In this document: positions 1 through 64,000 of the stretch, in pieces
Position numbering within the stretch: the stretch's first letter is position 1
How the letters are laid out: the number at the start of each line of letters is the position of its first letter
Assembly: GCA_944391375.1 (NCBI GenBank)
Contig: CALXTJ010000002.1
Location: forward strand, 82 to 64,081
DNA: 64,000 nucleotides
Reading direction: 5' to 3'
Source of the DNA: an uncultured Alphaproteobacteria bacterium
GTDB taxonomy: Bacteria; Pseudomonadota; Alphaproteobacteria; RF32; CAG-239
Program-made: the position numbers and the translations under genes
The notes under the pieces: generated by a model
Database searches by the model: none
The model's input: only the letters and a program-made list of their open reading frames with translations
Told to the model about the DNA's origin: nothing

Positions 1-1359
1 GATGAAGAAGTTTATACTTTGCCGCGTAAGACGACTGCTTTGCCGCCGGTCGTCATCGGCAGCGGACCGGCGGGTATGATGGCCGGATTAGCTCTTTCTG
101 AGGCCGGCTTAAAACCGATTATTTTGGAAAGGGGCAAGGAGGTAGAAAAGCGTAAACAAGATGTAGATGTTTTTTGGCAGACCGGCAAGCTGGATATTGT
201 TTCCAATGTGCAATTCGGGGAAGGCGGAGCCGGAACTTTTTCAGACGGCAAGTTGATGACCGGCATTAAAAAAGACCAATATGTAAGAAAAGTGCTGGAA
301 GAGTTTGTTTTGGCAGGTGCCCCGGAAGAGATATTGTATTTAGCAAAACCCCACATCGGTACCGATAATCTGGTAAAAATGGTTAAAAATATTCGCAAAA
401 AAATTGAAAGTTTGGGTGGAGAATACCGCTTTGAGCACCGTGTCAATAAGCTGATTGTTAAAGATGAAAAAATTATCGGCGTTGAAGTTGTCAAATCTGA
501 CGGAAGTAAAGATGAAATCGCCTCAGATACGGTAGTTTTAGCCATAGGCCATTCGGCACGCGATACCTTTGAAATGCTTTATCGGGAAAAAATCCCCATA
601 ACTCAAAAGCCGTTTTCGGTCGGAGCACGAATAGAACATTTACAAAAAAATATCAATAAGGCTCAATACGGTCAGGAACATATCAAAGGATTGGGTGCGG
701 CCGATTATAAGTTGGCCGTACATCTTGCGGGCGGGGCTTCGGCTTATACCTTTTGTATGTGTCCGGGAGGAAGTGTGGTAGCCGCTGCCAGTGAAGAGGG
801 AAGAGTTGTAACAAACGGTATGAGTGAATATGCCCGCAATAAGGAAAACGCCAATGCCGCCTTGCTTATAGGTGTGGATGAAACCGATTTTCAGTCCAAG
901 CACCCCTTGGCAGGTATGTATTTTCAAAGAAAAATAGAAGAACAGGCTTTCAAACTCGGCGGTTGTGATTATAAGGCTCCGGCTCAGCTTGTCGGCGACT
1001 TTTTGCAAAATAAAGAAAGTAAAAAGCTTGGCGAGGTTAAGCCAAGCTATACTCCGGGAGTAAACTTAAGCTCAATAAATGCGGTTTTGCCGCCAAAAAT
1101 TGTGGCGGTTATGCAAAAAGCCATTACGGAAATGGATAAAAAACTCAAAGGCTTTGCCCAATATGATGCCTTATTAACCGCACCTGAAACCCGAAGTTCT
1201 TCCCCGATACGCATTTTACGCGATGAAACTTTGCAAAGTGAGGTTAAAGGCCTGTATCCTTGCGGTGAGGGAGCAGGTTACGCCGGAGGTATTACTTCGG
1301 CGGCGGCCGATGGTTTGAAAGTTGCGGAGAGTATAGTCTTAAAATTGTCCATAAAGTAA
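1..1359 (+). CDS. FAD-dependent oxidoreductase (COG2509-like NAD(FAD)-utilizing dehydrogenase); 5' end probably outside window
   Basis: N-terminal dinucleotide-binding motif VVIGSGPAGMMAG. The frame is open from base 1, so the annotated TTG at 19 is probably not the true start. Confidence 0.6.
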   Translation, partial: DEEVYTLPRKTTALPPVVIGSGPAGMMAGLALSEAGLKPIILERGKEVEKRKQDVDVFWQTGKLDIVSNVQFGEGGAGTFSDGKLMTGIKKDQYVRKVLEEFVLAGAPEEILYLAKPHIGTDNLVKMVKNIRKKIESLGGEYRFEHRVNKLIVKDEKIIGVEVVKSDGSKDEIASDTVVLAIGHSARDTFEMLYREKIPITQKPFSVGARIEHLQKNINKAQYGQEHIKGLGAADYKLAVHLAGGASAYTFCMCPGGSVVAAASEEGRVVTNGMSEYARNKENANAALLIGVDETDFQSKHPLAGMYFQRKIEEQAFKLGGCDYKAPAQLVGDFLQNKESKKLGEVKPSYTPGVNLSSINAVLPPKIVAVMQKAITEMDKKLKGFAQYDALLTAPETRSSSPIRILRDETLQSEVKGLYPCGEGAGYAGGITSAAADGLKVAESIVLKLSIK

Positions 1360-1418
1360 GATATTGACTTGCGAAAGTATAAACATCGGTTAAAAATAGA
1401 GCTTAAAGGAGATGTAAA

Positions 1419-2753
1419 ATGTCGCTTGATTGGTTAATTAGCGGAGCATTGTTGATTATAGGTTTGGGCGGCTTGGGAGCTTGGCTTTTAAGTTTTAAAA
1501 AAGTTCGTCATGCCGATTTGTTGCAAGCTCAAAATACGGTTTTACTGCAAGAAAAAGATAAAAAAATCGCCGAATTAAACAGCCGCTGCCATACCTTGGA
1601 AGAAGATAATTTTAAGCTCGTTGCCGAAAATACCAAGGCTAAATCGGATATTGAAAATCAGACTAAATTTATGAATGAAAAGTTGGCCGATATTGAAAAA
1701 AACAAAGAAGATATGCTCTTAAGGTTCAAAAATCTTTCCAATGAAATTTTACAGGCTCAAAATCAGCAGTTTACCGAAGAACAAAAAAATACTTTTTCCC
1801 TGCTGTTAAAGCCGTTTCAACAGCAAATGGCCGATTTTAAGAGCAAGGTTGAAGCCGCCCATGAAGACAGTATCAAAAATAAATCGTCGTTTGACGAGCA
1901 GTTAAATAAACTGTTCAGCTTAAATCAAAATTTAAGCAAGGATGCCCAAGACTTGAGCTCGGCTCTTAAGGGCAATAAAAAAATACAAGGTAACTGGGGT
2001 GAGTTTCAATTAGAGCGGATTTTGGAAATATCGGGCTTGCAAAAAGGCATTAACTACATTACGCAGGAAACTTTCCGTAATGAAGAAAATCAGATGCTTC
2101 GTCCCGATGTTATCATCAAGCTTCCCAACGACAGAAATGTGATTGTGGATTCCAAAGTATCGTTAAACGACTATGTCAATTATGTAAATTGTGAAGATGA
2201 AACCTTAAAACAAGTGTATCTTAAAAAGCACATTCAGTGCATAAGGGGACATATAGACGAGCTGGCCGGTAAAGATTACCAAAAATTGATAAAAAATAAT
2301 GCTCTTGATTATGTGGTAATTTTTATTCCGGTGGAAAGTGCCTATGTTGAGGCGGTAAGAGCCGATAACAATTTATACGATTATGCTTATAAAAAGAACA
2401 TAGCTATTACCACGTCGTCATCTTTATTGCCGATATTGCGTACCATAGAAAATTTATGGCAGATAGAAAAGCAAAACAAAAATGTGGCAAGCATTGCCGA
2501 ACTCGGCGGTTCTTTATACGATAAAATAGCCGGCTTTGTTGATGATATGCAAAAAATTGACAAGTCTTTAGATGCAGCCAAAAAAAATTATGATTTAGCC
2601 ATGAATAAGCTCTCAAACGGTAAGGGTAATGCCCTATCTTTGGCCGAAAGATTAAAAGGGTACGGAGCCAAAGCCGCCAAAGTAATCTCCGTTGAGAGCA
2701 GGGATAATTTACAACTTTTGGAAAATAACCATAAAGAGAATGATGATGAGTAA
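1419..2753 (+). CDS. rmuC: DNA recombination protein RmuC
   Basis: N-terminal TM helix, long coiled-coil region, then a conserved RmuC C-terminal domain. RBS AAGGAG upstream. Confidence 0.8.
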   Translation: MSLDWLISGALLIIGLGGLGAWLLSFKKVRHADLLQAQNTVLLQEKDKKIAELNSRCHTLEEDNFKLVAENTKAKSDIENQTKFMNEKLADIEKNKEDMLLRFKNLSNEILQAQNQQFTEEQKNTFSLLLKPFQQQMADFKSKVEAAHEDSIKNKSSFDEQLNKLFSLNQNLSKDAQDLSSALKGNKKIQGNWGEFQLERILEISGLQKGINYITQETFRNEENQMLRPDVIIKLPNDRNVIVDSKVSLNDYVNYVNCEDETLKQVYLKKHIQCIRGHIDELAGKDYQKLIKNNALDYVVIFIPVESAYVEAVRADNNLYDYAYKKNIAITTSSSLLPILRTIENLWQIEKQNKNVASIAELGGSLYDKIAGFVDDMQKIDKSLDAAKKNYDLAMNKLSNGKGNALSLAERLKGYGAKAAKVISVESRDNLQLLENNHKENDDE

Positions 2754-3840
2754 AAAAATAATTTTCACCGGCGGGGGATCGGCCGGTCATGTAACCTTAA
2801 ATTTAGCCTTAATGCCGTTGTTTTTGGAACAGGGTTGGAAAGTTGTGTACATTGGTTCTTACCATGGTATAGAAAAGGATTTAATTTCAAAATTACCTGA
2901 TGTTAAGTATTACGGTATAGCTACCGGTAAATTACGTCGATATTTTTCCTGGCAGAATTTTGTAGATGTGATAAAAATTCCTTTAGGCATATTGCAGGCG
3001 ACATGGATAGTTTTCAGGCAAAAACCGGATATTATTTTTTCCAAAGGCGGGTTTGTATCTTTTCCGGTGGTATTAGCCGGTAAAATCAACGGTTGTCCGG
3101 TGGTTATGCATGAATCGGATGTAACTCCGGGACTGGCCAATAAAATGTCCTTACCGTTTGTTTCCAAGTTTTTCACTACATTTTCTGATACCGTAAAGTA
3201 TGTTAAAGATAAGAATAAGGTTTTGCACCTCGGACCTGTGTTATCTGATAGATTTAAGGGCGGAAGCAAAGAAAGAGCCTGTGTTATATGCGGATTTAGT
3301 GCCGAAAAACCGATTATTATGGTAATCGGCGGTTCCTTGGGTGCCAAAAGCCTAAATCAGGCGGTAAGGGATAATCTGCCGACTTTGTTAAAAGAGTATC
3401 AGATTATTCATATTTGCGGTAAAGGGCAAATGGAAGAAGGTGCCGATTGCTTGGGCTATAAGCAGTTTGAATATGTGGATGAGGAGCTCAAAGACTTTAT
3501 GAAAGCCGCCGATGTGGTAATATCGCGAGCCGGATCCAATTCTATTTTTGAGTTATTGAGTTTACACAAACCGATGGTTTTGGTACCTCTGCCGACCGGT
3601 TCCAGTCGCGGTGAGCAAATGTTAAATGCTCGTTCTTTTGAAGCTAAAGGTTATTGTGAGATTGTGGCTGATGAAGAGCTTGCAGATGCAGATAAGTTTT
3701 TATCTACCGTTAAAAAAGTATATGATAATCGTAATGAGTATGTTAAAAATATGCAAAAAAGCAAAATAGTGGCAACCGATAATAAGGAATTGGCCAAAAC
3801 AATTATGTCATTTTGTAAAAACAACAATAAGGAAAAGTAA
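2740..3840 (+). CDS. murG: MurG-family (GT28) UDP-GlcNAc glycosyltransferase
   Basis: N-terminal GGGSAGHV glycine loop and C-terminal IGGSLGA...RAGSNSIFEL match the MurG/GT28 two-domain pattern. The start is more likely ATG 2740 than the track's 2692, which overlaps rmuC. Confidence 0.55.
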   Translation: MMMSKKIIFTGGGSAGHVTLNLALMPLFLEQGWKVVYIGSYHGIEKDLISKLPDVKYYGIATGKLRRYFSWQNFVDVIKIPLGILQATWIVFRQKPDIIFSKGGFVSFPVVLAGKINGCPVVMHESDVTPGLANKMSLPFVSKFFTTFSDTVKYVKDKNKVLHLGPVLSDRFKGGSKERACVICGFSAEKPIIMVIGGSLGAKSLNQAVRDNLPTLLKEYQIIHICGKGQMEEGADCLGYKQFEYVDEELKDFMKAADVVISRAGSNSIFELLSLHKPMVLVPLPTGSSRGEQMLNARSFEAKGYCEIVADEELADADKFLSTVKKVYDNRNEYVKNMQKSKIVATDNKELAKTIMSFCKNNNKEK

Positions 3841-3841
3841 A

Positions 3842-4927
3842 ATGAAAGTATTGGTAGGATTAAGCGGCGGGGTAGATTCGGCTGCGGCGGCATATTTATT
3901 AAAAAGAAGCGGTCATGAGGTAATCGGGGCAACCATGTCCATTTGGGATAAAGATACCGATTTTGGGGCAAGCCTAAAAGCCAAAGGCTGTTTCAGCCCG
4001 CACCAGGAGCAAGACATAGAAGCGGCCAGGAAAGTGGCCGAAACTTTAGATATTCCGTACTATGTATTTGATTGCAGTGAAGAATATAAAAAGATTGTAC
4101 TGGCCGATTTCAAAAAAGAATATTTGGCAGGCCGCACGCCTAATCCGTGTGTGGTATGTAATTCTACCATAAAGTTTGATGCTCTGCCGCGTACGGCTAA
4201 AGCCCAAGGCTTGGAGTTTGATAAGTTTGCCACCGGCCATTATGCACGTGTGGCTCAAAGCAAGGGCAGCGGTCGTTTTCAGCTTTTCAGAGGAATAGAA
4301 AAAAAGCGGGATCAGTCGTATTTTTTGTATCGCTTGACGCAAGAGCAGTTAAGCAGTGTTTTAATGCCGTTGGGACAATATGTTAAAAATGAGGTGAGAG
4401 TTTTTGCCCAAAAGGCCGGATTGGAAATTTTTGATAAAAAAGACAGTCAGGATTTTTACTCCGGTGATATTAACGATATTTTGCACCAAGAAGCCAAGCC
4501 CGGCAATTTTGTAACATTAAGCGGCGAAGTTTTGGGCCAACATGAAGGAATATGGAATTACACCATAGGTCAGCGTCGGGGAATGGGCATATCGGCCGAG
4601 CGTCCGTTGTATGTTATAGAAATAAGACAAGCTACCAACGAGGTAGTGGTGGGTTTTGATGAGGAAGGCGGATGCAAAGGGTTGGTGGCCGATAATTTGT
4701 GTTGGTCTTCCATAGAAGGCATTGATGAACCCTCGGAAGTAACAATTAAGGTGCGTTCTGCCCAGGAGCCGTTTAAGGCCCATATTGTGCCAATGGAAAA
4801 TGGCAAGATGAAAGTTGAGTTTTTAACTGAACAAAGGGCCATAGCAAGCGGACAGTCGGTAGTATTTTACGGCGGAGATATGGTTTTGGGCGGAGGTATA
4901 ATTACCGAAACCTTCAAAAGTTATTAA
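3842..4927 (+). CDS. mnmA: tRNA-specific 2-thiouridylase MnmA
   Basis: PP-loop SGGVDSAAAAYLL and conserved MnmA core over the full length. Confidence 0.85.
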   Translation: MKVLVGLSGGVDSAAAAYLLKRSGHEVIGATMSIWDKDTDFGASLKAKGCFSPHQEQDIEAARKVAETLDIPYYVFDCSEEYKKIVLADFKKEYLAGRTPNPCVVCNSTIKFDALPRTAKAQGLEFDKFATGHYARVAQSKGSGRFQLFRGIEKKRDQSYFLYRLTQEQLSSVLMPLGQYVKNEVRVFAQKAGLEIFDKKDSQDFYSGDINDILHQEAKPGNFVTLSGEVLGQHEGIWNYTIGQRRGMGISAERPLYVIEIRQATNEVVVGFDEEGGCKGLVADNLCWSSIEGIDEPSEVTIKVRSAQEPFKAHIVPMENGKMKVEFLTEQRAIASGQSVVFYGGDMVLGGGIITETFKSY

Positions 4928-4998
4928 GACAAAAAAATATTGTTTGACAAATAAAAAAAATATGGTGTAGTTTATAAAAAAAACAACGGAGAACTATA

Positions 4999-5517
4999 AT
5001 GCTCGGAAGATACCAATATACGGCAAGTACCTTAACCCCGGGAGAGGAAATTGAACTGGTGGGAAGGCTTCACTATTTTGCTTTGATTATCCCCTGCTTT
5101 TTAACCACGGCTTCATTTGCTGCCGTATTTATGGCTTTGGGATATACTTCGGTGTTGGTGCGGTATAATCAACCAATTTACTATTTGGCTGTGTGGCTTC
5201 CGGTTATTGCTTTGTTAATATTTACCGTCGTTTCATGGCTGAAAAGAAGTTTAATTGAAATGGTTTGTACCAATAAAAGAGTGGTAAAAAGAACGGGTAT
5301 TATCAATGTTACTACCGAAGAGTTAAACAGGGAACGTATTGAGTCGGTAGAGATTCGTCAAAGTATTTTCGGTCGTCTGTTTAACTACGGTGATATCTTG
5401 TTTTCCGGTACCGGTACATCCAAGGTAGTGTTTAACTTTATCAATCAACCACGGTTAATGAAGCAGATTATAGACGCCGTAATTACCCGCCCGCTTGATT
5501 TACGGCCGGATGTTTAA
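4999..5517 (+). CDS. bPH_2 (YdbS/YdbT-like) membrane protein
   Basis: Two TM helices followed by a bacterial PH-like segment (VVKRTGIIN...ESVEIRQSIFGRLFNYGDI). Confidence 0.45.
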   Translation: MLGRYQYTASTLTPGEEIELVGRLHYFALIIPCFLTTASFAAVFMALGYTSVLVRYNQPIYYLAVWLPVIALLIFTVVSWLKRSLIEMVCTNKRVVKRTGIINVTTEELNRERIESVEIRQSIFGRLFNYGDILFSGTGTSKVVFNFINQPRLMKQIIDAVITRPLDLRPDV

Positions 5518-5577
5518 TTTTTGACAGTAACTTTTTTCAAATAAAAACTTATTAGTGCATTGTTTACGAGATTTTGC

Positions 5578-5606
5578 TTGACTTAAATCAAGTGCGATGG
5601 TAGTAC
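5578..5606 (+). promoter_or_regulatory. putative sigma70 promoter TTGACT-N17-TAGTAC upstream of metK
   Basis: Hexamer spacing read directly from the sequence; the -10 box is weak. Confidence 0.25.
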
Positions 5607-5675
5607 GATGTTGTAAAAGTGTGGATTTAACCGAATTGTCCGGCACTATAAACGGACTAAACAGGAGATTATAAA

Positions 5676-6680
5676 ATGTTAAAAACAGCAGAATTCGTAT
5701 CTTTAGGCCATCCTGATAAAACGGCCGATTACATTACCAGCCATATTTTAGATAAAATGCTGGAGCAAGACAGCTCCGTGCGTTACGCTTTGGAAGTTAT
5801 GGTAAAAGGAAATACCGTAATTTTGGGCGGAGAAGTAGGAGGTCACGTAAGCTTGAAAGCAATAGATGATTATGTCGTTGAGGCCGTAAGCAACATCGGC
5901 TATAATGCAAGATATGCCAAAATCTGGCAAGATAATGCCATAGATGTTAATAAGCTTAAAATCGTAAAACTTATCAGCAGACAGTCAAATGAAATTTATC
6001 AAGGTGTTAAAAACGGCGGCTGGGGGGATCAAGGCGTGTTTGTGGGCTATGCCTGTAAAGGTAAGGGTAATATGCCTCAAGAGCTGTATCTGGCCAAAAA
6101 GTTAAATAGGACTATTTATGAAAAGGCTTTATTAAGTGATAATTGGGGCTTAGATATTAAAACGCAGATTACTTTGGATAATAACGGAAAAGTAACCACG
6201 GCCATTGTCGCCGTACCGATGCTCAAACACGAAGATTTAGAAGAGTTTGTGGTCAATACTTTGCAAGCGGAGCCGGAAAAGTTAATAATTAACGGTACCG
6301 GAGACTATGTAATGCATTCTTCGGTTGCCGATTGCGGCATTACGGGACGAAAACTGGCTTGTGATTTTTATTCTACGGCTTGTGCCGTGGGCGGAGGTTC
6401 GCCTTGGGGCAAAGATGCCGGTAAAGCCGATGTCAGCTTAAATATTTTGGCACGACTTATGGCGGTGGAAAACCTACAAGATAATGATGAAGTGTTTGTA
6501 TACCTGTCATCTTGTATCGGAAAAGCAGATTTACCCAGTGCCGTGGTAAAGAGCATAAAAGACGGTAAAGTAAGTATCCGTAATTTGGAAGGCGATTTTT
6601 CACCTCATGCGGTAATTGAAAAACTGGGCTTAAACAAGCCGGTATTTGCCAAGCTTTGCAAGGAAGGCATAGTCCGTTAA
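5676..6680 (+). CDS. metK: S-adenosylmethionine synthetase, short divergent form
   Basis: MetK motifs GHPDK, GDQGVFVGYA and DCGITGRK...GGGSPWGKD are present, but the protein is only 334 aa and the C-terminal domain is shortened. Confidence 0.6.
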   Translation: MLKTAEFVSLGHPDKTADYITSHILDKMLEQDSSVRYALEVMVKGNTVILGGEVGGHVSLKAIDDYVVEAVSNIGYNARYAKIWQDNAIDVNKLKIVKLISRQSNEIYQGVKNGGWGDQGVFVGYACKGKGNMPQELYLAKKLNRTIYEKALLSDNWGLDIKTQITLDNNGKVTTAIVAVPMLKHEDLEEFVVNTLQAEPEKLIINGTGDYVMHSSVADCGITGRKLACDFYSTACAVGGGSPWGKDAGKADVSLNILARLMAVENLQDNDEVFVYLSSCIGKADLPSAVVKSIKDGKVSIRNLEGDFSPHAVIEKLGLNKPVFAKLCKEGIVR

Positions 6681-6748
6681 AAAACTTGACATTTTAGGCA
6701 TTAAGCAATACCTTGAAGCCAAGTTTTTTAATAAAGAAGGAATAAAAA

Positions 6749-9016
6749 TTGTTAAAACCCGAATTATTGGCTCCCGCCGGAGACATTGAAGCCGGATATG
6801 CGGCACTGTACTATGGTGCAGATGCCGTTTATTTAGGCTTGCAAAAATTTTCCGCCCGAGCTACCGCTACCAATTTTAATGAGCAAAATTTAAATGAATT
6901 TACGGCTTATGCCCATCATTTGGGTAAAAAGGTGTATGCGGCTATCAATACGGTAGTTGAGGAAGATGAACTGAGTGAATTGATAGAAAGTTTGGATATT
7001 TGCTCTCGTTGCCGGGTGGATGCGGTAATTATTCAAGATTTGGGTGTGGCTCGGGTTATAAGAGAAAGTTATCCCGAACTTGAAATGCATGCCAGTACGC
7101 AAATGGCAGTGCATAATAAGGAAGGAGCTCAGTTTTTAAAAAGTTTGGGCTTTAGCCGCGTAGTGGTAGCAAGAGAATTAACTTTGCCGGAAATAAAAGA
7201 AATTGCCTCCGTAAAAGATTTGGAAATTGAGGCTTTTATTCACGGAGCTTTGTGCTATTGTTACAGCGGATTGTGCCAGTTTTCGGCCTTGGAAAGCGGA
7301 CGCAGTGCCAACCGCGGCAAATGCTTGTATCCTTGTCGCTCCGAATTTAAGACATCTAATGGTAAAGAGCATATCTTTTCCATGAAGGATATGGCACTAA
7401 CCAAAGATATTTTAAAAATGCCGGTAGCTTCGCTTAAAATAGAGGGCCGCAAAAAAAGTGCACTGTATGTGGCGGCGGTTACCGATTACTATCGCCGTAT
7501 TTTGGACGGCAAAAACCCTGATATTAACTTGGAAGAAAATATTAAGCAGATATTTTCGCGCCCGTGGTGTAAATTTCATTTTAACGGTAAAGATAAAAAT
7601 GTTACCGATAAAGATTTTATTGGGCACCGCGGATTATTGATAGGTAAAATAGCCAACTGCTCCAAAGGATGGATTTCATTTAAGACCAATCATGAAATCG
7701 GCCGCTTTGACGGTTTGCAGATAGATGTTAGGGGCCTGGAAAAACCGTTTGGATTTTCGGTGCAGGATATGAAGTCGGCAGGAAGAAAAGTCATTATTGC
7801 CAATAAGGGTGAATATATTGATGTAAAATTGCCGGCCGATTATCCGTTTTTAAGCAAAGGGGCCGATGTCTATTTAGCTTCTTCAAGCAAAGTCAAAGGG
7901 ATGTATGACTATAAAAAGCCCAAACCTCAAGAATTTATCAATACTTGCGATATTGATGTGGTCGTTGATGTAAAAAGCGATAAGGTTACGGCTCAAAGCG
8001 GTAAGTATACATCGGAAATTATCGGAAAATTTGCCAAGGCAGATAATGCCGAAAAAATAAGCGAGGCTTTTAAAGGCTCGTTTAACAAGACCGGAGGTAC
8101 GGCCTTAAAGCTTAACAAATTAACGGTAAACAATCCGCAAGAGCTGTTCGTGCCGGTGTCGGAAATCAATAAGCTCCGCCGCAGTTTGTACGAAAAGATA
8201 GAAGTTTTACATAAAAAAGGCGTGTTGCCGCAAGTTGATAAAGCTAACTCAAGTAGTTTCCGGGGTTGGATGGTAAAAATTGACGATACTGATTATATTA
8301 AAGCCTTAAATGTGGCAGATTTCAGTGAAATTATTTACCTTGTCAATCCGAAAACGAACATAGAGCAAATAAGAGAACTGCCTAAAGAAAAAGTTCGTAT
8401 AAGCCTACCGACGGTATGCCGTAATCCGCAAGTGTTTGCCAAACTTATTAAAGAGGCGGTAGAAGAGGGGTATAACAAATGGGAAGTCGGCAACTATTGG
8501 GCAATTGAAATGCTAAAACCCTATAATGTGGATATAAGCTTTGATACTCCGCTTTATATGTTTAATTCCGAGGCTGTACAAGAGGCCAAAAGTATGAGAG
8601 CTTCAAAAATAAGCTTTGCTTTGGAAGACACTCTGGAAAATATTGAAAAATTGTCAATAATTTCGCCTTTGGAAACGGTTTTTGTGGTTTATCAAGATGT
8701 ACCGCTGTTTACCAGTGCCGTATGCATAAGAGATAACGATTGTGCCGATTGCACCCGCAAAAAGAAATGGCTGGAATTAAATAAGGACGGTAAAAAATAT
8801 GATGCTTTATCGGAAGAGTGCCAAATAATGCTGTTTGATAAGCGTCCGTTGTGTCTGGCCATGGAAGCCAAACAAGTAAATTGCAACTTTTACCGAGCCG
8901 ATTTTTGCCATAAAAAATATTCGCTGCCGCAAATAAAACGGGTTCTTGATAAAATTATGCAGTTTCAGGATATTGAAAATCCGCTAAAAGGAAATATCAA
9001 TAATCAAAAAATATAA
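6749..9016 (+). CDS. U32 family peptidase (collagenase-like, with C-terminal extension)
   Basis: U32-like N-terminus ELLAPAGD...YYGADAVYLG and a Cys-rich mid-region. TTG start preceded by AAGGA. Confidence 0.7.
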   Translation: MLKPELLAPAGDIEAGYAALYYGADAVYLGLQKFSARATATNFNEQNLNEFTAYAHHLGKKVYAAINTVVEEDELSELIESLDICSRCRVDAVIIQDLGVARVIRESYPELEMHASTQMAVHNKEGAQFLKSLGFSRVVVARELTLPEIKEIASVKDLEIEAFIHGALCYCYSGLCQFSALESGRSANRGKCLYPCRSEFKTSNGKEHIFSMKDMALTKDILKMPVASLKIEGRKKSALYVAAVTDYYRRILDGKNPDINLEENIKQIFSRPWCKFHFNGKDKNVTDKDFIGHRGLLIGKIANCSKGWISFKTNHEIGRFDGLQIDVRGLEKPFGFSVQDMKSAGRKVIIANKGEYIDVKLPADYPFLSKGADVYLASSSKVKGMYDYKKPKPQEFINTCDIDVVVDVKSDKVTAQSGKYTSEIIGKFAKADNAEKISEAFKGSFNKTGGTALKLNKLTVNNPQELFVPVSEINKLRRSLYEKIEVLHKKGVLPQVDKANSSSFRGWMVKIDDTDYIKALNVADFSEIIYLVNPKTNIEQIRELPKEKVRISLPTVCRNPQVFAKLIKEAVEEGYNKWEVGNYWAIEMLKPYNVDISFDTPLYMFNSEAVQEAKSMRASKISFALEDTLENIEKLSIISPLETVFVVYQDVPLFTSAVCIRDNDCADCTRKKKWLELNKDGKKYDALSEECQIMLFDKRPLCLAMEAKQVNCNFYRADFCHKKYSLPQIKRVLDKIMQFQDIENPLKGNINNQKI

Positions 9017-9084
9017 AAAATAGTACTTGCTATCATAAAATAAAAGTTTAATATAACGCCGAAAAGATAAACAGGAATATCAAA

Positions 9085-9825
9085 ATGTTGGAAGAAAATA
9101 AAAAAGACGGTTGGGGTGAAACCATAAAAACCATAATCTATGCGGTACTCATTGCCGTAGTTATCAGAAGTTTTTTGTTTGAACCGTTCCGAATCCCCTC
9201 AGGTTCCATGTATCCGACTTTGGAAGTTGGAGATTATCTGTTTGTATCTAAATATACCTACGGTTACTCGCGTTATTCTTTTCCGGGGGGTATAATTCCG
9301 TTTGAAGGACGCATCTGGGCCGATATGCCCAAGCGAGGAGATATCGTGGTATTTAAATTTCCGGTAGATAATAAAACCGATTTTATTAAAAGAGTAATCG
9401 GCCTTCCGGGGGATACCATTGAGGTAAAAAGAGGCCGCTTGTATATTAACAATCAAATGGTAGAAAGAGAAGAAGTCGGTGACTATACGGTAGATGAGTT
9501 TGTTATTAGGCCCGAAAATTATACCGAATATACCGAAACCTTGCCGGAAGGATTTAAGCACAATATTTTGGAAGTTTCCGATTACGAACCGCAGGTAGAT
9601 AACACTACTAAAGTAACGGTTCCCGAAGGGCATATTTTTGTTATGGGCGATAATCGCGACCGCTCTGATGACAGCCGTGTCAGCGTCGGTTTTGTTCCGG
9701 TTGAAAACTTAGTCGGCAAAGCCCGCTTCTTGTTCTTTTCACATAATGACAAAGGTGCTTGGTATAAGCCTTGGACCTGGCCTAAACTTATAAGATGGTC
9801 CAAGATTTTTAATACATTGCATTAA
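9085..9825 (+). CDS. lepB: signal peptidase I
   Basis: TM anchor, SGSMYPTL serine box, GDNRDRSDDSR box. Lies in the lepB-rnc-era order. Confidence 0.8.
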   Translation: MLEENKKDGWGETIKTIIYAVLIAVVIRSFLFEPFRIPSGSMYPTLEVGDYLFVSKYTYGYSRYSFPGGIIPFEGRIWADMPKRGDIVVFKFPVDNKTDFIKRVIGLPGDTIEVKRGRLYINNQMVEREEVGDYTVDEFVIRPENYTEYTETLPEGFKHNILEVSDYEPQVDNTTKVTVPEGHIFVMGDNRDRSDDSRVSVGFVPVENLVGKARFLFFSHNDKGAWYKPWTWPKLIRWSKIFNTLH

Positions 9826-9834
9826 GGATAAGCC

Positions 9835-10491
9835 ATGGAAGAATTGGAAAAAAACTTAGGTTATTGCTTTAAGAATAAAAAACTTTTAAGTCAAGCTTTA
9901 ACACACCGTAGTTATTCTAATGATATTACGCAAAATTATGAGCGTTTGGAGTTTTTGGGTGACAGAGTTTTAGGCGTAGCCATGGCTCATTTATTGTATA
10001 ATTTGTTCCCGAGTGAACCGGAGGGCGATTTATCGCCCCGTTTTACGCGTCTGGTGCGTAAAGAAACGGTAGCCGAAGTTGCTTTAGAATTGGGGCTTGA
10101 TAAATATATTAAAGTTGATAATCCGGAACTCTGCCGCAATGAAAATGTGCTGTGTGATGTTGCCGAAGCGGTTATCGGAGCTATTTGCATAGAAGCCGGT
10201 TTTACCACGGCCATAGAGTTTGTAGACAGACATTGGCGGCACTTAATCAATAAAAGTTCGGAACCCGTAAAAGATAGTAAAACTTTGTTGCAGGAATTAA
10301 CTCATCACTTAAAACTAGGCACACCGGAATATCGCTTGCTTAAAAAAGAGGGTAGCGAACACGAGCCGTATTTTCATATTGAGGCGGTTATAGGTAAATA
10401 CAGTGCCGTAGGTTTTGGTAAAAGCAAAAAGTTGGCCGAACAAGATGCAGCCGCCAAGTTAATTGCCGTTTTGGAACAAAAACATGACTGA
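9835..10491 (+). CDS. rnc: ribonuclease III
   Basis: RNase III signature ERLEFLGD and a C-terminal dsRBD. Confidence 0.85.
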   Translation: MEELEKNLGYCFKNKKLLSQALTHRSYSNDITQNYERLEFLGDRVLGVAMAHLLYNLFPSEPEGDLSPRFTRLVRKETVAEVALELGLDKYIKVDNPELCRNENVLCDVAEAVIGAICIEAGFTTAIEFVDRHWRHLINKSSEPVKDSKTLLQELTHHLKLGTPEYRLLKKEGSEHEPYFHIEAVIGKYSAVGFGKSKKLAEQDAAAKLIAVLEQKHD

Positions 10492-11389
10492 AGAAATTAA
10501 AACCCGAGCCGGATTTGTCAGCCTTATCGGAGCTCCCAATGCCGGAAAATCCACAATTACCAACAATTTTGTCGGCTCTAAAGTATCTATTGTTTCACCC
10601 AAAGCTCAAACCACACGCACGGTTATTAAGGGGATTGGAATTTACGAAAATACGCAAATTATTTTTTTAGACAGTCCCGGTATATTTAAGCCCAAACGCC
10701 GCCTTGACCGAGCTATGGTAGCTTCGGCCTGGGAAGGAATAGCCGATGCCGATATCGTGGTATTTGTGGTGGATGCCAAAAAGGGCTTTGATGAGGAAAG
10801 CAAAGCCATTGTTGAAAAGCTAAACCAAGATAAAATTTCGGCCGTGTTGGTCTTAAATAAAGTAGACTTAATTCAAAAAGAAAAGCTGCTTTCTTTAAGT
10901 GCCGAAATAAATAAAGCCGGACATTTTAAGGAAACTTTTATGATATCAGCCTTAACCGGGCAAAATATTGATGATTTTTATAAATATTTGGCCGATAATT
11001 TACCGGAAAGTCCGTGGTATTACCCGGAAGAGCAGATGTCGGATATGCCGCTTAAATTACTGGCTGCCGAAATCGTCAGAGAAAAATTGTTTTTGTATTT
11101 AAGACAGGAAATTCCTTACGCTTTAACGGTTGAACCGGAAGTATGGGAAAGAAGAGAAGATGATTCGGTAAGAGCGGAAATGACCATTTATGTGCAAAAA
11201 GATAATCAAAAAATTATCGTCTTGGGTAAAAACGGCAGTATGATAAAAAAAATCGGGCAGGCGGCAAGACAAGAATTGGAAAGAGAGCTTGACTGCCGTA
11301 TTCATCTATTCTTATTTGTAAAAGTCCGCGAAAACTGGATAGATGATCCGGAGCGTTATACTTCTTGGAATTTAAATTTTAACAGTTAA
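10484..11389 (+). CDS. era: GTPase Era
   Basis: G1 GAPNAGKST, G3 DSPG, NKVD, and a C-terminal KH domain. The start ATG at 10484 overlaps the rnc stop. Confidence 0.85.
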   Translation: MTEEIKTRAGFVSLIGAPNAGKSTITNNFVGSKVSIVSPKAQTTRTVIKGIGIYENTQIIFLDSPGIFKPKRRLDRAMVASAWEGIADADIVVFVVDAKKGFDEESKAIVEKLNQDKISAVLVLNKVDLIQKEKLLSLSAEINKAGHFKETFMISALTGQNIDDFYKYLADNLPESPWYYPEEQMSDMPLKLLAAEIVREKLFLYLRQEIPYALTVEPEVWERREDDSVRAEMTIYVQKDNQKIIVLGKNGSMIKKIGQAARQELERELDCRIHLFLFVKVRENWIDDPERYTSWNLNFNS

Positions 11390-11417
11390 TTGAAAGTTGG
11401 AAAAAAGTGCATATATA
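11390..11417 (+). promoter_or_regulatory. putative sigma70 promoter TTGAAA-N16-TATATA
   Basis: Good hexamers and spacing ahead of the small ORF at 11452. Confidence 0.35.
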
Positions 11418-11451
11418 CCCTTAAGTTTTATACTTTACGGGAGGTAGAATC

Positions 11452-11781
11452 ATGGAAGTGTTTTTGTTTATTGCACTGTTTTTTATTTACTTGTTAATGG
11501 CCTTTAGTGTTCCGGCTACTATTTTAAAAAGGGTGTGGATATTGGGCTTTATTATAGCCTTTGCGGTAACTGCGGTTGCCATTATGCTGGTAAGCACCGG
11601 CAAACAAACCGTATTGATGCAGGAAAGTGAAGTAAACTGGTATTACTTTTTGTATTTGTTCGGTTCATTATCGGTTATGCTTGGTTTGATAAATATCTGG
11701 ATATACCGCAAGGCGTTATACCATATTTTTACTGCGGAAGATGAGGAAACTTCCGATAATACAACAACAAAAAAAGACTAG
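11452..11781 (+). CDS. small membrane protein (3 TM), unknown function
   Basis: ORF with hydrophobic helices and GGAGG-like RBS GGGAGGTAG upstream. Confidence 0.3.
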   Translation: MEVFLFIALFFIYLLMAFSVPATILKRVWILGFIIAFAVTAVAIMLVSTGKQTVLMQESEVNWYYFLYLFGSLSVMLGLINIWIYRKALYHIFTAEDEETSDNTTTKKD

Positions 11782-14432
11782 ATTTTAAAATTATCCAAGA
11801 TTTGCTCCAACTCGCTGTCGGTCATAAAATCGGGAAGCCGTAGTCCGTTGAGAGTATTAAAGTTATACATTATGTACAAAGGCAGACGGTGAGTATCGTA
11901 ATATTGCATGTATTCGGCAACTTCCGGACTGCCTTTGGTTATATTAAAAGGAATGTATTCCAGATTGTAAAGCTCTTGCCACCGTTTAAGATTATTGGCA
12001 TTGAAGGTAAGATAATCGTTAAATCGGCAAACAATGCACCACGGCGGGGTCAGAGCCACAATTACGGTTTTGCCGGCAGAGATTTTTTGATCAATCAATT
12101 GGGAGGAAATAATTGTTGCAGTATCTGTAAAACGGTAGCTTCCCAGCCGATTAGCGATGAATGATGCCCCCAATACAGCCGCAGCTATTATAATATAGAT
12201 AACATGTTCGGTTATCTGTTTTTGATTTTTAGGTAAGTCGGTTTGGTAAAGAGCCTGTAAAAAGTTAAAGGCATATTTAAGTAACAGCCATACGGCAATA
12301 ATGATTAAAAGCCATTTTAAGATATCCATAAATGATAATTGCACGATAATTATGCCGATAATCCGCAACATAAATACGGCAAGGCTCAAAACCGCCGCTA
12401 TCAGGCATAAAGCTTGAATTTTAGGAGACATGCTCGGAGATTTGGCAAAATATAAAATCACAGCCGTAATAAGGTAGGGTAAAGCTATACAAACGGCCAG
12501 AATATTAAGCAATATCAGTTGGGTGGTATAAGGAACTGACATAAGTTTATCAAACAGAGTGTCCGAATATTTAACGGCGGCCCAAGGTATAATCCAGGCC
12601 GTAAAAAGCCCCCAAACAAAACCTGATAAATTTGTATGTTTGTAAAAAGATTTCAGTTTATAATTAAGAGCAGAGATTGAGGCAATAGCCATTATTACCA
12701 TAAAGGTTAAAAGACCGATGCCAAGGTATTGTTCTCCGAAAATAAAATGCTTACCTTGCAAGAGTTTTAGAGCAATGGTAAATGCGTTGCAACCGACAAA
12801 AACACCACAGGCAGAAGCTATTAAACTTGGTAGTTTTTTGCGGTTTGCCAGATGATAGATTTTGAAAAAGAACAGAGCCAATCCGCAAGAGCTTATCCAA
12901 AATAACAAACCGACATAAACGGCGGTCAGATATCCGGCAGAAGGCTGAGAAGTATGATTGTTTGTATTTTGAAGCTCATTTAGGTTAAATGAACGATTGA
13001 GGCTGGTATACTGATTAAGTCTGGCGGTAAGTTGTATTTTGGTATTGCTGTTGTATTGCAGATTATGAGCCTTAACCGATGCTTTTATTTGGTGCCGCCC
13101 GATAACTATTTGCGGAGCGTCAAAATAGGTATTATCGGAACTTTCCAAAAATAATGCAAAGTTATTGACTTTGCCATCAAACTCAAAAGTAAAATCCAGA
13201 CGGTCAATCATATCGGGATTATCGGCATTAAACAGCGGAATAATTTGGGTTACGGTAAAATCTTCACAGTCTGTCTGCGGCAGATTATATAAACTCTGTT
13301 TTATAAAATTTTGCATTCCGGAAGATATATTGTCCTCTCCGTGTTCCACAACAAGCTCCGGATAAAACACATAAGGCTTGCATATCATACGGCTGTCGCA
13401 GGCCTCAAAAGAAAATTTTGCTTTTAAGGTTATCGGTAAATCGGGATTTTCGGTTTCAATCGTAATCGGGAAGGCCGGATCGCCGGCATAAGCGGCAATC
13501 ATTTTTTCATCGGTAAATTTAACGGGAAGCGGGTAAAAAAAGTTGTAACTTTTAATATTTTCGGAAGTAACAATTTCAAATTGCGGCTTTGATAAGCCGG
13601 GGAGGTTGTTGGCCAATATAAAAAGATGAGAAGGTATATCAACATGAACGGCCAAAGTAAATTGAGATAAGGAATTGATATTGGCCATTTCGGATATAAG
13701 GCGAACTTTAAATCCGTCTTTATTTTGCCAAGGGCCGACACCGGCATTACCAACTAAAGGATTAGGTAAAGAAACACCGTAAAAAGGCAACTTGGAAAAT
13801 TCCAGTTTAGCGACCATGGATTTAAATTTATCAAAATCGGTTTTCTGCTTTTTGGAATCAGCCAGCCTTTGTTGATAAGCCTCGCGAGCTTTAACATCTC
13901 GGGGGTTGGAACCGTAAGAAAGAACTTTTGTAAAATCTTCCACAAGAACGAATTTACCGTCTTCGGTTTCAAGATAGCGATAATTTTGCGGTTGATCAAA
14001 ATCATTTTCATCGGCCATAATCGGAGGTTCTTCAGGTACCAAAAAAGAGGCCTTAATATCGGCATATTTTTGTTTGCCCCAACGATAAAGTCTTACGGCA
14101 TTACGAATAAGCTTGGTTTGGTCGTAAACTTCCTGAGGGGATAATTCGGGAAATATAACGGCAACATCGGCGGAAAAATCGCGGTTGATTAAATCTCCGG
14201 GGTATTTTTCATCAAAATATTTGCCGAGTATTATAAGTTTACCGACGGAACTGTCGGTACTTTGGTTAATAAAATCACGCATAGATAAAGCATGAGGCAA
14301 ATCAAGCCTACCCGAAACGGGAACAATTTCTGCGGGATCCGGTTTAATATCAAGAGTAACATCGGCTGCCGATACCGTGGTTATATTGACAGCGAAGATA
14401 AAAATAACTATATATTTAAGTAAGGTCAGCAT
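11778..14432 (-). CDS. DsbD/ScsB-family thiol:disulfide interchange protein (long periplasmic N-domain, TM core, C-terminal thioredoxin)
   Basis: Signal peptide, ~480-aa periplasmic domain with a Cys pair, a multi-TM core with conserved Cys (SSCGL, ACGVFVGC), and a C-terminal WCIVC thioredoxin motif. Confidence 0.55.
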   Translation of the reverse strand: MLTLLKYIVIFIFAVNITTVSAADVTLDIKPDPAEIVPVSGRLDLPHALSMRDFINQSTDSSVGKLIILGKYFDEKYPGDLINRDFSADVAVIFPELSPQEVYDQTKLIRNAVRLYRWGKQKYADIKASFLVPEEPPIMADENDFDQPQNYRYLETEDGKFVLVEDFTKVLSYGSNPRDVKAREAYQQRLADSKKQKTDFDKFKSMVAKLEFSKLPFYGVSLPNPLVGNAGVGPWQNKDGFKVRLISEMANINSLSQFTLAVHVDIPSHLFILANNLPGLSKPQFEIVTSENIKSYNFFYPLPVKFTDEKMIAAYAGDPAFPITIETENPDLPITLKAKFSFEACDSRMICKPYVFYPELVVEHGEDNISSGMQNFIKQSLYNLPQTDCEDFTVTQIIPLFNADNPDMIDRLDFTFEFDGKVNNFALFLESSDNTYFDAPQIVIGRHQIKASVKAHNLQYNSNTKIQLTARLNQYTSLNRSFNLNELQNTNNHTSQPSAGYLTAVYVGLLFWISSCGLALFFFKIYHLANRKKLPSLIASACGVFVGCNAFTIALKLLQGKHFIFGEQYLGIGLLTFMVIMAIASISALNYKLKSFYKHTNLSGFVWGLFTAWIIPWAAVKYSDTLFDKLMSVPYTTQLILLNILAVCIALPYLITAVILYFAKSPSMSPKIQALCLIAAVLSLAVFMLRIIGIIIVQLSFMDILKWLLIIIAVWLLLKYAFNFLQALYQTDLPKNQKQITEHVIYIIIAAAVLGASFIANRLGSYRFTDTATIISSQLIDQKISAGKTVIVALTPPWCIVCRFNDYLTFNANNLKRWQELYNLEYIPFNITKGSPEVAEYMQYYDTHRLPLYIMYNFNTLNGLRLPDFMTDSELEQILDNFKI

Positions 14433-14523
14433 ATCAACTTACAAAAGGGTTTTCTTTTTAATAAGGATATGGTACACTAAAGAAGTTAAACAGACAAATA
14501 CAATTTTAGGATATATACAATAA

Positions 14524-15093
14524 ATGGGAGCTATTGATAACAACTTTTTAATCGGCAAATTTTTGGTATCCATGCCGGATATGGATGATGATCGTTTTAA
14601 GGAAACGGTCGTTTACATGTGCACGCATGGCAAAGATGGTGCGGTAGGTTTGATTATCAATAAAAAACTGACGGATATATCATTTTTTGATTTGGCGGTA
14701 CCGTTAGATATAAAGCCGCGGCCTGATTTGGAGAGCTTAGGTTTATATCAGGGAGGGCCACTGGATAAAATACGGGGTTTTGTTTTGCACAGCAGCGAAT
14801 ACTTCAAGCCCGGTACATTTAGGATAGATAAGGACATAGCGGTTTCTTCAAGTGTGGATATACTAACCGATATAGCCAAAGGGCAGGGCCCGAAGCAAAA
14901 TTTGATAGCCTTAGGCTATGCCGGATGGGAGCCCAAGCAGTTAGAATATGAGTTAATGGACAACAGATGGTTGGTAGTTCCGTCCGATAAGGATTTGATA
15001 TTTAATACGCCCGATGAATTTAAGTGGGAAAAGGCCATAGAGGAGTCCAATATAGATTTAAGCCGAATGATAATGCGTACCGGACATGCTTAA
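14524..15093 (+). CDS. YqgE/AlgH family protein (UPF0301)
   Basis: Characteristic N-terminus LIGKFLVSMPDMDDDRFKETVVYMCTHGKDGAVGLIINK. Confidence 0.7.
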   Translation: MGAIDNNFLIGKFLVSMPDMDDDRFKETVVYMCTHGKDGAVGLIINKKLTDISFFDLAVPLDIKPRPDLESLGLYQGGPLDKIRGFVLHSSEYFKPGTFRIDKDIAVSSSVDILTDIAKGQGPKQNLIALGYAGWEPKQLEYELMDNRWLVVPSDKDLIFNTPDEFKWEKAIEESNIDLSRMIMRTGHA

Positions 15094-15189
15094 AAAGTCG
15101 TAAGCTTTTTTTTATAAATAGTCAAGACCTCTTCCAACCGCCTTGTATCATTTGATATAAATTAACGGCAAATCCGGCAATTTTAGCTT

Positions 15190-15345
15190 TGATTTTATCT
15201 AAGCCGTCCGCTTGCACTCACTGCGTTTGTTTTTCCTAACATCTATATTCTCCTTATGAAGTCTAAAACATTTCTCATATATTAAAACACATATATAAGG
15301 ATATAAACAAGCTCAAAAGTGTCCGAAGATGTCCGAAAGTGTCCG
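15190..15345 (-). repeat. decayed inverted copy of the 33700-33900 element (leader, 3 x GTGTCCGAA-type 10-bp units, and a truncated MLGKTN... 5' gene fragment)
   Basis: The reverse complement aligns with 33729-33900: CGGACA units, TTGTTTAT...CCTTATAT block, RBS AAGGAGAA, then ATGTTAGGAAAAACAAAC... (MLGKTNAVSASGRLR*). Confidence 0.6.
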
Positions 15346-15460
15346 ATTGTATGAATTTGGGCTAAGAGGTATTATACTGATTTGTTATAATTTTAGAATT
15401 TTGTAGGAAAGAACATTAAATTTCATTTTCATGGGTTTAAATCCCACACGGGCTTTAAGC

Positions 15461-15496
15461 ACAAAAAAACCTTCCCCAAAAGGGAAAGGTTTTTAT
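15461..15496. terminator. bidirectional intrinsic terminator hairpin (AAACCTTCCC-loop-GGGAAAGGTTT) flanked by A and T runs
   Basis: Perfect stem with A-run on one side and T-run on the other, immediately 3' of tRNA-Lys. Confidence 0.5.
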
Positions 15497-15572
15497 TGGT
15501 GAGCCCGACGGGATTCGAACCCATGACCCTTTGATTAAAAGTCAAATGCTCTACCGACTGAGCTACGAGCCC
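15497..15572 (-). tRNA. tRNA-Lys (anticodon UUU)
   Basis: Reverse complement GGGCTCGTAGCTCAGTCGGTAGAGCATTTGACTTTTAATCAAAGGGTCATGGGTTCGAATCCCGTCGGGCTCACCA folds as a cloverleaf with TTT anticodon, GTTCGAATCC T-loop and encoded CCA. Confidence 0.85.
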
Positions 15573-15729
15573 TCACGCAATGAGCTAGTATATAGAGTAT
15601 AAAATTTTACCTGTCAACAGAAAAAATAAAAAAAAGTTCAAAAAAATAATTTTAGTGTTTATTTCTTAATAATTATGTGTTACCTTAACCGCAAATGTTA
15701 TGATAATATATGTATAAATGAGGTTAAAA

Positions 15730-16053
15730 ATGGCTGAAAATCAAATTGTTGCCGATGATAAAAGCAGATATGATATCTTACAAAACGATAAGGGTGAAAT
15801 CTTGATTATTCTTCAACAACGTAGCGGCGGACCGGAAAATCCTTTGTTTGTGTATGACGGCTCTCCGTACGCTCTCCTCTATCGCAGCCATGAAAGTACT
15901 GTCTATTTTGATGATATAGTTGAGGGAGCCAGAAGTGCCTTGAAGGCCGTTACTTCAATGCAAGTCGTGGAAATTGACAATGATGACGAAGTGGTGCGTG
16001 AATATAAAGTTCCGTTGCGTATCGTCAAAGATGTTAAAGCCTTGATGGATTAA
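15730..16053 (+). CDS. hypothetical protein
   Basis: ORF with GAGG RBS, followed by an intrinsic terminator at 16066-16090. Confidence 0.35.
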   Translation: MAENQIVADDKSRYDILQNDKGEILIILQQRSGGPENPLFVYDGSPYALLYRSHESTVYFDDIVEGARSALKAVTSMQVVEIDNDDEVVREYKVPLRIVKDVKALMD

Positions 16054-16065
16054 ATTTTTCTAGTC

Positions 16066-16090
16066 ATAAAGGGCTTTACGGCCCTTTTTT
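16066..16090 (+). terminator. intrinsic terminator (AAAGGGC TTTAC GGCCCTTTTTT)
   Basis: GC stem plus T6. Confidence 0.5.
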
Positions 16091-16097
16091 AGTAAGG

Positions 16098-17774
16098 TTG
16101 TGCATGATAGCTCAAATTGTTACTTCTCTTGCTCTTGTTTGTTTTGCGTCTTTGTGGAAAACCAAAGCTCGTTATGATACTCTCTTTTCTCTGTTATTGA
16201 CCTTAATCTTTGCATCGGCATTCGGATTTTATGCCGACGCTTGGCAGTCGGGATACGAAAGTACTTATTCTATCCTTTGGGATAGTACTCGCAGCGGGGA
16301 TGTTTCCTTAAGCATCAATTCTGATTTGGCTGTTTATACACAAGTCTTTCCTTTTTTTGCCATCTCTTTAATAGCTCTCTTTAATAACTTTCTGTTTCGT
16401 TACGAAACTAAAAAGAAAAATCTTGCCGTATTTATCATTTTAAATTTTATATCGCTGGTAATGCTTATTACTTCACAAAATTTTATCCAACTCATCACCT
16501 TTGTCTTTATTATTGATATGCTAAGCCAGTTCTTAATACGCGATATCAATGCCGGACGCCGCTATGCCATGTATAACCTTACGGCCGATATGGGCCTCTT
16601 TTTGGCTTTTGCCGTACTTCGCGGTAATATGCTTAACCTTAACTTGTCGGCACTCGGCGAATCTGTGGTACCTTTTCATAACTTTGTGGCCGTGGTTATC
16701 CTTCTTAGTCTGTGTATAAAATTCGGCTTCTTTATCTTCCATAGCTTTTTATTGGACTTAAAAAGTGCCAAATTTCATAGATTCTTTCTGGTGTTTTACC
16801 TCTCTTCGCCGATGACGGCTCTTATTCTTACTGCCAAACTGCTCCCCGTGTTGCGGCAATTTGAACCTCTTTACCTGATTATCAATATTATTATAGCCTT
16901 AAGCCTGATATGGGGCACAATCGGAGCGATTCTGATTCGTGATTTAAAAGAAAAAACCGTCTACCTTAATATGATGCTGTTTTCTTTATTGTTTAAACTT
17001 TTAACATATCCCGATTTTATATGGGATGAAAGCTTTTCTTGTATAATCATTGCCGCCTTTATGTTTAACTTGTGCCTGTATTATATTCATTACTTTTGGT
17101 TTAGGGAAACTAATGCTCTGATTGTCAATAAAGTACATTATGTAAATCCGCTCCCGCTTTATCTGCTTTTGGCAATTTGGATGGCCTTATGGGCCGTAGT
17201 TGCCATGCTGTTGTTTGCTTATACGGATAGGTATACGGCCTTTATTATGACTTTTATGGTTTTGTTTTCCTTAGCGGGAGCTTGGGTGTTTATTCAAGCT
17301 TTGCAATCTGATAACATTATTAAAAGTCTGAGAACGGATTATGATCATCGTCCGCTGTGGATTTTGGCGGCAGTTTTGACTTCGGGTATGGGCATAATGT
17401 TTTGGCAAAACTTATATTGGTATGCGGCGTTACCGGCATTGGCCTTGTTTTTAATGTTTTTTATTTTATCCCCCATAGGATTTATCTTAAATACGAATAC
17501 AACTTCGCTTAAATGGCAACATGCCGATGTCTTTAAAAATATTTATGATAAAATACTGGCCAGACCTTTGCAAATTATCGGCAAATCTCTGACTATTTTT
17601 GTTGATTTTATGTTTTTTGAAAAAACATTGATACTAATTATAAATACTTTTAGCGGCTTAACCGTCCGTATTTTTCGCCGTATCAGTCGTGAAAATGCTT
17701 TACGTTATTTGCTTTCCGTGCTGATAACCGTGTTTTTACTGTTTTGGTTTTTGACAAGGGGGCTTAATGGCTGA
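16098..17774 (+). CDS. NuoL/MrpA-like antiporter-type membrane subunit, highly divergent
   Basis: About 16 TM helices. The pattern around SILWDSTRSGDVSLSINSDLAV and DMGLFLAFAVL resembles NuoL (WTWMSVGDFNIGFNLVLDGLS / GDVFLAFALFIL). Confidence 0.45.
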   Translation: MCMIAQIVTSLALVCFASLWKTKARYDTLFSLLLTLIFASAFGFYADAWQSGYESTYSILWDSTRSGDVSLSINSDLAVYTQVFPFFAISLIALFNNFLFRYETKKKNLAVFIILNFISLVMLITSQNFIQLITFVFIIDMLSQFLIRDINAGRRYAMYNLTADMGLFLAFAVLRGNMLNLNLSALGESVVPFHNFVAVVILLSLCIKFGFFIFHSFLLDLKSAKFHRFFLVFYLSSPMTALILTAKLLPVLRQFEPLYLIINIIIALSLIWGTIGAILIRDLKEKTVYLNMMLFSLLFKLLTYPDFIWDESFSCIIIAAFMFNLCLYYIHYFWFRETNALIVNKVHYVNPLPLYLLLAIWMALWAVVAMLLFAYTDRYTAFIMTFMVLFSLAGAWVFIQALQSDNIIKSLRTDYDHRPLWILAAVLTSGMGIMFWQNLYWYAALPALALFLMFFILSPIGFILNTNTTSLKWQHADVFKNIYDKILARPLQIIGKSLTIFVDFMFFEKTLILIINTFSGLTVRIFRRISRENALRYLLSVLITVFLLFWFLTRGLNG

Positions 17775-19185
17775 AAATTTGTTGTTAATGATTATCTTTC
17801 TGCCTCTGTTCGGAAGTTTGTTTGTGGCTTTGTCACGCGATAATAACGGTACGGGAATTTCCGTAAATGCGGCGGCCGTTGCCGTTTGGACTTTGCTGTT
17901 TAATATTGCTCTTATCCTGGTCTTGTTTTCCCAAATGAATACGGAAAGTGATAATATTCAATATGTTACCACATTTAAATGGTTGCTGCCTCAAACCTTG
18001 AGTATATCCTTTGGGGTAGATGTTTTTGCTCTGATTATGATATTGGGTATTAACCTGGCATTACTGATAGGTATATTAAGTCTAAGATCGCATTTTAAAA
18101 ATCAAAAATTTCAAATAGGCTTTTCGTTGCTGTTTCTGTGTGCTTATACCGGGCTGTTTTCCGCTCTTGATTTGATGTCTTTTTATGTATTTTTTGTTAT
18201 TATGATACCTCCTTTGTTTATGCAAATCGGTATGGATGCCGATAATCGGATACCCGGACGCTTTTTGTTGTATAATTTTTTGGGTACATTTTTGTTGTTG
18301 TTTGCCGTTGTTATGCTCTATTGCTCTGAGCCAAATAATATTCTTATTGCTAATATTTCCGATATTAAACTTGACGGGCAATCCGGAATTTGGGTTTGGA
18401 GTTGCATATTTATGGGCTTTATGTTTCGGATTCCTGTTTGGCCATTTCATTATTGGATAAGCTCGGTTAATACGGTTATCCGCAATCCGTTGACTTTTAT
18501 TTGTGCTAATATGCTGCCCATTTCCGGATTATTCGGATTTTTGCGGTTTTGGCCGGCGGCAATTCCGGAACAAATTTCCTCTTTAACGCCGGTATTTGCC
18601 ATATTTTGTGCCGCTACCATGTTGTATTTAGCCTTTCGCGGATATAGCCTTAACAACGCTCGTGACAAGCTTTTTTCTTACATATTTATTTACTACTTGC
18701 TTTATTTGTTGGGTATATTGGCTCCGACCGATATTTTACAACGCAACATTGCTTATTCTTTATTTGCGTTTCTTTTGGTGTTTTCCGGGCTCTCCATGGT
18801 GGCTTTCCATCTGGAAAAAGAAAATAATAAATCTCCGGGAAGCTTAAACGGAATATTGTGCATATTACCCAAAGCTTCGTTTGCTTACTCTTTGTTGATA
18901 TCGGTAGCCATCGGTTTTCCGGTTTCGGCATTGTTCTGGAATAATTTTATTATAGTTTCTCAGGTCCTTTATACCAATGTTTATATAGGTGTTACTGCTG
19001 TTTTAACGCTCCTTTTAGCGGCAGCCTTTTTATTGCAACACTTATATTCGCTTAAAGATAATGAGTGCATGCTGCCGACAAAGGATACCCTAAGAGATGT
19101 TGATAATGTTCAGTTCGGTATGTGCCTTGCGGTAATGAGCATTTTGTTTTTGTCTTTTATTAAACCGTTATGGTTTGTTTATTAA
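17767..19185 (+). CDS. NuoM-like antiporter-type membrane subunit, highly divergent
   Basis: Aligns by eye with NuoM: WLLPQTLSISFGVDVFALIMILG vs WIPRFGISIHLAIDGLSLLMVVL; FYVFFVIMIPP vs FFFFWEMMLVP; RIPVWPFHYWI vs KMPVVPLHGWLPDAH. Confidence 0.5.
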   Translation: MAENLLLMIIFLPLFGSLFVALSRDNNGTGISVNAAAVAVWTLLFNIALILVLFSQMNTESDNIQYVTTFKWLLPQTLSISFGVDVFALIMILGINLALLIGILSLRSHFKNQKFQIGFSLLFLCAYTGLFSALDLMSFYVFFVIMIPPLFMQIGMDADNRIPGRFLLYNFLGTFLLLFAVVMLYCSEPNNILIANISDIKLDGQSGIWVWSCIFMGFMFRIPVWPFHYWISSVNTVIRNPLTFICANMLPISGLFGFLRFWPAAIPEQISSLTPVFAIFCAATMLYLAFRGYSLNNARDKLFSYIFIYYLLYLLGILAPTDILQRNIAYSLFAFLLVFSGLSMVAFHLEKENNKSPGSLNGILCILPKASFAYSLLISVAIGFPVSALFWNNFIIVSQVLYTNVYIGVTAVLTLLLAAAFLLQHLYSLKDNECMLPTKDTLRDVDNVQFGMCLAVMSILFLSFIKPLWFVY

Positions 19186-20605
19186 GGAAAAATCAATGGA
19201 AATATTGGCCGGATATGTTAATGTTTTTTTTCTGCTGGCAGGGGTTTTAGTGCTTTCGGTTCGTCGTATTTGGAGCGATGAATCGGCCAAAGGTTATATT
19301 GCCGTTGCCAAGCTGTTTATTGTGGCCGATTTATTATCTTTAATCTTTTTTTATGATAAAAATATTTGGCCGGAGTATATGTCTAATGACGCTTTTTCGC
19401 TTGCTGTCTATATCTTAACCGCTCTGATGATGTATGTGTGGTTAAGTTTGTCATTAAAATGGTTTACGGCTTCCGGACTTCCTTCGTGTTGGTTTTGTGT
19501 TTTGGCCTTATTGTTGTTGTTTTGCTTTAAAATATTGGTTGCCACGGTTAATTTAGGAATAATGGCGGCAATTTTAACGGCCATTTTACTGTTACAATAT
19601 ATGTTATTACGGTTTAGTCAGGAAAATGAAGAGTTTCATAACATAAGCGGAAAATATCTTATAAATACGGCTCTTTGTATAGTATTATTGGGAGTTTCTT
19701 TATATTTATTTGCCCCTAAAAATTGGTCTTTGGCAAACGCTTTTGCTTTTATACAAACCTTGCCCATGCCGCAAATTTTTATAACTATAGGCGGCTTATT
19801 AGTGGTTTTATTGTTTATGATGGGTATTGCTCCGCTGCATTTTGGCATAACCGATATTGTCGGTCCGGCAGTTTTACCGGTGGCAGCTTATTTTACTTTT
19901 GTGCCGGTTATGGCTTTATGGACAACTTTTATCAAACTTAATGTAAAAGTGTTTGCCTCGTTAAGTACTAGGCTTGAATCTTTTTATGTATGTCTGGGCA
20001 TAATCTGTATTATTATCGGGGCAATAGGGGCTAACAGCAGTCGTAATCTGCGACGGATATTTGCTTTTATGGCTTTGTTTAATTTAGGTATTCTTTTAAT
20101 GGTTATTGCACCGTTTAATTATCAGTCGGTTGTGTATGTTGTTTGCGGCCTATTGTTTTATGTTTTGACATGCTTGGGAGTTTATACCGTATTTTATGGT
20201 TTTAAAAGCCAAGGTGAGTATTTAAGCACTTTAAATACTCTGTACGGTTTTTTCAAAGTTCGTCCCTTTATGGCCTTGACACTGTTTTTTTTCCTATTGT
20301 CGGTTACCAATGTGGCTCCGTTATGGGGATTTTTAAATTTATGGGAATTGTTACACCGTATTGTTGCCGATAAAAATTATTTGTTAATGATTGTTGTGTT
20401 CGGAACCGCTTTATTGCTGTTATCTGCCTTATTTCAAGTTTCGCGAACCATATTTTTTACCAAAAAAAGTACCAATTTTGATCGCGGAGAATTTAGTGTT
20501 TATTTATTTTTAGCATTAAATCTGTTATTACAAATGTGGCTTATGCTCAATGCCGGAGCACTTTCGGAGACGGTCAATAATTTGTTATCGGAAATGGTAA
20601 GCTGA
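19175..20605 (+). CDS. NuoN-like antiporter-type membrane subunit, highly divergent
   Basis: Multi-TM protein. GIAPLHFGITDIVGPAVLPVAAYFTFVP parallels the NuoN motif [27 protein letters not shown]. Confidence 0.45.
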   Translation: MFIKEKSMEILAGYVNVFFLLAGVLVLSVRRIWSDESAKGYIAVAKLFIVADLLSLIFFYDKNIWPEYMSNDAFSLAVYILTALMMYVWLSLSLKWFTASGLPSCWFCVLALLLLFCFKILVATVNLGIMAAILTAILLLQYMLLRFSQENEEFHNISGKYLINTALCIVLLGVSLYLFAPKNWSLANAFAFIQTLPMPQIFITIGGLLVVLLFMMGIAPLHFGITDIVGPAVLPVAAYFTFVPVMALWTTFIKLNVKVFASLSTRLESFYVCLGIICIIIGAIGANSSRNLRRIFAFMALFNLGILLMVIAPFNYQSVVYVVCGLLFYVLTCLGVYTVFYGFKSQGEYLSTLNTLYGFFKVRPFMALTLFFFLLSVTNVAPLWGFLNLWELLHRIVADKNYLLMIVVFGTALLLLSALFQVSRTIFFTKKSTNFDRGEFSVYLFLALNLLLQMWLMLNAGALSETVNNLLSEMVS

Positions 20606-20606
20606 T

Positions 20607-21341
20607 ATGGAAAATATAAATTCATGGTTATGGAAAGATGTGGAGATTGTAGACAGCACCAATAATGCCGTCTTTGAATTATGCAAGCAAATAAAAAAGC
20701 CTTGTATAATTACGGCCCGAGAACAAAACAAGGGTAAGGGGAGGCGAGGCCGAAGCTGGATAGGTTATAAAGATAATTTGTTTATGTCTTTGGCTTTTTA
20801 TCTGCCGCTTGATAAGTTAGGGCAAACGGTTATTTTAAGCGGATTGGCAGTTTTAAATACGGTAAAATATTTTTGCCCTAAGGTGGATATTAAAGTTAAG
20901 TGGCCCAATGATGTTTTAGTAGGCGGAGCCAAAATATCGGGAATTTTATTTGAAAAAGGTCCGGATGATTTTTGGATTATGGGTATAGGCGTTAATATTG
21001 TGGCACATCCTAAGCAAAATCAGACCGGATATACAACGACCGGATTAAATTATTTGGGAGCCAATACGGATCGTTTAGCCGTATTAAAGCGGTTTGTGGA
21101 GATTTGGGATACCATGACGGAAGATTATAATCGTTGCGGATTTGCAAAATTTAAGCAAGCCTGGCTTGACAACGCATTTAAATTAGGCCAAAAAATAATA
21201 ATAAAACAGGAAAATCGGGAACAGGAAGGTGTATTTAGAGGTATAGATGACAATGGCAGCCTGATTTTAGAACAGAACAATCGGAATATTAAGGTGTTGG
21301 CCGGCGATTTATTTGATATCAGAGATAAAAAGGGAGAGTAA
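20607..21341 (+). CDS. birA: biotin--[acetyl-CoA-carboxylase] ligase (catalytic domain only, no HTH)
   Basis: BPL motif QNKGKGRRGRSW (cf. GRGRRGR), KWPNDV, and a C-terminal SH3-like domain. Confidence 0.75.
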   Translation: MENINSWLWKDVEIVDSTNNAVFELCKQIKKPCIITAREQNKGKGRRGRSWIGYKDNLFMSLAFYLPLDKLGQTVILSGLAVLNTVKYFCPKVDIKVKWPNDVLVGGAKISGILFEKGPDDFWIMGIGVNIVAHPKQNQTGYTTTGLNYLGANTDRLAVLKRFVEIWDTMTEDYNRCGFAKFKQAWLDNAFKLGQKIIIKQENREQEGVFRGIDDNGSLILEQNNRNIKVLAGDLFDIRDKKGE

Positions 21342-21342
21342 T

Positions 21343-23031
21343 TTGCAAAAGGAAGGAATATATTTTTTACCGTTGGGCGGAGCCGATGAAATCGGTATGA
21401 ATATGTATGCTTATTCAGTGAACAGTAAGTGGATTGTGGTAGATACAGGATACGGATTTTTAAATGATGATTATCCGGGAATGGATATGTGTTATGCATC
21501 ACCTGCATTTTTGGAAGAAATTAAAGATAAAGTTGAGGGTATATTTATTACTCACGCACATGAAGATCATATGGGAGCTATTGCTCAAGTTTGGCCATCT
21601 TTGCAAGCTCCGGTATATGCCACGGCCTTTGCTGCTTGTTTAATAAAGAGCAGATTAAAAGAATATAAAATGGAAAATCTGGTGCCGATTAAAGAGGTAA
21701 AACCAGGAGATGTGGTAGATTTAGCGGAATTTAGGGTAGAGTTTGTTCCTCTTGTTCACTCGGTACCGGAAACCTGCGGTTTGTTTATAAAAACGGCATA
21801 CGGTAACATTTTTCATGCCACGGATTGGCGTTTTGATGACGGACGGCTTGATATGCTGCCGACCGGTATGGATTCATTAAAAAGAGCCGGCAAGGAAGGA
21901 GTAATGATGTTTGTTTGCGATTCAACAAATGTCATGCTGGATAAAATTCAGGCCAGTGAAGCAAAAATTCGTAAAAATCTGGAGGAGTTGATACCCGGTA
22001 TTAAGGGAGGGTTGATAGTAACCTGTTTTGCGTCCAATTTAATGCGTTTGGAAAGTTTGGTATTAGCTGCCCAAAAAGCCGGCCGCACGCCGATTTTATT
22101 GGGCAAAAGCTTATGGACAAACATAAAAGCGGCCAAAGAATGCGGCTATTTTGCCGATTTACCGCCGGTTTATACTCCCGAAGAAGTTCAGGGCATAACT
22201 TCGGATAAAGCTTTATATATTTGCACCGGCTCGCAGGCCAATTATCGCAGTGCTTTGAGTGTGATTGCCAAGGGTGAGAGCAAATATGTTAAACTCGGTC
22301 CCGATGATACGATTATTTTTTCCTCAAAAATCATTCCCGGTAACGAGGAAAAAATTGAAAAAATGCAAGAGAAAATGATAGATTTGGGAGTAAAAGTAAT
22401 TACCGAGGAAACGGCGGCAGTTCATACTTCGGGACACCCTTCCAAAGAAGAACTCAAAAAAATGTACAAACTTTTAAAACCGCAGATTGTTTTTCCGGTG
22501 CATGGGGATAAACGATTTATCAGGGAGCATAAAAGGTTTGCACTAAAGTGCGGAGTTAAGGAGGTTTGTTCAGGGCAAAACGGTGATTTATTTTGGTTAA
22601 AAGACGGTAATATAATGAAAGAAGAGGAAGTTTTTTCCGATATTATGGGTGTTGACAGAGGTCGGCAGGTATCATTATCGTCCGATTTAATCAAAAATCG
22701 CCGCCGCATAGCGTATAATTGCAGTTTGTTTGTGAGTTGCATTATTTCTGCTGACAATAAAGTAGCCGATTTGGAAATATCCTCCATAGATATTTTGGAA
22801 GAAAAAGATTGGGAAATATTAAGCCAAGAAATAAAAGAAACGGTTATTCCTTTAATTGAGGCTCGTTTAAGCGAACACGGCGGGCTTGATAACTCCACCA
22901 AAGACTTTATTCGTGGGCAGATACGCAAAAGAGTTTATAAAGCAACCGATATTAAACCGGTTACATTTTTTCATATTTATCAGGAAAATAAGCATAATGA
23001 CGAAAATAAGGAGGAAGAGCAATGTCAATAA
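21343..23031 (+). CDS. rnj: ribonuclease J (metallo-beta-lactamase / beta-CASP RNase)
   Basis: LPLGGADEIGMN plus THAHEDHMGA (HxHxDH). A TTG at 21343 with RBS AAAGGGAGAG fits better than the ATG at 21313, which overlaps birA; either is possible. Confidence 0.7.
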   Translation: MQKEGIYFLPLGGADEIGMNMYAYSVNSKWIVVDTGYGFLNDDYPGMDMCYASPAFLEEIKDKVEGIFITHAHEDHMGAIAQVWPSLQAPVYATAFAACLIKSRLKEYKMENLVPIKEVKPGDVVDLAEFRVEFVPLVHSVPETCGLFIKTAYGNIFHATDWRFDDGRLDMLPTGMDSLKRAGKEGVMMFVCDSTNVMLDKIQASEAKIRKNLEELIPGIKGGLIVTCFASNLMRLESLVLAAQKAGRTPILLGKSLWTNIKAAKECGYFADLPPVYTPEEVQGITSDKALYICTGSQANYRSALSVIAKGESKYVKLGPDDTIIFSSKIIPGNEEKIEKMQEKMIDLGVKVITEETAAVHTSGHPSKEELKKMYKLLKPQIVFPVHGDKRFIREHKRFALKCGVKEVCSGQNGDLFWLKDGNIMKEEEVFSDIMGVDRGRQVSLSSDLIKNRRRIAYNCSLFVSCIISADNKVADLEISSIDILEEKDWEILSQEIKETVIPLIEARLSEHGGLDNSTKDFIRGQIRKRVYKATDIKPVTFFHIYQENKHNDENKEEEQCQ

Positions 23032-23999
23032 TACCTGCAAAATTAAAAAAAGGCGATAAAGTTATGATAATAGCTCCGTCGCGGGGCTTAAAACTTATAG
23101 GGGCCGATTGTCGTAAAATTGCCGAAGAACGTTTAAAAAGCTGGGGTTTGGAAGTAGTATTTGCTCCCAATACCACGGATGAAAATTTTGACATGGAAGG
23201 TTCGGCAACGGTAGCAAAAAGGGTAGCCGATATCCATACGGCATTTGCCGATAAATCGGTAAAAGGTATTTTTACGGTAATAGGCGGGTTTAATTCAAAC
23301 CAATTGGTAAAACACCTTGATTATGATTTAATTGCTCAAAACCCCAAAATTTTTTCGGGCTTTTCGGATATTACGGCCTTACATGCAGCCATATATGCTC
23401 AAACCAAAATGGTAACTTATTATGGACCCCATTACAGCTCGTTGGGTATGTTGAAAGGTTGTGATTATACTTTAAGTAATGCTCATAATATATTGTTTGA
23501 GGATGATAATTTTGAATTGAAAGCTTCTGGCGAGTGGGCCGATGATGCATGGTACATCAATCAAGAAGAACGTGAATTTATCAAGAACGAAGGCTGGTGG
23601 CAGATTAGCAAAGGTGAGGCCGAAGGCACAATTATCGGGGGTAACTTGTGTACCTTTAACTTGCATCTAGGAACCAAGTATCGTCCGCAGTTTGAAAAAA
23701 ACACCATATTGTTTATTGAAGATGATGAGGAAACCAATATGGTCAACTTTGAACGCAATTTGCAAGCTTTATTAAATCAGGAAGATTTTGTAAATGTAAA
23801 AGGTTTGGTTATCGGTCGTTTTCAGAAAGCTTCCAAAGTTGACAGGAAAGCTTTGGAATTTATTTTGGATAAGCCGGAACTAAAAGATATGCCGATTATA
23901 GCCAATATTGATATGGGGCACACTACGCCGATAGCGACCATTCCGCTGGGCGGCAAATGTAAGATAAAAGACGGCAGGATATTTATATCTGAAAGATAG
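23022..23999 (+). CDS. ldcA: LD-carboxypeptidase (S66 family)
   Basis: IIAPSRGL, the nucleophile motif SGFSDITALH, and C-terminal His/Glu region. Confidence 0.7.
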   Translation: MSIIPAKLKKGDKVMIIAPSRGLKLIGADCRKIAEERLKSWGLEVVFAPNTTDENFDMEGSATVAKRVADIHTAFADKSVKGIFTVIGGFNSNQLVKHLDYDLIAQNPKIFSGFSDITALHAAIYAQTKMVTYYGPHYSSLGMLKGCDYTLSNAHNILFEDDNFELKASGEWADDAWYINQEEREFIKNEGWWQISKGEAEGTIIGGNLCTFNLHLGTKYRPQFEKNTILFIEDDEETNMVNFERNLQALLNQEDFVNVKGLVIGRFQKASKVDRKALEFILDKPELKDMPIIANIDMGHTTPIATIPLGGKCKIKDGRIFISER

Positions 24000-24017
24000 A
24001 ATAATCTTGCCACAAAA

Positions 24018-24047
24018 AACGGTGCTTGAGTTTAAGCACCGTTTTTT
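24018..24047 (+). terminator. intrinsic terminator (AACGGTGCTT-loop-AAGCACCGTTTTTT)
   Basis: 10-bp perfect stem plus T-run. Confidence 0.55.
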
Positions 24048-24212
24048 GTACGATTGTTATAATAAAAAGGCTATTCTCTTCCGCCTTTTCCGGCCATATA
24101 GGTGGTAATGGGTTATTTTTGCCGTAAGGCTTAAAATTGCTTGCTTTTTAAAAAGTTAGTTGCTATAAGATAAAAAGTTTTGAATTTTATATATTGAAAG
24201 GTAGATAATCCG

Positions 24213-25667
24213 ATGCTTGCAGCCAAAAATAATGTTTCAGCCATACGGTTTGAAGTGTTAAGTAAAGTCGCCGAAAGTTTTTTGAAAAATAATTTTGCAG
24301 ATATAAATGATTTGCCGCAAATTTTAGCCGGTGATAAAGCCCTCCGCGGCTCCGTTGCCAAAGATGTGCGGGTCTTAAAAGAACAAATCATTTCGGTGTT
24401 GGGCTTTACTCCCGAAAATGAAGATTTGAACCGCTCTTTAACTGATTTTGCCCAATCGGCACTGGCAAGGAAATCTGCTCCTTTAGCTACCATGTCGGTT
24501 TTACCTTCGGCTTGTGCCGCCTGTATGAAAACTCGCTTTACCGTAACCGATATGTGTCGCGGTTGTGTGGCTCGTCCTTGCGAATTAAACTGCCCTAAAA
24601 AGACCATTACGGTGGCAGATAAAGCTTTTATTCATCAGGAAAATTGCATTAAATGCGGCATGTGTGCCAATGTTTGTCCTTACGGGGCCATCAATAAAGC
24701 TCCGGTTCCGTGTGAAGATGCTTGTCCGGTAGGGGCCATAAATAAGGATGAAAACGGTTTTGAACATATTGATTACAACAAATGCGTATCTTGCGGAAAA
24801 TGCTTGGTATCCTGTCCGTTCGGAGCTATTGTTTATAATTCGCAGATGATTGATGTTTTAAATCAAATAAAATCTTCCGGTAAAAAAGTTGTTGCCATGT
24901 TGGCTCCGGCTATTGTCGGCCAGTTCGGCAACGATATCGGTAAAGTAATTACGGCCTTAAAGAAAATCGGCTTTGCCGAAGTTGTTGAAGTTGCCGAAGG
25001 TGCCGATGTTACTACTTTAAAAGAAGCCGCCGAATTTATTGAAAGAATGGAGCAAGGTGAGCCTTTCATGACTACTTCTTGCTGTTCGGCTTGGTTCAAA
25101 TCTACCGAAACCTTGGTTCCTGAGTTAGCTCACTATGTATCCAGCACCAAAACTCCGATGTACTATATTGCCGAAATCGTTAAAAACAAAATGCCGGATT
25201 GTCTTACGGTATTTGTCGGACCTTGTTTGGCAAAACGGATTGAGGCGGAAAAAAATCCTAATGTTGATTATGTTTGGGTTTTTGAAGAATTAGCCGCCGT
25301 TTTGGCCGGTTCCGGTATTGATGTCAATACTTGCGAAGCTTCGGGCTTTGAGCATGTGGCTTCGGCTCAGGGACGAATTTATCCCGTAACCGGAGGTGTG
25401 GCCGGAGCCGTGGCTCATATTATAGGCGATAAAATTCCCTGTAAACGCGAAGCTATTGACGGCTTAAATAAAGAAGCTTTTCGTAAATTAAAAATGTATG
25501 CCGCCAAAAAAAGTGCCGGTGAATTTAATTTGATTGAGGTAATGTGCTGCGAAGGCGGATGTGTCGGCGGTCCGGGATGTGTGGTTACTCCCAAAAAGTC
25601 GGCGGTTATGGTTGAAAATTATGTAAAGGCCAGTCCGGATTTGAAGGATATGCAAGGCAATAAGTAA
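24213..25667 (+). CDS. [FeFe]-hydrogenase-like protein (two 4Fe-4S ferredoxin motifs plus H-cluster-type domain)
   Basis: Motifs CIKCGMCANVCP and CVSCGKCLVSCP, then H-cluster-like TTSCCSAWF (L1), GPCLAKRIE (L2) and EVMCCEGGCVGGPG (L3). Confidence 0.55.
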   Translation: MLAAKNNVSAIRFEVLSKVAESFLKNNFADINDLPQILAGDKALRGSVAKDVRVLKEQIISVLGFTPENEDLNRSLTDFAQSALARKSAPLATMSVLPSACAACMKTRFTVTDMCRGCVARPCELNCPKKTITVADKAFIHQENCIKCGMCANVCPYGAINKAPVPCEDACPVGAINKDENGFEHIDYNKCVSCGKCLVSCPFGAIVYNSQMIDVLNQIKSSGKKVVAMLAPAIVGQFGNDIGKVITALKKIGFAEVVEVAEGADVTTLKEAAEFIERMEQGEPFMTTSCCSAWFKSTETLVPELAHYVSSTKTPMYYIAEIVKNKMPDCLTVFVGPCLAKRIEAEKNPNVDYVWVFEELAAVLAGSGIDVNTCEASGFEHVASAQGRIYPVTGGVAGAVAHIIGDKIPCKREAIDGLNKEAFRKLKMYAAKKSAGEFNLIEVMCCEGGCVGGPGCVVTPKKSAVMVENYVKASPDLKDMQGNK

Positions 25668-26995
25668 TGCAACCGCTCAGTTCTTCAAAAATAGCCAAAA
25701 TCGTAGGCTCCCGTTCAAAGGTTATATCGGTAGAAATATCAGGCGTTTCTACCGATAGCCGCCGATGTGGTTCGCATGATGTCTTTATTGCCCTAAAGGG
25801 CGAAAAGTTTGACGGGCACAATTTTGCGGCCTCAGTCATCAATGCCGGATGTCCGTTGGTGATTGTTGACCACTTAATTGACGGTATAAATCCCGAAAAA
25901 CAAATTGTCGTGCCTGATACTTTACATGCTTACGGCCTGATAGGTGCCTATAATCGCTCGCTTTTTAAAGGCAAAGTCATCGGCCTGACCGGAAGTTCCG
26001 GTAAAACCACCACTAAGGAAGAATTGAAGTTTATATTATCTTTTTTCGGCAAAACTTACGGCAGTTTCGGTAATCATAACAATCAAGTAGGTGTTCCCGA
26101 AAGTTTGTGCAATCTGGATATGAGTGCCGATTATGCGGTTATAGAAATGGGAATGAGTTCCAAAGGTGAAATTTCCAAGCTTACATCTTATGTTAAGCCG
26201 GATGTTGCTTTAGTTACCAATGTTTATCCGATGCATATAGAATTTTTCAATAATTTTGAGGAAATAGCCTATGCTAAGGCCGAAATTTTTGAAGGCTTAA
26301 GTGCTGATGGTACGGCAGTTATCAATGCCGATACCAACTTTGCCGACATTTTGGCAAAGCAGGCCGCTAAATATACTTTTCATATAGTAAAATTCGGCAA
26401 AGATTATCTTCCTAAAGCAAATTTTACCACTCAGGAGGAAGGAGAACACTATCTTTATAATGCCTGGGCCGTATTAAAAGTTGTACAGGTTTTAGGCCTT
26501 GATGTGCAAAAGGCGGCAAGTCACATTAAAGATTTTGGTGCTTTGGAAGGACGCGGTAAACATTATCGGTTGCAACTGCCGGATAATAAAGGAACATACA
26601 CTTTAATTGATGACAGTTATTCCGGTCAGCCCGAAGCCATGAAGTTGGCCATAACCTCATTAGATAAAATGTCGTGTTCGGGCCGTAAAATTGCCGTTTT
26701 GGGTAAAATGGCCGAACTTGGCAAACTATCTAAAGAAAAACATACAGAAATCGGTAAGTACATTGCTAATACTTCAATAGACATAGTTATCGGGGTTTGT
26801 CCCGAGATGCAGGATATGTTAAACGAGTTATCGGTAGATCAAGAGCATTACTATTTTGCCGATTATGAAAAAGTTGCCGATTTCCTGTTAAATAAACTCT
26901 TGCAAAAAGATGATATTGTCCTTATAAAAGGAGCAAGATATTCTTCATGCTTGTACAAAGTGGCAGAAGAATTGAAAGAAAAGGGAAGCAAATAA
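25667..26995 (+). CDS. murF: UDP-N-acetylmuramoyl-tripeptide--D-alanyl-D-alanine ligase
   Basis: Mur ligase P-loop [13 protein letters not shown] plus conserved central and C-terminal domains. Confidence 0.8.
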
Positions 26996-27492
26996 TGAAG
27001 TGTCCGTTTTGCGGTTGTGACGATACCATAGTTAAAGATTCGCGAAATGCCGATGATGATACGGCGATTCGCCGTCGTCGGGAATGTCCGGAATGCGGCT
27101 CGCGTTTTACGACTTTTGAAAGAGTCCAGCTACGGGAATTGATAGTAATCAAAAAAAACGGAGAGAGAACATTTTTTGATCGTGACAAATTATATCGTTC
27201 CATAGAACTGGCGGTTCGCAAGCGTCCGATTTCCGCCGAGCGGGTTGAAAAAATAGTCAATTCCCTTCAACGAGGGTTTGAAAGCTCCGGTGAAAGCGAA
27301 ATTACTACCGAGGCTATCGGCGAAGCGGTAATGGATGCCTTGTCGCGTTTGGATAATATAGCTTACATAAGGTTTGCCTCCGTTTATAAAGATTTTAAAG
27401 AGATAAAAGATTTTGAAGATTTTGTTGAAACCATAGACAGACTGGCTAAACCGGCAAGTGAAATAAAAACAGAGGAAAGTAATCATGACTAA
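26995..27492 (+). CDS. nrdR: transcriptional repressor NrdR
   Basis: Zinc ribbon MKCPFCG...CPECG followed by an ATP-cone. The start ATG overlaps the murF stop by 1 nt. Confidence 0.85.
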
Positions 27493-27973
27493 GTTTGTAT
27501 CAAGAAAAATTCGTCGTAAATCGGGAGCCCGTCTGGCTGCGGTTCAGGCAACATATATGATAGCTTATGGCCAACTTCCGGTAGATGAGGTAATCAAAGA
27601 CTTTACGGAAGGTAAAGTCGGCCGCTATGTAATAGAGGAAGATAATATCTCGGAAAGTGAGGAACTAATAGAAATATCACCGATAGATAAAGAGTATTTT
27701 GAACATTTGGTCAGAGGCGTACATTCCAAAAAACAGGAATTGGAAAAATCTTTATCGCACTATCTGAAAGGCGACTGGACCTTAGACCGCATGGACGGAA
27801 CGATGCAATCGTTGTTATTGTGTGCGGTTTATGAACTGAGCAACACCTTGGATGTTGATACCAAAGTGCTTATTCAGGAATATGTTGATTTAGCTTATGC
27901 TTTTTATACCAAGAATGAACCGAAAATGGTCAATGCATTGCTTGATCAAATAGCTCATGCCATAAGAGAGTAA
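27485..27973 (+). CDS. nusB: transcription antitermination factor NusB
   Basis: [11 protein letters not shown]-terminus and [19 protein letters not shown] core, typical of NusB. Confidence 0.75.
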
Positions 27974-27991
27974 TCAACACGGGAGAAGGTC

Positions 27992-28540
27992 ATGAGTATC
28001 TTGAAATTATACGAATATCCGCATCCGATATTGCACCAAAAAGCCGAAAGAGTGCTTAAGGTTGATGACGAAATCCGTAAATTATTGGATGATATGCTGG
28101 AAACCATGTATGCCGACAAAGGGGTAGGGTTAGCCGCTCCGCAAGTCGGGGTTTCCAAACGCATAATAGTTATAGATACCGAACAACGCGACGAAGAAGG
28201 TAATTACAAACCCGGAAAGCCGATGTATTTAATCAATCCGGAAATTATTTATAAGTCGGAAGAAAAAATACTTTTTTGCGAAGGATGTTTGTCGGTTCCG
28301 GGCCAAAGTGCCGAAGTTGAAAGGCATGAAAGCGTAAAAGTCAGATATACGGATTATAACGGCAAGGAACAAGAATTGGAAGCATCTGACTACCGAGCGG
28401 TTGTTTTGCAACATGAAATAGACCATTTGGACGGGATTTTATATATTGACAGGCTAAGCCGCTTAAAAAGAAATATGTTGCTAAAAAAACTTGAAAAATA
28501 CCGTGCTTCGGAAGCTCCTGAAAATAATTTTGAAGAGTAA
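27992..28540 (+). CDS. def: peptide deformylase
   Basis: Motifs GVGLAAPQVG, EGCLSVPG and HEIDHLDG. Confidence 0.85.
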   Translation: MSILKLYEYPHPILHQKAERVLKVDDEIRKLLDDMLETMYADKGVGLAAPQVGVSKRIIVIDTEQRDEEGNYKPGKPMYLINPEIIYKSEEKILFCEGCLSVPGQSAEVERHESVKVRYTDYNGKEQELEASDYRAVVLQHEIDHLDGILYIDRLSRLKRNMLLKKLEKYRASEAPENNFEE

Positions 28541-28649
28541 AATATAAAAGTTATCCCCTTGTAAAAAAATCAAAGCTTTACTATTTATAAGTTCATGCTT
28601 ATCTTAAGTATTGTAAAAAGAAAAAATAACCTATAAAGGATATTATTAA

Positions 28650-28868
28650 ATGACTAAGAATGCACAGAACGATTTTTTAAATGATATTAAAGAAAATAAA
28701 ATAGCGGTTACCGTATTTTTAATTAACGGTGTTAAGCTGCAAGGAGTGATTACCTGGTTTGATGAGGGATCATTACTTTTAAGAAGAGACGGCCATACGC
28801 AATTGGTATATAAACATGCGGTGTCCACAATTATGCCGAGTACGGCGGTTGATGTTGTAGAAGATTAG
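28650..28868 (+). CDS. hfq: RNA chaperone Hfq
   Basis: Sm1/Sm2 motifs: [19 protein letters not shown]...[10 protein letters not shown]. Confidence 0.85.
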
Positions 28869-28871
28869 ACC

Positions 28872-30554
28872 TTGGCCGAAGAAGTTCGTTTGCATCCGAC
28901 CAAAGTTTGTGTGGTTTGTCCGCTTATTATCAATCAAAAAAAGTTAATGTCGGCAGAGAGCCGTTTAGCTGAGGCTATGGGTTTGTCGGCGGCCATAGGT
29001 CTGGATGTTGTCATAGTTCGCAATCCTAAATTACGAGAAATAAAACCCGCCACCTTTTTCAGCAATTCATTTATTACCGATTTACGAAGCGAATTGGAAG
29101 ATAAAGAGGTATCGCTGGTAGTTGTAGATGCCTCACTAACTCCCGTACAACAAAGAAATTTGGAAAACAGTTTAAATGCCAAAGTAATTGACCGGACGGC
29201 TCTGATTTTGGAAATTTTCGGAGAAAGGGCTCAGACCAATGAAGGTAAATTGCAAGTTGCTTTGGCCCATTTGACTTATCAACGTTCACGCTTGGTAAGG
29301 AGCTGGACACATTTAGAGCGTCAACGCGGCGGTGCCGGATTTTTAGGCGGACCCGGTGAAAAACAAATAGAATTGGATCGCCGTATAATTGATGAAAAAA
29401 TCTTAAAAATCAAAAAAGAGTTAGAAAAAGTAAAAAACACCCGTGAATTACAAAGAGGTAATCGTCGTAAAGTTCCGTATCCGATAGTGGCTTTGGTGGG
29501 TTATACCAATGCCGGTAAGTCATCGCTCTTTAACAAATTATCGGGAAGCACGGTAATGGCTAAAGATATGCTTTTTGCAACTTTGGACCCGACTTTAAGA
29601 AAAGTTAAGTTACCTTCGGGGCGGGAAGTTATTTTTTCTGATACCGTAGGTTTTATCTCCGATTTGCCTATAAATATTGATGATGATACTTATAATGTCC
29701 ATTTGACAGTCAAAGAAGATGATAAAGGTAATTTTTTCTGGGACGCACAGGTAAATGAAGAAGCCCGTCGGACGGTCTCGGCTACAAATCCGAGTGTTGG
29801 CGGGCTTACTTCTGAAATATCAGAAGATGCTTTAAATATAACACCAATTAAAGGAAATGTCAAGCTGGATTATCAAAACAAACCGCAACCCAAAGGTTTA
29901 TATGACGCCAACCGCAATTTGATTAAAATCTTTGAAAGTGCGGATTTTTCTACTTTGCCGCATGAATTGGCACATTATTGGCTTAATAACATGTGGAATT
30001 ATACCCGCAGTGGCAATGCCAGCGAAAGATACCGCCAGCGTTGGAACGTGATTGCCAACTGGCTGGGGATTACGCCGGAACAAACGCTTATTACCCGCCG
30101 CCAGCAGGAAAAATTTGCCCGCGGCTATGAACAGTATCTCTTGAACGGCAATTTGCCGACGCCGATTATCAAAGGGGCTTTTGATGATTATGACCGTTGG
30201 TTAAAACGGGTTTATGGCGATATGAACAATCTCAACGTGCGTTTAAGCGATGATGAAAAAAATATTTTAAGGCAAAAAGTTCTAAAACAAAATAAAGCAA
30301 TTATATTACTATCGGCAGCAACCGGACAGGGTTGTGACAATTTACTGTCCGTAATTGATAAAAAATTATCTGCCGGGGAGCAGAATGTAAGCTTGCAAGT
30401 TAAAAAAGAGGACGGAAAATTACAATCTTGGCTTTATGAAAACAGTGAGGTTAAATCCAAGACAGTACATGATGAGTATATAGAGTTTAACATAAAAATA
30501 GCCAATGCGGATTTGGCCAGATTGAGTAAAAAGTTTGATATTAAAATAGGATAA
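28872..30554 (+). CDS. hflX: GTPase HflX, carrying a ~130-aa extra segment between G3 and G5
   Basis: HflX N-domain, G1 GYTNAGKSSLFN, G3 DTVGF and G5 LSAATGQG are present. About 225 aa separate G3 from G5, versus about 95 in typical HflX, and no canonical NKxD is seen. Confidence 0.65.
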   Translation: MAEEVRLHPTKVCVVCPLIINQKKLMSAESRLAEAMGLSAAIGLDVVIVRNPKLREIKPATFFSNSFITDLRSELEDKEVSLVVVDASLTPVQQRNLENSLNAKVIDRTALILEIFGERAQTNEGKLQVALAHLTYQRSRLVRSWTHLERQRGGAGFLGGPGEKQIELDRRIIDEKILKIKKELEKVKNTRELQRGNRRKVPYPIVALVGYTNAGKSSLFNKLSGSTVMAKDMLFATLDPTLRKVKLPSGREVIFSDTVGFISDLPINIDDDTYNVHLTVKEDDKGNFFWDAQVNEEARRTVSATNPSVGGLTSEISEDALNITPIKGNVKLDYQNKPQPKGLYDANRNLIKIFESADFSTLPHELAHYWLNNMWNYTRSGNASERYRQRWNVIANWLGITPEQTLITRRQQEKFARGYEQYLLNGNLPTPIIKGAFDDYDRWLKRVYGDMNNLNVRLSDDEKNILRQKVLKQNKAIILLSAATGQGCDNLLSVIDKKLSAGEQNVSLQVKKEDGKLQSWLYENSEVKSKTVHDEYIEFNIKIANADLARLSKKFDIKIG

Positions 30555-30557
30555 GAT

Positions 30558-30932
30558 ATGAAAAAGATATTGTATATTTTATTGCTGTTAATATGCGGGT
30601 GCACAACTACCACAGAAAATGATAGTTACAATCAAAAGCTGGCAATATGGTTAGGAAAACCGCAGGAGATGCTGTACAAGTATTGGGGTGAGCCCGATGA
30701 ACAATTTATTATTGATGCCGACACTTATGAGGTGGAATACAGCAAAGTTTATAAATCTCCTTCATTTAACAGAGAAGAGGTATATGCACGGGAATTAAGT
30801 GACGAGATTATGGACATCGGCCCCGAATACGGGCAGTCTCAAGAAGCAGCCATATACTATTGTAAAACCAATTTTACGATACAAGACGGAGTGGTAGTGG
30901 ATTACGGTTTTAACGGAGACAACTGCATATAG
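30558..30932 (+). CDS. putative lipoprotein, unknown function
   Basis: Signal peptide with Cys cluster LLLICGCTT. Confidence 0.4.
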   Translation: MKKILYILLLLICGCTTTTENDSYNQKLAIWLGKPQEMLYKYWGEPDEQFIIDADTYEVEYSKVYKSPSFNREEVYARELSDEIMDIGPEYGQSQEAAIYYCKTNFTIQDGVVVDYGFNGDNCI

Positions 30933-30985
30933 CAAGCTACAGAAAAGAAAATATTCATCATAACGATGAGGGCCATAATCTTTTA

Positions 30986-31705
30986 TTATTGTCCGTAAAA
31001 GAAATCATACATATGCAAGTATACAACTATCTGAAAAACGGTAAGCAGAGCATGTAAGCAGGATAAAACAAAAAGCGATGTATTAACTCCGATGGCACTT
31101 ATCAATAAGGGAAAAATGCAGAACATAAGCAGGCATACCATCAGCACTTTTATGTAGTTGCCTCCAACTTTATAATAAGCTGTCAGAACGGAATTATCAC
31201 GATTATTGATAGTTGAAATCCACGCAAAACCAGGAATAAAGAAGGAAAATGTAAGCAGGGTAATAATTCCGGCAAAAATCAAAATTTTAGCATAAGGATT
31301 GAGAGCCAAAAAGATATAAGTTTCCCTCAAAAATGAGTATATATCGGGAAATCCTATCAAATAACGACTACAGTATCTTAATATGCCTATTGCCAAATGT
31401 CCGCATAGCAATACAAAAAAAGAAAAGGCAAAAATGCAAATCAATTTTATAACGGAATCTACAAATTTTTCTTTGGTAAGCAAAGGCTTTTGTCCAAAGT
31501 ATAAGCTTACAAAGAAAAAGTAAAAGAAGTATATGTACAAAGCATATACCAAAAAGGCCAACCGATTGGCATATACACCAAAGTTTTTACCGCAATAAGA
31601 ACCGATAAAAGAAAAAATTGTCAATACGCCGAGCAAGGGGATATTATTGCCAATAAAACCCAAGGAATCAATAAAAAGCTGACGAATTGACAATTTTTTT
31701 AACAT
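30986..31705 (-). CDS. hypothetical polytopic membrane protein
   Basis: ORF with about 6 TM helices. Confidence 0.35.
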   Translation of the reverse strand: MLKKLSIRQLFIDSLGFIGNNIPLLGVLTIFSFIGSYCGKNFGVYANRLAFLVYALYIYFFYFFFVSLYFGQKPLLTKEKFVDSVIKLICIFAFSFFVLLCGHLAIGILRYCSRYLIGFPDIYSFLRETYIFLALNPYAKILIFAGIITLLTFSFFIPGFAWISTINNRDNSVLTAYYKVGGNYIKVLMVCLLMFCIFPLLISAIGVNTSLFVLSCLHALLTVFQIVVYLHMYDFFYGQ

Positions 31706-31717
31706 AAAAGACCTTTT

Positions 31718-33067
31718 TTATTTTTTCTGTTGTTTTTCCATAAACTGTTCCAACCAGTGAATATTATACTGTCCGTCAATGAAATCGGCCTGAGATATAA
31801 TTTCCTGATGCAACGGTATGGTGGTTTTAACACCGATAATAACAAACTCTTCCAAAGCTCTACGCAAACGCATTAAAGCAGCGTTACGAGTTTTACCGTG
31901 AATAATGAGTTTGGCAATCATACTGTCATAATACGGAGGAATGGTGTAGCCGGAATATACTTCCGAATCTACCCTTACGCCCAATCCGCCCGGAGCATGC
32001 CACTCGGTAATTTTACCGGGGCAGGGAGCAAAAGTTTCGGGATCTTCGGCGTTAATACGGCATTCAATGGCATGTCCGTTAAAGGTTATATCATCCTGAG
32101 TATATCCCAGAGCAGCACCACTGGCGATTCTGATTTGTTCACGAACAATATCAATATCGGTTATAGCCTCGGTAATCGGGTGTTCAACCTGTAAACGGGT
32201 ATTCATTTCCATAAAGTAGAATTTTCCGTCTTCGTACAAAAACTCCAAAGTTCCGGCATTCTGATAACCGATTTTTTCAATTGCCTTACGAACAATATCA
32301 CCAATCTGTTTGCGTTGACTGTCGTTAAGAGCCGGAGAAGGACATTCCTCAATAACTTTTTGATTATTGCGTTGAATTGAACAATCGCGTTCTCCCAAAT
32401 GGACGACATGTCCGTACTTATCTGCCAAAATTTGCATTTCAATATGGCGAGGCTTTTGCAAATATTTTTCCATATACACCACATCACTGGTAAATGCAGC
32501 CTTAGCTTCGGCCCGAGCCATGGTGTAAGCCTCAGTCATTTCGGCATCATTAAAGGCAATTTTCATACCTTTACCGCCACCGCCGTCTTTGGCCTTAACA
32601 ATAACCGGATATCCGATTTTATTGGCCCAGGCAATGGCATCTTCAACACTCTCTAAGGCCGGAGAGCCCGGAGTAATAGGCAATCCTGCTTCAACTGCGG
32701 CTTTTCGGGCCATAATTTTATCGCCCATTAAACGCATTTGTGCCGAAGTAGGGCCTATAAAAGTAATACCGTGTTTTTCAACCATTTCCGCAAAATCGGC
32801 ATTCTCCGATAAAAAACCGAAACCGGGATGAATGGCATCGGCTCCGGTTATGAGTGCGGCTGATATAATTGCCGGTTTGTTTAAGTATGAATCGGCAGAA
32901 CGAGCCGGGCCTATACATACCGCTTCATCAGCTAATCTGACATGCATGGCGTTAGCATCGGCTTCGGAGTGCACGGCTACAGTGCGAATACCCATTTCTC
33001 GGCAAGCTCTGTGGATTCGTAAAGCAACTTCACCGCGATTTGCTATTAAAACTTTTCCAAACATCAA
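31718..33067 (-). CDS. accC: acetyl-CoA carboxylase biotin carboxylase subunit
   Basis: ATP-grasp motifs and highly conserved AccC sequence over the full length. Confidence 0.9.
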   Translation of the reverse strand: MMFGKVLIANRGEVALRIHRACREMGIRTVAVHSEADANAMHVRLADEAVCIGPARSADSYLNKPAIISAALITGADAIHPGFGFLSENADFAEMVEKHGITFIGPTSAQMRLMGDKIMARKAAVEAGLPITPGSPALESVEDAIAWANKIGYPVIVKAKDGGGGKGMKIAFNDAEMTEAYTMARAEAKAAFTSDVVYMEKYLQKPRHIEMQILADKYGHVVHLGERDCSIQRNNQKVIEECPSPALNDSQRKQIGDIVRKAIEKIGYQNAGTLEFLYEDGKFYFMEMNTRLQVEHPITEAITDIDIVREQIRIASGAALGYTQDDITFNGHAIECRINAEDPETFAPCPGKITEWHAPGGLGVRVDSEVYSGYTIPPYYDSMIAKLIIHGKTRNAALMRLRRALEEFVIIGVKTTIPLHQEIISQADFIDGQYNIHWLEQFMEKQQKK

Positions 33068-33083
33068 AAATCCTTATTTTTTA

Positions 33084-33566
33084 TTATTCAATAACTACCA
33101 AAGGAGCACCATATTCTACCGGATCGCCGCTTTCTACCAAAATTTTGGTAACGCGTCCGCCCTTGTGGGCTTTAACCGGATTAAAAGTCTTCATGGCTTC
33201 AATTAAGCAAACTGTATCACCGGCAGCTACCGTATCGCCGACATTAACATAGTTTGCCGAGTTCGGATCACTTGACAGATAAACCACACCGACCATCGGC
33301 GATTTTACGGCGTCCGGACTGTTAGAATAATCATTTTCCGTAACCTTGGGAGTTTCTTTTTCCGGATCTGCCGGAGTCGGCAACGGAGCTGCCTGAGGAG
33401 CTACCGCTTGCGGAGCCGGAACATAAGCTGCGGCACTTACTCCGCCGATTTGACGCGATAATGTAATTCGGCAGCCTTCATCTTCATACTCAAGTTCGGT
33501 TAAATTAGTTCTATCCAATATTTCAGCCAATTTGCTGATAACTTTTGTATCAATGGGATTTGACAT
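33084..33566 (-). CDS. accB: biotin carboxyl carrier protein
   Basis: Biotinyl motif EAMKTFN, Pro/Ala-rich linker; lies upstream of accC. Confidence 0.85.
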   Translation of the reverse strand: MSNPIDTKVISKLAEILDRTNLTELEYEDEGCRITLSRQIGGVSAAAYVPAPQAVAPQAAPLPTPADPEKETPKVTENDYSNSPDAVKSPMVGVVYLSSDPNSANYVNVGDTVAAGDTVCLIEAMKTFNPVKAHKGGRVTKILVESGDPVEYGAPLVVIE

Positions 33567-33699
33567 TATTTATTCTCTCTATAAGTTTACAAAATCACTC
33601 TCAATTCATATTACCAAATCAAACAAAAAACAACAAAAATAAGCAAAAATGTGCAAAAAATACACAATTTTTACCCGTTTTTTTATAAAATCAGACATT

Positions 33700-33803
33700 T
33701 TTAGCGTTTTTTAATAATATAAAACAATCGGACACTTTCGGACACTTTCGGACATTTTCGGACACATTTAAGCTTGTTTATCGCCTTATATGTATTTTAA
33801 TAT
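33700..33803 (+). promoter_or_regulatory. regulatory element: leader TTTTTTAATAATATAAAACAAT + 4 tandem 10-bp units (CGGACACTTT x2, CGGACATTTT, CGGACACATT) + putative promoter TTGTTT-N18-TAATAT
   Basis: Units at 33729-33768. The -35-like hexamer starts 5 bp after the array, the same geometry as the cassette promoters at 42976 and 47502. Confidence 0.5.
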
Positions 33804-33844
33804 ATGAATAAAAGTGTTTTTAATTTTTGTAAGGAGAAAATTTT

Positions 33845-35764
33845 ATGTTAGGTAAAACAAATGCAATAAACAAGTTCGTTAGCGGCGGAAGCGGAGATGT
33901 CGTTCAAGCCGTAAATCTTACCGGCAATTTGATAAATGCCGGTGATAAGGTATGGATAAATCAAAATACACAAATCGCAGGGAGTAATTTTCAAGTTAAA
34001 ACTACTAATAGTACTGCTATTAACTCTTACGGATTTGTTATTGATCCGACCGGTACCAGAGCTTGGACTTATAATATAGTCTACGATATATCCTCATCTG
34101 AGGCTACACAAATCAGTACCACAACTAATGCACAAGTTGATGTTGTACGATACGGTAAAAACGGGGAAATGTTTTTTAACAATGTACGGTGCGATGCCGG
34201 GGCATATTACCAATTTTCCAATACAAGCTCTCGTTATGTTGGCGATAATTATAAAACCAATCCGACCAAAATTGGTGTTGACGAATTTGATTTGAATACC
34301 GGAGCGGTTTTAAACACCTATTTGAGTACCAATACTTGGGAATCCAAAAACAACTATTTAAGTATGATAATGAGGAACGGTAAGTTTTATTATTTTAATA
34401 CATTAACAAATGGTGGCGGTATTTATGAAATAACTGATAATGAATTTGTAAAAACAAATGACATATCAGGGTGTGATAAAAGTTTTTATATTATAGGTTT
34501 AACATCAGATGATAAATATTTAATTTATTCTACATCACCCATACCTGCACAACGTTCGGGAAGAATTTATTTGGCCGAATTTGTTGATGATTATACAATA
34601 AGAACCTTGAGTGATGATGAATTGCCGATAGATTTGCAACCTTATTTCTTGGATAGTTGTACACCAACATTCAATCCCAACAACAATGTTTTATGTATTG
34701 GAGCAAACGGAAGCTATATGTTTTTACAATATGCCAATAATAATTGGACTAAACTTAATATTGATATTCCCACGAGCAATATATATAGGACATTATCTAT
34801 TTCACAAGATTTAAGCAAAGTTGGAGTGGGTAATTTCAACGGTAGTTCCGGAATTGTCTACAATATTACGGCTCAGGACGGATATGTATTGCAGAGCTAT
34901 TCGCCGACCAGAATTTCTGCCAATTCGCTAACCGGATTTGCCAATGCCGATATTGCCAATTTTGCAACTGGTGAGATAAATACAGCCTTAAAAGCTCATG
35001 TCTCTTATCCCGAACCTGAGCCTGAACCAGGTACCGAACAGTACGAAATTAACCAAGATACCCAAGGAGGTATAGTTTTCGTCGGTGATTTACAAACAGT
35101 GGCCGGTCCTTACGGTAATACGGTTGCTCAAATAACCGATACGACTCGTCTGACTTTGGGCAATGACGGGGCAAATATTTTTGCGGGAATGTTTGCTGAT
35201 ACTCAAACTGCCGACTGTTTTCGAATAAAATTTAAAATGCCGCGTAAAGGCATAAGTTCAGGAGGAACTTGGTACGCCTTATCGGATAGTTTGTCGCAAA
35301 ATGTGGACAATCCCACAGACGGTTGTGTCCGTTTTGGTTTTACGGCTTCCTGGGATGAACAAAATTCTGAAATTGATAGTCAATTAGTATCTTTTATAAT
35401 GGAAAGATATTCTTCCGAACAGGGTTGGGAAACCCCAATGAGAGTTGTCATGCCTGATTTTAAGCTGAACACATGGTATGATGTTATGTATTATTACGGA
35501 AAATATGCTGATTGGGAAATTGAAGAAAACGGTAATAGCGGATATTGCCTGCTCATAAATGTATATAATGAGGGAGGAGAGCTTATAGGAAGAGAAGTAT
35601 ATGATAATTATCCCAATGGCAGTATAGTTTCAACCGAAAATGTCCAAATCGGATATCCGATATATGCAACATCATATTTTTATATTGATGTAGATTTATC
35701 ACAAACCGGTTTTCAATTACTTGACAGTTGGGTATGGCGTCCGGTTAAGGAAATCAACAAATGA
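33845..35764 (+). CDS. large N/T/S/Y-rich hypothetical protein (possible phage tail-fiber/receptor-binding-like or surface protein)
   Basis: 639-aa ORF with strong RBS AAGGAGAAAA. It shares its upstream element with the cassette locus; a decayed copy of its 5' end lies near tRNA-Lys. Confidence 0.4.
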   Translation: MLGKTNAINKFVSGGSGDVVQAVNLTGNLINAGDKVWINQNTQIAGSNFQVKTTNSTAINSYGFVIDPTGTRAWTYNIVYDISSSEATQISTTTNAQVDVVRYGKNGEMFFNNVRCDAGAYYQFSNTSSRYVGDNYKTNPTKIGVDEFDLNTGAVLNTYLSTNTWESKNNYLSMIMRNGKFYYFNTLTNGGGIYEITDNEFVKTNDISGCDKSFYIIGLTSDDKYLIYSTSPIPAQRSGRIYLAEFVDDYTIRTLSDDELPIDLQPYFLDSCTPTFNPNNNVLCIGANGSYMFLQYANNNWTKLNIDIPTSNIYRTLSISQDLSKVGVGNFNGSSGIVYNITAQDGYVLQSYSPTRISANSLTGFANADIANFATGEINTALKAHVSYPEPEPEPGTEQYEINQDTQGGIVFVGDLQTVAGPYGNTVAQITDTTRLTLGNDGANIFAGMFADTQTADCFRIKFKMPRKGISSGGTWYALSDSLSQNVDNPTDGCVRFGFTASWDEQNSEIDSQLVSFIMERYSSEQGWETPMRVVMPDFKLNTWYDVMYYYGKYADWEIEENGNSGYCLLINVYNEGGELIGREVYDNYPNGSIVSTENVQIGYPIYATSYFYIDVDLSQTGFQLLDSWVWRPVKEINK

Positions 35765-36048
35765 TAAAAATTTGCGGTGTAATTTTCGGCATTTTGGCAG
35801 TATTGTGCGTTTACCTTAATTTTAGAGTAGATGCACTCAAAGCACAAAATAAGCGGTTGATAACATACAACAATGCTCTAAAGATAAACTCCGAAAGGTT
35901 GGTGAAAAATGAGAACGAATACCGTATACAAGTTAAAACGCTTCAAGAGGAAATTAAAAAGGATGAGAGCGGTTTTGATTGGAATTATAATCTCAGTCGT
36001 AATCCCGTTCGTTTGCGGGTGTCAAAGGAATGTTTATCCTGTGATTGA
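35761..36048 (+). CDS. putative i-spanin (Rz-like): N-terminal TM plus coiled coil
   Basis: MIKICGVIFGILAVLCVYL TM helix then a charged helical region. Start overlaps the upstream stop (ATGA). An out-of-frame ORF is embedded. Confidence 0.3.
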   Translation: MIKICGVIFGILAVLCVYLNFRVDALKAQNKRLITYNNALKINSERLVKNENEYRIQVKTLQEEIKKDESGFDWNYNLSRNPVRLRVSKECLSCD

Positions 36049-36160
36049 GCCGATAAACTGTCTAAAAGAATGGACAACTCCCGAAGAGCTTTTATATTGT
36101 GCCAAAGAGTATGATATAAAGTACAATTCTTTAAGGCAAATACAAAATAATATCCGGTAA
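35963..36160 (+). CDS. putative o-spanin (Rz1-like) lipoprotein embedded out of frame in and extending past the Rz-like gene
   Basis: Internal Met followed by hydrophobic signal MRAVLIGIIISVVIPFVCGC with lipobox-like Cys, +1 frame relative to 35761..36048. Confidence 0.2.
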   Translation: MRAVLIGIIISVVIPFVCGCQRNVYPVIEPINCLKEWTTPEELLYCAKEYDIKYNSLRQIQNNIR

Positions 36161-36246
36161 GATGTTTTTTTATGTAACTTGCCTGAAAAAACAAGCTCCC
36201 GTGTTAGTCACCGGAGCTTGTTTTAATTGATTAACCGATAAAGGAA

Positions 36247-36699
36247 CTATTTGCCAATTAACTCATTTTTGACCATGTCGCCGATTTTAATATTATTTTT
36301 GGCTATATCACCGCCGTTCAGTTCAATTACCGCTCCCAAAGGCTCGGTAATTTCGGGGCGGATAAGCGTCGTAGACAAGGGTTCGGCATTTTCATATACG
36401 GCAATAATTTTGCCCTGTTGATTCAAAAACAGTATATCTAACGGAATATAAGTATCTTTCATCCACATGGCTATATCTTGCTGACCTTGCAGAATAAAAA
36501 TCATTCCGGAATCGGCTCTCAATTCTTTTCTGTTCATCAATCCTTCAGACATCTGCTCTTTGGTGAGTGCTGTTTCAACATAATAGGTCACGGGTCCGGT
36601 TGAGGTTTCAACAACAACTTCCGACAGACCTTCGTTTTTATTTCCGCATGAAACAATAAGCAAGGTTATGGCAAATAATTTAATAACTTTAGAAAACAT
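36247..36699 (-). CDS. DUF192 (COG1430) family lipoprotein
   Basis: LIVSCG lipobox. EGLMNR...MIF...MWMKDTYIPLDILFL...GKIIAV matches the DUF192 pattern. Confidence 0.6.
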   Translation of the reverse strand: MFSKVIKLFAITLLIVSCGNKNEGLSEVVVETSTGPVTYYVETALTKEQMSEGLMNRKELRADSGMIFILQGQQDIAMWMKDTYIPLDILFLNQQGKIIAVYENAEPLSTTLIRPEITEPLGAVIELNGGDIAKNNIKIGDMVKNELIGK

Positions 36700-36856
36700 G
36701 GCTATTCTCCCGTCAAATATCTTACTTAAAAGAGTCTATTACTTTTTATTTTATTTTGCAACCGAAAAATTTTTTTAATAAAAAAATACTTTTGTACCTT
36801 GTTTTATTTGTGTAAATATTGTATTCAACAAGTATGTTTTTATAATATTCGGGTAG

Positions 36857-38623
36857 ATGATGATAAATTTTGAAGACAGTAAATCAATAGGCGGCAACAT
36901 TTGGGTAAAGACGCCAATCAATGAACGGCAGGCCGAAGCTTTGGCTCAATCGGGTAATTTGCCGTATATCGTGGCCGGAATTTTGGCTTCAAGAGGTATC
37001 GGCAGTGAATCTTTAGAAGCCTTTATTAACCCCAAGTTGCAAAACTTGATGCCTAATCCGTCGTGTCTTAAGGGTATGGATGTTGCTGCCAAGCGTTTGG
37101 CCGAAGCCGTAACCAATAATGAAGCAGTGGGCATTATCGGCGATTATGATGTTGACGGAGCCACCTCCAGTTCGGTTTTACGCAAATTTTTAGAATTCTT
37201 CGGCTTAAAAGTTATTGTTCATATTCCCGATCGTGAAGAAGGTTACGGCCCCAGTACTCAGGCTTTTGCCGAATTTAAAACGGAGAATATTAAACTTGTA
37301 GTAACTACCGACTGCGGCACCACGGCTTTTGATGTTTTAGACAAGGCCGCTGAGGATGGCTTTGAGGTTATTGTACTTGACCACCATGAAGCGGAAACCA
37401 GACTTCCTGAGGTGTTGGCAGTAGTTAATCCGAAGCGTTTGGATGAAGATAACGACTATCCGTATTTAAAATATTTAGCAGCTGTGGGTGTGGTGTTTTT
37501 AACCGTGGTTGCCGTTAATCGGGAACTTAAGAACAGCGGATTTTATACCTCTCGTCCGGCTCCCGATTTATTAAAATTTTTAGATATGGTAGCCTTAGGC
37601 ACGGTTTGTGATGTTGTTCCGTTGTTGGGGTTAAATCGGGCTTATGTTAAACAAGGCCTTAAAATTATGTCTCTGCGACAAAATTTAGGTATTAAAGCTT
37701 TAAGCGATGTTGCCGGTCTTTCCGAAGCTCCGACGGCGTTTCATTTGGGTTATGTATTAGGTCCACGCATTAACGCCGGCGGCAGAGTAGGCGATTCCTC
37801 CATAGGTAACAAGCTGTTATGTGCCAAAACCGATGATGAAGCCCGAAAGTTGGCTGAAGCTCTTAATCAGTTTAATCTGGAAAGAAAGGATATTGAATCT
37901 TATGTGTTATTGCAGGCCATTGAAATACTTGAAGGACAGCCTCAGGAGTATCCGATAGCTTTTGTTTTTGGCAATGATTGGCATCAGGGAGTTATCGGTA
38001 TTGTGGCCGGAAAGCTCAAAGAGCGTTATAATGTCCCGGCATTTGTTATGTCCATAGAAGCCGATGAGGTAAAGGGTTCGGCTCGTTCCGTTCCCGGGGT
38101 GGATTTGGGAGCTTTGGTTATGGCTGCCAAAGAGCAAGGACTGCTTACCAAAGGCGGAGGACATACCATGGCGGCGGGTTTTTCGTTAAATGAGGATAAA
38201 ATTGCCGATTTTAAAAAGTTTGCCGGAGAGTTTGTTAAGCAAAAATTGGGTGATGAACGATTAGTGCCGATTATTGAATATGACGGGCTGATTTCTCTTA
38301 AAGGTGCCACTTTGGATTTGGCTGAAAAATTGCAACTCTTGGAACCTTTCGGAGCCGGAAATCCCGAGCCCAAAATCGTAATTGAAAATGTTAAATTTTC
38401 TAGAGCCTCAATTATCGGTAACGGTCATGTTAAATGCTTTTTAACATCGGATACGGGAGGCTCTCTTAAGGCTATTTCTTTCCGGTGTGCCGATACCGAA
38501 GTGGGTAAAACCATACTCAACGCCAGAGGTGAAAAATTTAATATTATAGGCGTTTTACATAAAGATGTTTGGCAGGGCAATTCCTCGGTGCAGTTTATTA
38601 TTGAAGATATTGCCAAAATTTAA
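36857..38623 (+). CDS. recJ: single-stranded-DNA-specific exonuclease RecJ
   Basis: DHH motifs GDYDVDGATS and LDHHE, plus a DHHA1 region with GGHTMAAG. Confidence 0.85.
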   Translation: MMINFEDSKSIGGNIWVKTPINERQAEALAQSGNLPYIVAGILASRGIGSESLEAFINPKLQNLMPNPSCLKGMDVAAKRLAEAVTNNEAVGIIGDYDVDGATSSSVLRKFLEFFGLKVIVHIPDREEGYGPSTQAFAEFKTENIKLVVTTDCGTTAFDVLDKAAEDGFEVIVLDHHEAETRLPEVLAVVNPKRLDEDNDYPYLKYLAAVGVVFLTVVAVNRELKNSGFYTSRPAPDLLKFLDMVALGTVCDVVPLLGLNRAYVKQGLKIMSLRQNLGIKALSDVAGLSEAPTAFHLGYVLGPRINAGGRVGDSSIGNKLLCAKTDDEARKLAEALNQFNLERKDIESYVLLQAIEILEGQPQEYPIAFVFGNDWHQGVIGIVAGKLKERYNVPAFVMSIEADEVKGSARSVPGVDLGALVMAAKEQGLLTKGGGHTMAAGFSLNEDKIADFKKFAGEFVKQKLGDERLVPIIEYDGLISLKGATLDLAEKLQLLEPFGAGNPEPKIVIENVKFSRASIIGNGHVKCFLTSDTGGSLKAISFRCADTEVGKTILNARGEKFNIIGVLHKDVWQGNSSVQFIIEDIAKI

Positions 38624-39261
38624 AAGTACCCTTTACGGTCCATTAAGCTTAATATAATTACCAGTAAGTATAAACCGCTTAATATGCCCACCGTTATCCA
38701 TAAAATTTGCTTATCGGTTAATACATGACTGATAGAGGTAACACCCAGAGCCGCTCCGGTAATTTTGAAATCGTCGGCCGGTTTTTCATGCAAAATGGTA
38801 ACGGCTATTTGGTCGCCGGGGTTTAAAAAATCAAACCCGATTATAATGTCTCCGCGGTATAAACTCAATTTGACATCTATGGCCGAAGAAGTTAATTGCT
38901 TATCAAGAGTGTAGTGCACCATTTGAGCATCTTTAGGAACAATAATACGAATAGGATCATGGTCAATGCGGGAAACATCGGAACCGGCCAGCGGTTGTTG
39001 TCCGTTATTTTGTAAAATAACTACACTTTGATATAAATCTCCGTACTCTTTATCCTCCACCACAACCTTAAATTTGTTGTTGTTTTGTGATGATATAAAA
39101 CTGTGGGTATTGGTATCGTATTCTAAAATCGGACGATTGATGTAAAATTGATAAATACCTATGATAAGTGCCGAAAAACCGATAAAAAAAGCTCCGACAT
39201 TTCCGGTTAAAAAATTCCAGGTTTTACGAGAAACTTTTTTAATTACGCCTGTATGAAACAT
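38620..39261 (-). CDS. hypothetical membrane-anchored protein (N- and C-terminal TM)
   Basis: ORF with hydrophobic termini. Confidence 0.35.
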   Translation of the reverse strand: MFHTGVIKKVSRKTWNFLTGNVGAFFIGFSALIIGIYQFYINRPILEYDTNTHSFISSQNNNKFKVVVEDKEYGDLYQSVVILQNNGQQPLAGSDVSRIDHDPIRIIVPKDAQMVHYTLDKQLTSSAIDVKLSLYRGDIIIGFDFLNPGDQIAVTILHEKPADDFKITGAALGVTSISHVLTDKQILWITVGILSGLYLLVIILSLMDRKGYF

Positions 39262-39325
39262 TTTTCTTCTCCTTACTTGCTGCTATATATGCCGTAAAAT
39301 AAGTTTTTAAAGGAGAAGCAATCTT

Positions 39326-40339
39326 TTATCGGCAGTTTTGCACTTTTGATAACCGAACAGAATTGCCGTTAAGGTTTTCCATGGCGGCAATTGTTTCAGG
39401 CTTTACTTTCAGCACATCGGCAATAAAATTTAAATCTTTACCCATTTTTTGGGCTGCCGGTTTAAAAGTAATATTCCAAGGAGTTTGAGCTTGAAGCTCT
39501 TGCTTTAAGGCTAACAGTTCGGCATTGTTATGATTTAACAGTTGTGAGGCCAAATACCATGTTGCCAGCCATTCATGAGGGTAACGATAATCACTTTGAG
39601 CATTGCGTCCGTCTTCAAGGCGGAATTCTCCGCTATAATTTCCATAATTTTTTAAGGCTTCAAACAAAGGCATTTTAATAAAGCGAGCGGCTTCGGAATT
39701 ATGTTCGTGGCGATTGATATCGGCAGAATTTGCAACTAAGCGGTTTAGTAAATCTTCTGGGGTTTTGAGTAAATGGCAATAGGGAGTAATGGCCCAGGCC
39801 ATACCTTTGCCGTTCCAACGATTGATAATAAAATTGTCATCTTTAATATCCGGCATTCCGACAAGCTGCATTTTTTCAAAAGGAATATCATAATCGTATA
39901 TACCCAGATTATTTAGCTCTTCACGAGTTTCCCGTATAACATTATTTTTACGGATAACATTGATGTCATCGGTTATAACAACATTTCCGTCTTTTAATAT
40001 GACATCATCTTTATAATCAAGGAGTTGATGCTTTTTATGATCCGGAAGCAAGTTAAAATAGTCTTTATCCGTTCTCTCGGATAGTCCGCCCAAAGCACCG
40101 ATACCGTCAGGTTCAGCTGTTTTGGCATTTAAGCGGGAGATAAGACCGACATACACATTTTTAAACTGTTCGGAAAAATTTTTACCGCCTGTAATATCCC
40201 CGCAATACAAAGTAACATTTGCTCCCGAACTTTTGATTAAATTACGATTTTTAAGATCTGCCAAAATTTGTTGACGAGCTTGACCTTTAGGGGCGTTTTT
40301 AAGGGCGTCTAAGACTTCTTGTGCTGACGAATATAACAT
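39326..40339 (-). CDS. hypothetical protein
   Basis: 337-aa ORF. The imperfect Nudix-like stretch IRETREELNNLGI is insufficient for assignment. Confidence 0.35.
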   Translation of the reverse strand: MLYSSAQEVLDALKNAPKGQARQQILADLKNRNLIKSSGANVTLYCGDITGGKNFSEQFKNVYVGLISRLNAKTAEPDGIGALGGLSERTDKDYFNLLPDHKKHQLLDYKDDVILKDGNVVITDDINVIRKNNVIRETREELNNLGIYDYDIPFEKMQLVGMPDIKDDNFIINRWNGKGMAWAITPYCHLLKTPEDLLNRLVANSADINRHEHNSEAARFIKMPLFEALKNYGNYSGEFRLEDGRNAQSDYRYPHEWLATWYLASQLLNHNNAELLALKQELQAQTPWNITFKPAAQKMGKDLNFIADVLKVKPETIAAMENLNGNSVRLSKVQNCR

Positions 40340-40447
40340 AAAAGTTTCCTTTACATTGGGGCCATAAATTATTTGCGATTATAGCTAAAATTTAAAAAAA
40401 AGAAAGGGGAAAAAGTATCTCCCCTTAATTAAATTTAAGCTCGTAAT

Positions 40448-40993
40448 TTATTTTACGGTACGGCGGAAATAAACATATTCCATAATGGCCAGTACTCCGA
40501 ATAAAACGATATATAAACCCAAAATGGTAGTTATGGCAATAGCTCCAAGTCCGGGATAAGTTAGCATTAAAAAGCCGAATATAATGCCGGCCAGTCCCAA
40601 GACCATGCTTAATTGCCAAGGAAGCATAAATTTTTTCAAACGGTAGGAACTTACCAGTTGAGCCGCACCGATAGCCAAAATCCACAAAGCCAGGAAGATA
40701 GGCAAGGTAGCAGCAGTTACACCCAAATTGGCAACAAAAATAATACCCAAGATGATATCAATTAAGCCGACAAACATATGCCAACCCGAGGCAAAGTCTA
40801 AAGATACGGCGACATAGCCGATACCCGCCAAAATTAAGCCGACACCAATGTATAAGCTTAAAGCCATGAGGCTGGCCATAGGATTAAACCATACCATTAA
40901 ACCTAAAGCTACAAGTAATATTCCCGAAAACAAGTGCCACAAACCGACACGGGGAGAATTTAATTCTTGTATTTTTACTTCAAACATTTTCAA
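40448..40993 (-). CDS. HdeD/DUF308-like acid-resistance-type membrane protein
   Basis: Repeated GxxLxxxG TM-pair pattern: GILLVALGLMVWFNP...LYIGVGLILAGIGYV. Confidence 0.5.
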   Translation of the reverse strand: MKMFEVKIQELNSPRVGLWHLFSGILLVALGLMVWFNPMASLMALSLYIGVGLILAGIGYVAVSLDFASGWHMFVGLIDIILGIIFVANLGVTAATLPIFLALWILAIGAAQLVSSYRLKKFMLPWQLSMVLGLAGIIFGFLMLTYPGLGAIAITTILGLYIVLFGVLAIMEYVYFRRTVK

Positions 40994-41140
40994 CTCCTTT
41001 TTTATTTATCACATATAATTATGTAGTGTTTGTTTTTGTAATTTTCTATAGTTCTAAAAAACTTTAAGAGAAACATCTTCAAAAAACTAAAACGATAATT
41101 ATCTTTTTTAAGGCCAACTTTTTTAATAAGGAGAAGATAA

Positions 41141-41530
41141 ATGAACAAAAAACTTTTAGCTTTAACAACGGCTTTAACGGTAGCTGTTTCAGGTGCGGCA
41201 TTTGCCAAGTGCGATTATGAAGATTGTATGAAAATGATGCATCGTGACATGGGTGGATTTGTACAATCACAGGCCGATATTTCAACTGTCAAGCAAGCTA
41301 TGGAAATGCCTGATGACGCAATAGTTACCTTAAAAGGCAATATTGAAAAGCAGGTTAAAAAAGACAAATATATTTTTAAGGATGCCACAGGAGAAATGAC
41401 GGTTGAAATCGGTAAAAAAATTTGGGCCGGACAAACCGTAAGCCCGAGTGATACGGTAGTTATAACCGGTGAAATTGATAAAGACTTTGAACATAGAAAA
41501 TTAGATGTTGAAAGATTAACCAAAGAATAA
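41141..41530 (+). CDS. YgiW/YdeI (BOF, OB-fold) periplasmic stress protein
   Basis: Signal peptide, then DDAIVTLKGNIEK...DKYIFKDATGEMTVEIGKKIW...VVITGEIDKDFEHRKLDVERL. Confidence 0.65.
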   Translation: MNKKLLALTTALTVAVSGAAFAKCDYEDCMKMMHRDMGGFVQSQADISTVKQAMEMPDDAIVTLKGNIEKQVKKDKYIFKDATGEMTVEIGKKIWAGQTVSPSDTVVITGEIDKDFEHRKLDVERLTKE

Positions 41531-41567
41531 ACCATTTATAATCAGACCATTATTTGTCAAGAAAAAA

Positions 41568-41600
41568 GATACCCGGCGTAAAACGTCGGATATCTTTTTT
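41568..41600 (+). terminator. intrinsic terminator (AGATACCCGGCG-loop-CGTCGGATATCT + T6) immediately before RBS of 41623 gene
   Basis: Imperfect 12-bp stem plus T-run. Confidence 0.45.
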
Positions 41601-41622
41601 AATTTAATGAAAGGAAAAAATT

Positions 41623-42171
41623 ATGACAAATAAAAAATATAATCCATTTGCGGATATGTATAACTTCAATGCTAACAGCAGTAACTGGGTACAAAGGTTA
41701 GGGCATAATGCGGACTTTTATAATAATCCGCTGGGTTACAACAGCTCACCCACCCCCAGACCTTATGACAACACAACTGCCTCTGGTATAAATAACAGCT
41801 TTAATATCAATAACCGGCAGCCGTCTTCAAGCGGATTGGAAAGTTACAATCAACCTCAAAAGCAGCAGTATACTAGCCCTAAAGTAAAACCCTTTACTTC
41901 ATGGGATATTGCTTTATCAGCTCTTGAAGGATTTGGAGAGGGAGCAGTCGGCGGAATAGAACGAGATCTAAATACATCATCAAAAGGATTATATGATTTG
42001 GGTAGTGATCTTTTTTTTGACGGAAGCTATGAAAAAAGGCAAAAAGAACTTGAAAAACTGGCTCACGAAGCAAATTTGGATAAATTATACAAATATTCAA
42101 ACTATATTATAGATAACTCAATTGAGTATTTAATAAAATATATGTTTATAAAAAATCTGGGAATTTTCTGA
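41623..42171 (+). CDS. cassette protein A: conserved 48-aa N-terminal module (MTNKKYNPFADMYNFNANSSNWVQRLG...) plus variable C-terminal domain
   Basis: N-terminal 48 aa about 98% identical to the 47657 gene. Residues ~70-105 (SGLESYNQPQK...SALEGFGEG) are shared with the 46159 ORF. Confidence 0.5.
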   Translation: MTNKKYNPFADMYNFNANSSNWVQRLGHNADFYNNPLGYNSSPTPRPYDNTTASGINNSFNINNRQPSSSGLESYNQPQKQQYTSPKVKPFTSWDIALSALEGFGEGAVGGIERDLNTSSKGLYDLGSDLFFDGSYEKRQKELEKLAHEANLDKLYKYSNYIIDNSIEYLIKYMFIKNLGIF

Positions 42172-42249
42172 AATAATTTGCCTTGACATTGATTATCATA
42201 TTTTTTAAATCTGAAGATTATAGTAGGGTAAGTTTTATGGAGAATGTTG

Positions 42250-42783
42250 ATGAAAAAAATTACTGTATCAGATATTAACACCTGTATTTGGGGTGAAAGT
42301 CCGTTATCTTTTTATTTTTCCTTTGATGGAGTTTTTAATCGCTTGCAGTTTTTCGGAAGCATTGCTACATTAAACATTATCCTAAATATTATAAATGCTG
42401 CAGGAATATATATTTTGACGATGTTTGGTTATGCATTATGTCTTTATGCAATGCTGGCAGCAGCTCAAAAGCGTATGCATGATATGAATAGGCAAGGCAG
42501 TGCACTGATTTTGTTACTCTCTGTTAGTTGTATTTTAACAGGGGCTACGGCTCAATTGCATTTTTTGGGAGAAGTTGACATTGCCGAGAATATATACCTC
42601 AAAAACATTTTCGGAATATCGTTTTTAGTATATTTAGTTTTGCAAGCATTTTTATTGTTCATGCCCGGAGCAAAGAAGAAGGATATGAGCAAAAGAAGTC
42701 CGTTATTAAAAAATCCTCCGTTGTATTTTTTAATATGCGTGATAATTTATGCCATAGTCGCCTATTTTATCAGAGATTTATAG
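42250..42783 (+). CDS. DUF805-like inner-membrane protein (candidate cognate/immunity-like gene)
   Basis: YFSFDGVFNRLQFF and YAMLAAAQKRMHDMNRQGS resemble DUF805 motifs. The C-terminal 39 aa are identical to the 44135 protein. Confidence 0.45.
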   Translation: MKKITVSDINTCIWGESPLSFYFSFDGVFNRLQFFGSIATLNIILNIINAAGIYILTMFGYALCLYAMLAAAQKRMHDMNRQGSALILLLSVSCILTGATAQLHFLGEVDIAENIYLKNIFGISFLVYLVLQAFLLFMPGAKKKDMSKRSPLLKNPPLYFLICVIIYAIVAYFIRDL

Positions 42784-42802
42784 CCTGTAAGAGATTACCA
42801 AA

Positions 42803-42834
42803 GAGGGGGTAAAAGCTCCCTCTGTGGTATTTTA
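42803..42834 (+). terminator. terminator hairpin AGAGGGGG-TAAAA-GCTCCCTCT plus T-run (cassette boundary element, copy 1)
   Basis: Repeated at 44690 and 47326. Confidence 0.45.
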
Positions 42835-42845
42835 AAAGCAGACAA

Positions 42846-42970
42846 GGGAGAGGGAAATCGCTCTCAAAACGGACAAAAATGGCTTTTTTAATGACAAAAT
42901 CGGACACTTTCGGACGGTTCCGGACACTTTCGGACAGTTTCGGACAGTTTCGGACACTTTCGGACTGGAC
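42846..42970 (+). repeat. conserved leader (GGGAAATCGCTCTCAAAACGGACAAAAATGGCTTTTTTAATGACAAAAT) plus 7 phased 10-bp tandem units CGGAC(A/G)NTTT
   Basis: Units at 42901-42970: CGGACACTTT, CGGACGGTTC, CGGACACTTT, CGGACAGTTT, CGGACAGTTT, CGGACACTTT, CGGACTGGAC. Confidence 0.7.
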
Positions 42971-42975
42971 ATTTT

Positions 42976-43006
42976 TTGTAAAAAAAGGCTATAAAAAAGC
43001 TATAAT
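42976..43006 (+). promoter_or_regulatory. sigma70-like promoter TTGTAA-N19-TATAAT directly downstream of the 10-bp array
   Basis: Identical copy at 47502-47532. Confidence 0.45.
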
Positions 43007-43147
43007 CGTGAGAAGTTGTGCAAGCTGCTTTAAAAGAAAAGAGTGATGTTAAAAATGGTCGCAATACTATTGACAGTAGTTTAAGTGATAACTATGCTAA
43101 CGAAATAGGACGGCTGTTAGGAACAAAATATCGCAAAGGAGATTGTG

Positions 43148-43273
43148 ATGCTCTCATCCAACAATACATTAACAAAAATTGGTAAGTGGCTTATTGTATC
43201 TTTTGTTTTCGTTGCGGGGCTTGTGCTTACTGCCCTTATTAGTTTGAGCTGTGTCTACATCTTCAGCTTGTAA
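43148..43273 (+). CDS. small hydrophobic peptide (41 aa, one TM) downstream of cassette promoter
   Basis: MLSSNNTLTKIGKWLIVSFVFVAGLVLTALISLSCVYIFSL; below the 60-aa ORF-track cutoff. Confidence 0.2.
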   Translation: MLSSNNTLTKIGKWLIVSFVFVAGLVLTALISLSCVYIFSL

Positions 43274-43314
43274 CAGGTCTATAAAATTGTTTGAGTAAAA
43301 CAAGGAGATTGCTG

Positions 43315-44106
43315 ATGAAAAAGGCTCTGTACATTCTTTTAGAGGTCTTGTTTATATTTTTGATTGTAAATAATCGGGAATATTGGCTTGTTGCCGACCA
43401 AGCAGTCCGGGTAAGCGGAGTTTATGTATGGCTTATCTTAACGGCTTATTCTGTCCTTAAAACATACGGAGCCTTTAATTGGAAACTTACCATAAAACCT
43501 GTTTTTGTAATATGTGAACTATTGTTGTTTATATTATCGGGTTGCGTTTTGGAATTATACACCCAAAGTTTGGCAATAACCCCACAAATACACACTGTAT
43601 TTTTACCCTTAATTTTTTATGTTTTGGTATTGGGGACGGGATGGTATATACTGCCTAAAAACAACCCGACAATAAACGATTTTACCACCCATTGTCAACA
43701 GCATTCCAAACGTTATCTTGCTTTGATTTGGTTTTTGGCTGCCTTGTTTATATGTCCGCCGATTTTAACCGTTGTTTACAGCAAGGTATGGTTTGTGCTG
43801 ATACTGATGGGAATATACGTGTTTTTGCCGTATAAAATAAGTACTTTGTTGCTCAAAGATTTATCGTTAAACAAATTCTTTTCATTAGGAAAAGTAATTC
43901 CCGTAATGTTGATAATTTTTGTTCAGATAAATCTGGAAGCGATACTCAGTGGTTTTTGTTTTTACGGATCTTGGTTGGATGCTTATAGGTTGGTAAAATA
44001 CATAATAATTATTGCCGTTTTGCGGTGTATTATTTGCAGCTTAATATTATGCGTATTAGATTACAAACAAACCAAAGGATTATTTATAACAGCCAAAACA
44101 AAATAA
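43315..44106 (+). CDS. hypothetical polytopic membrane protein (cassette gene)
   Basis: About 8 TM helices. RBS AAGGAG 8 nt before ATG 43315. Confidence 0.4.
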   Translation: MKKALYILLEVLFIFLIVNNREYWLVADQAVRVSGVYVWLILTAYSVLKTYGAFNWKLTIKPVFVICELLLFILSGCVLELYTQSLAITPQIHTVFLPLIFYVLVLGTGWYILPKNNPTINDFTTHCQQHSKRYLALIWFLAALFICPPILTVVYSKVWFVLILMGIYVFLPYKISTLLLKDLSLNKFFSLGKVIPVMLIIFVQINLEAILSGFCFYGSWLDAYRLVKYIIIIAVLRCIICSLILCVLDYKQTKGLFITAKTK

Positions 44107-44134
44107 ATAAGGTTAATCATATAAGAGGTGATTT

Positions 44135-44671
44135 ATGGAAGAAGGAACAAAAAAGCCGGAAGAAGATGACGCATTGTTCAAAGAGGATGCCAAGACCATA
44201 TATTTTTCATTTGAAGGGGTATTCGGTCGCATACAATTTTTTATAGTAGCGGTTACCCTCGGTGGTTTTATGGATTTGATGAGTACGGGAAATAATATAG
44301 TACTCGTAGCCATAGGCACAGCCATAGTATTTTATGCGATGCTGGCAGCGATTCAAAAACGCAGTCGTGATATGAATATTGGCGGTAGTTTGTTTATTTT
44401 ATTGTATTCTCTGAGTTTTCCGATAAGTCGGATGATGTTATACGGTAGGGATACTGGAAATCCGATAATTATCCATAACGACATAATTCGGACCAGTTTT
44501 TACGGAGCGTTAATAGGATATTTGATAGTATCATTGCTTTTAGTGCTTATACCCGGAGCAAAGAAGAAGGATATGAGCAAAAGAAGTCCGTTATTAAAAA
44601 ATCCTCCGCTGTATTTTTTAATATGCGTAATAATTTATGCCATAGTCGCCTACTTTATCAGAGATTTATAG
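44135..44671 (+). CDS. DUF805-like inner-membrane protein, paralog of 42250..42783
   Basis: YFSFEGVFGRIQFF, YAMLAAIQKRSRDMNIGGS, and an identical C-terminal 39 aa. Confidence 0.45.
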   Translation: MEEGTKKPEEDDALFKEDAKTIYFSFEGVFGRIQFFIVAVTLGGFMDLMSTGNNIVLVAIGTAIVFYAMLAAIQKRSRDMNIGGSLFILLYSLSFPISRMMLYGRDTGNPIIIHNDIIRTSFYGALIGYLIVSLLLVLIPGAKKKDMSKRSPLLKNPPLYFLICVIIYAIVAYFIRDL

Positions 44672-44689
44672 TCTGTAAGAGATTACCAA

Positions 44690-44720
44690 AGAGGGGGTAA
44701 AAGCTCCCTCTTTAGTGTTT
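44690..44720 (+). terminator. cassette boundary terminator hairpin, copy 2
   Basis: AGAGGGGGTAAAAGCTCCCTCT plus TTAGTGTTTT. Confidence 0.45.
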
Positions 44721-44773
44721 TAAAAGCAGACACAATATATAGTAATTTTGTAACAAATATATTATGCACAAGT

Positions 44774-44800
44774 GCCGAAGCTCATAACTTCGGTATTTTT
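44774..44800 (+). terminator. conserved stem-loop GCCGAAG-CTCATAA-CTTCGGT plus T-run, copy 1 (just before RBS)
   Basis: Same element at 47602 and 48959. Confidence 0.45.
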
Positions 44801-44823
44801 TATATAAAAGAAAGGAAAAAATT

Positions 44824-44940
44824 ATGACAAATAAACTAATTACCATGGCTGGTAAATATGCAGTTAAAAAAGTTCGTAATAAAACCGTTAATAAGGCCAT
44901 GGAAAAAATAAGCGAGCCATATGAAAAATTCAAAAAATAG
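44824..44940 (+). CDS. small ORF (38 aa) starting MTNK..., possible decayed remnant of the conserved N-terminal module
   Basis: First 12 nt (ATGACAAATAAA) identical to the 41623 and 47657 genes. Preceded by the conserved stem-loop plus RBS. Confidence 0.2.
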   Translation: MTNKLITMAGKYAVKKVRNKTVNKAMEKISEPYEKFKK

Positions 44941-45145
44941 GTTTTCGGCATAAAACCTCTAAATGTTGGGGAAAGAGAAACCATAAAATGTTTACAAAAT
45001 CGTCATAATACCTTAGATTATTGTAAGAATATAGGAAACAAGGCAAGGAAAGCTTATCAAAAATCCGTAAAATATAGGTAACTTTTTATTAAAACCAAAA
45101 TACGCATCAACACGGACAATATGCACTGTATAACGGGAAGATAAT

Positions 45146-45406
45146 ATGAAAAAGATAATACTGTTTATAATTGGTCTTATGTGTATACCGCCGATATTGG
45201 GTTATTTGACGACATATGTAAGTAACAATCCGGAATATGAAATATACACCGGATTTTGGGGAGTCCTGTATCTATTTATTTATATTCTTTTTCCTTTGTT
45301 ATATAAAGGGAAAATAAAACAAGCTATGAATAGATATGCTTTTTATGCCTTGTTGTACGGCATTTTGTTTCTGATAATAAATATATTGCTCATTTGCTTT
45401 AATTAA
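45146..45406 (+). CDS. small membrane protein (3 TM), hypothetical
   Basis: ORF with hydrophobic helices. Confidence 0.3.
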   Translation: MKKIILFIIGLMCIPPILGYLTTYVSNNPEYEIYTGFWGVLYLFIYILFPLLYKGKIKQAMNRYAFYALLYGILFLIINILLICFN

Positions 45407-45464
45407 ATATGATGAAGCTGTAAAAAGCAGCAAGATTATAATGGTAAATAGAAAGGATAGAGAA

Positions 45465-45965
45465 ATGAAGAATATAATATTTTTACTGTTGGCAGTACTA
45501 ATTCCGACATTGAGTTTGGCAGCAGAAGAAAAGTCAATATTTACATATGAAGCAGAAAAATGTTCCGGTGAAGAAGATGTATTTATACGAGGTTTAGAGG
45601 AAGAATTAGCTAATTGTAAAATTCAAATGCCGGATAATCCATCTACGGTAGATATGAATGAAACTTATTACAAAGTCGGCGATTGCTCTATTGCTGTAGC
45701 CAATAAACTTTTTGATAGAAATTACAAAAAGTATAATGAGCAGGTAAAACAGGATTTTGATGCACTTGTCAAAGCATTTTATGCAAATGCTCATGATATG
45801 GTTCAACATAGCGATTTTGGACTTTTAAGAGGAGGAACTATGTACAATACGGAAGCCATTGCTACGGGGGCTTTTTGGATTAGAGATGTGGTAAAAGAAT
45901 ACCTTTATCAAGCACGAATGGAATGCGATGATAAGGCAGGATTTGATTCACTGGATATAGAATAG
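45465..45965 (+). CDS. secreted hypothetical protein (signal peptide)
   Basis: MKNIIFLLLAVLIPTLSLAAEEK signal; RBS AGGATAGAGA. Confidence 0.35.
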   Translation: MKNIIFLLLAVLIPTLSLAAEEKSIFTYEAEKCSGEEDVFIRGLEEELANCKIQMPDNPSTVDMNETYYKVGDCSIAVANKLFDRNYKKYNEQVKQDFDALVKAFYANAHDMVQHSDFGLLRGGTMYNTEAIATGAFWIRDVVKEYLYQARMECDDKAGFDSLDIE

Positions 45966-46062
45966 ATTATTTTAATCAAACAATGAAAAAGAGACTTGTA
46001 AAAGTCTCTTTTTTGTGCTTTTAAAGAAAGGAAAAATAAGTTAGGCTAGATAAAATGATATG

Positions 46063-46180
46063 GAAATCGCTCTCAAAACGGACAAAAACGGCGTATTTAA
46101 TGACAAAACCGAACAAAATTGAACAATTCTGAACAAAATTAAACAAAAGTGAACATTTTTGAACAAAATTGAACAATCTT
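46063..46180 (+). repeat. conserved leader plus variant phased 10-bp array (GAACAAAATT-type x7)
   Basis: Leader GGAAATCGCTCTCAAAACGGACAAAAACGGCGTATTTAATGACAAAACC. Units at 46111-46180: GAACAAAATT, GAACAATTCT, GAACAAAATT, AAACAAAAGT, GAACATTTTT, GAACAAAATT, GAACAATCTT. Confidence 0.65.
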
Positions 46181-46788
46181 TAAGCGGATTGGAAAGTTAC
46201 AATCAACCTCAAAAGAAGCAGTATACTAACCCTAAAGTAAAACCCTTTACTTCATGGGATATTGCTTTATCAGCTCTTGAAGGATTTGGAGAGGGTATTA
46301 TTGCTGTTCCTAATAGATCTTTTGAAATACTAAAAAACAGTCCTGATCGCCTATCTTCTCTGACAGATACGATGTATAATTTAGTTACAAATTCAAAAAA
46401 TTTATTTAATAATGAGCAAGAATATAAAACTAGAGATCCTGTTTCAACAAATCAATCTACCTTGGAAAATGTTATAAATTATTTGAAACAATACCAATTA
46501 GATAGAGAAATACAACTTTCAGATATTAACAAGCATCAACATATGAGCTGTTTATCAGGAAAGGATGGATTGAGTTTAGGTCTTTTAGGCTTAACAGTGG
46601 GTGCAGGAAAGGAAATAGCGGAGTTTTTCAAAAAATCTTTCAGTCCACAACAAAGAAAAGCATATGGTGGTATTAGCGGTATACTTGCAGACGGTATTAA
46701 AGATATGAATAATAATGTCAAAGGATTTAAACATTCTTATGTTGATGGTAAGGAATGTTATCCACTATTAAAAGAACCATTGCCATAA
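46159..46788 (+). CDS. orphan 5'-truncated cassette C-terminal module (shares a 113-bp junction region with the 41623 gene, then a distinct C-terminus)
   Basis: 46182-46294 is nearly identical to 41829-41943 (...SGLESYNQPQKKQYTNPKVKPFTSWDIALSALEGFGEG). The annotated start lies inside the repeat array, so the N-terminal module is missing. Confidence 0.4.
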   Translation: MNKIEQSLSGLESYNQPQKKQYTNPKVKPFTSWDIALSALEGFGEGIIAVPNRSFEILKNSPDRLSSLTDTMYNLVTNSKNLFNNEQEYKTRDPVSTNQSTLENVINYLKQYQLDREIQLSDINKHQHMSCLSGKDGLSLGLLGLTVGAGKEIAEFFKKSFSPQQRKAYGGISGILADGIKDMNNNVKGFKHSYVDGKECYPLLKEPLP

Positions 46789-46855
46789 TACTTTACAAAG
46801 CACATAAAAAGATTAAATATATAAGGAGGGTTATAATTGTTGGGAAATGTAATAA

Positions 46856-47314
46856 ATGATCATTAAACTGCAGAATGTTTTGTTTGTATTGGGAGTTACT
46901 TTTGTTATACAACTGCTATATATGTTGTTGATGTTTATAATTTTTTTATTAAATAACAATCTAGCAGTTAATAATGAAGAGCTTTTTTTATTTGTTTTGG
47001 ACAATGTTTTATTTGTATCCATAGCCTTAGGAGCCATTAACCTATTTAGTAATAGGTTGTCTTTATATATTTACGAAAAAAGTATAAAAAAAATACCTAA
47101 TTTACGGTGGTATTGTATGTTCTTTAGCTGGACTGTCATTATCCAAAAATTCATACCCGAATTTGAAATCTTTTATGCTGTTTTAATAAGTTGTATAGTT
47201 GGTGCATTGTGTTATCCTGATCGTACCTGGAAACAAAGAGTTAGATATTCATTGATATTTGTTGCTATTTTATTGATGTATTTCTTGGGAGGTTTTACCG
47301 ATTTTGAAAATTAA
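46856..47314 (+). CDS. small polytopic membrane protein (candidate cognate/immunity-like gene of orphan module)
   Basis: 4 TM helices, immediately downstream of 46159..46788. Confidence 0.35.
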   Translation: MIIKLQNVLFVLGVTFVIQLLYMLLMFIIFLLNNNLAVNNEELFLFVLDNVLFVSIALGAINLFSNRLSLYIYEKSIKKIPNLRWYCMFFSWTVIIQKFIPEFEIFYAVLISCIVGALCYPDRTWKQRVRYSLIFVAILLMYFLGGFTDFEN

Positions 47315-47325
47315 CATCATACCAA

Positions 47326-47360
47326 AGAGGGAGGATAAAAACTCCCTCTTTAGTGTTTTA
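47326..47360 (+). terminator. cassette boundary terminator hairpin, copy 3
   Basis: AGAGGGAGGATAAAAACTCCCTCT plus TTAGTGTTTT. Confidence 0.45.
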
Positions 47361-47371
47361 AAAGCAGACAA

Positions 47372-47496
47372 GGGATAGGGAAACCGCTCTCAAAGCGGAC
47401 AAAAACGGCGTATTTAATGACAAAATCGGACACTTTCGGACGGTTCCGGACACTTTCGGACATAATCGGACAGTTTCGGACACTTTCGGACTGGAC
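47372..47496 (+). repeat. conserved leader plus 7 phased 10-bp tandem units CGGACNNTTT, copy 3
   Basis: Units at 47427-47496: CGGACACTTT, CGGACGGTTC, CGGACACTTT, CGGACATAAT, CGGACAGTTT, CGGACACTTT, CGGACTGGAC. Confidence 0.7.
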
Positions 47497-47501
47497 ATTT
47501 T

Positions 47502-47532
47502 TTGTAAAAAAAGGCTATAAAAAAGCTATAAT
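47502..47532 (+). promoter_or_regulatory. sigma70-like promoter TTGTAA-N19-TATAAT, copy 2
   Basis: Identical to 42976-43006; lies 5 bp after the array. Confidence 0.45.
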
Positions 47533-47567
47533 CGTGAGAATTTGTGCAAACTACAAAATCTCACGAT
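47531..47567 (+). promoter_or_regulatory. perfect 9-bp inverted repeat ATCGTGAGA-N19-TCTCACGAT overlapping the -10/+1 region (operator-like)
   Basis: Read directly from the sequence. Only the left half-site is present in copy 1 (43005-43013). Confidence 0.4.
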
Positions 47568-47601
47568 TATATTTTAACTTAAACTAAAATTTTAACAACA
47601 A

Positions 47602-47632
47602 ATACCGAAGCTCATAACTTCGGTATTTTTTT
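47602..47632 (+). terminator. conserved stem-loop ATACCGAAG-CTCATAA-CTTCGGTAT plus T7, copy 2 (attenuator/terminator-like, directly before RBS of 47657)
   Basis: Perfect 9-bp stem plus T-run, between the promoter and the gene. Confidence 0.5.
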
Positions 47633-47656
47633 ATTTAAAAGAAAGGAAAATAAATC

Positions 47657-48379
47657 ATGACAAATAAAAAATATAATCCATTTGCGGATATGTATAACTT
47701 CAATGCCAACAGCAGTAACTGGGTGCAAAGGTTAGGATATAATGCGGATTTTTATAATAATCCGCTGGGCTATAACAGCTCTCCCACCCCCAGACCTTAT
47801 AAAATCGCCAGTAATGATATACCAGTGGTAAATAACAATAAAAAAGTTGATTACTCAGCTTATGGAGAGGGTTTTAGTAAAGAATTTATTGATAAGATGC
47901 TTGATGATAAACGTTTCAATAATATCATGAACAGTAGAGTAATAAATAACGAAGGTGGATACGTTAATCATCCTAATGATTTAGGAGGTGAAACAAAATA
48001 TGGGATTACTAGTAGATGGTATCCTAATGAAGATATAAAAAACCTAACAAGAGAAAGGGCTAATGCTATTTTATACAGAGACTATTGGCAAAAAACAAAT
48101 ATTCATCAACTTCCCGATGAATTTGCCGATATTGTTTTTGATGACAGCATTGTTCAAGGACAGCCAACAGCTATTAGAAATTTACAAAAAGCTTTGGGTG
48201 TTAATGATGATGGTATCATCGGTCCCAAAACATTAAAAGCATTTCAGCACCAAAATCACAATATTATACGAACAAAATTTATAAAAAATGTTAATGATGT
48301 TGAAAATGAAAATATAAAGAACAACCCTTCTCAAAAAGTTTTTGAAAAGGGTCATAGAAACAGATTTAACGCTTATTAG
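47657..48379 (+). CDS. cassette protein with conserved N-terminal module plus GH108-like lysozyme domain and PG_binding_3-like domain
   Basis: N-terminal 48 aa shared with 41623. GGYVNHPNDLGGETKYGIT resembles the GH108 signature (EGGYVNDPxDxGGxTxxGIT). C-terminal ...ALGVNDDGIIGPKT resembles a peptidoglycan-binding domain. Confidence 0.6.
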   Translation: MTNKKYNPFADMYNFNANSSNWVQRLGYNADFYNNPLGYNSSPTPRPYKIASNDIPVVNNNKKVDYSAYGEGFSKEFIDKMLDDKRFNNIMNSRVINNEGGYVNHPNDLGGETKYGITSRWYPNEDIKNLTRERANAILYRDYWQKTNIHQLPDEFADIVFDDSIVQGQPTAIRNLQKALGVNDDGIIGPKTLKAFQHQNHNIIRTKFIKNVNDVENENIKNNPSQKVFEKGHRNRFNAY

Positions 48380-48837
48380 TTTCTAGCTAATATTGACCTA
48401 ATTATAGTTGATATATAATTTTTTAGTGCTTCAGTTGTGGCGTATTCGCTATATAAATAAGGTGAAACGCCACAATTATTTTTACGGCAATAGTTAGTTT
48501 CATTATATACAAATAAATAGTTGTCATACATATAATTATCATACTGATTAAGGCGTTCCCTTGCTTCTCTGTCAGATAAATTATAGTATTCTGTTATAAT
48601 TATTTCACCTACATCTTTATAGCAATCTCTGGTTTTATGATGTAAATCAATTAAAAAGTTATAACATTTCATACTCCAAGTTTCAGGGCATGTTGTACTT
48701 TGTTTAGTAAATTCATCAGAACATTTTATAAAATCATCATCTAATTTATTTATAGAGGATGATATTTCAGCACTAACACTGGTTGCAGACATTAAAAAGC
48801 TCAAAAGAGAAATAATGTATATTTTTTTCATAATCAA
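48376..48837 (-). CDS. secreted Cys-rich periplasmic protein, convergent with GH108 gene (candidate immunity protein)
   Basis: Signal peptide MIMKKIYIISLLSFLMSATSVSA, 8 Cys residues, RBS AAGGA. Its stop overlaps the 47657 gene's stop. Confidence 0.4.
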   Translation of the reverse strand: MIMKKIYIISLLSFLMSATSVSAEISSSINKLDDDFIKCSDEFTKQSTTCPETWSMKCYNFLIDLHHKTRDCYKDVGEIIITEYYNLSDREARERLNQYDNYMYDNYLFVYNETNYCRKNNCGVSPYLYSEYATTEALKNYISTIIRSILARN

Positions 48838-48958
48838 TTATCCTTATGCATAAAACCGACGAAGAAAGTTTAGATTTAATCCATAATATAAGCAACAACT
48901 TTTATAGTTAAAGCACAAGAAAATAATATTTTAACTCAAACTAAAATTTTAACAACCA

Positions 48959-48989
48959 ATACCGAAGCTCATAACTTCGGTATTTTTTT
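48959..48989 (+). terminator. conserved stem-loop ATACCGAAG-CTCATAA-CTTCGGTAT plus T-run, copy 3, directly before RBS of portal gene
   Basis: Identical to the element at 47602. Preceded by the shared block TTAACTCAAACTAAAATTTTAACAACCAAT. Confidence 0.5.
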
Positions 48990-49008
48990 ATAATAAGAAA
49001 GGAAAATA

Positions 49009-50787
49009 ATGTTCGCATATACTCTTGAAAAAGAAAGCTTTATGTCAACGGGAAATCCCGATGATAAGCGGGCAGTAGTTCAAGATGTGGTGGATTTATT
49101 CACATCTTGGGATACTGTTCGTACCAAACAAAAAAATATTGCCGATAAGTTGCATTCGGAAATCTATCTGGATGACCGAAAAAAAACTTATGTCCCGGAA
49201 GATGACGAATGGAAATCGGATATCCATCTTAATAAAATCTATTCGTTATTCCAAACACATCAGGCCTACATTTGGGATAATATCTATTCTAATGTGGAAA
49301 ATATGTTTGATGTTGAAGGAATTGATGATCTTTCGGCACAAACGGCTTTGTTGCAAAAACAAAAACTGGTTAATACCTTTTATAATATCGGTATTCAACG
49401 CAAGCTGGATACCGCTATTGAGCATTTAGACAGTGTCGGTGAAATTTGTTTGTTTATCGGTTGGCAAAAAAAATATAAACAAATCCGCCGTCGTTTGGAT
49501 AAATTCAGCTCCTCTGCCGATAAGCCCTTGCTTACTCAAGGCTTGTTCGGGGTGTTTAATCAGGAAATTTATAACGGAGCCGATGTTGAGGCCATCAACC
49601 CGCTCAATTTGGTATTTGACCCCAGGGTTAATCCCGACGATAAGGAAAAATGGGATGCCTGTGGTAAAATTATTAAATCATGGGAAACTTATCAGTCGGT
49701 AGCTTCCAATAAATTGTATAATCTTAAAAAAGAAGAGCTTGATGATTTGCATAAAATGTTAAACTCTCCTTCCAAAGATGAAGATCGTTCGGAAACCGAT
49801 AAAACCGATGATGTGGTTGATAGCGATAGGGTTGAGGTTTTACAATATTGGGGGGATTATGTTACCCCCAAAGGCAATGTTTTAAAAAACTGGCATATCG
49901 TAGTTATCGGTCGTAAATATCTGGCGGTGTTTGAACCTAATCGCTGGGTAATTAACCCGATTATCAATATGGCTTTGTTTAGGGATATCAACAGTAAACG
50001 AGGTATTCCCGAATTATGGTCCATTTACGATATATGTAAGGAACAGGAAAATAAAGTAAACTTACAAAATGATGCTCAATCACTTAACCTAAATCCTCCG
50101 GCCTATGCTCCGGAGGGTTTTTTTAAGGAGGAAAAAGTAAAACTCTTCCCCGGTAAACAAGTGGAATACAAACAGGGTCTTGAAGATCCCGGAGCAATCA
50201 TCAAAATGCAGTTTCCGTTGTTCAGCAATGAAAATATTATTCAGTATTATGACAATACGGCTTCAAGCGTAAGCGGTATTTTTCCCAATATGCAGGGACA
50301 ACAGGAAATAAGCAAAGCCACGGCCACCGAAATAAGCATTAAGGTTCAGGGACAAACCACGCGTTTGGGTAAAACTTTGGATACCATCAAGCAAAATGTT
50401 ATTGTCCCGATGGTGCAAAAAGTTGCCGAACTTGAAGCTAATATGAAATTCGGCGATGAGGTTTTAAAGCTTAACATTTTGGGGTATCCGGTTACCAAAA
50501 CCATTGATGATGTGGTGCGTCAGGGCAATTATGAATATCGTTATACCGATAATACCGGTATTCAGAAAAAACTTAACACCAATCAAACGCTTATTCAGAT
50601 TTTTACGCAAATCTGGAATGATGAAAGCGTCCCCTTAAACAAACTGCAAATTGTTAAAGAAGTACTGCGTAATGCCGGCATAGAAAATACCGAAAAGTTT
50701 TTTCTAAGCCAAAATCAAATTCCGGCAGCCAATCAAAATACAGCGGCTGCCGGTGTCAACAATAATCTTTTACCCGTTCAAAAGTAG
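49009..50787 (+). CDS. putative phage portal (head-to-tail connector) protein
   Basis: 592-aa protein heading a module with scaffold-like and capsid-like genes in podovirus order. Assigned from size, position and composition only. Confidence 0.45.
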   Translation: MFAYTLEKESFMSTGNPDDKRAVVQDVVDLFTSWDTVRTKQKNIADKLHSEIYLDDRKKTYVPEDDEWKSDIHLNKIYSLFQTHQAYIWDNIYSNVENMFDVEGIDDLSAQTALLQKQKLVNTFYNIGIQRKLDTAIEHLDSVGEICLFIGWQKKYKQIRRRLDKFSSSADKPLLTQGLFGVFNQEIYNGADVEAINPLNLVFDPRVNPDDKEKWDACGKIIKSWETYQSVASNKLYNLKKEELDDLHKMLNSPSKDEDRSETDKTDDVVDSDRVEVLQYWGDYVTPKGNVLKNWHIVVIGRKYLAVFEPNRWVINPIINMALFRDINSKRGIPELWSIYDICKEQENKVNLQNDAQSLNLNPPAYAPEGFFKEEKVKLFPGKQVEYKQGLEDPGAIIKMQFPLFSNENIIQYYDNTASSVSGIFPNMQGQQEISKATATEISIKVQGQTTRLGKTLDTIKQNVIVPMVQKVAELEANMKFGDEVLKLNILGYPVTKTIDDVVRQGNYEYRYTDNTGIQKKLNTNQTLIQIFTQIWNDESVPLNKLQIVKEVLRNAGIENTEKFFLSQNQIPAANQNTAAAGVNNNLLPVQK

Positions 50788-50799
50788 AAAGTATTTATC

Positions 50800-51000
50800 G
50801 TGGATTTAATAGAACTTCGTGAACTGATGCGTTCCGAAAAGGGTCGGCTGTTGTTATGCTACCTTACGGATTTTATGGTTGAAGTTTCCACCCGCGGTAA
50901 TGCCAACGCCGAATGGATAAAAGGTATGGGCATGCTTATCAATCATTTAAAAGAAATTGATGAAATATGCCAAAAATTAAATGAAGAAAAAAGGAGATAA
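50800..51000 (+). CDS. small hypothetical phage protein
   Basis: Short ORF between the portal and scaffold genes; GTG start. Confidence 0.2.
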   Translation: MDLIELRELMRSEKGRLLLCYLTDFMVEVSTRGNANAEWIKGMGMLINHLKEIDEICQKLNEEKRR

Positions 51001-51002
51001 AA

Positions 51003-51992
51003 ATGACAATTAAAACTAAATCAACACCTTCACAGCGTTTGACGGATAACTCCTCTGATATATTTGTTGCGGATACCTCTCTAAAAGAGCCTGAAGCAGT
51101 ATATCAAGAGCCCGTAAGCGATGCTATGGAAGCTGATGTTAATGATAAAGCCTTGGAAGATGGCGGTCTTATCTTTGGTAAGTTTAAGACCATGGAAGAG
51201 GCTCAAAAAGGCTATAAAGAGGCGGAACGAGCCATCACGAGAGCCGCCGATTTGGAAAAAGAACTGCAAAACTACCAGTATCTTTCCAAAGCTTATGAAG
51301 AAGATGCCATAGCTAGGCAGAACGGTTATTCCGATCGTTTGGAAATGGCACTTAATCATGATGTAAAGCAACATGAACTTGACAGTTATGCCTTGGCGGC
51401 AAGCCATACATTACCGTATCAGGCTCAGTTGGAAGTTGCTCAATTGATAAATATGTGCCGTCTTGGCGGTACGGAAAAGGAATTCAACCTTTTACGGCAG
51501 TATTTTCCGCCGCAAGTGGTAGCATTGGTTTCCGAAGATGCGGCTTTATACAAAAATTCGCGTCAGGGCGAGTTTGATAATATCCGCAGTAACGATAAAG
51601 CCATTCGTTATGCTCGGAAATTGCATGAATTCCGCAATCAAAACGAGAGTTGGTTTGATTCTCCCTTAAAAGAAGACCTTATAAATCAGGCTCTGGAAGT
51701 CTCGGACGGCAGAGTAGATTTAAACGGGCTTAAAAAAATGGCCGATGCCGTAGTGGAAGAAGCTCTCAAAAAATATCAAACCGGTCAGGATACGGCGTAT
51801 CAAAATGCTCTGATGCAAGACAGTTTGCAAACTCCGGGCAATGATAACACGCGTATCAAAAACAAAAAATGGCTTACCAAGGATGAGTACTACAAACTCA
51901 CTCCGGCACAGGAAGCCGAAAAATATGATTTAATCGTGGAACAGGTTTTGCTTGAAAAACAAGGCAAGTTACCGCGTATGTTAACCAAATAA
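51003..51992 (+). CDS. putative capsid scaffolding/assembly protein
   Basis: Acidic, helix-rich, low-complexity 329-aa protein between portal and capsid. Confidence 0.4.
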   Translation: MTIKTKSTPSQRLTDNSSDIFVADTSLKEPEAVYQEPVSDAMEADVNDKALEDGGLIFGKFKTMEEAQKGYKEAERAITRAADLEKELQNYQYLSKAYEEDAIARQNGYSDRLEMALNHDVKQHELDSYALAASHTLPYQAQLEVAQLINMCRLGGTEKEFNLLRQYFPPQVVALVSEDAALYKNSRQGEFDNIRSNDKAIRYARKLHEFRNQNESWFDSPLKEDLINQALEVSDGRVDLNGLKKMADAVVEEALKKYQTGQDTAYQNALMQDSLQTPGNDNTRIKNKKWLTKDEYYKLTPAQEAEKYDLIVEQVLLEKQGKLPRMLTK

Positions 51993-52016
51993 TTTAATTT
52001 TTGAAAGGAAAAAACT

Positions 52017-52955
52017 ATGTCAACAAATGCAGAAACTTTAAACAGACAATTATCCGCCATTATTCCCGAAGTATGGAGTATGTCTTTAACCAAAGGTTTG
52101 GATAAATCCGGTGTGGGAATGAAGGTAGTTAATCGTATTCACGAAGCCGATACTCACGAATACGGCGATACCGTAAACATCGGTGAATTGGGTGATGTAA
52201 CTATTTCCGATTACTCGGAAGATGTATCCTCAGGCGGTGTAAATTACCAAAGAATTGATGCCAAAAATCAGCAATTAAAGCTTGATCAAAGCAAGGCTTT
52301 CGGTATTTTTGTTTCCGATATCAGCAACAAACAGGGCAACATTAAAGACTTGCAGTCTAAAATTGAAGCCAAAGCCAAAACGGCAATTGATTTGGCCAAA
52401 GATACCTATATTCTTTCGGCATTTTCGGAAATTCCTGAGGAAAACAAACTGGATAACATTACTTTAACTCCTGATAATGCTTATAAGTGCTTGGTATGGT
52501 TGTCTAAGACCTTAAAGAACAATAACGCCGTTCAACTTAAAAACGATCAGGTGTTTAAGTCCAATCAAGCCGGCGGCGATGCCATGCCGTATGTAATAAT
52601 CAATCCGGATGTTGAAGCAATTTTATTGCAATCACCCGATTTTATTCATGCTACCCAAGCCGGCGACAGAGTGTTGCGTGAGGGTTCAATCGGTACCATT
52701 GCCGGATTGGATGTTTTGGTATCCACCAACTTGCCGACAACCGAGAAAAAAGTCAACATTATGGCCGGTATCAATGATGCCATTGCCTTTGTGGGCAATA
52801 TTTCGCATATTGAAGCCATTCGTGATGAAAAATTCTTCGGCACCAATATCCGCGGCTTATATGTTTACGGTAAAAAAGTAGTTTTACCGAAAGCCTTAGC
52901 CGGTATGACGGTAGATGTAAGTGCTGCTGATTCCATTGTGGAAGCTGCAGCTTAA
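52017..52955 (+). CDS. putative major capsid protein
   Basis: 312-aa protein after the scaffold, strong RBS, followed by a strong terminator hairpin. Assigned by position and size. Confidence 0.45.
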   Translation: MSTNAETLNRQLSAIIPEVWSMSLTKGLDKSGVGMKVVNRIHEADTHEYGDTVNIGELGDVTISDYSEDVSSGGVNYQRIDAKNQQLKLDQSKAFGIFVSDISNKQGNIKDLQSKIEAKAKTAIDLAKDTYILSAFSEIPEENKLDNITLTPDNAYKCLVWLSKTLKNNNAVQLKNDQVFKSNQAGGDAMPYVIINPDVEAILLQSPDFIHATQAGDRVLREGSIGTIAGLDVLVSTNLPTTEKKVNIMAGINDAIAFVGNISHIEAIRDEKFFGTNIRGLYVYGKKVVLPKALAGMTVDVSAADSIVEAAA

Positions 52956-52995
52956 CATTAAAATAGAGTCATATAAATCCTTTCGTTATAAAAAA

Positions 52996-53030
52996 CAGAG
53001 GACGCAATGTAAATTGCGTCCTCTGCTGGT
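52996..53030 (+). terminator. intrinsic terminator after capsid gene (CAGAGGACGCAAT-loop-ATTGCGTCCTCTG)
   Basis: 13-bp perfect stem with a weak T-run. Confidence 0.5.
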
Positions 53031-53062
53031 TTAAAGGAAAAATGTTTTGAGGAGAAATAAAA

Positions 53063-53293
53063 ATGGCATCGGAAATTGCAGATAAAGTTTTAGGCAAAAA
53101 GACCGATAACTTTACAAAAAACGATAAATATCTGACCGCCGATTGCATATGGCAGGTTTATAAAACCGGCTGTGGCAATAGCCGCGTCAACGGGTTAATG
53201 GCAGCCGAAATGCTAAGTCCGGAAGGTAAGAAAAAAGCCAGAAGAGGCATTAAAAAAATTACTGACAAAGACTTTGTTTTTGAGCGGCAATAA
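53063..53293 (+). CDS. small hypothetical phage protein
   Basis: ORF with RBS GAGGAG. Confidence 0.25.
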   Translation: MASEIADKVLGKKTDNFTKNDKYLTADCIWQVYKTGCGNSRVNGLMAAEMLSPEGKKKARRGIKKITDKDFVFERQ

Positions 53294-53308
53294 TAAAAAG
53301 GAGGAAAG

Positions 53309-53974
53309 ATGAAAACCTATTTTGATATTATACGCGATGTATCCAATTTAAGATGGTCGGTAGTTGATACCGATCCTTCATCTTTTGCGGAAGTTCAAAA
53401 AGCCGTAAAGTTAGCAATACAACAGGCTAATAGCTATATTTGGGGATTGGATAATTTTCCGTTTAAGGTAAAAAAAGAGGCTTTTAAGATTAACAAAGGG
53501 CAGTCGGCATTACCGGCACCTAAAGGCAGTATTGTTAATATTTGGCTTGATGGTTCCAATACATATTTGGAAGAAATCAGTCAGGAAAAAGCCGATTTTC
53601 TTTCGGGAGAAGAGAAGGGTAAGCCGGTGTGTTTTTGGATAGAATTCGGAGATGATGGCGCCGAAGTGCATTTTTATCCCAAGGCTTCCGAAGACTGCAC
53701 CATGTTAATCCGTTATATAACTAACTGTAAGGCCAGAGCCCAAGACGGCACTTTAAAAGCCAACTTATCGGATATGGACGATGTATTAAACTTGCCTGAC
53801 GACAGTGTGATAGAGGACTTGTTTTTGCATTGTTTAAATACCAAGGCAATGGAGTATTTAATTGCCGATACCAATGATGAAAACTATCAGCCCTATCAGA
53901 AAGAATTTGCGGAAGCTTATTCGTCGTTATTATGTTTTAGCGGGGTTAAGCATAATCCTCGTTTAATAGTTTAG
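53309..53974 (+). CDS. virion structural protein, possibly tail tubular/adaptor-like
   Basis: Size and position match T7 gp11-type proteins; only weak pattern similarity. Confidence 0.3.
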   Translation: MKTYFDIIRDVSNLRWSVVDTDPSSFAEVQKAVKLAIQQANSYIWGLDNFPFKVKKEAFKINKGQSALPAPKGSIVNIWLDGSNTYLEEISQEKADFLSGEEKGKPVCFWIEFGDDGAEVHFYPKASEDCTMLIRYITNCKARAQDGTLKANLSDMDDVLNLPDDSVIEDLFLHCLNTKAMEYLIADTNDENYQPYQKEFAEAYSSLLCFSGVKHNPRLIV

Positions 53975-53984
53975 GGAGGCGGCC

Positions 53985-55574
53985 ATGCTAAACACACTGT
54001 TTATTGATAATTTTCGGGGAATTCGCAAATTTAATCCGGTGGCAGATTTGCTATCAAGCGGAGTGGTTTCGGCCTTAAACTGTCAAAATGTAGAGCTTAC
54101 CAATACCGAACACAGTAAAAATTTAGCCATTTTTACGGCCAAAGGCAACAAAGCGGTTAAAGATATCGGGCAAAAAGTTGTCGGACAGTTTGAAAGTATT
54201 CAAAACGGGACATCTTATTGGTTTATATATGCCACGGACGATACAAGAGGGTATCTTTACACTTTGGGAACCGATAATGAGCTGACGCTTTTAGATGTAA
54301 ATTTATCGGTAAGTGATGATTGTAACGGTATTACCATTGCCCAAGGTTATAACGACTGGTTTGTATTTACCAACGGTGTGGATGATTATTTGGGAGTTTG
54401 TATGTCGCAAGCAGCTCCTGAAGACCGTATTAAATTTTTGAATGCAACCGATGCCGAAGGGCGAGATATCAGAGGCTTAGGGCTTGAAGTTCAGGACGGA
54501 AGATTGGTAACCTTTTGCCAAAATCGGGTTCATTGGTCAGGACAATCCAACATTTTTGACTGGATATCAAGCGATGAAGAGTTGCTTACGGCTCCGGCAT
54601 ATCAGGAGTTTGATCGTGATGTAACGGCCATTACTCTTTACAATGATATGTTGATAGCCTTTACCGATGAGTATTCCACTTATTTTAAGGGCAATCCCGG
54701 AGATGCAAGTACCTTCACCCGAGGCGGAGCTTCTGGCGGAGGGTGTCCGTCGTTTCGTTCGGTAATCAAGTTTGATAACAAGCTTTTTTATTACGATAAC
54801 AAAGCCAAAAATGTTTTTGCTTATTACTTAATGGACAGCGGACAAACGCGTCCGAGTGAAGGGCTTGCCAATAATGTCATTTCTTATTTTGAAGAAATTG
54901 ATGAAAGTAAATTAAATAAAATAGAAATGGTAAGTTATATCCACGGTAATAAAAGTGAGATATGGCTTAAATTTCCCTCAACAGAGAGGAATGTAATTTT
55001 AATTTACGATTATTTGAACGGCGAATGGTGTGAACGTGTTGCTCAAGCCGATATTCACGGATTAAGCCTGATAAAGGGCGGATTATATTCACTGTCCGGA
55101 ACTAAGGTCTTAAAAGAATATGTCGGTTCTACATTTGATGGGGAATATATACCTTCGGAATATAAGACCAACATCATCAACCTGCAAAGCGACAGTAACA
55201 TCAAAGTGCCGAAAATGCCTTTGATTTTAACCTTGGATTTTGACTGTGAAAACGACTTTTATATGGAGTTTATCTACGATGATATGCCTAAAAAAAGCCG
55301 CACATTTCATATTGTTAAAATGATGAAAGGTTACTTGATTTGGGCAAACTCTACAGCAGATGAAAAAGGCGGTCTTTGGAGTTTGGATGCATCAGATGAA
55401 AACGGCGGCATGTGGGTAAGTTCGGATAAAAACACCGTAATGTTTAACTTGGCGGGAGTTTTACCGTTTAAGCAGTTGCAGATACGAATTTTTACCAAAG
55501 ACAGTCCGCAAGAGTTTGCCGTTAAACGGCTGGAATTCAAACGCGTCGGCTTAAAAACCAAAAGCCTGGGTTAA
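53985..55574 (+). CDS. large virion structural protein (tail/nozzle-like)
   Basis: 529-aa protein in the structural gene run. Confidence 0.3.
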   Translation: MLNTLFIDNFRGIRKFNPVADLLSSGVVSALNCQNVELTNTEHSKNLAIFTAKGNKAVKDIGQKVVGQFESIQNGTSYWFIYATDDTRGYLYTLGTDNELTLLDVNLSVSDDCNGITIAQGYNDWFVFTNGVDDYLGVCMSQAAPEDRIKFLNATDAEGRDIRGLGLEVQDGRLVTFCQNRVHWSGQSNIFDWISSDEELLTAPAYQEFDRDVTAITLYNDMLIAFTDEYSTYFKGNPGDASTFTRGGASGGGCPSFRSVIKFDNKLFYYDNKAKNVFAYYLMDSGQTRPSEGLANNVISYFEEIDESKLNKIEMVSYIHGNKSEIWLKFPSTERNVILIYDYLNGEWCERVAQADIHGLSLIKGGLYSLSGTKVLKEYVGSTFDGEYIPSEYKTNIINLQSDSNIKVPKMPLILTLDFDCENDFYMEFIYDDMPKKSRTFHIVKMMKGYLIWANSTADEKGGLWSLDASDENGGMWVSSDKNTVMFNLAGVLPFKQLQIRIFTKDSPQEFAVKRLEFKRVGLKTKSLG

Positions 55575-55597
55575 TTTTAAATAAAGAGGAGGCAATA

Positions 55598-55810
55598 ATG
55601 AAAAAAAAGGCAACCGGCAAAGTAAGTTATCAGCCTTCGGAAAGTTTTGAGCAGTTAAACAAGCTACAAGAAATGGCAATTTCGCAAGAAAATGTAAGTT
55701 TGGCATTAAAAGCGGAAGAGCTCAAAGGCAAGCTTGCCGGATTGTATAGCGATAAAAAAGAGGCTGAAGAAGTTGATACGACGCCTCTTGAGATAAAAAT
55801 CATCAAATAG
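55598..55810 (+). CDS. small hypothetical phage protein
   Basis: ORF with RBS AGGAGG. Confidence 0.25.
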   Translation: MKKKATGKVSYQPSESFEQLNKLQEMAISQENVSLALKAEELKGKLAGLYSDKKEAEEVDTTPLEIKIIK

Positions 55811-55822
55811 GAGGTTGGTAAA

Positions 55823-56224
55823 ATGGTAGTTTTAATAGAAAAAGACAGTCCTTTTTTTGAAAGGCAGAAAGCCAAAGAGCTATTTGAAGCCAATCGGGAA
55901 AATTTGGATGATGAAAACGGGTTTGAGGGCATATTAGCCAACAGCCGTTTTTTTAATGTCTATCAACACGGTTATATCGGCTCCGGGTTTGTATATCAGG
56001 GAGCCGACGATAATCGCAATTATTTGGGTGGATATATGCTGCGAAAACATCATAAAGAAGCGGTGGAGGCCATTAAGCAAATCTGTTCGCTTTTTGATGA
56101 AGTTTACGCCCATACCCGCCATGTAAATGCGGTTATAGCCTTAAAACGAGCAGGTTTTAAGTGGTATGATCGCAACAAAAAATTGTTAGTTAAGAAAAAC
56201 AAAATCAAGAAAGGAGAAAAATAA
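55823..56224 (+). CDS. hypothetical phage protein
   Basis: ORF with RBS GGAGG. Confidence 0.3.
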   Translation: MVVLIEKDSPFFERQKAKELFEANRENLDDENGFEGILANSRFFNVYQHGYIGSGFVYQGADDNRNYLGGYMLRKHHKEAVEAIKQICSLFDEVYAHTRHVNAVIALKRAGFKWYDRNKKLLVKKNKIKKGEK

Positions 56225-56916
56225 TGTCAAGTAATGTAAAAGCCAAACCGCAAACCTTTTCAAGTTCAGGTTTATACGGAACGGCAACCACCAATAAAAA
56301 CGGAACAACTTATAATCCGAGTAATTTTGAAAAACAGCTTGTGGGAATGACCACGCAGTATATTCCGCAGTATTTGCAGCAGCTGGTAAACCCGACATAT
56401 GACAGTGAGGTTTTTAAGGCCCAGACCACGCAAAGGAACAGACTTGCCAATCAAAGCTTTGAAAACAATTTAATAAATCCGCTGTCGCAAAGAGGTTTGA
56501 CCAGAGGTTCAAGCGTTAATCAGATGAGTAACCAGTTTGCCAACAAATTGGCTGATTTGGAGACAGATGCTATGGCCAATGAGGATACGCGTAATGCCAA
56601 TATGTTGAATAACTTGTTTAATTACTATCAAGTGCCATACGGTATAATGATGGGCATGTCCGATTTCAGCAATCAGCAATATCAGAGTGCCGTTCAAAAT
56701 GCCTTAAAACAGAATGAGTTAAATAATAAAGCATTAAAAACTTGGGCAACTTCATTGGGCAATATGTCGGGATTTGGAGCTGGTCAAGGAGACAACTCAT
56801 CCGGCATGGGCTGGGGAGGCTTAGTAGGCACCGGCCTTGGTTATGCACTCGGAGGTCCGGCAGGAGCATCAGTTGGTTCCATATTTGGCAATCAATTGGG
56901 CAATTTGTGGAAATAA
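56224..56916 (+). CDS. Q/N-rich protein with C-terminal glycine-zipper hydrophobic segment (internal virion/membrane-active protein?)
   Basis: C-terminus GWGGLVGTGLGYALGGPAGASVGSIFGNQLG carries a GxxxG repeat pattern. Confidence 0.35.
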   Translation: MSSNVKAKPQTFSSSGLYGTATTNKNGTTYNPSNFEKQLVGMTTQYIPQYLQQLVNPTYDSEVFKAQTTQRNRLANQSFENNLINPLSQRGLTRGSSVNQMSNQFANKLADLETDAMANEDTRNANMLNNLFNYYQVPYGIMMGMSDFSNQQYQSAVQNALKQNELNNKALKTWATSLGNMSGFGAGQGDNSSGMGWGGLVGTGLGYALGGPAGASVGSIFGNQLGNLWK

Positions 56917-56983
56917 CAGTAAAATTAAGAATAAAACTCCGCTTATTAAAAGCGGAGTTTTAAATTTTTAAAGGAGATAAAAA

Positions 56984-58096
56984 ATGGCAGATACCAATTT
57001 AGTGTATCCGTATGAGTTCCAGGGAGGAACAAAGGCTGTTGCATCGGAAGTAAATGCCAACTTTGAAGCGGTCAGAAACTTTGCCGGAGGTATCAATGCA
57101 ACGCTTGATGAATTGCGTAGTGCAATTGCGGATTTAAAGAATAAGCCGACACGGGAGATGTTTGATATTTATTACAGTTTTTCAAGTAACACTCCGGCCG
57201 GAGCATATCCGTTATGGACGGGGGAGACCATAACTCACTGTAAAAGTTTATATCCGGATTTTTGGAACAAATTAAACAATCTGGTAAGTTTGGGTAATGT
57301 TGTGAGTGTAACTCAAGAGGAATATGAAGAAAAGCTGGAGGAGTACGGGCAATGTGCCGGTTTTTACATAGATAGTTTAAACGGGCATGTCAGATTGCCG
57401 AAAATTACGCGTTTTATTTCAGGAATTGATGAGTTGAGTCAATTAGCAGCTGAGGAAAACGCAGTAAATACGGCTCATACACATAATTTAAAGGCCTATA
57501 CCGGATCTGGTAACCGCAATGCTTCAGAGGAAAGATATTTAGGCTCGGGGACCGATAACTCAAAATCGGATATGTTCTGGAGCGATACGACTGATGTTGA
57601 AAACACGGCAGCGGTCGTAAGCCAAGGCGAAGAAGAGGGGCATCCTAAAAATGTGCGTTTATGCCTGTATATTCAGGTTGCCAATAATTTAGGAGAGTTA
57701 TCAGAACTTGATACCAATGCTATTGCCAAGGAGCTTGAAAGCGGATTGATTGCCTTGGAAAATGCTTATAGTACATATAGCACCGAATTAAACAGCTTAT
57801 ATTCCAAGGTCAAGGCCGATATTTTAAATTCTTCGCCGGTAGTCAAAGATGTAAGTTTGACGGTAACACCGGAGATGTTTAAGAGCGACGATACATACAA
57901 GGACTATCCGTACAGTGCCGATATTGAGTTTGAAGATGCCTCATCCGAACTTATTCCGACGGTAAATTTTAATTTAGCAGAAAGTCAAAGTGATAATTAT
58001 GCACCTGTAGCGGAAAGTTTGGACGGGTTTGTCAGGATATATGCCAAGCAAATACCGGAACAAAGCTTTGAGATAGCTTCAATTGTACTGCAATAG
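56984..58096 (+). CDS. putative tail fiber/receptor-binding protein
   Basis: 370-aa protein at the end of the structural run, before the lysis genes. Confidence 0.3.
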   Translation: MADTNLVYPYEFQGGTKAVASEVNANFEAVRNFAGGINATLDELRSAIADLKNKPTREMFDIYYSFSSNTPAGAYPLWTGETITHCKSLYPDFWNKLNNLVSLGNVVSVTQEEYEEKLEEYGQCAGFYIDSLNGHVRLPKITRFISGIDELSQLAAEENAVNTAHTHNLKAYTGSGNRNASEERYLGSGTDNSKSDMFWSDTTDVENTAAVVSQGEEEGHPKNVRLCLYIQVANNLGELSELDTNAIAKELESGLIALENAYSTYSTELNSLYSKVKADILNSSPVVKDVSLTVTPEMFKSDDTYKDYPYSADIEFEDASSELIPTVNFNLAESQSDNYAPVAESLDGFVRIYAKQIPEQSFEIASIVLQ

Positions 58097-58099
58097 AGA

Positions 58100-58140
58100 T
58101 TATGCCGCATTTTAGCTAATGCGGCATAAGTTTTGTAAAA
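58100..58140 (+). terminator. intrinsic terminator (TTATGCCGCATT-loop-AATGCGGCATAA plus GTTTT)
   Basis: 12-bp perfect stem. Confidence 0.55.
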
Positions 58141-58151
58141 AGGAGAGAAAA

Positions 58152-58409
58152 ATGGATTTTTTAAACTTACTGGGAGCGATGTCGGGGTGTGCCTCAATCG
58201 TGTCTTTTTTGGCTTTAGTAATAAGGCTTGGGGAGTGGAAGGCCCGCCATGAAGAGCGATTGGCAAGCCAGGGCAAACGCATTGACGGGATAGAGATAAA
58301 GCAAGATTCTCTATCATTATTATTAAACAAAAACAACGAGATATTAGCAGAAATTAAAGTAAAAGTTGACTTAATGCACAAGGAAAAAAATAAAAGGAGC
58401 AAACAATGA
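58152..58409 (+). CDS. putative holin (single TM plus charged coiled-coil tail)
   Basis: MDFLNLLGAMSGCASIVSFLALVIRL TM helix, RBS AAAGGAGAGAAA, overlaps the endolysin start by 4 nt. Confidence 0.4.
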   Translation: MDFLNLLGAMSGCASIVSFLALVIRLGEWKARHEERLASQGKRIDGIEIKQDSLSLLLNKNNEILAEIKVKVDLMHKEKNKRSKQ

Positions 58410-58876
58410 TAGATGAAGAAGAAATCATAAGAAGATTGATATTACATGAAGGTATGAGATTGGAGGCGTACAAATGTTCCAACGGATATTTAACCATAGG
58501 CGTGGGCCGAAATTTAATAACCAATCCTTTAAGTAAAGAGGAACAAGAGCATATCGGAGACTGGAGCAAGGGAATAAGCCGAGAAGATGCAATATACTTG
58601 TTAAGGAATGATATTAAAAGACTGATAAGAGAGTGCCGAGAAAAAATAAGCTGTTGGAGAGGATTGGATGCGGAGCGAAAATATGCCCTTTTGGATATGG
58701 CGTTTAATTTAGGGATAACCGGCTTGTTAAAGTTTAAGAAGATGTTGCATGCGTTATCAATCGGTGATTACCGCGGAGCCGCCAAAGAATGTTTAAATTC
58801 CAAATACGCCAAGGATGTAGGAATAAGAGCGGTCAGAATAGCTCATACATTGGAAACGGGGAGGTTTGAAATATGA
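58406..58876 (+). CDS. phage lysozyme (GH24, T4/P22-type endolysin)
   Basis: EGMRLEAYKCSNGYLTIGVGRN matches T4L [21 protein letters not shown]. The catalytic Glu is present; the Asp20-equivalent is Cys. Confidence 0.7.
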   Translation: MIDEEEIIRRLILHEGMRLEAYKCSNGYLTIGVGRNLITNPLSKEEQEHIGDWSKGISREDAIYLLRNDIKRLIRECREKISCWRGLDAERKYALLDMAFNLGITGLLKFKKMLHALSIGDYRGAAKECLNSKYAKDVGIRAVRIAHTLETGRFEI

Positions 58877-59031
58877 TAAAGAAAAAAGAACATAGTTGTA
58901 AATATCAGTTACGAAGAGAAATTATTCATAAACTAAGTAGGTGGCAATTATTTTGGCTATGTGTGTTGTTTTTGGTGGTAATGGGAATAATCGGAGTTTT
59001 TGCCCCGAGTGCCATAATCGGAATTTTATAG
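58873..59031 (+). CDS. small TM peptide (52 aa) overlapping endolysin stop; possible lysis accessory (spanin/antiholin-like)
   Basis: MIKKKEHSCKYQLRREIIHKLSRWQLFWLCVLFLVVMGIIGVFAPSAIIGIL; below the ORF-track cutoff. Confidence 0.2.
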   Translation: MIKKKEHSCKYQLRREIIHKLSRWQLFWLCVLFLVVMGIIGVFAPSAIIGIL

Positions 59032-59121
59032 GTTGTGTAAGATTAAAAATAAGATTTACAAATCAAAAAATACATGATTTAATCACAACATATTCAGAAT
59101 ATTCCGAGAAGGGAAATAAAT

Positions 59122-59574
59122 ATGAAGATATTCTTGCAACAGGCTTGTGTGCTGGGAGGATTTTATTTTATTGCATCGGTCATTTTAGGCAAAATGCCGC
59201 AAGTTGATTTTGTGGTATGGCTGGAGTGGCTGCTTGTGGTAGCGTTAATTGCAATACTTATGGTTCTTGCTTTCAAAAAAAAGTTAGGATTTATGGAAAA
59301 ATTTGTCGGCAAATATGCAAAAATCAGCAATTATCTGGCAGCATTGGGCGTAGCGTCATATTTCGGATTTTTCTTCGGTTTTATTCCCGGAGCCATAGAC
59401 GGTTATTTTGCCGCTCAAGCAAGTTTTATGCAACAAATATATGTATCTCAGTTTGTCAGTTATTTACCGATTTTTACGGTTTTATACAGGGTGGTATTTT
59501 GGACGGCATTATTGCTGGCAACATACTTAAGCTTTATTAAGCCGTGGATTTACAAGGAAGATAACAAAAATTAA
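59122..59574 (+). CDS. 4-TM membrane protein, paralog 1
   Basis: Shares GGFYF and IPGAIDGY motifs with 59623..60171. Confidence 0.4.
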   Translation: MKIFLQQACVLGGFYFIASVILGKMPQVDFVVWLEWLLVVALIAILMVLAFKKKLGFMEKFVGKYAKISNYLAALGVASYFGFFFGFIPGAIDGYFAAQASFMQQIYVSQFVSYLPIFTVLYRVVFWTALLLATYLSFIKPWIYKEDNKN

Positions 59575-59622
59575 GGATTATGTACAACACTCAACCATTA
59601 ACTGTAAAAATAAGGAGGAAAT

Positions 59623-60171
59623 ATGCGACAGTTTATTAAAGAGTCTCTTTTGTTGGGAGGATTTTACTTTTTTATTTCATACATAGTATGTTATTTGGCC
59701 GGTAATGATGCATGGAAGTGGAGTTTGGCAATTATTACGATTTTATTGATTACGGTAATAATATTAGCTTTCAAGAAGTCTTTTGCCCCGTTGGCTAAGT
59801 TCTGGAAAAAGTATCCAAAAATTTCCACATATTTGGCAGGTCTGGGTGTCGTAAAATACTTTAGTATTGTTTTTGGGGGAATTCCGGGAGCGATTGATGG
59901 TTACTTAATGGTAACGGCAACAGATATTGCGTGGTATGAGGAATATTTTGCGGCATATATGCCGACCTTTATTTTTGTTTATTGGTTAGTATTTTGGTGT
60001 TGTTTGTTCGGTGCTACATATTTGGCGTTTTTCTCAGACATTAAGCTGGTTAAGATAATAGAAGTTCCGGTTAAAGCCGAGAGTAAAGATGTAGCAAAGA
60101 GTCAATCCAAGGCTCACAAAAAAGCCAATCACAAAAAAGCTAATCACAACAAAACAGCTAAAAAGAAATAA
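59623..60171 (+). CDS. 4-TM membrane protein, paralog 2, with Lys-rich C-terminal tail
   Basis: Tandem duplicate of 59122..59574; RBS AAGGAGG. Confidence 0.4.
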   Translation: MRQFIKESLLLGGFYFFISYIVCYLAGNDAWKWSLAIITILLITVIILAFKKSFAPLAKFWKKYPKISTYLAGLGVVKYFSIVFGGIPGAIDGYLMVTATDIAWYEEYFAAYMPTFIFVYWLVFWCCLFGATYLAFFSDIKLVKIIEVPVKAESKDVAKSQSKAHKKANHKKANHNKTAKKK

Positions 60172-60190
60172 ATTAAGTTAAAAACAAAAA

Positions 60191-60216
60191 ATCCCGCTTG
60201 ATGCGGGATTTTTTGT
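60191..60216. terminator. bidirectional intrinsic terminator (ATCCCGC-TTGAT-GCGGGAT flanked by A and T runs)
   Basis: Lies between the convergent 59623 gene and ugd. Confidence 0.55.
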
Positions 60217-60228
60217 GTGTGAAGAAAA

Positions 60229-61542
60229 TTATTGCACGCCGAGAGCATGAATTTCAAAGCCCAAAGAGCGAGCTTTATCACGATTGATAAGGTTGCGTAA
60301 ATCAACAATTTTAGGTGTTTTCATCAATTGCTTAGCCTTAGTTAAATCTAGAGATTTAAAATCTTCCCATTCGGTTAAAACAGCCAAGACATCGGCATTA
60401 GGTAAGGTTGCGTACATATCTTGAGCATAGGTTACCTTATCGCCCAGAATTTTTTTAGCATTATCCATGGCTTCGGGATCAAAAAGCGTAACGGAAGCAC
60501 CTTTTTCCAAAAGAACCTGAATAATTTGCATAGCCGGAGATTCACGGCAATCATCGGTACCTCCTTTAAATGCGGTTCCCAAGACGGCGACATGCGGATT
60601 ACGGACATTATCAACCGTTTCCAGTATGCGTTTAGCCATATTGATTTTGCGCTTATCATTACCATGGATGGTAGCTTCAATTAAGGACAAATCAACACCT
60701 TTGACGCGTCCCATATAGGCCATGGCGTTAGTATCTTTCGGAAAGCAAAAACCGCCGTATCCCGGACCTGGGTTTAAGAACTTGTTACCGATACGGGAAT
60801 CAAGGCCCATACCCTGAGCAACTTCATAAACATCGGCACCGGCCTTTTCGCAAAAATCAGCCATTTCGTTAATGTACTGAATTTTCATGGCTAAAAAGGC
60901 ATTGGAAGCGTATTTAATGGTTTCCGAAGAGCGGCGGTGAACATACAATATTTTAGTTTTGCCGGCAAAGGGTTCATAAAGTTTGGCAATAACATTTTTA
61001 GCCCGTTCGGTATTGGCCCCGACAATAATTCGGTCCGGATTAAAAAAGTCATGCACGGCAAAACCTTCGCGTAAGAATTCCGGTAAGGAAACAACATCAA
61101 ATTCGCCTTTGGGTTTTTGAGAGGCAATAATTTTTTCAACCTCATCGCCGGTATTAACCGGAACGGTAGATTTTACGGCAACAACGGTATATCCGCTGAT
61201 ATAATGAGCCAATTCTTCGGCAGCAGCGTAGATATATTTCATATCGGCTTCTTTGGTAATGGGATTAGGAGGGGTTCCCACGGCCAAGATTACCAAATCG
61301 GCATTTTGCACGGCTTCTTGCATGGAAGTAGTAAATTTAACTTTGCCGTTAGTGGTGTTTTTATTAAAGAGTTCTTCCAAGCCATATTCAAAAATAGTTA
61401 ATTTTCCGGATTTTAGGGAATTTATTTTATTTTCATCTTTATCAATACAGATTACATCATTACCAAGTTCGGCAAGTCCCACGCCCGTAGGTAGGCCGAC
61501 ATAGCCGGTTCCGACGACAGCAATTTTCATTTTAAACCTCAC
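60229..61542 (-). CDS. ugd: UDP-glucose 6-dehydrogenase
   Basis: N-terminal Rossmann motif VVGTGYVGLPTG, catalytic Cys region GFGGFCFPKD, and the UDPG_MGDP dehydrogenase C-terminal domain. Confidence 0.85.
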   Translation of the reverse strand: MRFKMKIAVVGTGYVGLPTGVGLAELGNDVICIDKDENKINSLKSGKLTIFEYGLEELFNKNTTNGKVKFTTSMQEAVQNADLVILAVGTPPNPITKEADMKYIYAAAEELAHYISGYTVVAVKSTVPVNTGDEVEKIIASQKPKGEFDVVSLPEFLREGFAVHDFFNPDRIIVGANTERAKNVIAKLYEPFAGKTKILYVHRRSSETIKYASNAFLAMKIQYINEMADFCEKAGADVYEVAQGMGLDSRIGNKFLNPGPGYGGFCFPKDTNAMAYMGRVKGVDLSLIEATIHGNDKRKINMAKRILETVDNVRNPHVAVLGTAFKGGTDDCRESPAMQIIQVLLEKGASVTLFDPEAMDNAKKILGDKVTYAQDMYATLPNADVLAVLTEWEDFKSLDLTKAKQLMKTPKIVDLRNLINRDKARSLGFEIHALGVQ

Positions 61543-61607
61543 AAAACATTATACTGACTTGAGTTTAATCATATGCGGATGAAAAGCAAGCAATTAAGAT
61601 TAGTTAT

Positions 61608-62534
61608 CTACTTGTGTTTGAATTGCGGATAGATAACAAACACAATTCCCAAAGAAATAACGGCAATACCGATAAGTTTAATAAAATCCGGGATTTGGTT
61701 AAGGAAGATGTAAGAGAAGAACATGGTAAAGATGGGCATGGTATAGTACAGAGATCCGGCGGCAACGGTGCCGATTTTGGGCACGGCGTTATCCCAGCAG
61801 AGGTAGGCCAAAAAGGAGTTAGCAAAACCCAAGATGAAGAGGATGGCCCAAGTTTGGTAATCAAGATTAAGAAAATCGGTTAGGGAAAACTGATAAACAA
61901 AGGCCGGAGTAAAGATAAGAGTACTTAATAAAATAGCGGCCAAGAGCAGGGAGGAAGAGTGGATATTATCGGGGAGTTTTCTTTGCGACAAAGAGTATAT
62001 GGCAAAGAGCAGGGCAGAACCGAGCATAAACACATCACCGGGGACAAAGTTAAAATCGGTCAGATTAGTAAAATTACCGTCCAAGATAATAAGGAGAACA
62101 CCGAAGACGGTAACGGATATGCCCAACATTTGGATAAAAGAGATAGCCTGAGCCGATAAGATAATAAGGAATATAGGTCCCAAGATGCTGATGAGGGCCA
62201 TATTGGTAGGTGAGGCGGTATATCCGGCATGATAGATAAAGTAGTTTATACCGCTGATACCGCTTAGGGCCATAATAAAAATCAAGAGCCAATGTTTTTT
62301 AAGATTTTGCCAATCGGTTTGAAGATTTTTAAAAAAGAAGGGGAGCATAATTATGGAAGCGATAAACCAGCGATAGAAAGATATTTGTACCGGGGTGAGG
62401 GCTCCGGCCAGATGGGAGGAATATATAAGATTAAGGCTCCACATCATGATAGTAAAAAAAGCAAGTAAGTAACCTTTAAGCATGAGAATGACTATCCTTG
62501 TTAAAGCAAAAAAATATAAAAAGGATATAATCAC
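61608..62534 (-). CDS. EamA/DMT superfamily transporter
   Basis: 10-TM protein with duplicated EamA-like halves. Confidence 0.65.
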   Translation of the reverse strand: MIISFLYFFALTRIVILMLKGYLLAFFTIMMWSLNLIYSSHLAGALTPVQISFYRWFIASIIMLPFFFKNLQTDWQNLKKHWLLIFIMALSGISGINYFIYHAGYTASPTNMALISILGPIFLIILSAQAISFIQMLGISVTVFGVLLIILDGNFTNLTDFNFVPGDVFMLGSALLFAIYSLSQRKLPDNIHSSSLLLAAILLSTLIFTPAFVYQFSLTDFLNLDYQTWAILFILGFANSFLAYLCWDNAVPKIGTVAAGSLYYTMPIFTMFFSYIFLNQIPDFIKLIGIAVISLGIVFVIYPQFKHK

Positions 62535-62603
62535 AAAAAAAATAAATTAAACATGAACTTTCTTTTAAAACTTTTCGTTATAGAGTAATGAAAGGAGGAA
62601 ACA

Positions 62604-62852
62604 ATGGAAGATATATCTGCCCTGATTAAGGAAGCCAAGCCGTTATACTTTGCCCGCAAGCGTCGCAATCGGATAATAAAGGGAGCGATGGGGGTTATGG
62701 CTTGTTTTTTCCTGATTAACATATCTTTATTAAAGCCGCAAGAGGAGCTTTACGATTCGTGGACACAGCAGTTATACATAACGGAAAGCGGATCGGTCAT
62801 TGAGGATATGGGACTTCCGGTAGATGAATACGGATTATTGATGGTAGGCTAA
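62604..62852 (+). CDS. small single-TM protein upstream of and translationally coupled to the ECF sigma factor
   Basis: TM AMGVMACFFLINISLL. Its stop overlaps the sigma factor ATG (TAATGA). Confidence 0.3.
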   Translation: MEDISALIKEAKPLYFARKRRNRIIKGAMGVMACFFLINISLLKPQEELYDSWTQQLYITESGSVIEDMGLPVDEYGLLMVG

Positions 62853-63346
62853 TGAAAGACATTATAGCAGATAACAAGAAGTATATCAAATCCGTAATCA
62901 GAAAATTTACGGGAACGGATAACGAAGACATAGAGCAAGAGGTTTACATCAAGACCTGGCAGAATTTGCCCAAATACCGTGAGGGTGGCAAATTCAAGCA
63001 ATGGATATGTACCTTAACGGCGAATGTCTGCCGGGATTATTTTCGTTCCAAGAGCTTTAAGAAAGCAAGGCAGGAAGTAGGGGAAGAAAATTTGGAAGAT
63101 ATATATCAGGAAGGGGTTACGCCTGAAGACAGAATAGATTCCAAGAAGCGTCAAAAGATTATATTAAGGGCGGTAGACAATTTACCGAAGATATATCGTG
63201 AAGTGGTAGTATTATTTGAGTTTGAGGAGTACAGCACGGAGGAAGTGGCCCAAAAGCTAAAAATACCCACAGGTACGGTAAAATCCAGGTTATCCAATGC
63301 TCGCAAGATATTAAGTAAAGAATTAAGTTTTTTGAAAGGAGAATAA
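62852..63346 (+). CDS. ECF-type RNA polymerase sigma-70 factor
   Basis: Region 2 (EDIEQEVYIKTWQNL) and region 4 (YSTEEVAQKLKIPTGTVKSRL). Confidence 0.75.
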   Translation: MKDIIADNKKYIKSVIRKFTGTDNEDIEQEVYIKTWQNLPKYREGGKFKQWICTLTANVCRDYFRSKSFKKARQEVGEENLEDIYQEGVTPEDRIDSKKRQKIILRAVDNLPKIYREVVVLFEFEEYSTEEVAQKLKIPTGTVKSRLSNARKILSKELSFLKGE

Positions 63347-63347
63347 G

Positions 63348-64000
63348 ATGAACAAGAAACTATTATCGGTAATGTTAGCCACGACCATTTTAGCGGCGGG
63401 AGCTTTACAAGCGGCGCCCAAGGACGAAAAGGGAGGAGAGATGGAAGCTCCGGTTAAGGTAGAAAAGGTAGAAAAGGCTCGTCGTTTGGGAAAGAAGCAT
63501 CATCAAGAGATGGCCGAGCGTATGGCCAAAGACTTAGGTTTAACGGCCGAACAGCGACAAAAGGCAGATGAGCTTCGCAAGAAGAGTCAGGAGAAGATAA
63601 AACCCTTAATGGACGAGATGAAGGATTTAAGGGAGAAGATAGATGCAGAGCGTAAAGCTAATATGGAAGAGTTTGAAGATATATTAACTCCGGAGCAAAA
63701 GCAAAAGTTTGAGGAAATAAAGGAGCGAGGAGCCAAAGATTTCAAGAAGCGTCGGGAAGAAGTGCGTGACATAATGCGAGGCCGGGGCGAAGGCAGAGAT
63801 TTTAGGCCGCCTCACGAGAGGGAGTATGAAAGGATGAGAGGTCACGGTCCGGAGCATGAGGGAGAGTTTTTACCGCCGCATCGCAGGGGAAAGTGGCATG
63901 AGGCTGAACACGAGGGAGACATATTACCTCCTCCGCCTCCTCCGGCAGATGACGAAGCTCCGATACCACCGATGCCGTTATTGGAAGATGAGGGTGTATT
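63348..64000 (+). CDS. LTXXQ-motif periplasmic protein (CpxP/Spy/ZraP-like), 3' end outside window
   Basis: Signal peptide, repeated LTAEQRQK and LTPEQKQK motifs, His/Pro-rich tail. The frame is open to the window end. Confidence 0.5.
   Translation, partial: MNKKLLSVMLATTILAAGALQAAPKDEKGGEMEAPVKVEKVEKARRLGKKHHQEMAERMAKDLGLTAEQRQKADELRKKSQEKIKPLMDEMKDLREKIDAERKANMEEFEDILTPEQKQKFEEIKERGAKDFKKRREEVRDIMRGRGEGRDFRPPHEREYERMRGHGPEHEGEFLPPHRRGKWHEAEHEGDILPPPPPPADDEAPIPPMPLLEDEGV

Follow-up and report, generated by a model that had tools for sequence, protein, structure and literature searches.

NuoL-, NuoM- and NuoN-derived membrane proteins with degraded proton-path residues are maintained beside birA in gut and rumen Alphaproteobacteria

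The 64,000-nucleotide stretch of DNA analysed here (the window) contains three consecutive open reading frames, all on the plus strand: ORF1 at 16098–17774 (558 aa), ORF2 at 17767–19185 (472 aa) and ORF3 at 19175–20605 (476 aa), whose products are called L*, M* and N* below. Family alignments and public gene calls indicate that the true starts of L* and N* are probably the ATG codons at 16104 and 19196, respectively; residue numbers in these two proteins are counted from the TTG codons at 16098 and 19175 where the ORFs open. The genes around the trio are u111, birA, the RNase J gene (rnj) and ldcA, and the features that matter for the following are:

15730–16053, plus strand: u111, gene for a conserved 107-aa soluble protein, directly upstream of L*
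16068–16090, plus strand: terminator-like hairpin (AAAGGGC-TTTACG-GCCCTTT, then a T-run) in the intergenic spacer from u111 to L*
16104–17774, plus strand: L*, NuoL-derived subunit with ~16 TM helices, a lateral helix HL (478–530) and TM16 (534–557)
17767–19185, plus strand: M*, NuoM-derived subunit, with an 8-nt overlap with the end (stop) of L*
19196–20605, plus strand: N*, NuoN-derived subunit
20607–21341, plus strand: birA (biotin-protein ligase; Pfam BPL_LplA_LipB and BPL_C), a synteny anchor
21313–23031, plus strand: RNase J gene (Pfam RNase_J_b_CASP, Lactamase_B and RMMBL), the second synteny anchor
24213–25667: [FeFe]-hydrogenase gene

An earlier note on this DNA gave a tRNA and birA as the neighbours of the trio; birA does follow N*, but the 107-aa gene at 15730–16053 and the hairpin separate the tRNA-Lys gene from ORF1. 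We count the [FeFe]-hydrogenase gene in favour of an anaerobic lifestyle.

The same note took the three proteins to be highly divergent NuoL, NuoM and NuoN in operon order, and family profiles, the fold of L* and the position of the genes bear this out. M* and N* match PF00361 (53.5 and 53.6 bits, respectively, with a cut-off of 21.5 for the latter), and both are similar to their complex I counterparts over their full lengths. With the curated models M* scores 140.3 bits against NuoM (TIGR01972, cut-off 263.8) and N* 109.2 bits against NuoN (TIGR01770, cut-off 332.6), in both cases far below the cut-off. The M* family profile finds Paracoccus NuoM at 1.6e-46, with plant mitochondrial ND4 next (the single M* sequence gives 2e-20), and the N* family profile finds Paracoccus NuoN at 2.4e-48 (residues 7–454 vs 8–460) and E. 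coli NuoN at 7.6e-47. As a single sequence L* has no match in Pfam, NCBIfam or the PDB, which is a point in favour of an unrelated transporter family that mimics the NuoL/M/N spacing, and its identity as NuoL comes from family profile and fold. The L* family profile matches M. smegmatis NuoL (6.5e-12), MrpA (3e-11) and Paracoccus NuoL (3e-11) in the PDB, and the alignment with the Paracoccus protein (L* 470–555 vs NuoL 615–700) covers HL and TM16. An AF2 model of L*, of moderate confidence only (pTM 0.72, pLDDT 69), contains a C-terminal lateral helix of 53 residues (478–530) followed by a helix at 534–557, and the top 43 Foldseek matches of this model in the PDB are all NuoL, ND5 or NdhF chains (probability 1.0, TM-score 0.57–0.64). 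Profile, fold and synteny (below) are specific for NuoL, NuoM and NuoN in that order; they refute an unrelated family, to which we assign practically no weight, and L*, M* and N* are confirmed as true NuoL, NuoM and NuoN homologues.

The trio shares with alphaproteobacterial and mitochondrial complex I (NuoL/NuoM/NuoN; Nqo12/13/14; ND5/ND4/ND2) the same paralogues, the same gene order and the same chromosomal location, with birA and the RNase J gene downstream. Its profiles match subunits of Paracoccus and of plant mitochondria best, L* has the NuoL fold with HL and TM16, and the TM7 PFH motif and the TM12 GxP..F motif are retained. We compared 80 metagenome loci with canonical NuoN: where the locus is of the canonical alphaproteobacterial type, birA follows nuoN in 60/60 and the RNase J gene lies at most 3 kb downstream in 51/51, with nuoM, nuoL and nuoK upstream of nuoN and nuoK-L-M-N contiguous. 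The divergent clade, including its most distant members, has the order u111-L*-M*-N*-birA-rnj, with L-M-N order in 77 of 80 loci, birA after N* in 71 of 72 and rnj downstream in all 72. birA is a marker of the 3' end of the ancestral nuo operon, and L*, M* and N* are positional orthologues of nuoL, nuoM and nuoN, that is, the 3' end of an ancestral alphaproteobacterial nuo operon.

The trio differs from complex I in the low scores of M* and N* with the curated models, in the loss of most key relay residues (below) and in lacking nuoA-K (Q-module, N-module and NuoH/A/J/K) at the locus, where these genes are not encoded together with it. E. coli NuoA, B, CD, E, F, G, H, J and K gave no tblastn match in the window and 86 loci (1.43 Mb in total); the analysis as a whole covered ~75 kb of this organism at the locus and ±10 kb in relatives. 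The earlier observation that no nuo genes flank the trio thus holds for the window and for the flanks of ~80 related species, and the description "stand-alone" holds for the locus only. We suggest that the ancestor of a large clade of uncultured gut and rumen Alphaproteobacteria lost nuoA-K from the operon, and that the trio would then have stayed in place beside birA and the RNase J gene.

The same data bear on the alternative that a complete complex I persists, with nuoA-K relocated in the genome and the dead antiporter subunits serving as structural anchors. Such an enzyme would move fewer H+ per NADH, through the NuoH/A/J/K channel only, a property suited to a low-potential anaerobic respiratory chain. 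Some Alphaproteobacteria with reduced genomes have dispersed nuo genes, the sequence covered is ~75 kb of this genome, and the clamp helix and interface ion pairs kept by L* are expected if the architecture of the complex matters. We nevertheless regard relocation as unlikely, given that 1.43 Mb from ~80 species contains no NuoA–K homologue, that nuoK is contiguous with nuoL-M-N in the canonical relatives, and that the E133/K217 pair, which takes up the signal arriving on the NuoK side, is missing from N*. Also against it is the finding of no respiratory complexes I–IV in Rs-D84, a gut alphaproteobacterial order with reduced genomes that may or may not overlap this clade (PMC12306168).

The functional roles of the key Lys, Glu and His residues were taken from PMC9271201. 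All 20 key positions are 100% conserved in 43–73 canonical alphaproteobacterial-type NuoL/M/N proteins (NuoL 43/43, NuoM 45/45 and NuoN 73/73), whereas in the trio they are largely replaced, as the earlier note had proposed: in this genome M* and N* keep 0 of 11 unchanged, and L* keeps only the equivalents of K229 and D178 (2/9). The motif changes quoted in that note are correct on alignment to E. coli, both for NuoM (LFFFFWEMMLVPM vs SFYVFFVIMIPPL, by which E144 becomes V144, and MPVVPLHGWLPDAH vs IPVWPFHYWISSVN) and for NuoN, which reads IAPLHFGITDI here. Its statement that the TM5 Glu of M* is lost applies to this genome (V144) but not to the family, 39/79 members of which keep Glu. The loss of the TM7 Lys is not general either: this residue is invariant in L* (K208), and an Arg stands in its place in M* (R221).

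In L* (E. coli residue first), the ion pair K229/D178 is present as K208 (74/74) and D164 (acidic in 74/74), and HL carries the conserved charges D503, E508 and K/R509. TM5 E144 is replaced by F137, with D140 one turn later in 56/74 sequences, and the connecting residues H254, H334, H338 and K342 have given way to F233, C315, A319 and F323; the region of the distal K399/D400 is unalignable, and positions 287 to 473 are devoid of conserved charged residues. In M*, the ion-pair positions are V144 (above) and K234 → R221 (Arg in 78/79), H248 is N235 (Asn or Ser in the family), the central K265 is P251/I252 (P251 in 79/79), H322 is Y310, H348 is F335 and the distal E407 is N393 (79/79). All four key residues of N* are lost in this genome: E133 is T135 (a variable position, mostly uncharged across the family), K217 is M215 (Met, Leu, Ser or Ala in the family), K247 is V245 (Pro, Leu or Val) and the distal K395 is L389, where 34/77 family members have Lys or Arg; H222 alone is invariant in its PFH motif. 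Glu at M* 144 and Lys or Arg at N* 389 occur together (33 vs 1 outside the pairing), which is weak evidence for physical contact because the pairing largely follows one clade.

M* was found in at least 235 species-level genomes of gut and rumen Alphaproteobacteria, and the ORFs are intact, free of frameshifts and stops, in essentially all species where the contig permits this to be seen. Strain-level dN/dS is 0.09–0.16 for L*, 0 for M* (0 nonsynonymous vs 1–6 synonymous differences) and 0.04–0.57 for N*, where 0.57 comes from a single strain pair with six substitutions and the other values are mostly 0–0.2; for comparison, birA gives ~0.2 and rnj 0.04–0.11. Three of the substituted residues in M* (R221, P251 and N393) hardly vary, if at all, across the family (78–79/79). 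This comparison with relatives shows that L*M*N* are under purifying selection, and a "relic" in the sense of decaying DNA, one of the readings in the earlier note, is refuted by the intact ORFs, the low dN/dS and the invariant replacement residues. Median pairwise identity is 58% for u111 (the best-conserved gene of the cluster), 30% for N* and 26% for L*, so constraint on the latter two is weak. That L* and N* evolve faster than birA, that the hairpin directly before L* suggests low expression and that the curated NuoM and NuoN cut-offs are missed by a wide margin would fit functionless remnants or pseudogenes that persist only because they are cotranscribed with birA and the RNase J gene, which are essential. 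We consider this very improbable, since ~4.5 kb of intact ORFs, most of them overlapping or set close together, persists across all these species with dN/dS well below 1 and family-specific invariant residues, and compact genomes would be expected to delete dispensable DNA.

Upstream of the trio, the place of the missing nuoA-K is occupied by u111, which adjoins L* in 58 of the 69 species loci with enough flank and is absent or relocated in 11. Its product has no match in Pfam, NCBIfam or PADLOC, and its AF2 model (pLDDT 84; seven strands and one helix) has no significant fold match in the PDB or BFVD; elsewhere this domain is found in fusion proteins with TIR, STAND and Sel1 domains. u111 is a conserved neighbour of the trio and at most a putative functional partner. 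The AAGGGC...GCCCTT hairpin with its T-run recurs in the u111–L* spacer of at least 34 of 58 related loci. Because it lies only ~13 nt before the L* ATG, L*M*N* would be transcribed by read-through, and the trio may be expressed at a low level past the terminator after u111, jointly with the birA and RNase J genes. The region upstream of the trio contains no riboswitch or ion-responsive element.

Could the three proteins instead form an autonomous secondary transporter or channel with a rebuilt polar network, either an Mrp-like cation/proton antiporter or a non-proton carrier? The network would consist of M* R221-H228-N392-N393 and L* K208-D164-D140; M* has strictly invariant polar residues in its discontinuous helices TM7 and TM12, K208/D164 of L* show the same invariance, antiporter-like subunits are homologous to MrpA and MrpD, and isolated NuoL has been reported to conduct cations. 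We think such a transporter quite unlikely. Pro, Leu, Tyr or Phe occupy the positions of the connecting mid-subunit residues (TM8 Lys/His and TM11 His/Lys), a continuous polar path is not apparent, conserved polar membrane residues are nearly absent from N*, neither MrpB/C/E/F/G-like small subunits nor a DabA-like partner adjoin the trio, and the upstream region has none of the regulatory elements sought there (above).

Mrp itself (Mnh/Pha/Sha; MrpA and MrpD with MrpB, C, E, F and G) is also a redox-independent complex of NuoL-like and NuoM/N-like subunits, and the L* profile matches MrpA at 3e-11 and the N* profile MrpD at 1.5e-25. However, each trio protein scores better with NuoL, NuoM and NuoN than with MrpA and MrpD, L* stops after TM16, as NuoL does, with no counterpart of the C-terminal extension of MrpA, and Mrp, unlike the trio, keeps the Lys/Glu relay; the annotation of the neighbouring genes, read without dedicated profiles, places no small Mrp subunit next to the trio. 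The DabB-DabA and MpsA-MpsB carbon pumps and cyanobacterial NdhF3/NdhD3-CupA likewise combine a PF00361 subunit outside classical complex I with a soluble partner, and here u111 adjoins. DabB2 and the N* profile give a weak match only (2e-8), the flanking genes contain no Pfam family of a DabA/CupA-type partner, and u111 has no similarity to the DabA or CupA families; the trio also differs from these systems in the hairpin that separates u111 from L* and in the loci that lack or have relocated u111.

With a probability of about 0.6, we favour the reading that the trio is a selection-maintained L-M-N module that still assembles and is unable to pump protons; its present job is probably something other than proton pumping. 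Among the three readings offered in the earlier note, the data thus favour a retained non-pumping module and not a decaying relic. As judged from sequence and model, L*, M* and N* would keep the side-by-side arrangement of their complex I counterparts, because L* retains HL and TM16, which clamp NuoM and NuoN, and because most of the charges that survive lie where subunits meet (K208/D164 in L*; R221, alone or together with E144, in M*; and, for some family members, K/R389 in N*). Within each subunit the hydrophilic axis would be broken, so redox-driven proton pumping would not be expected. The likeliest role of such a non-pumping membrane module would be that of a structural or assembly scaffold, and residual ion conduction might persist at most in L*. 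The invariance of R221, H228, N392 and N393 in the broken helices of M* exceeds the obvious need of a pure scaffold, and these residues could, from their conservation, form a new substrate site. A bolder possibility, which we offer tentatively, is that L*M*N* form an autonomous three-subunit complex, a naturally "de-modularised" distal arm, throughout a clade of bacteria without any complex I, with a function unrelated to redox-driven pumping; M* R221, P251 and N392-N393 together with L* K208/D164 would then serve gated ion or solute conduction or membrane organisation, and u111, whose domain is elsewhere fused to TIR and STAND signalling modules, might be involved.

Automated annotation calls the trio "NADH-quinone oxidoreductase subunit M/N" or "hypothetical", and such labels could mislead by prompting the wrong inference of respiration in these gut bacteria. 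The family is also a natural mutant collection that shows what the L-M-N scaffold tolerates, including fixed changes of K265 to Pro and of E407 to Asn and the joint retention or loss of interface ion pairs. A parallel is found in hydrogenosomes, anaerobic mitochondrion-related organelles in which, as here, an alphaproteobacterial-type complex I is reduced, an [FeFe]-hydrogenase is present and one module survives. Hydrogenosomes keep only NuoE/NuoF-type subunits of complex I, whereas here the distal membrane arm is kept and the redox modules have disappeared, at least from this locus, so the trio would be a bacterial mirror image of that reduction with the opposite module retained. NuoL, NuoM and NuoN are normally treated only as proton pumps, and few features in bioenergetics are as conserved as their Lys/Glu/His relay; a large clade has dropped this relay and yet keeps all three proteins, in order and under selection. 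If the trio also works in the absence of the other complex I subunits, the membrane arm has a further role independent of pumping, one that to our knowledge has not been studied so far.

L*, M* and N*, the NuoL-, NuoM- and NuoN-derived proteins, are encoded by three tightly packed open reading frames on one strand, and they are preceded immediately by u111, a gene for a conserved soluble protein. The features of this locus, with L* and N* residues numbered from the TTG codons that open their frames, are as follows:

15497-15572, minus strand: tRNA-Lys, upstream of u111
15730-16053: u111, 107 aa, upstream of L*
16068-16090: terminator-like hairpin AAAGGGC-TTTACG-GCCCTTT followed by a T-run, in the u111-L* spacer, separated from the L* ATG by about 13 nt
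16098-17774, plus strand: L*, 558 aa; likely true start ATG 16104 (family alignments and public gene calls)
17767-19185, plus strand: M*, 472 aa
19175-20605, plus strand: N*, 476 aa; likely true start ATG 19196 (family alignments and public gene calls)
20607-21341: birA, downstream of N*
21313-23031: RNase J gene (rnj), after birA
24213-25667: [FeFe]-hydrogenase-like gene, two ferredoxin-type domains and an H-cluster domain (Fe_hyd_lg_C, 1.7e-56)

An algH-like gene also lies upstream of the trio, and an LD-carboxypeptidase gene and then the hydrogenase gene lie 3' of rnj. The earlier note's statement that no other nuo genes flank the trio holds at this locus: neither Pfam scans nor tblastn searches with E. 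coli NuoA-K turned up another in the 64-kb window. Searches for E. coli NuoA, B, CD, E, F, G, H, J and K by tblastn gave no match in 1.43 Mb of window and related flanks, in which the sole NuoI match was the ferredoxin motif of the hydrogenase. When the window was extended by look-ups from the proteins encoded at its ends, no respiratory genes were found in the ~10 kb added beyond one end (PGI, mutL and gyrA) or in the prophage region.

In the PF00361 search that the earlier note had proposed, M* and N* pass as single sequences with 53-54 bits, and both fall well short of the curated models (M* 140 bits against a cut-off of 264 for NuoM, N* 109 against 333 for NuoN). L* as a single sequence matched nothing in Pfam, NCBIfam or PDB, so a family profile and structure prediction were needed. 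Profiles built from the relatives of each protein gave clear assignments: the N* profile matches Paracoccus denitrificans NuoN (2.4e-48) and E. coli NuoN (7.6e-47), with MrpD (1.5e-25) and NuoM (5e-15) both far behind; the M* profile finds Paracoccus NuoM first (1.6e-46) and plant mitochondrial ND4 next; and the L* profile finds mycobacterial NuoL (6.5e-12), MrpA (3e-11) and also Paracoccus NuoL. L* residues 470-555 separately match Paracoccus NuoL 615-700, which is the lateral helix (HL) that clamps NuoM and NuoN, plus TM16. The AlphaFold2 model of L* (pLDDT 69, pTM 0.72) shows some 16 transmembrane helices; residues 478-530 form a helix of 53 residues and 534-557 the last one. Its best 43 Foldseek matches in PDB are all NuoL, ND5 or NdhF chains (probability 1.0, TM-score 0.57-0.64). 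An unrelated transporter family, which the earlier note had named as an outcome that would refute its reading, is excluded by the family profiles and the L* fold matches, and on these grounds we regard the homology of L*, M* and N* to NuoL, NuoM and NuoN as settled.

The location of the trio is also informative. The canonical NuoM that the search placed closest belongs to a full nuo operon with a different downstream context, so Paracoccus denitrificans NuoN was taken as the synteny query instead, and it gave 80 metagenome loci with canonical NuoN (50-87% identity). On the same strand, a birA homologue lies 3' of canonical nuoN in all 60 loci that extend far enough to show it, and 51 of 51 have an RNase J homologue no more than 3 kb downstream. 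Upstream of nuoN come canonical nuoM and nuoL, and nuoK where it could be detected. Since canonical nuoN is followed by birA and the RNase J gene, L*M*N* stand at the ancestral 3' end of the nuo operon; judged by gene order, the three are the positional orthologues of nuoL, nuoM and nuoN, and everything 5' of nuoL is missing from the locus.

In the E. coli enzyme the proton path includes the ion pairs NuoN E133/K217, NuoM E144/K234 and NuoL D178/K229, the central residues NuoN K247 and NuoM K265, and the distal residues NuoN K395, NuoM E407 and NuoL K399/D400; NuoM H322 may help transfer from K265 to E407 (PMC9271201). Their counterparts are listed below.

Residues of the trio at E. coli proton-relay positions (E. 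coli residue; residue in the window; state in the family)
M* E144; V144; E in 39/79
M* K234; R221; R in 78/79
M* H248; N235; N or S
M* K265; P251/I252; P in 79/79
M* H322; Y310
M* H348; F335
M* E407; N393; N in 79/79
N* E133; T135; variable, mostly uncharged
N* K217; M215; M/L/S/A
N* K247; V245; P/L/V
N* K395; L389; K/R in 34/77
L* K229; K208; K in 74/74
L* D178; D164; acidic in 74/74
L* E144; F137; D140 one turn later in 56/74
L* H254, H334, H338, K342; lost
L* K399/D400; no equivalent; no conserved charge between 287 and 473

Residue alignment to E. coli bears out all the motif comparisons quoted in the earlier note for this genome. Its broader claim that the key residues are degraded stands for most positions, with 20 of 20 control positions 100% conserved in 73 NuoN, 45 NuoM and 43 NuoL from canonical loci, but not for the L* pair K208 and D164. 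The relay is degraded to differing degrees in different family members, and certain replacement residues have themselves become fixed.

Such losses might be those of a decaying relic, a reading that the earlier note had allowed, but the trio's frames are intact wherever contigs permit. Strain-level dN/dS is 0.09-0.16 for L*, 0.04-0.57 for N* (few substitutions) and 0 for M* (no nonsynonymous against 1-6 synonymous changes), and the comparison genes birA and rnj give ~0.2 and 0.04-0.11. Across 56 species the median pairwise identity is 58% for u111, 56% for rnj, 41% for M* and birA, 30% for N* and 26% for L*. By these measures the three genes are fast-evolving yet clearly maintained, and are not pseudogenes.

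More than 118 M* homologues have 34-83% identity, below which the value falls abruptly to 25% for canonical NuoM, and a scan with one genome per species found M* in at least 235 genomes. Nearly all of the best 80 carry labels of uncultured Alphaproteobacteria or Proteobacteria MAGs, with the guts of humans, ruminants, pigs and chickens as their sources; labels include CAG:495, Candidatus Scatocola and "Azospirillum sp." UMGS149, and one contig is labelled Lachnospiraceae. We take this clade to be, probably, the GTDB order RF32. Related loci preserve the gene order u111-L*-M*-N*-birA-rnj (L-M-N in 77/80, u111 next to L* in 58/69, birA in 71/72, rnj in 72/72). The most distant family members share this context; gene content upstream of u111 varies by clade. 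The literature searched contained no description of an orphan nuoLMN module or of this clade's energy metabolism; the nearest paper concerns a gut alphaproteobacterial order, Rs-D84, which is reported to lack respiratory complexes (PMC12306168).

The hairpin between u111 and L* recurs, as AAGGGC-loop-GCCCTT plus a T-run, in the same spacer of most related loci, and it is conserved in sequence, not in structure alone, across species with 25-60% protein identity; many loci also have a conserved TTGTTATATTG motif 3' of it. Conservation of this kind is unusual for a plain terminator. No riboswitch or known RNA was detected upstream of the trio. From the hairpin context, u111 may be a separate, strongly expressed unit, and L*M*N* might be made through read-through of the hairpin. 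Because this terminator-like element separates them, we do not count u111 as a proven partner of the trio.

The u111 protein, more conserved than L*, M*, N* or birA, has no Pfam family and no PADLOC match; a PDB profile search gave one marginal match (phenylacetate-CoA ligase, E = 0.009), and Foldseek found no significant fold match in PDB or BFVD. An exhaustive profile search returned 562 clusters, many of them multidomain, in which the domain sits C-terminal to TIR, to STAND NTPase plus TPR, or to Sel1 repeats. It is an uncharacterised domain common to a housekeeping-like gene and to conflict-system-like architectures. These fusions offer no explanation of the trio's function, and a defence-system reading of the cluster was rejected, as L*, M* and N* have no PADLOC matches and show strict vertical synteny at a housekeeping locus.

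Several other features of the window deserve mention. In the [FeFe]-hydrogenase-like gene, TSCC, PCxxKxxE and ExMxCxxGCxxG-type motifs are discernible by eye, and its linkage to the trio cluster is confined to closer relatives; the gene points to an anaerobic, H2-evolving lifestyle. The region from about 43000 to 59600 is probably a prophage or mobile element: GC drops to 31-33% at 44-50 kb, many ORFs lack Pfam matches, and identical genes on other contigs are annotated Phage_capsid_4 and Phage_lysozyme. At one strain locus (L001) the usual neighbours just upstream of u111 are replaced by related phage genes. An S-adenosylmethionine synthetase homologue (5676-6680) is short (334 aa), and its three MetK Pfam domains match weakly (72, 57 and 35 bits; cut-offs are passed by the first two, the middle one only just), a sign that this MetK may have diverged unusually far. 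An 884-aa polytopic membrane protein (11778-14432, minus strand) has only sub-threshold DsbD_N and thioredoxin-like matches and a first 26-aa stretch that resembles a signal peptide; its 45% identity to the nearest other species, against 76-96% for its neighbours, indicates fast evolution.

What, then, might the trio do? The charges that survive are mostly at subunit boundaries: the L* ion pair adjoins M* TM12, the M* E/R pair adjoins N* TM12, and the third is N* K/R389, while Pro, Leu, Tyr or Phe now stands in place of the connecting residues in mid-subunit. The HL clamp is likewise retained in L*, where D503, E508 and K/R509 are conserved. Glutamate at M* TM5 position 144 (18196-18198) and K/R at the N* TM12 position 389 (20339-20341) occur together in 33 cases and are both absent in 38, with 5 discordant (Fisher p = 7e-16), but this split largely follows one clade, so that independent events are few and the association is suggestive only. 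We therefore dropped it as proof of contact; the pattern is nonetheless consistent with a retained N*-M* contact. Together, the boundary charges and HL, the replaced connectors and the E144-K/R389 pattern favour a trio that would still assemble like a distal membrane arm without a continuous proton path, and from such an arm a non-pumping, scaffold-type role appears most likely. The main rivals are that the trio is a rebuilt transporter or that it anchors a relocated, low-stoichiometry complex I. The earlier note's observation is thus confirmed and its interpretation borne out in part, since the non-pumping module survives and a relic in the sense of decay does not: our verdict is that L*M*N* is a selection-maintained and probably pump-dead NuoL-M-N module at its ancestral locus.

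Follow-up and report, generated by a model that had tools for sequence, protein, structure and literature searches.

Receptor-binding proteins, spanins, and late-type promoters are each of a known kind. In the gene transfer agent RcGTA, the fibre, head-spike, and lysis genes lie in separate loci under one regulator. Two-component spanins occur in an overlapped architecture, as in P2 LysB/LysC, and in the embedded form of lambda Rz/Rz1; spanins are recognised by a partner with a transmembrane (TM) segment and a coiled coil, and by an overlapped frame. Staphylococcal phage phi11 Gp45 is a receptor-binding protein that contains a beta-propeller. BldC is a head-to-tail MerR/Xis-like winged-helix protein, and we know of no role of its homologues outside Streptomyces development. 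It binds 5'-CAATTCGGACAATTCGGACA-3' head-to-tail, tolerates variable repeat numbers, has its footprint at whiI between -50 and -80, and makes few base-specific contacts (PMC5859096). Among HTH_17 relatives, Xis, RdfS, and D29 Gp36 act from direct repeats to control genes of phages and ICEs.

We analysed a 64-kb window (the whole stretch of DNA at its full length) from an uncultured gut alphaproteobacterium, in which a 2.5-kb operon comprises an array promoter, a gene for a 639-aa protein, a pair of small genes, and a terminator. In our probable overall explanation, this is a single phage-derived operon in which an array-controlled promoter drives a receptor-binding protein and an overlapped i-spanin/o-spanin pair up to the terminator. 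What is unusual is that several fibre loci, capsid genes, and lysis genes are tied by one array despite intervening housekeeping genes. The features of the operon are the following.

33728-33767 (+): four direct repeats of 10 bp, TCGGACAYTT, forming an array that spans about -83 to -47 relative to the inferred transcription start
33774-33803 (+): weak sigma-70-like promoter, -35 TTGTTT (33774-33779), 18-nt spacer, -10 TAATAT (33798-33803)
33831-33836 (+): Shine-Dalgarno AAGGAG, 8 nt 5' of the ATG of the 639-aa gene
33845-35764 (+): candidate modular receptor-binding (fibre-like) protein of 639 aa, from ORF, family, gene context, and model
33845-33969 (+): its constant 5' end, about 41 codons (MLGKTNA, Gly-rich stretch, first propeller strands), with an N-terminal motif conserved family-wide
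33899-34930 (+): beta-propeller, about aa 19-362 (model pLDDT 90.3, pTM 0.87)
35036-35684 (+): all-beta C-terminal domain, about aa 398-613, after the PEPEPEP linker (low model confidence)
35685-35764 (+): constant 3' tail DVDLSQTGFxLxxxWVWRPVKE, whose stop overlaps the start of the next gene
35761-36048 (+): i-spanin candidate of 95 aa, with a TM segment (aa 1-19), a charged helical periplasmic part of 73 aa, and a C-terminal ECLSCD
35909-36160 (+): o-spanin candidate of 83 aa in the +1 frame, with a basic n-region, a hydrophobic core, and the lipobox VCG/C
36188-36228 (unstranded): hairpin with a U-run, and an A-run on the opposite side (-21.5 kcal/mol, z -4.8, 0/200 shuffles)

The array units start at 33728, 33738, 33748, and 33758 and read TCGGACACTT (twice), TCGGACATTT, and TCGGACACAT (TRF: period 10, 3.8 copies, 92% matches), which confirms the four CGGACA-type units that the initial annotation had reported upstream of the large gene. 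The promoter proposed there, TTGTTT-N18-TAATAT, is also present. It lies below the threshold of the consensus scan because its -35 matches only 3/6 positions of the consensus, and we therefore call it weak. The leader of the 639-aa gene is unstructured (fold -3.1 kcal/mol, z -0.16). At the other end of the operon, the hairpin is likely a bidirectional intrinsic terminator, serving both the operon and the convergent DUF192 gene.

The window contains 32 copies of the 10-mer at no more than one mismatch, whereas shuffled sequences contain 7.3 +/- 2.6, and none of 100 shuffles reaches 32. The matches group into four phased arrays: that of the operon and those of three other places.

15222-15346 (-): relic of a second fibre locus beside tRNA-Lys, with three array units (15317-15346), the same promoter and RBS, and 12 codons MLGKTNAVSASG followed by a frameshift and a stop
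42900-42965 (+): array of 6.6 units in front of a cassette-type promoter
47426-47491 (+): array of 6.6 units in front of a GH108 endolysin gene (47657-48379) and the portal-capsid-tail cluster

The locus of the relic is intact in L380, with four units, the 632-aa P0013, and a DUF1353 gene. The species has at least three paralogous fibre loci, the array promoter being found also at loci B and C; the three have a common promoter, and at each of them 3-5 phased TTCGGACA units cover about -83 to -47. The promoter of the 639-aa gene recurs after the arrays at 15.3 kb, in L380, and in L381, and the array, promoter, and RBS are kept across loci and strains. Arrays before the endolysin/portal/capsid cluster are longer than those at the fibre loci, and the number of units at the 639-aa locus varies between strains (four in the window and L001, five in L002 and L003). 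In the arrays, the CGGACA core is more conserved than the T-tract, whose runs of T recur with a 10-bp phase. A sister species has an 11-unit array of a CGAACA variant, CGAACATTT, at the position equivalent to the array of the 639-aa locus, and more arrays beside its terminase and cassettes. The initial annotation had placed the operon and the 41.6-60 kb locus in a common regulon. This holds at the level of sequence, where the arrays are alike and placed alike relative to their promoters, and on this basis the dispersed loci are probably co-regulated through the array.

The 41.6-60.2 kb locus contains genes for an endolysin, a T7-like portal, a major capsid protein, tail proteins, and a lysozyme, with the phage structural and lysis genes at 47.6-59 kb. 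A related species with 90% RecJ identity lacks both insertions at these positions. These two observations support the proposal, made in the initial annotation, that the island is phage-derived. The element is found in the strains and in one sister species, whose equivalent element has an S24 repressor and a Terminase_3, and it is split by a housekeeping block from DUF192 to BOF. No terminase, integrase, repressor, or replication genes were found in the 64-kb window. The element may be a split prophage or a GTA-like domesticated system, the latter being suggested by its chromosomal phage-like structural genes and dispersed accessory loci that share the array. As in RcGTA, there is an alphaproteobacterial host with a chromosomal cluster of phage structural genes, and the receptor-binding and lysis genes are at separate loci with a shared control element. 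In contrast to RcGTA, which is siphovirus-like, the element is podovirus-like (T7-type portal); it is absent from the next related species at these positions, and its sister-species version retains an S24 repressor and a terminase as an ordinary prophage would.

The large protein of the operon had been described as rich in Asn, Thr, and Tyr, and it is: these residues make up 9.5, 8.8, and 6.7% of its sequence versus 4.8, 4.3, and 3.4% in the housekeeping proteins of the window. The protein starts with a short N-terminal peptide, which is followed by a beta-propeller; a PEPEPEP linker then leads on to an all-beta domain at the C-terminus. Modelling the full length gave a poor first result (pLDDT 60.6); the N-terminal 400 aa were modelled confidently as a beta-propeller. 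A beta-helix or a fibre had been considered for this protein, and neither a beta-helix nor a trimeric fibre was recognised in the prediction. The propeller model has no trimeric shaft and no coiled-coil stem, and Foldseek searches of PDB and BFVD returned generic 7-bladed propellers only (TM <= 0.47). Pfam and PHROG gave no match for the 639-aa protein or for 103 members of its family, and tblastn of two members against 50,697 phage records gave none either. The C-terminal domain had no PDB sequence match, alone or as a profile, and its homologues had no Pfam match; Pfam on ten long fusion proteins of the propeller family returned nothing useful. This C-terminal domain is an independent swappable module, also seen on unrelated N-termini. 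Since the propeller is generic and matches in Pfam, PHROG, and the phage records are lacking, we use the label receptor-binding protein candidate and not that of a named fibre family. If this label is right, the propeller would be the receptor-binding platform of a tail protein, as in phi11 Gp45. The two differ in that they are unlike in sequence and not closely alike in structure (best TM 0.47), the matches are of the seven-blade type instead of five blades, and the 639-aa protein has no coiled-coil stem.

The protein has neither a shaft nor a database sequence match, and its association with the virion rests on gene position in other genomes. The propeller family has 245 representatives, mainly 400-aa proteins. 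One member from a myophage (P0015) is encoded 3' of Baseplate_J, Phage_Wedge1, and a 392-aa gene, and 5' of a lysozyme gene, which is a tail-fibre slot. Another (P0004) follows an Mtd_N-like fibre protein, and a further homologue is found in a phage-like contig. In the window, the 639-aa gene is detached from the structural cluster. The propeller model, the homologue in the tail-fibre slot, and the Mtd_N-like neighbour agree with the fibre, receptor-binding, or adhesin nature initially proposed, and we think that the protein is probably a receptor-binding protein of the virion. Neither the family nor the domain that partners it at the C-terminus is in Pfam or PHROGs; both would improve the annotation of receptor-binding proteins in gut phages.

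Comparison of strains shows flanks that are 98.9-99.5% identical around a 639-aa gene of which only the interior is replaced (30-60% aa identity), the breakpoints of the replaced blocks being at 33969/33985, 34929, and 35685. The blastn identity of the window to L001, L002, and L003 ends at 33969-33985, the left recombination boundary, and the constant tail at 35685-35764 is the right one. The L001 allele has a different propeller and is 99% identical to the window from 34929 on. The fibre alleles are full-length and in frame in all three strains (639, 644, and 639 aa), with intact spanins, and the whole-domain replacements keep the reading frame. The gene has a constant, predicted virion-proximal end and variable, exchangeable distal domains. 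The two large domains would be exchanged independently by homologous recombination at the three constant segments, and the constant N-terminal peptide would dock the protein on the particle. We propose that, through this independent exchange, near-identical strains carry very different binding specificities. Mutagenesis of the DGR type was considered and rejected: the window holds no second copy of parts of the gene save the promoter and array, and the alleles differ across whole domains, not at adenine positions. A fixed-site receptor-binding gene that swaps domains among ~99% identical strains is a clean natural system for specificity exchange, here in an uncultured gut lineage.

The protein could also act off the particle, as a lectin-like adhesin or effector that is cellular or released and has no more than a domain in common with phage proteins. 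Its monomer-like propeller without a fibre shaft, the lack of matches in PHROGs or the phage records, and the predominance in the family of stand-alone 400-aa proteins, some in chromosomal contexts, would suit such a role. We consider it improbable, given that the protein has no signal peptide, that homologues occupy the phage positions described above, that the gene shares an operon with lysis genes and a promoter array with capsid genes, and that phage receptor-binding proteins characteristically combine a constant N-terminus with distal domains that can be swapped.

Downstream of the receptor-binding candidate, the stop of the 639-aa gene overlaps the start of the 95-aa ORF (ATGA at 35761-35764), an overlap with a TM plus coiled-coil ORF that had been correctly noted before. 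Residues 1-19 of this i-spanin candidate have a mean KD of 2.5, and the remaining part is 34% charged and gives coiled-coil-type noise matches in Pfam. The o-spanin candidate has its lipobox at V35-C36-G37-C38 (Cys38 codon 36020-36022), and its predicted mature form has 46 aa with three Cys and three Pro. Its start is placed at ATG 35909 because the internal Met19 is Ile in homologues. Thus, of the internal signal peptide and lipobox-like site first described, the lipobox stands, at Cys38, whereas translation would start at the upstream ATG and not at an internal Met. The ORF overlaps that of the i-spanin candidate by 140 nt and extends 112 nt past its end, so that the arrangement is overlapped, of the LysB/LysC type, and not the embedded Rz/Rz1 form that had been proposed.

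The spanin assignment itself is borne out by topology, frame conservation, gene position in a related phage, and weak profile matches. The +1 frame and a V-[S/C]-G-C lipobox are kept in four lineages, and all 11 nucleotide differences between the window and phage L377 in the non-overlapping o-spanin codons are silent (11/11), a pattern indicating that the +1 frame is under purifying selection. In every homologue tested, the i-spanin candidate matches PHROG phrog_739 (E 3e-4 to 0.03) and the o-spanin candidate matches phrog_4306 (E 1e-4 to 4e-3), weakly in both cases; both are Rz-like spanin families. In L377, the pair is directly 3' of a Hydrolase_2 endolysin, whereas in the window it comes after the fibre gene, with endolysin genes at 47.6 and 58.4 kb. 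Like two-component spanins, the pair has a type II membrane protein with a helical periplasmic domain and, as in overlapped ones, a small outer-membrane lipoprotein in the +1 frame that begins within the first gene; cysteines near the interacting ends and the lysis-cassette position in the related phage are further likenesses. The pair departs from known spanins in its weak sequence similarity (E 1e-4 to 1e-2), its short i-spanin (95 aa, with a 73-aa periplasmic part), the unusually long basic n-region of the o-spanin (~20 aa), and its coupling to a receptor-binding gene 11 kb from an endolysin. We are nonetheless confident that the two ORFs (orf95 and orf83) encode an i-spanin/o-spanin pair. 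They are translationally coupled to the fibre gene, and their predicted part in lysis is the last step, disruption of the outer membrane once the wall has been cut by the endolysin encoded 11 kb away.

The genes for T5 Llp and phi80 Cor adjoin receptor-binding genes. The window pair lies immediately 3' of such a gene and is translationally coupled to it, so it could be read as a receptor-masking or superinfection-exclusion lipoprotein of this type with a membrane partner, placed beside the receptor-binding gene that it would protect. This seems very unlikely. The lipoprotein is 95-100% identical where the fibre alleles are only 30-60% identical and, being near-constant across strains with divergent alleles, does not track receptor specificity. 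Moreover, the L377 pair follows an endolysin and not a fibre gene, a TM plus coiled-coil partner with an overlapped frame fits spanins, and both proteins match Rz-like PHROGs.

Another possibility is that a dead prophage is decaying here, with the operon and the 41.6-60 kb locus as its pieces, the shared arrays as leftovers, and nothing expressed. Decay would account for the missing terminase, integrase, and repressor (the sister species having an S24 repressor and a Terminase_3), for the housekeeping block within the element, and for the fibre locus that is already a relic. We regard it as unlikely, however, because the three strains have full-length, in-frame fibre alleles and intact spanins, the o-spanin substitutions are all silent, the domain replacements preserve the frame, and conservation extends to the array, promoter, and RBS.

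With its 10-bp period, the core TTCGGACA is the same as the optimised Streptomyces BldC site CAATTCGGACAATTCGGACA, its 8 bp being identical to whiI-opt (PMC5859096). The units, (C/T)TTTCGGACA, fit AATT-N4-C, with one repeat per helical turn and an A/T tract followed 4 bp on by the contacted C-G pair; the sister-species variant TTTTCGAACA retains the A/T tract and the C-G elements. This identity with the best-characterised BldC site links a family of Streptomyces developmental regulators to the control of phage-derived genes. Like BldC operators, the arrays are built of 10-bp direct repeats in which an A/T tract comes before the core; they also vary in unit number and lie around -50 to -80. They differ in being from another phylum, longer and more regular (up to 11 units), and targeted to phage-derived genes, in their strongly conserved core where BldC has few base-specific contacts, and in having a cognate protein that we infer, because no BldC-like protein is encoded in the window. 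A home-made HTH_17 HMM and a BldC query sequence found no BldC/HTH_17-like ORF in the window or in loci L001-L025 and L374-L377, and we therefore do not file the array as a proven BldC site. In the sister-species element, Pfam on the small unknown ORFs left the S24 repressor as the sole DNA-binding candidate; HTH_17-like ORFs are within ~2.5 kb of arrays in only some of the array-bearing contigs. That the binder is specifically of the BldC type is a tentative reading of the sequence.

In the mechanism that we consider most likely, a small MerR/Xis-like winged-helix protein of the BldC type would polymerise head-to-tail on the arrays, one protomer per helical turn, with the 33728-33767 array as the platform for one such multimer. 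The polymer would switch all dispersed loci on or off together, the -35 of the array promoters being too weak to fire alone. The proposed regulator would resemble the Xis/RDF-type winged-helix proteins (lambda Xis, RdfS, D29 Gp36), which are likewise small, build filaments along phased direct repeats, and also act on the transcription of genes of mobile elements. The sequences of their sites are unlike that of the array, and to our knowledge no regulator of this type drives late or structural operons through long upstream arrays.

The phased motif also turns up beside int, in the P' arm of a Rac-like prophage of E. coli, and 5' of a PrimPol-like gene in GC-rich phages, and because of these occurrences other protein folds may read it. 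Response regulators bind phased direct repeats abutting the -35. Such binding is also taken up in the discussion of PMC5859096. The arrays could accordingly be real control elements with another reader, be it an OmpR/PhoB-type response regulator, the arm-binding domain of an integrase, or T-tract curvature. The complement TGTCCGAAAG resembles a Pho box (TGTCA plus A/T tract), the T-runs have the 10-bp phase, the motif is used at the E. coli att arm, and no HTH_17-like gene is nearby. We find this less likely than not to be the answer, and less so than a BldC-type reader, because Pho boxes have an 11-bp period and the arrays one of 10 bp, the only site with a structure of such geometry has the same 8-bp core (PMC5859096), the CGGACA core is better kept than the T-tract, and the arrays are at promoters and not at element ends. 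Two other models were set aside: P. aeruginosa AlpA resembles Q and uses only one site, located between -35 and -10, and a reading of the repeats as multiple -35 boxes for an ECF sigma factor was dropped on visual inspection because there was no matching -10 at the right spacing.

When viral sequences were first scanned, the array pattern was loose and picked up unrelated CCAGCGGACA tandem repeats. Phased arrays occur in many unrelated phage and metagenome contigs (GC 0.25-0.73), at least 120 of them viral and at least 120 metagenomic, and the array-bearing viral loci have no proteins in common with the window. More speculatively, and with rather low probability as a whole, the lineage might carry a podovirus-derived, chromosomally dispersed, GTA-like or tailocin-like particle system in which a BldC/Xis-type filament on TTCGGACA arrays switches several interchangeable receptor-binding loci together with lysis and capsid genes, the arrays being a control code that is widespread among mobile elements but has so far gone unrecognised. 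An NrdR-like zinc-ribbon match was observed near the arrays in GC-rich phages.

The island lies in a window with a GC content of 0.385, from an uncultured gut alphaproteobacterium, and is laid out as follows.

33084-33566, minus strand: accB, left neighbour of the island
Starts at 33728, 33738, 33748 and 33758: array of four 10-bp units
33774-33803: promoter, TTGTTT, 18 nt, TAATAT
Right neighbours of the island: a DUF192 gene, then recJ

The promoter fell below the threshold of the consensus scan because its -35 box is too poor. The leader of the 639-aa gene is unstructured, with AAGGAG as ribosome-binding site (RBS), and is followed by ORFs of 639, 95 and 83 aa, in this order. An ATGA joins the stop of the first to the start of the second, the third occupies the +1 frame, and the island ends with a terminator hairpin (-21.5 kcal/mol, z -4.8) and a U-run. 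This succession of array, promoter, genes and terminator identifies the island, at the level of sequence, as a single operon some 2.4 kb long. With a transcription start near 33810, the array would span about -83 to -47. The features described in the initial annotation exist, and its reading was largely right overall. To it we add the fold (a propeller) and family size of the 639-aa protein, the finding that near-identical genomes exchange alleles by whole domains, selection acting on the second frame, whose architecture and start codon we correct, two more fibre loci under the same promoter, the array variant of a sister species, and the correspondence between the array and the BldC site. The components of the island belong to known kinds; the novelty is in their arrangement and control.

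The richness of the 639-aa protein in Asn, Thr and Tyr, from which a fibre, receptor-binding or adhesin role had been proposed, was confirmed (each about twice the local background). The protein matches no Pfam or PHROG family. A word-indexed search gave 12 relatives and a profile search across 1.84 billion representatives gave 245, most of them of about 400 aa and matching residues 1-390 only; a few bear the C-terminal 250 aa on different N-termini. The structure check, for which a beta-helix or a fibre had been envisaged, returned a beta-propeller for the N-terminal 400 aa (pLDDT 90.3, pTM 0.87, 103 sequences). Compared with PDB and BFVD, this model retrieved only generic seven-bladed propellers (TM ≤ 0.47). 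The C-terminal domain is predicted to be all-beta in the low-confidence full-length model, and no relatives of it could be detected in PDB or Pfam. Three relatives are informative by their context. P0015, with two tandem propellers, is encoded in a myophage of the same sample series, where it is preceded by Baseplate_J, Phage_Wedge1 and a 392-aa gene and followed by the lysozyme; P0004 comes after a 199-aa protein with an Mtd_N-like motif; and P0009 sits in a phage-like contig. Given these contexts, we read the 639-aa protein as a candidate receptor-binding protein of a phage-type particle, outside any named fibre family.

The same chromosomal locus was found in three other strains (L001-L003), with flanks 98.9-99.5% identical in DNA and 95-100% protein identity for AccC, AccB, DUF192, RecJ and both small ORFs. 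The large proteins of these strains share only 60% and 30% identity with that of the window. DNA similarity ends at 33969-33985 and returns at 34929 in L001, where the propeller alone is replaced, and at 35685 in L002 and L003, where the replacement takes in both domains. Three segments of the gene are constant.

About the first 41 codons: constant segment 1
TGFANADI...PEPEPEP linker: constant segment 2
Last 26 codons: constant segment 3

Because the window holds no template repeat for the 639-aa gene, we ruled out DGR mutagenesis as the source of the fibre alleles and read their differences as cassette-like homologous exchange.

The two small ORFs have the features of a spanin pair. The 95-aa ORF encodes an N-terminal membrane segment followed by a charged helical part with a terminal ECLSCD, and has homologues at 62-83% identity. 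The 83-aa ORF encodes a basic n-region, a hydrophobic core and a lipobox (VCG|C), leaving a mature protein of 46 aa. All homologues of the former match phrog_739 and all those of the latter phrog_4306 (E 1e-4 to 3e-2 for both families), both being 'Rz-like spanin' families, and in phage L377 the pair sits directly after a Hydrolase_2 endolysin. In this phage, and likewise in L374-L376 from the sister species, the +1 frame stays open and retains V-S-G-C; the internal Met19 of the 83-aa ORF is Ile in all of them, and its start is therefore at 35909. We tested selection on the 28 codons of this ORF past the overlap with the 95-aa ORF. The window differs there from L377 by 11 nucleotides and no amino acid, and from L374 by 8 nucleotides and one amino acid, a clear signature of purifying selection on the second frame. 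Translation of the second ORF, on which the initial annotation relied, is supported by these non-overlapping codons. Its proposal of an embedded Rz/Rz1 pair holds for the spanin-like nature of the proteins and fails for the embedding: the architecture is overlapped, as in the LysB/LysC type. The 83-aa lipoprotein stays invariant between strains with different fibre alleles, and this makes a receptor-masking role for it unlikely.

A phage-like gene cluster lies further along the window.

47.6-59 kb: phage-like gene cluster, containing
a GH108 endolysin
a T7-type portal
a major capsid protein
tail-like and internal-virion-like proteins
a fibre-like protein
a phage lysozyme

The phage-like region stops at about 60.2 kb, ahead of UDP-glucose dehydrogenase, and the 64-kb window contains no terminase, integrase or replication gene. 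The sister species has a contiguous order of accC, accB, array, 414-aa fibre, spanins, PLD, S24 repressor, DUF6362, Terminase_3, array, further genes and cassettes; its repressor, terminase and PLD genes have no match in the window. A species with 90% RecJ identity keeps the block from DUF192 to BOF and lacks both the island and the cassette locus (41.6-60 kb in the window). Taken together, this contiguity and this absence make the element look like a prophage-type insertion, divided by a housekeeping block in this lineage. Within it, the leader and about the first 48 codons of the 41623 gene (41582-41776) resemble those of the 47657 endolysin gene (47621-47800). Both 5' ends have about 70% translated identity (tblastx) to the same L374 stretch, and in L002 the allele of the 41.6-kb gene shares 89% nucleotide identity with 47616-47800; this similarity marks a common 5' module in different cassette genes. 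The myophage with the double-propeller fibre (L024 6971-10394, and L025) has a lysozyme and a 77-aa ORF in common with the window cluster (58388-59031; 63% and 68% amino acid identity), which suggests that free phages have exchanged genes with the chromosomal element. We also noted a 212-bp tandem repeat in the element of the sister species, flanked by PLD and the S24 repressor (L374 7822-8328; 2.4 copies, 95% matches), and an ECF-type sigma factor gene (62852-63346) 2.7 kb past the right end of the phage-like region, for which we found no link to the arrays.

Two further fibre loci share the promoter of the island. The first is represented in the window by a remnant.

15222-15346, minus strand: locus B relic, with three array units (15317-15346), promoter, RBS and 12 codons

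It adjoins tRNA-Lys (15497-15572) and has the promoter and RBS of the island, followed by only 12 codons, MLGKTNAVSASG. At the same site, between tRNA-Lys and DUF179, another strain (L380) has an intact locus with four units, a full 632-aa paralogue (P0013) and a DUF1353 gene, and we read the window copy as a relic left by deletion. A third paralogue (P0014) and a DUF1353 gene adjoin BOF in L381, and the cassette locus of the window starts at the position of P0014; this contig begins inside the array, with the same promoter next. The promoters of the three fibre loci match, which identifies them by sequence as one common type. The DUF1353 gene (about 110 aa) directly follows the fibre paralogues (L380 5901-6233, L381 2031-2363, and L021 11203-11532 in another species), where it holds the place of the spanin pair in the island. 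Upstream of the relative in that other species (P0005; L021 9760-9860) there is no CGGACA array; two copies of the 15-mer GGCGTGACGGGGAAG, spaced by 60 bp, are found there instead.

The array varies in length: four units in the window and L001 and five in L002 and L003 at the island, three or four at locus B, and 6.6 at both 42.9 kb and 47.4 kb. The sister species has 11 units with the core CGAACA instead of CGGACA, at the same period and position. Place and phase kept with one core base changed are the pattern expected of a site co-evolving with a protein binder. A further seven-unit 10-bp array in the window (46103-46176; core TGAACA/CGAACA; TRF: ACAAAAYTGA) resembles this variant and has the upstream box of the other cassette arrays, with no obvious promoter downstream. 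Downstream of the cassette-type array promoters lies a conserved leader (window 42966-43290 and 47492-47656; L374 11618-11850 and 16250-16420), which the fibre-type promoter lacks. It combines a strong 5' hairpin with a terminator-like hairpin and U-run just 5' of the RBS (-31.3 kcal/mol, z -6.7), suggesting antitermination or attenuation control added to that of the array.

When we searched full texts with the array 8-mer, Schumacher et al. 2018 ranked first. BldC is a 68-residue MerR-like protein, related to Xis in structure, that binds head-to-tail on 5'-CAATTCGGACAATTCGGACA-3', recognises an A/T tract together with a C-G pair 4 bp downstream of it, copes with variable repeat numbers, and protects -50 to -80 at whiI (PMC5859096). 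The description of its site fits the units of the window, and the core is identical. Its wHTH relatives RdfS, D29 Gp36, Xis and Apl act on promoters of mobile elements. Neither the window nor any of the related loci searched yielded a BldC-like protein. We consider a protein-bound, co-regulatory array probable, and a BldC-type protein as its binder a tentative proposal.

In exact scans, at least 120 viral contigs and at least 120 metagenomic contigs (GC 0.34-0.73) contained the phased motif; for the latter, the pattern comprised 21 specified bases and three or more units. Phased TTCGGACA repeats, 2-7 units long, are thus present in many unrelated viral and metagenome contigs (loci L026-L373; GC 0.25-0.73). 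In E. coli (L378 3501-3648) the motif lies in the P' (att) arm, immediately beyond int in a Rac-like prophage; in GC-rich phages it is directly upstream of a PrimPol-like gene; in a group with GC 0.42-0.46 it abuts the start codons of small genes; and it is also found directly upstream of other genes. Such varied settings characterise it, on sequence, as a recurrent mobile-element feature, and it may be read by proteins of more than one type. No more than 2.5 kb from their arrays, 27 viral loci (GC-rich, e.g., L156 2928-3221) have small ORFs similar to the NrdR zinc ribbon, with 53% identity over 47 aa to the NrdR of the window (26947-27492).

Follow-up and report, generated by a model that had tools for sequence, protein, structure and literature searches.

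Modular effector genes and their membrane or secreted partners

The window, a 64-kb stretch of DNA from an uncultured gut alphaproteobacterium, carries five effector genes interspersed with genes for membrane and secreted proteins, directly upstream of a phage structural cluster (features are on the forward strand unless stated). Features named in a preliminary description of the locus were recovered within a few bases at most. Two of the five toxin genes are intact. The first (41623–42171; 182 aa) comprises an N-terminal module (41623–41766), an N/Q/P-rich linker that includes a junction segment (41824–41942, ending in ALEGFGEG), and a C-terminal domain that we call CT1. The AF2 model of this module-bearing protein, of low confidence and based on a 46-sequence alignment, leaves residues 1–92 without secondary structure and places four helices at residues 93–179; the helical CT1 domain is a candidate membrane-active domain. 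The second intact gene, in cassette 5 (47657–48379; 240 aa), joins the module to a GH108 muramidase domain (Pfam, 1.6e-21) with an EGGY...DxGGxTxxGI motif and to a PG_binding_3 domain, as initially proposed; about 80 aa in total precede the GH108 domain.

The other three effector genes are inactivated, each in a separate way: the first by displacement, the second by a nonsense codon, and the third by loss of its 5′ end. The displaced gene, a fourth toxin remnant missed in the preliminary description, is an orphan 3′ fragment of 55 codons (43018–43185) from a prok-SAA (lipocone) toxin. Its Pfam SAA match (2.3e-11) exceeds the cut-off, it retains the ANEIGR form of the sNxxGR motif described for prok-SAA (PMC12419801), and it matches the C-termini of two full-length module+SAA proteins (P0005 and L006 4326–4913). 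The second gene encodes a small basic protein of 85 codons (44824–45081). The 38-aa ORF at 44824 results from a TAG codon (44938–44940) that interrupts this gene. It had been taken for an orphan module, and it does share its leader and first 12 nt (four codons, MTNK) with the module, but it is a separate gene, intact as an 85-aa ORF in strains L006 (6759–7016) and L014 and carrying the same stop codon in L002. In the third (46177–46788), the junction leads into CT3, a third kind of C-terminus that is unclassified; the mechanically called ORF opens at a TTG (46159) that lacks an RBS. A module+junction+CT3 protein exists (P0004), and in L014 the leader, module, and junction are still present 5′ of CT3 (P0003). 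The window's copy thus arose by a 5′ deletion of about 275 nt and not through displacement of a cassette.

The genes downstream of the effectors are candidates for cognate immunity genes, and all of them encode polytopic proteins or proteins with signal-peptide-like N-termini; every module-bearing protein, by comparison, is free of hydrophobic segments. The candidate partner of CT1 is a DUF805-like polytopic membrane protein of 179 aa (42244–42783), recognized by its hydrophobic segments and a borderline Pfam match (1.8e-05). A second DUF805-like membrane protein (44135–44671; 178 aa) is identical to it over the last 39 aa, confirming an earlier observation. CT1-like genes adjoin DUF805 genes in L003 and at 18 of 18 metagenome loci (L017–L034). 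The candidate immunity gene for the SAA-like toxin (43315–44106) encodes a polytopic membrane protein (263 aa when counted from its ATG, at 43315) and is intact in L002, L006, and L014. Further candidates are a membrane protein of 86 aa with three hydrophobic segments (45146–45406) and a possibly periplasmic secreted protein with four cysteines (45441–45965), with M9 (45465) as the probable first residue of its signal peptide. The candidate CT3 partner, a membrane protein of 152 aa with four hydrophobic segments (46856–47314), is 100% identical in L014. Convergent to the GH108 gene lies a reverse-strand gene for a secreted protein of 153 aa with six cysteines (48376–48837). It might be a periplasmic inhibitor of the GH108 enzyme, a weak candidacy given that its L006 homologue (3654–4148) has the same signal peptide and no adjoining GH108 gene. 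In the window, as in every strain that has them, none of the eight downstream genes for membrane or secreted proteins is disrupted. CT1, CT3, and the candidate immunity proteins all fall outside characterized families.

Shared repeats delimit the cassettes

Four repeat pairs link the cassettes. The N-terminal module with its RBS is shared by the 41623 and 47657 genes (41615–41766 and 47649–47800; 152 nt, 93% identical), and the junction by the 41623 gene and the 46159 ORF (41824–41942 and 46177–46295; 119 nt, 97%), both as the preliminary description had it. The third pair falls at the 3′ end of either DUF805 gene (42650–42844 and 44538–44732; 195 nt, 94%), and the fourth, absent from the earlier list, is an intergenic element (42802–43026 and 47328–47552; 225 nt, 92%). 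Identities of 92–97% over 119–225 nt exclude chance. A six-frame search of the 64 kb for further copies returned only these two modules and two junctions.

The intergenic element at 42802–43026 begins with a terminator hairpin (42802–42823) and continues as a promoter-like region with a 10-bp TCGGACAnTT repeat tract (42900–42959) and TTGTAAAAAAAGGCTATAAAAAAGCTATAAT. A second instance (47324–47628) combines a terminator (47324–47351), a promoter-like element whose 10-bp tract lies at 47426–47485, and a leader hairpin (47600–47628). A degenerate third copy (46057–46176; repeat match over 46057–46165), with seven 10-bp units of the TGAACAAAAT type, bears the scar of the deletion by which the gene after it lost its leader, RBS, and module. 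At the 44824 gene, the terminator-like leader hairpin (GCCGAAGCTCATAACTTCGGT and a U-run; 44770–44798) lies just 5′ of the RBS. This hairpin and RBS leader, likewise overlooked before, recurs 5′ of the 47657 gene and, in identical type, directly 5′ of the portal gene at 49009 (48958–48984); its 21-nt core has three matches against none expected. A leader hairpin common to portal and toxin genes is found in two lineages, the second being L007.

The cassettes share one layout, starting with a promoter-like element that contains the 10-bp repeat tract, followed by the terminator-like leader hairpin and an RBS. The effector, with no signal peptide, consists of one or two copies of the constant, apparently unstructured ~48-aa module, in some cases a linker that closes with GFGEG, and a C-terminus that varies. 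Between one and three genes encoding inner-membrane or periplasmic proteins come next, and a terminator completes the cassette. Each cassette appears to be transcribed by itself, from its own promoter to its own terminator, and in this respect resembles phage morons, which are independently transcribed accessory genes.

Cassette turnover and predicted envelope targets

Comparison of related strains revealed that array content varies by entire cassettes, with breakpoints at the module end. The part of the window that spans CT1, DUF805, the intergenic element, and the SAA remnant corresponds in L002 to an intact module+SAA gene; the breakpoints map to 41775/6 and 43024/5, the latter at the right end of the 42802–43026 element. 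Diversity probably arises by recombination at three sites, namely the module end (...PRPY), the junction, and the intergenic elements, which would displace or truncate older toxin genes and leave their immunity genes in place.

The module itself is rare: searches of 5.8 billion and 1.84 billion proteins yielded only about 15 carriers. Across related strains it occurs as one or two copies per protein (P0134 has two in tandem ahead of a C-terminus matching that of the 47657 protein) and, bearing out the idea of exchangeable C-termini, is fused to GH108, prok-SAA, Tlde1, CT1, or CT3 and, in three further unclassified cases, to ends that by eye resemble lysozymes or transglycosylases. Tlde1, prok-SAA, and GH108 are recognized antibacterial or peptidoglycan-degrading effector families that target the envelope (PMC12419801); other lysozyme types among the C-termini gave weaker matches. 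From these domains, the C-termini are predicted to act on the envelope from the periplasmic side: as muramidases (GH108 and other lysozyme-like ends, with an SLT-like domain in addition), through the L,D-transpeptidase-fold domain of Tlde1, or, for prok-SAA, through predicted cleavage of lipid head groups.

We consider it probable that this locus is a polymorphic array of putative toxin and immunity genes on a podovirus-like prophage, inserted between its large-terminase and portal genes. The polymorphic-toxin architecture proposed earlier is supported by the strain comparison, but Pfam scans of the array proteins found no defining feature of CDI, Rhs, or T6SS systems. Of the initial interpretation, exchangeable C-termini and the phage link hold, with added support from toxin decay beside intact partners, whereas the CDI/Rhs/T6SS assignment and the orphan module at 44824 do not.

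Phage context and proposed delivery

The podovirus-like structural and lysis module (49009–60171) encodes a portal, a scaffold-like gene, and the major capsid protein; tail proteins of 221 and 529 aa and a fibre-like protein of 370 aa; and a 230-aa protein with a glycine-zipper tail, a holin-like gene, a T4-type lysozyme, and membrane proteins. The array lies physically within the phage head/packaging region, in line with the attachment noted before. In the sister genome L006 it sits between TerL and the portal gene of a podovirus-like prophage; in two ordinary relatives (L005 and L012) TerL directly adjoins the portal, and in L011 a single Tlde1 cassette occupies this gap. Two sister phage lineages have analogous cassettes, each with its own N-terminal regions. 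L007 has four effectors with a different, 75-aa common module within its structural cluster, and one of these proteins weakly matches the internal virion protein family phrog_342 (1.9e-5). Modules of different phage lineages showed no detectable homology when compared, nor did the window's module resemble structural proteins of its element. The module adjoins the portal in five of six contexts, these five not being mutually independent; in the sixth, L015, the neighbours of a module+Tlde1 gene (P0006) are LigA and a gene resembling a T4SS coupling protein, and the 11.6-kb contig has no visible portal. A CT1-like domain also heads a 744-aa protein containing ART-PolyVal (7.9e-22), a marker of phage polyvalent proteins that are predicted to be packaged in virions (PMC5512222).

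No terminase, integrase, or repressor gene was found in the 64-kb window. The whole part of the prophage left of the array, with the terminase gene, is gone from this strain, so the element may not form complete virions.

The array is a non-MuF variant of phage-borne polymorphic toxins, for which MuF phage-capsid toxins provide a precedent (PMC3482391, PMC5576092). Virion association of the module is plausible, and its role as a virion-association tag is our preferred, if tentative, reading of delivery, held with a little less than even confidence. Effectors would be made alongside the late structural genes and taken into or onto the particle; once the particle adsorbs to a cell, they would be released into its periplasm. 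The immunity genes would protect lysogens against sibling or related particles, much as T4 Spackle inhibits a virion lysozyme in the periplasm (PMC7677548). For the explanation as a whole, an envelope-toxin and immunity array with virion-linked delivery, we lean modestly in favour. Constant modules with varied ends, cassette turnover, toxin decay beside persisting partners, CT1–DUF805 pairing, protein topology, and the phage links speak for it. The moron-like transcription units, the lack of module homology between lineages or to structural proteins, the L015 context, chromosomal CT1–DUF805 pairs, the low-confidence structure prediction, the L006 homologue that has no GH108 neighbour, and the absent terminase speak against it.

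Alternative explanations

The virion-association step is shared by an alternative that differs only in purpose and that we judge unlikely. The module proteins would be ordinary virion-associated proteins that breach wall or membrane during infection, and the downstream proteins would block matching enzymes of incoming related phages, as Spackle blocks gp5 (PMC7677548), the polymorphism reflecting a phage-versus-phage arms race. Most payloads are indeed peptidoglycan hydrolases, the genes lie in the head/packaging region and share the portal leader, and immunity genes kept after toxin loss would suit exclusion of competitors. However, for Tlde1 and prok-SAA a lethal antibacterial action, not a role in entry, is known or predicted (PMC9638812, PMC12419801), one element holds two to four different intact effectors, and the phage's ordinary relatives infect without any such gene. 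Some CT1–DUF805 pairs, moreover, are purely chromosomal, with no phage gene within 8–10 kb, implying that the CT1 toxin domain needs no adjacent particle.

We find it rather improbable that the effectors are soluble bacteriocins, released without the particle when the prophage lysis genes fire, with the module serving for import, as an epitope that would pass through an outer-membrane protein and contact the target's Ton or Tol system. Pesticin/Pim and colicin M/Cmi pair a periplasm-acting toxin with periplasmic or membrane immunity, a layout that the array resembles. The module and linker are N/Y/P-rich and predicted to be unstructured, the module is found singly or in duplicate, a weak match to the Pesticin family (0.006, under the cut-off) was seen for one payload, and a holin-like gene and lysozyme lie in the same element. 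Yet no receptor-binding domain is present, the region ahead of GH108 is short, Pfam finds no colicin-type domain, and both the position of cassettes inside the structural cluster in three lineages and the leader shared with the portal would go unexplained.

To the same degree we doubt that the module is a recognition signal for a host secretion system encoded beyond the window (T4SS, T6SS, or an unknown system), the prophage being a convenient, recombination-prone carrier. Tlde1 is a T6SS effector family (PMC9638812), the L015 gene lies near a coupling-protein-like gene, CT1–DUF805 pairs occur at non-phage loci, and the cassettes possess promoter-like elements of their own. Against this, a Pfam scan found no PAAR, VgrG, Hcp, MIX, LXG, or XVIPCD-type marker, none of the subset of window ORFs that was scanned stood out as a secretion-system gene, module types follow phage lineages, and most module contexts, interdependent as they are, adjoin the portal.

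Finally, three disrupted effector genes and a missing left prophage arm with its terminase could suggest the debris of a dying prophage with no present role, but this is most improbable: two effectors and all partner genes are intact across strains, the structural genes of two terminase-less strains differ almost only synonymously (15 non-synonymous versus 59 synonymous differences; pN/pS 0.066), and the same architecture recurs in independent lineages.

Under our preferred reading of virion-linked delivery, protection of lysogens would represent either kin protection for a weapon or superinfection exclusion. The array hints at a new route by which virus-derived particles may move toxins between bacteria.

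A constant N-terminal module joined to exchangeable C-terminal domains

Repeat analysis of positions 40500-49500 bore out the near-identical starts that the preliminary description had reported for the effector genes at 41623 and 47657 (41615-41766 against 47649-47800, 152 nt, 93% identity). It also recovered the junction shared by the first of these and the truncated gene at 46177 (41824-41942 against 46177-46295, 119 nt, 97%), and the common 3′ ends of the two DUF805-like genes (42650-42844 against 44538-44732, 195 nt, 94%). A further repeat, an intergenic element of 225 nt, was found at 42802-43026 and 47328-47552 (92%), and a third, degenerate copy lies at 46057-46165. Pfam confirmed the GH108 and PG_binding_3 domains expected in the 47657 protein and gave a borderline DUF805 match for the 42244 gene. 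Overall, a six-frame search of the whole 64 kb detected two modules (the constant N-terminus of about 48 aa) and two junctions. The G+C content of the array is 28-35%, compared with ~39% in its surroundings.

Searches covering 5.8 billion and 1.84 billion proteins placed the module on about 15 database proteins with at least eight different C-termini, fused after ...TPRPY or after ...ALEGFGEG. Three payload families were recognized: GH108 (77 bits against a cut-off of 21.2), prok-SAA, a serum-amyloid-A-like toxin domain (P0005; Pfam, 44.4 bits against 30.8), and Tlde1 (P0006; 30.7 bits against 30.1). The GH108 domain of the window recurs in P0134 and is found behind one or two modules, while P0007 joins the module to a different GH108. 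P0001 and P0002 carry CT1, the helical C-terminus of the 41623 protein, and a CT1 variant; P0004 carries CT3, the C-terminus of the 46177 gene; and P0132 and a 427-aa protein of L006, a genome with a related array, are longer CT1-like proteins. Among the remaining ends, those of P0133 and P0129 look lysozyme-like and SLT-like by eye and are unclassified, as is that of P0131, which has a weak, sub-threshold match to the Pesticin family. P0130 has a long, glycine-rich C-terminus, and the contig of a further database protein, P0148, is only 1 kb long, with no readable context. Peptidoglycan is the target of all classified C-termini except prok-SAA, for which cleavage of lipid head groups is predicted (PMC12419801). 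No family was matched by CT1, CT3, and several further ends.

Residues 1-90 of the module proteins contain no signal peptide and gave no Pfam, NCBIfam, or PHROG match, and no copy of the window's module was found in IMG/VR or JGI metagenomes. A derivation of the module from a structural protein was considered and rejected, as BLASTP against a 230-aa structural protein returned no similarity. Single-sequence AF2 gave an unusable model of the 240-aa GH108 protein (pLDDT 34), and a 46-sequence alignment gave a low-confidence model of the CT1 protein (pLDDT 47.6), for which Foldseek found nothing in the PDB (best E 6.2).

Decaying effector genes and intact partner genes

We read the history of the array, which comprises five cassettes, from a comparison with three strains that carry it as well (L002, L014, and L006). 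Cassette 1 consists of an intact module-linker-CT1 gene and DUF805-1. This block, including a terminator and the intergenic element, took the place of 274 nt forming the 5′ part of an SAA-type gene, with a left breakpoint at 41775/6, where the module ends, and a right breakpoint at 43024/5. Cassette 2 begins with the SAA remnant (55 codons, 43018-43185, with ANEIGR kept), followed by a 263-aa polytopic protein and DUF805-2. A 42-aa ORF at 43145-43273 was taken as spurious because it overlaps this remnant in another frame.

Cassette 3 opens with an 85-codon gene for a basic protein that has the shared leader and the first four codons, followed by an 86-aa protein with three transmembrane segments and a secreted protein. 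The 38-aa ORF at 44824, earlier viewed as an orphan truncated module, turned out to be this gene, which a TAG at 44938-44940 inactivates in both the window and L002 and which is intact in L006 and L014. Cassette 4 retains the junction and CT3, about 275 nt (leader, RBS, and module) having been deleted, and continues with a 4-TM protein; the deletion ends in a 10-bp repeat tract, and the module is still present in L014. CT3 may conceivably be a divergent SAA domain, as the best alignment of the two, from a single pairwise comparison, had an E value of 0.004 over 48 aa. Cassette 5 pairs the intact module-GH108-PGB gene with a convergent gene for a secreted protein with six cysteines.

In total, three effector genes are dead, each by a different route, while the partner genes downstream of the effectors are intact (8/8) in every strain having them. 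Effectors that decay while their partners persist are expected under a toxin and immunity reading. Hydrophobic segments are absent from all three module or junction proteins of the window, and each partner is polytopic or has a signal-peptide-like N-terminus. We infer that the partner genes encode immunity proteins.

CT1 and DUF805 genes as a recurrent pair

The junction proved to be the first part of CT1, a helical domain of about 85 aa with the pattern GFGEG..GG.E...N....G.YD......Y.KRQ..L...A...L., shared by about 45 short proteins. Another gut bacterium has small arrays in which CT1-like genes alternate with one to three DUF805 genes (L003, 9319-11098, and all 18 of the loci L017-L034, largely one locus in related strains). 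These arrays vary between strains, and frameshifts disrupt some of the DUF805 copies. The loci have no phage gene within 8-10 kb and are a second, independent home of the CT1/DUF805 pair. The recurrent alternation supports a functional pair, and these loci show that CT1 is also joined to other N-termini. A CT1-like domain also heads a 744-aa protein containing ART-PolyVal, a domain characteristic of the polyvalent proteins of phages, for which injection together with the DNA is predicted (PMC5512222). CT1 had no match in 50,697 GenBank phage records and no relative in IMG/VR.

The array lies in the head region of a podovirus-like element

On its 3′ side, the array is followed by an 11-kb podovirus-like module (49009-60171) that ends at a chromosomal UDP-glucose dehydrogenase gene. 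This module encodes a portal (phrog_332 and phrog_1216, with a weak Pfam Head-tail_con match), a major capsid protein (phrog_267, 9.8e-35), tail proteins, a fiber-like protein, a T4-type lysozyme, and small membrane proteins. On its 5′ side, the array directly adjoins chromosomal genes (BOF, DUF308, and RecJ), such that chromosomal genes border the carrier element on both sides. The dedicated tblastn queries (TerL, TerS, and an S24 repressor) detected no terminase, small terminase, or repressor in the 64 kb, and no integrase or replication gene was recognized in the element. The element does not qualify as an intact temperate prophage.

The portal had no match in 50,697 GenBank phage records and more than 240 metagenomic relatives. 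In the closest genome, the uncultured Alphaproteobacteria MAG L006, the order is a small terminase-like gene, TerL, an 8-kb array, and the portal; in the window, L014, and L001, the array is followed by the portal. Ordinary relatives that have no array, the IMG/VR contig L005 and the prophage L012, carry the portal directly after TerL. Two sister lineages bear cassettes of their own: L011 has a single Tlde1 gene in the TerL-portal gap, between two paralogous 4-TM genes, and L007 encodes, inside its structural cluster, four proteins with a different common N-terminal module of 75 aa. The four ends in L007 are Tlde1, one that looks SLT-like by eye, a 578-aa multi-domain protein, and one unclassified, and membrane or secreted genes follow each. 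Profile-profile comparison detected no homology between the window's module and the L007 and L011 N-termini, which a profile search found in nine short proteins only, with no copy in IMG/VR. Taken together, these arrangements identify the array as a hypervariable insertion in the packaging/head region of one phage lineage, of which the window holds a left-truncated copy.

Two further observations concern L007. At 6830-8464, the gene after its SLT-like effector encodes a membrane-anchored protein of 184 aa that is paralogous to the enzymatic domain of that effector, with the FTEN motif retained in both; such a relationship is unusual for an immunity gene. In addition, a separate 154-aa ORF directly 5′ of the portal repeats the last ~130 aa of the 578-aa L007 module protein (9432-9896; 18845-20581), so that this other lineage has an orphan C-terminal copy as well.

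Shared leaders and a 10-bp tract

A leader made of a hairpin and an RBS precedes the genes at 44824 and 47657 as well as the portal gene at 49009, and its hairpin core has three matches against none expected. Terminator-like sites are enriched (14 found, 4.1 ± 2.4 expected) and bracket each cassette. Upstream of each effector lie four to seven 10-bp TCGGACAnTT units and a TATAAT-containing element, followed by a stem-loop, a terminator-like hairpin with a U-run, and the RBS. L007 has a different, two-hairpin leader that is likewise common to a toxin gene and the portal. The effectors may therefore be co-controlled with late genes, possibly by antitermination. Portal genes of the lineage are also preceded by two to three terminator-like hairpins with U-runs (L010, 230-330; L007, 9890-10000), which suggests antitermination control of the late genes. 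Rfam searches of the leaders and repeats gave only sub-threshold chance matches.

Outside the array, the TCGGACAnTT tract occurs in two places only in the window, both upstream of MLGKTN sequences. One (33729-33768) precedes a 639-aa protein starting MLGKTN (33845-35764), and the other (15316-15345, minus strand) precedes a 15-codon MLGKTN remnant (~15200-15260) beside tRNA-Lys. Two proteins of the L007 phage cluster are homologues of the 639-aa protein (E 2e-19); they share the conserved N-terminus and diverge over the remainder, like exchangeable receptor-binding proteins. This distribution suggests one regulon that links the toxin cassettes with putative fiber genes outside the element. We rejected the idea that the 225-nt intergenic repeat is a generic dispersed mobile element, since every occurrence of its tract in the window precedes either a toxin cassette or an MLGKTN gene.

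Constraint on the structural genes

The head genes of the window and L006 are 98-99% identical in nucleotides, compared with 84.6% for the flanking chromosomal gene. Between the window and L014, both of which have no terminase, pS in the structural genes is 0.041 against 0.006 in the chromosomal flank (~7-fold); pN/pS is 0.066, and all ORFs are intact. This pattern indicates diversity that was imported by recombination and strongly constrained. As a separate observation, a chromosomal gene for a 337-aa protein (39326-40339, minus strand) has seven non-synonymous differences and one synonymous difference between the window and L014, a pattern unlike that of neighboring genes, although the numbers are small.

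In three lineages, related elements adjoin this UDP-glucose dehydrogenase gene, the copies of which are 77-92% identical in protein. The L011 element (4191-20530), about 16 kb long and located by tRNA-Phe, adjoins this gene and contains an S24 repressor, a small terminase-like gene, TerL, one toxin cassette, and structural and lysis genes, with no recognizable integrase or replication genes. Divergence is comparable in its phage genes and in the chromosomal genes.

A far-reaching and rather unlikely interpretation is that the 11-kb locus is a domesticated, capsid-based particle for protein delivery and not a dying prophage. The module would then be its cargo-loading tag, the MLGKTN proteins its exchangeable receptor-binding proteins, and the cargo and receptor-binding genes, one of them 8 kb outside the element, a single regulon marked by the TCGGACAnTT tract. 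The divergence data from L006, L014, and L011 are compatible with such a particle.

Comparison with known toxin systems

Judging by its genes, the system works like a polymorphic toxin system and shows most of the defining features. A constant N-terminus precedes unrelated C-termini; the Tlde1, SAA, and GH108 ends belong to toxin families; and C-termini were orphaned or displaced by recombination (the SAA remnant at 43018-43185, CT3 at 46177, and the breakpoints relative to L002 and L014). The exception is a recognized trafficking or secretion domain, which was not found. The partner genes, as candidates for cognate immunity, lie directly downstream, with predicted products in the membrane or periplasm, and the pairing of CT1 with DUF805 is conserved. 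Of the interpretation in the preliminary description, the modular architecture is supported and the link to the CDI, Rhs, or T6SS type is not. CDI (cdiBAI) and Rhs loci likewise displace C-termini at a conserved boundary, leave 5′-truncated orphan toxins, keep their immunity genes, and vary between strains. However, the proteins here are only 180-500 aa long, with boundary motifs ...TPRPY and ...GFGEG, and contain no CdiB, CdiA stalk with filamentous hemagglutinin repeats and VENN motif, RHS repeats, PAAR, VgrG, or Hcp. With no defining component present, the array does not belong to CDI, Rhs, or T6SS.

Phage-borne polymorphic toxins come closest, in particular the MuF toxins (PMC3482391, PMC5576092, and Bxa, PMC11699363). 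These also occur in gut bacteria, reside in the prophage packaging/head region by terminase and portal, as seen here in L006 and, beside the portal, in the window, L014, and L001, and combine a constant N-terminal part with swappable C-terminal toxins and small immunity genes after them. Their delivery via the capsid was proposed and never demonstrated (PMC3482391, PMC5576092, PMC11699363). The MuF domain is a folded head-morphogenesis domain of ~300 aa, whereas the constant part here is a 48-aa, apparently unstructured tag in one or two copies. The MuF toxins characterized so far are enzymes of the cytoplasm (ADP-ribosyltransferase, (p)ppApp synthetase, and glutamine deaminase; PMC11699363), whereas the payloads here are directed at the envelope or periplasm. 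The cassettes here also form arrays with orphan remnants, carried by a podovirus-like alphaproteobacterial element. Since no module protein has a Pfam match to the MuF (SPP1 gp7/Mu F) domain, the array is not a MuF toxin.

Possible delivery routes

We infer that the module is a trafficking tag, and tentatively favor virion association of the module-bearing effectors, in which we place a little less than even confidence. We prefer this route because the module proteins have no signal peptide or known secretion marker, the payloads would act where podovirus ejection proteins pass, and the module type tracks the phage lineage. A weak match to an internal virion protein, the link to polyvalent proteins, and the precedents of short N-terminal packaging tags and MuF toxins (PMC3482391, PMC5576092) argue in the same direction. 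Against virion association, CT1 loci also lie away from phage, L015, a related locus, has its module-bearing gene beside LigA and a T4SS coupling-protein-like gene, the module has no detected similarity to the 230-aa structural protein, and the cassettes are autonomous and moron-like.

The capsid targeting sequence of phage T4 is N-terminal, is removed by the prohead protease, and directs the packaging of internal proteins, and eCIS/PVC cargo carries N-terminal packing signals. If the module has the role of a tag, it would resemble these signals in sending unrelated proteins into a phage-derived particle. However, there is no sequence similarity, immunity genes do not accompany those of the T4 internal proteins, and no prohead protease gene was recognized in the 11-kb structural module.

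An alternative that is unlikely, though it deserves some weight, is that the effectors are entry enzymes and the partners confer superinfection exclusion on the T4 Spackle model (PMC7677548). In T4, the virion peptidoglycan hydrolase gp5 is similarly countered, in cells already occupied by the phage, by phage-encoded periplasmic or inner-membrane proteins (Spackle and Imm), but as a single fixed pair, neither modular nor polymorphic nor arranged in adjacent cassettes, and with no homology to the genes described here. It is improbable that the effectors are soluble, pesticin-like bacteriocins freed at lysis. Proteins of the pesticin and colicin M type share with them periplasmic action on peptidoglycan or lipid II, periplasmic or membrane immunity, and an unstructured N-terminus, but here the genes are on a prophage and not a plasmid, and no colicin, pyocin, or receptor-binding domain was detected, the sub-threshold Pesticin match of P0131 being the sole hint. 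We give a similarly low probability to effectors of a host secretion system encoded outside the window. The gene neighborhood of L015 argues for this reading, and the absence of a recognized secretion marker from the module proteins argues against it. Finally, three effector genes are dead while their partners persist, and we consider it very improbable that the array is mere decay debris.

Implications

In 2012, phage-borne polymorphic toxins were predicted to travel inside capsids (PMC3482391), a step that has never been demonstrated. The locus described here offers an unusually small test case, as it combines an 11-kb particle module with a 48-aa tag that is the only feature common to otherwise unrelated effectors, and the payloads' site of action, the periplasm, matches the route of podovirus ejection proteins. 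If the tag indeed loads proteins into or onto particles, this would represent a new way of trafficking antibacterial toxins in the gut, would provide a short, portable packaging signal, and would explain why prophages keep rows of orphan immunity genes. Even with conventional delivery, the locus adds a new constant module, the candidate helical toxin family CT1 with DUF805 proteins as its likely immunity, and new contexts for Tlde1 and prok-SAA effectors.
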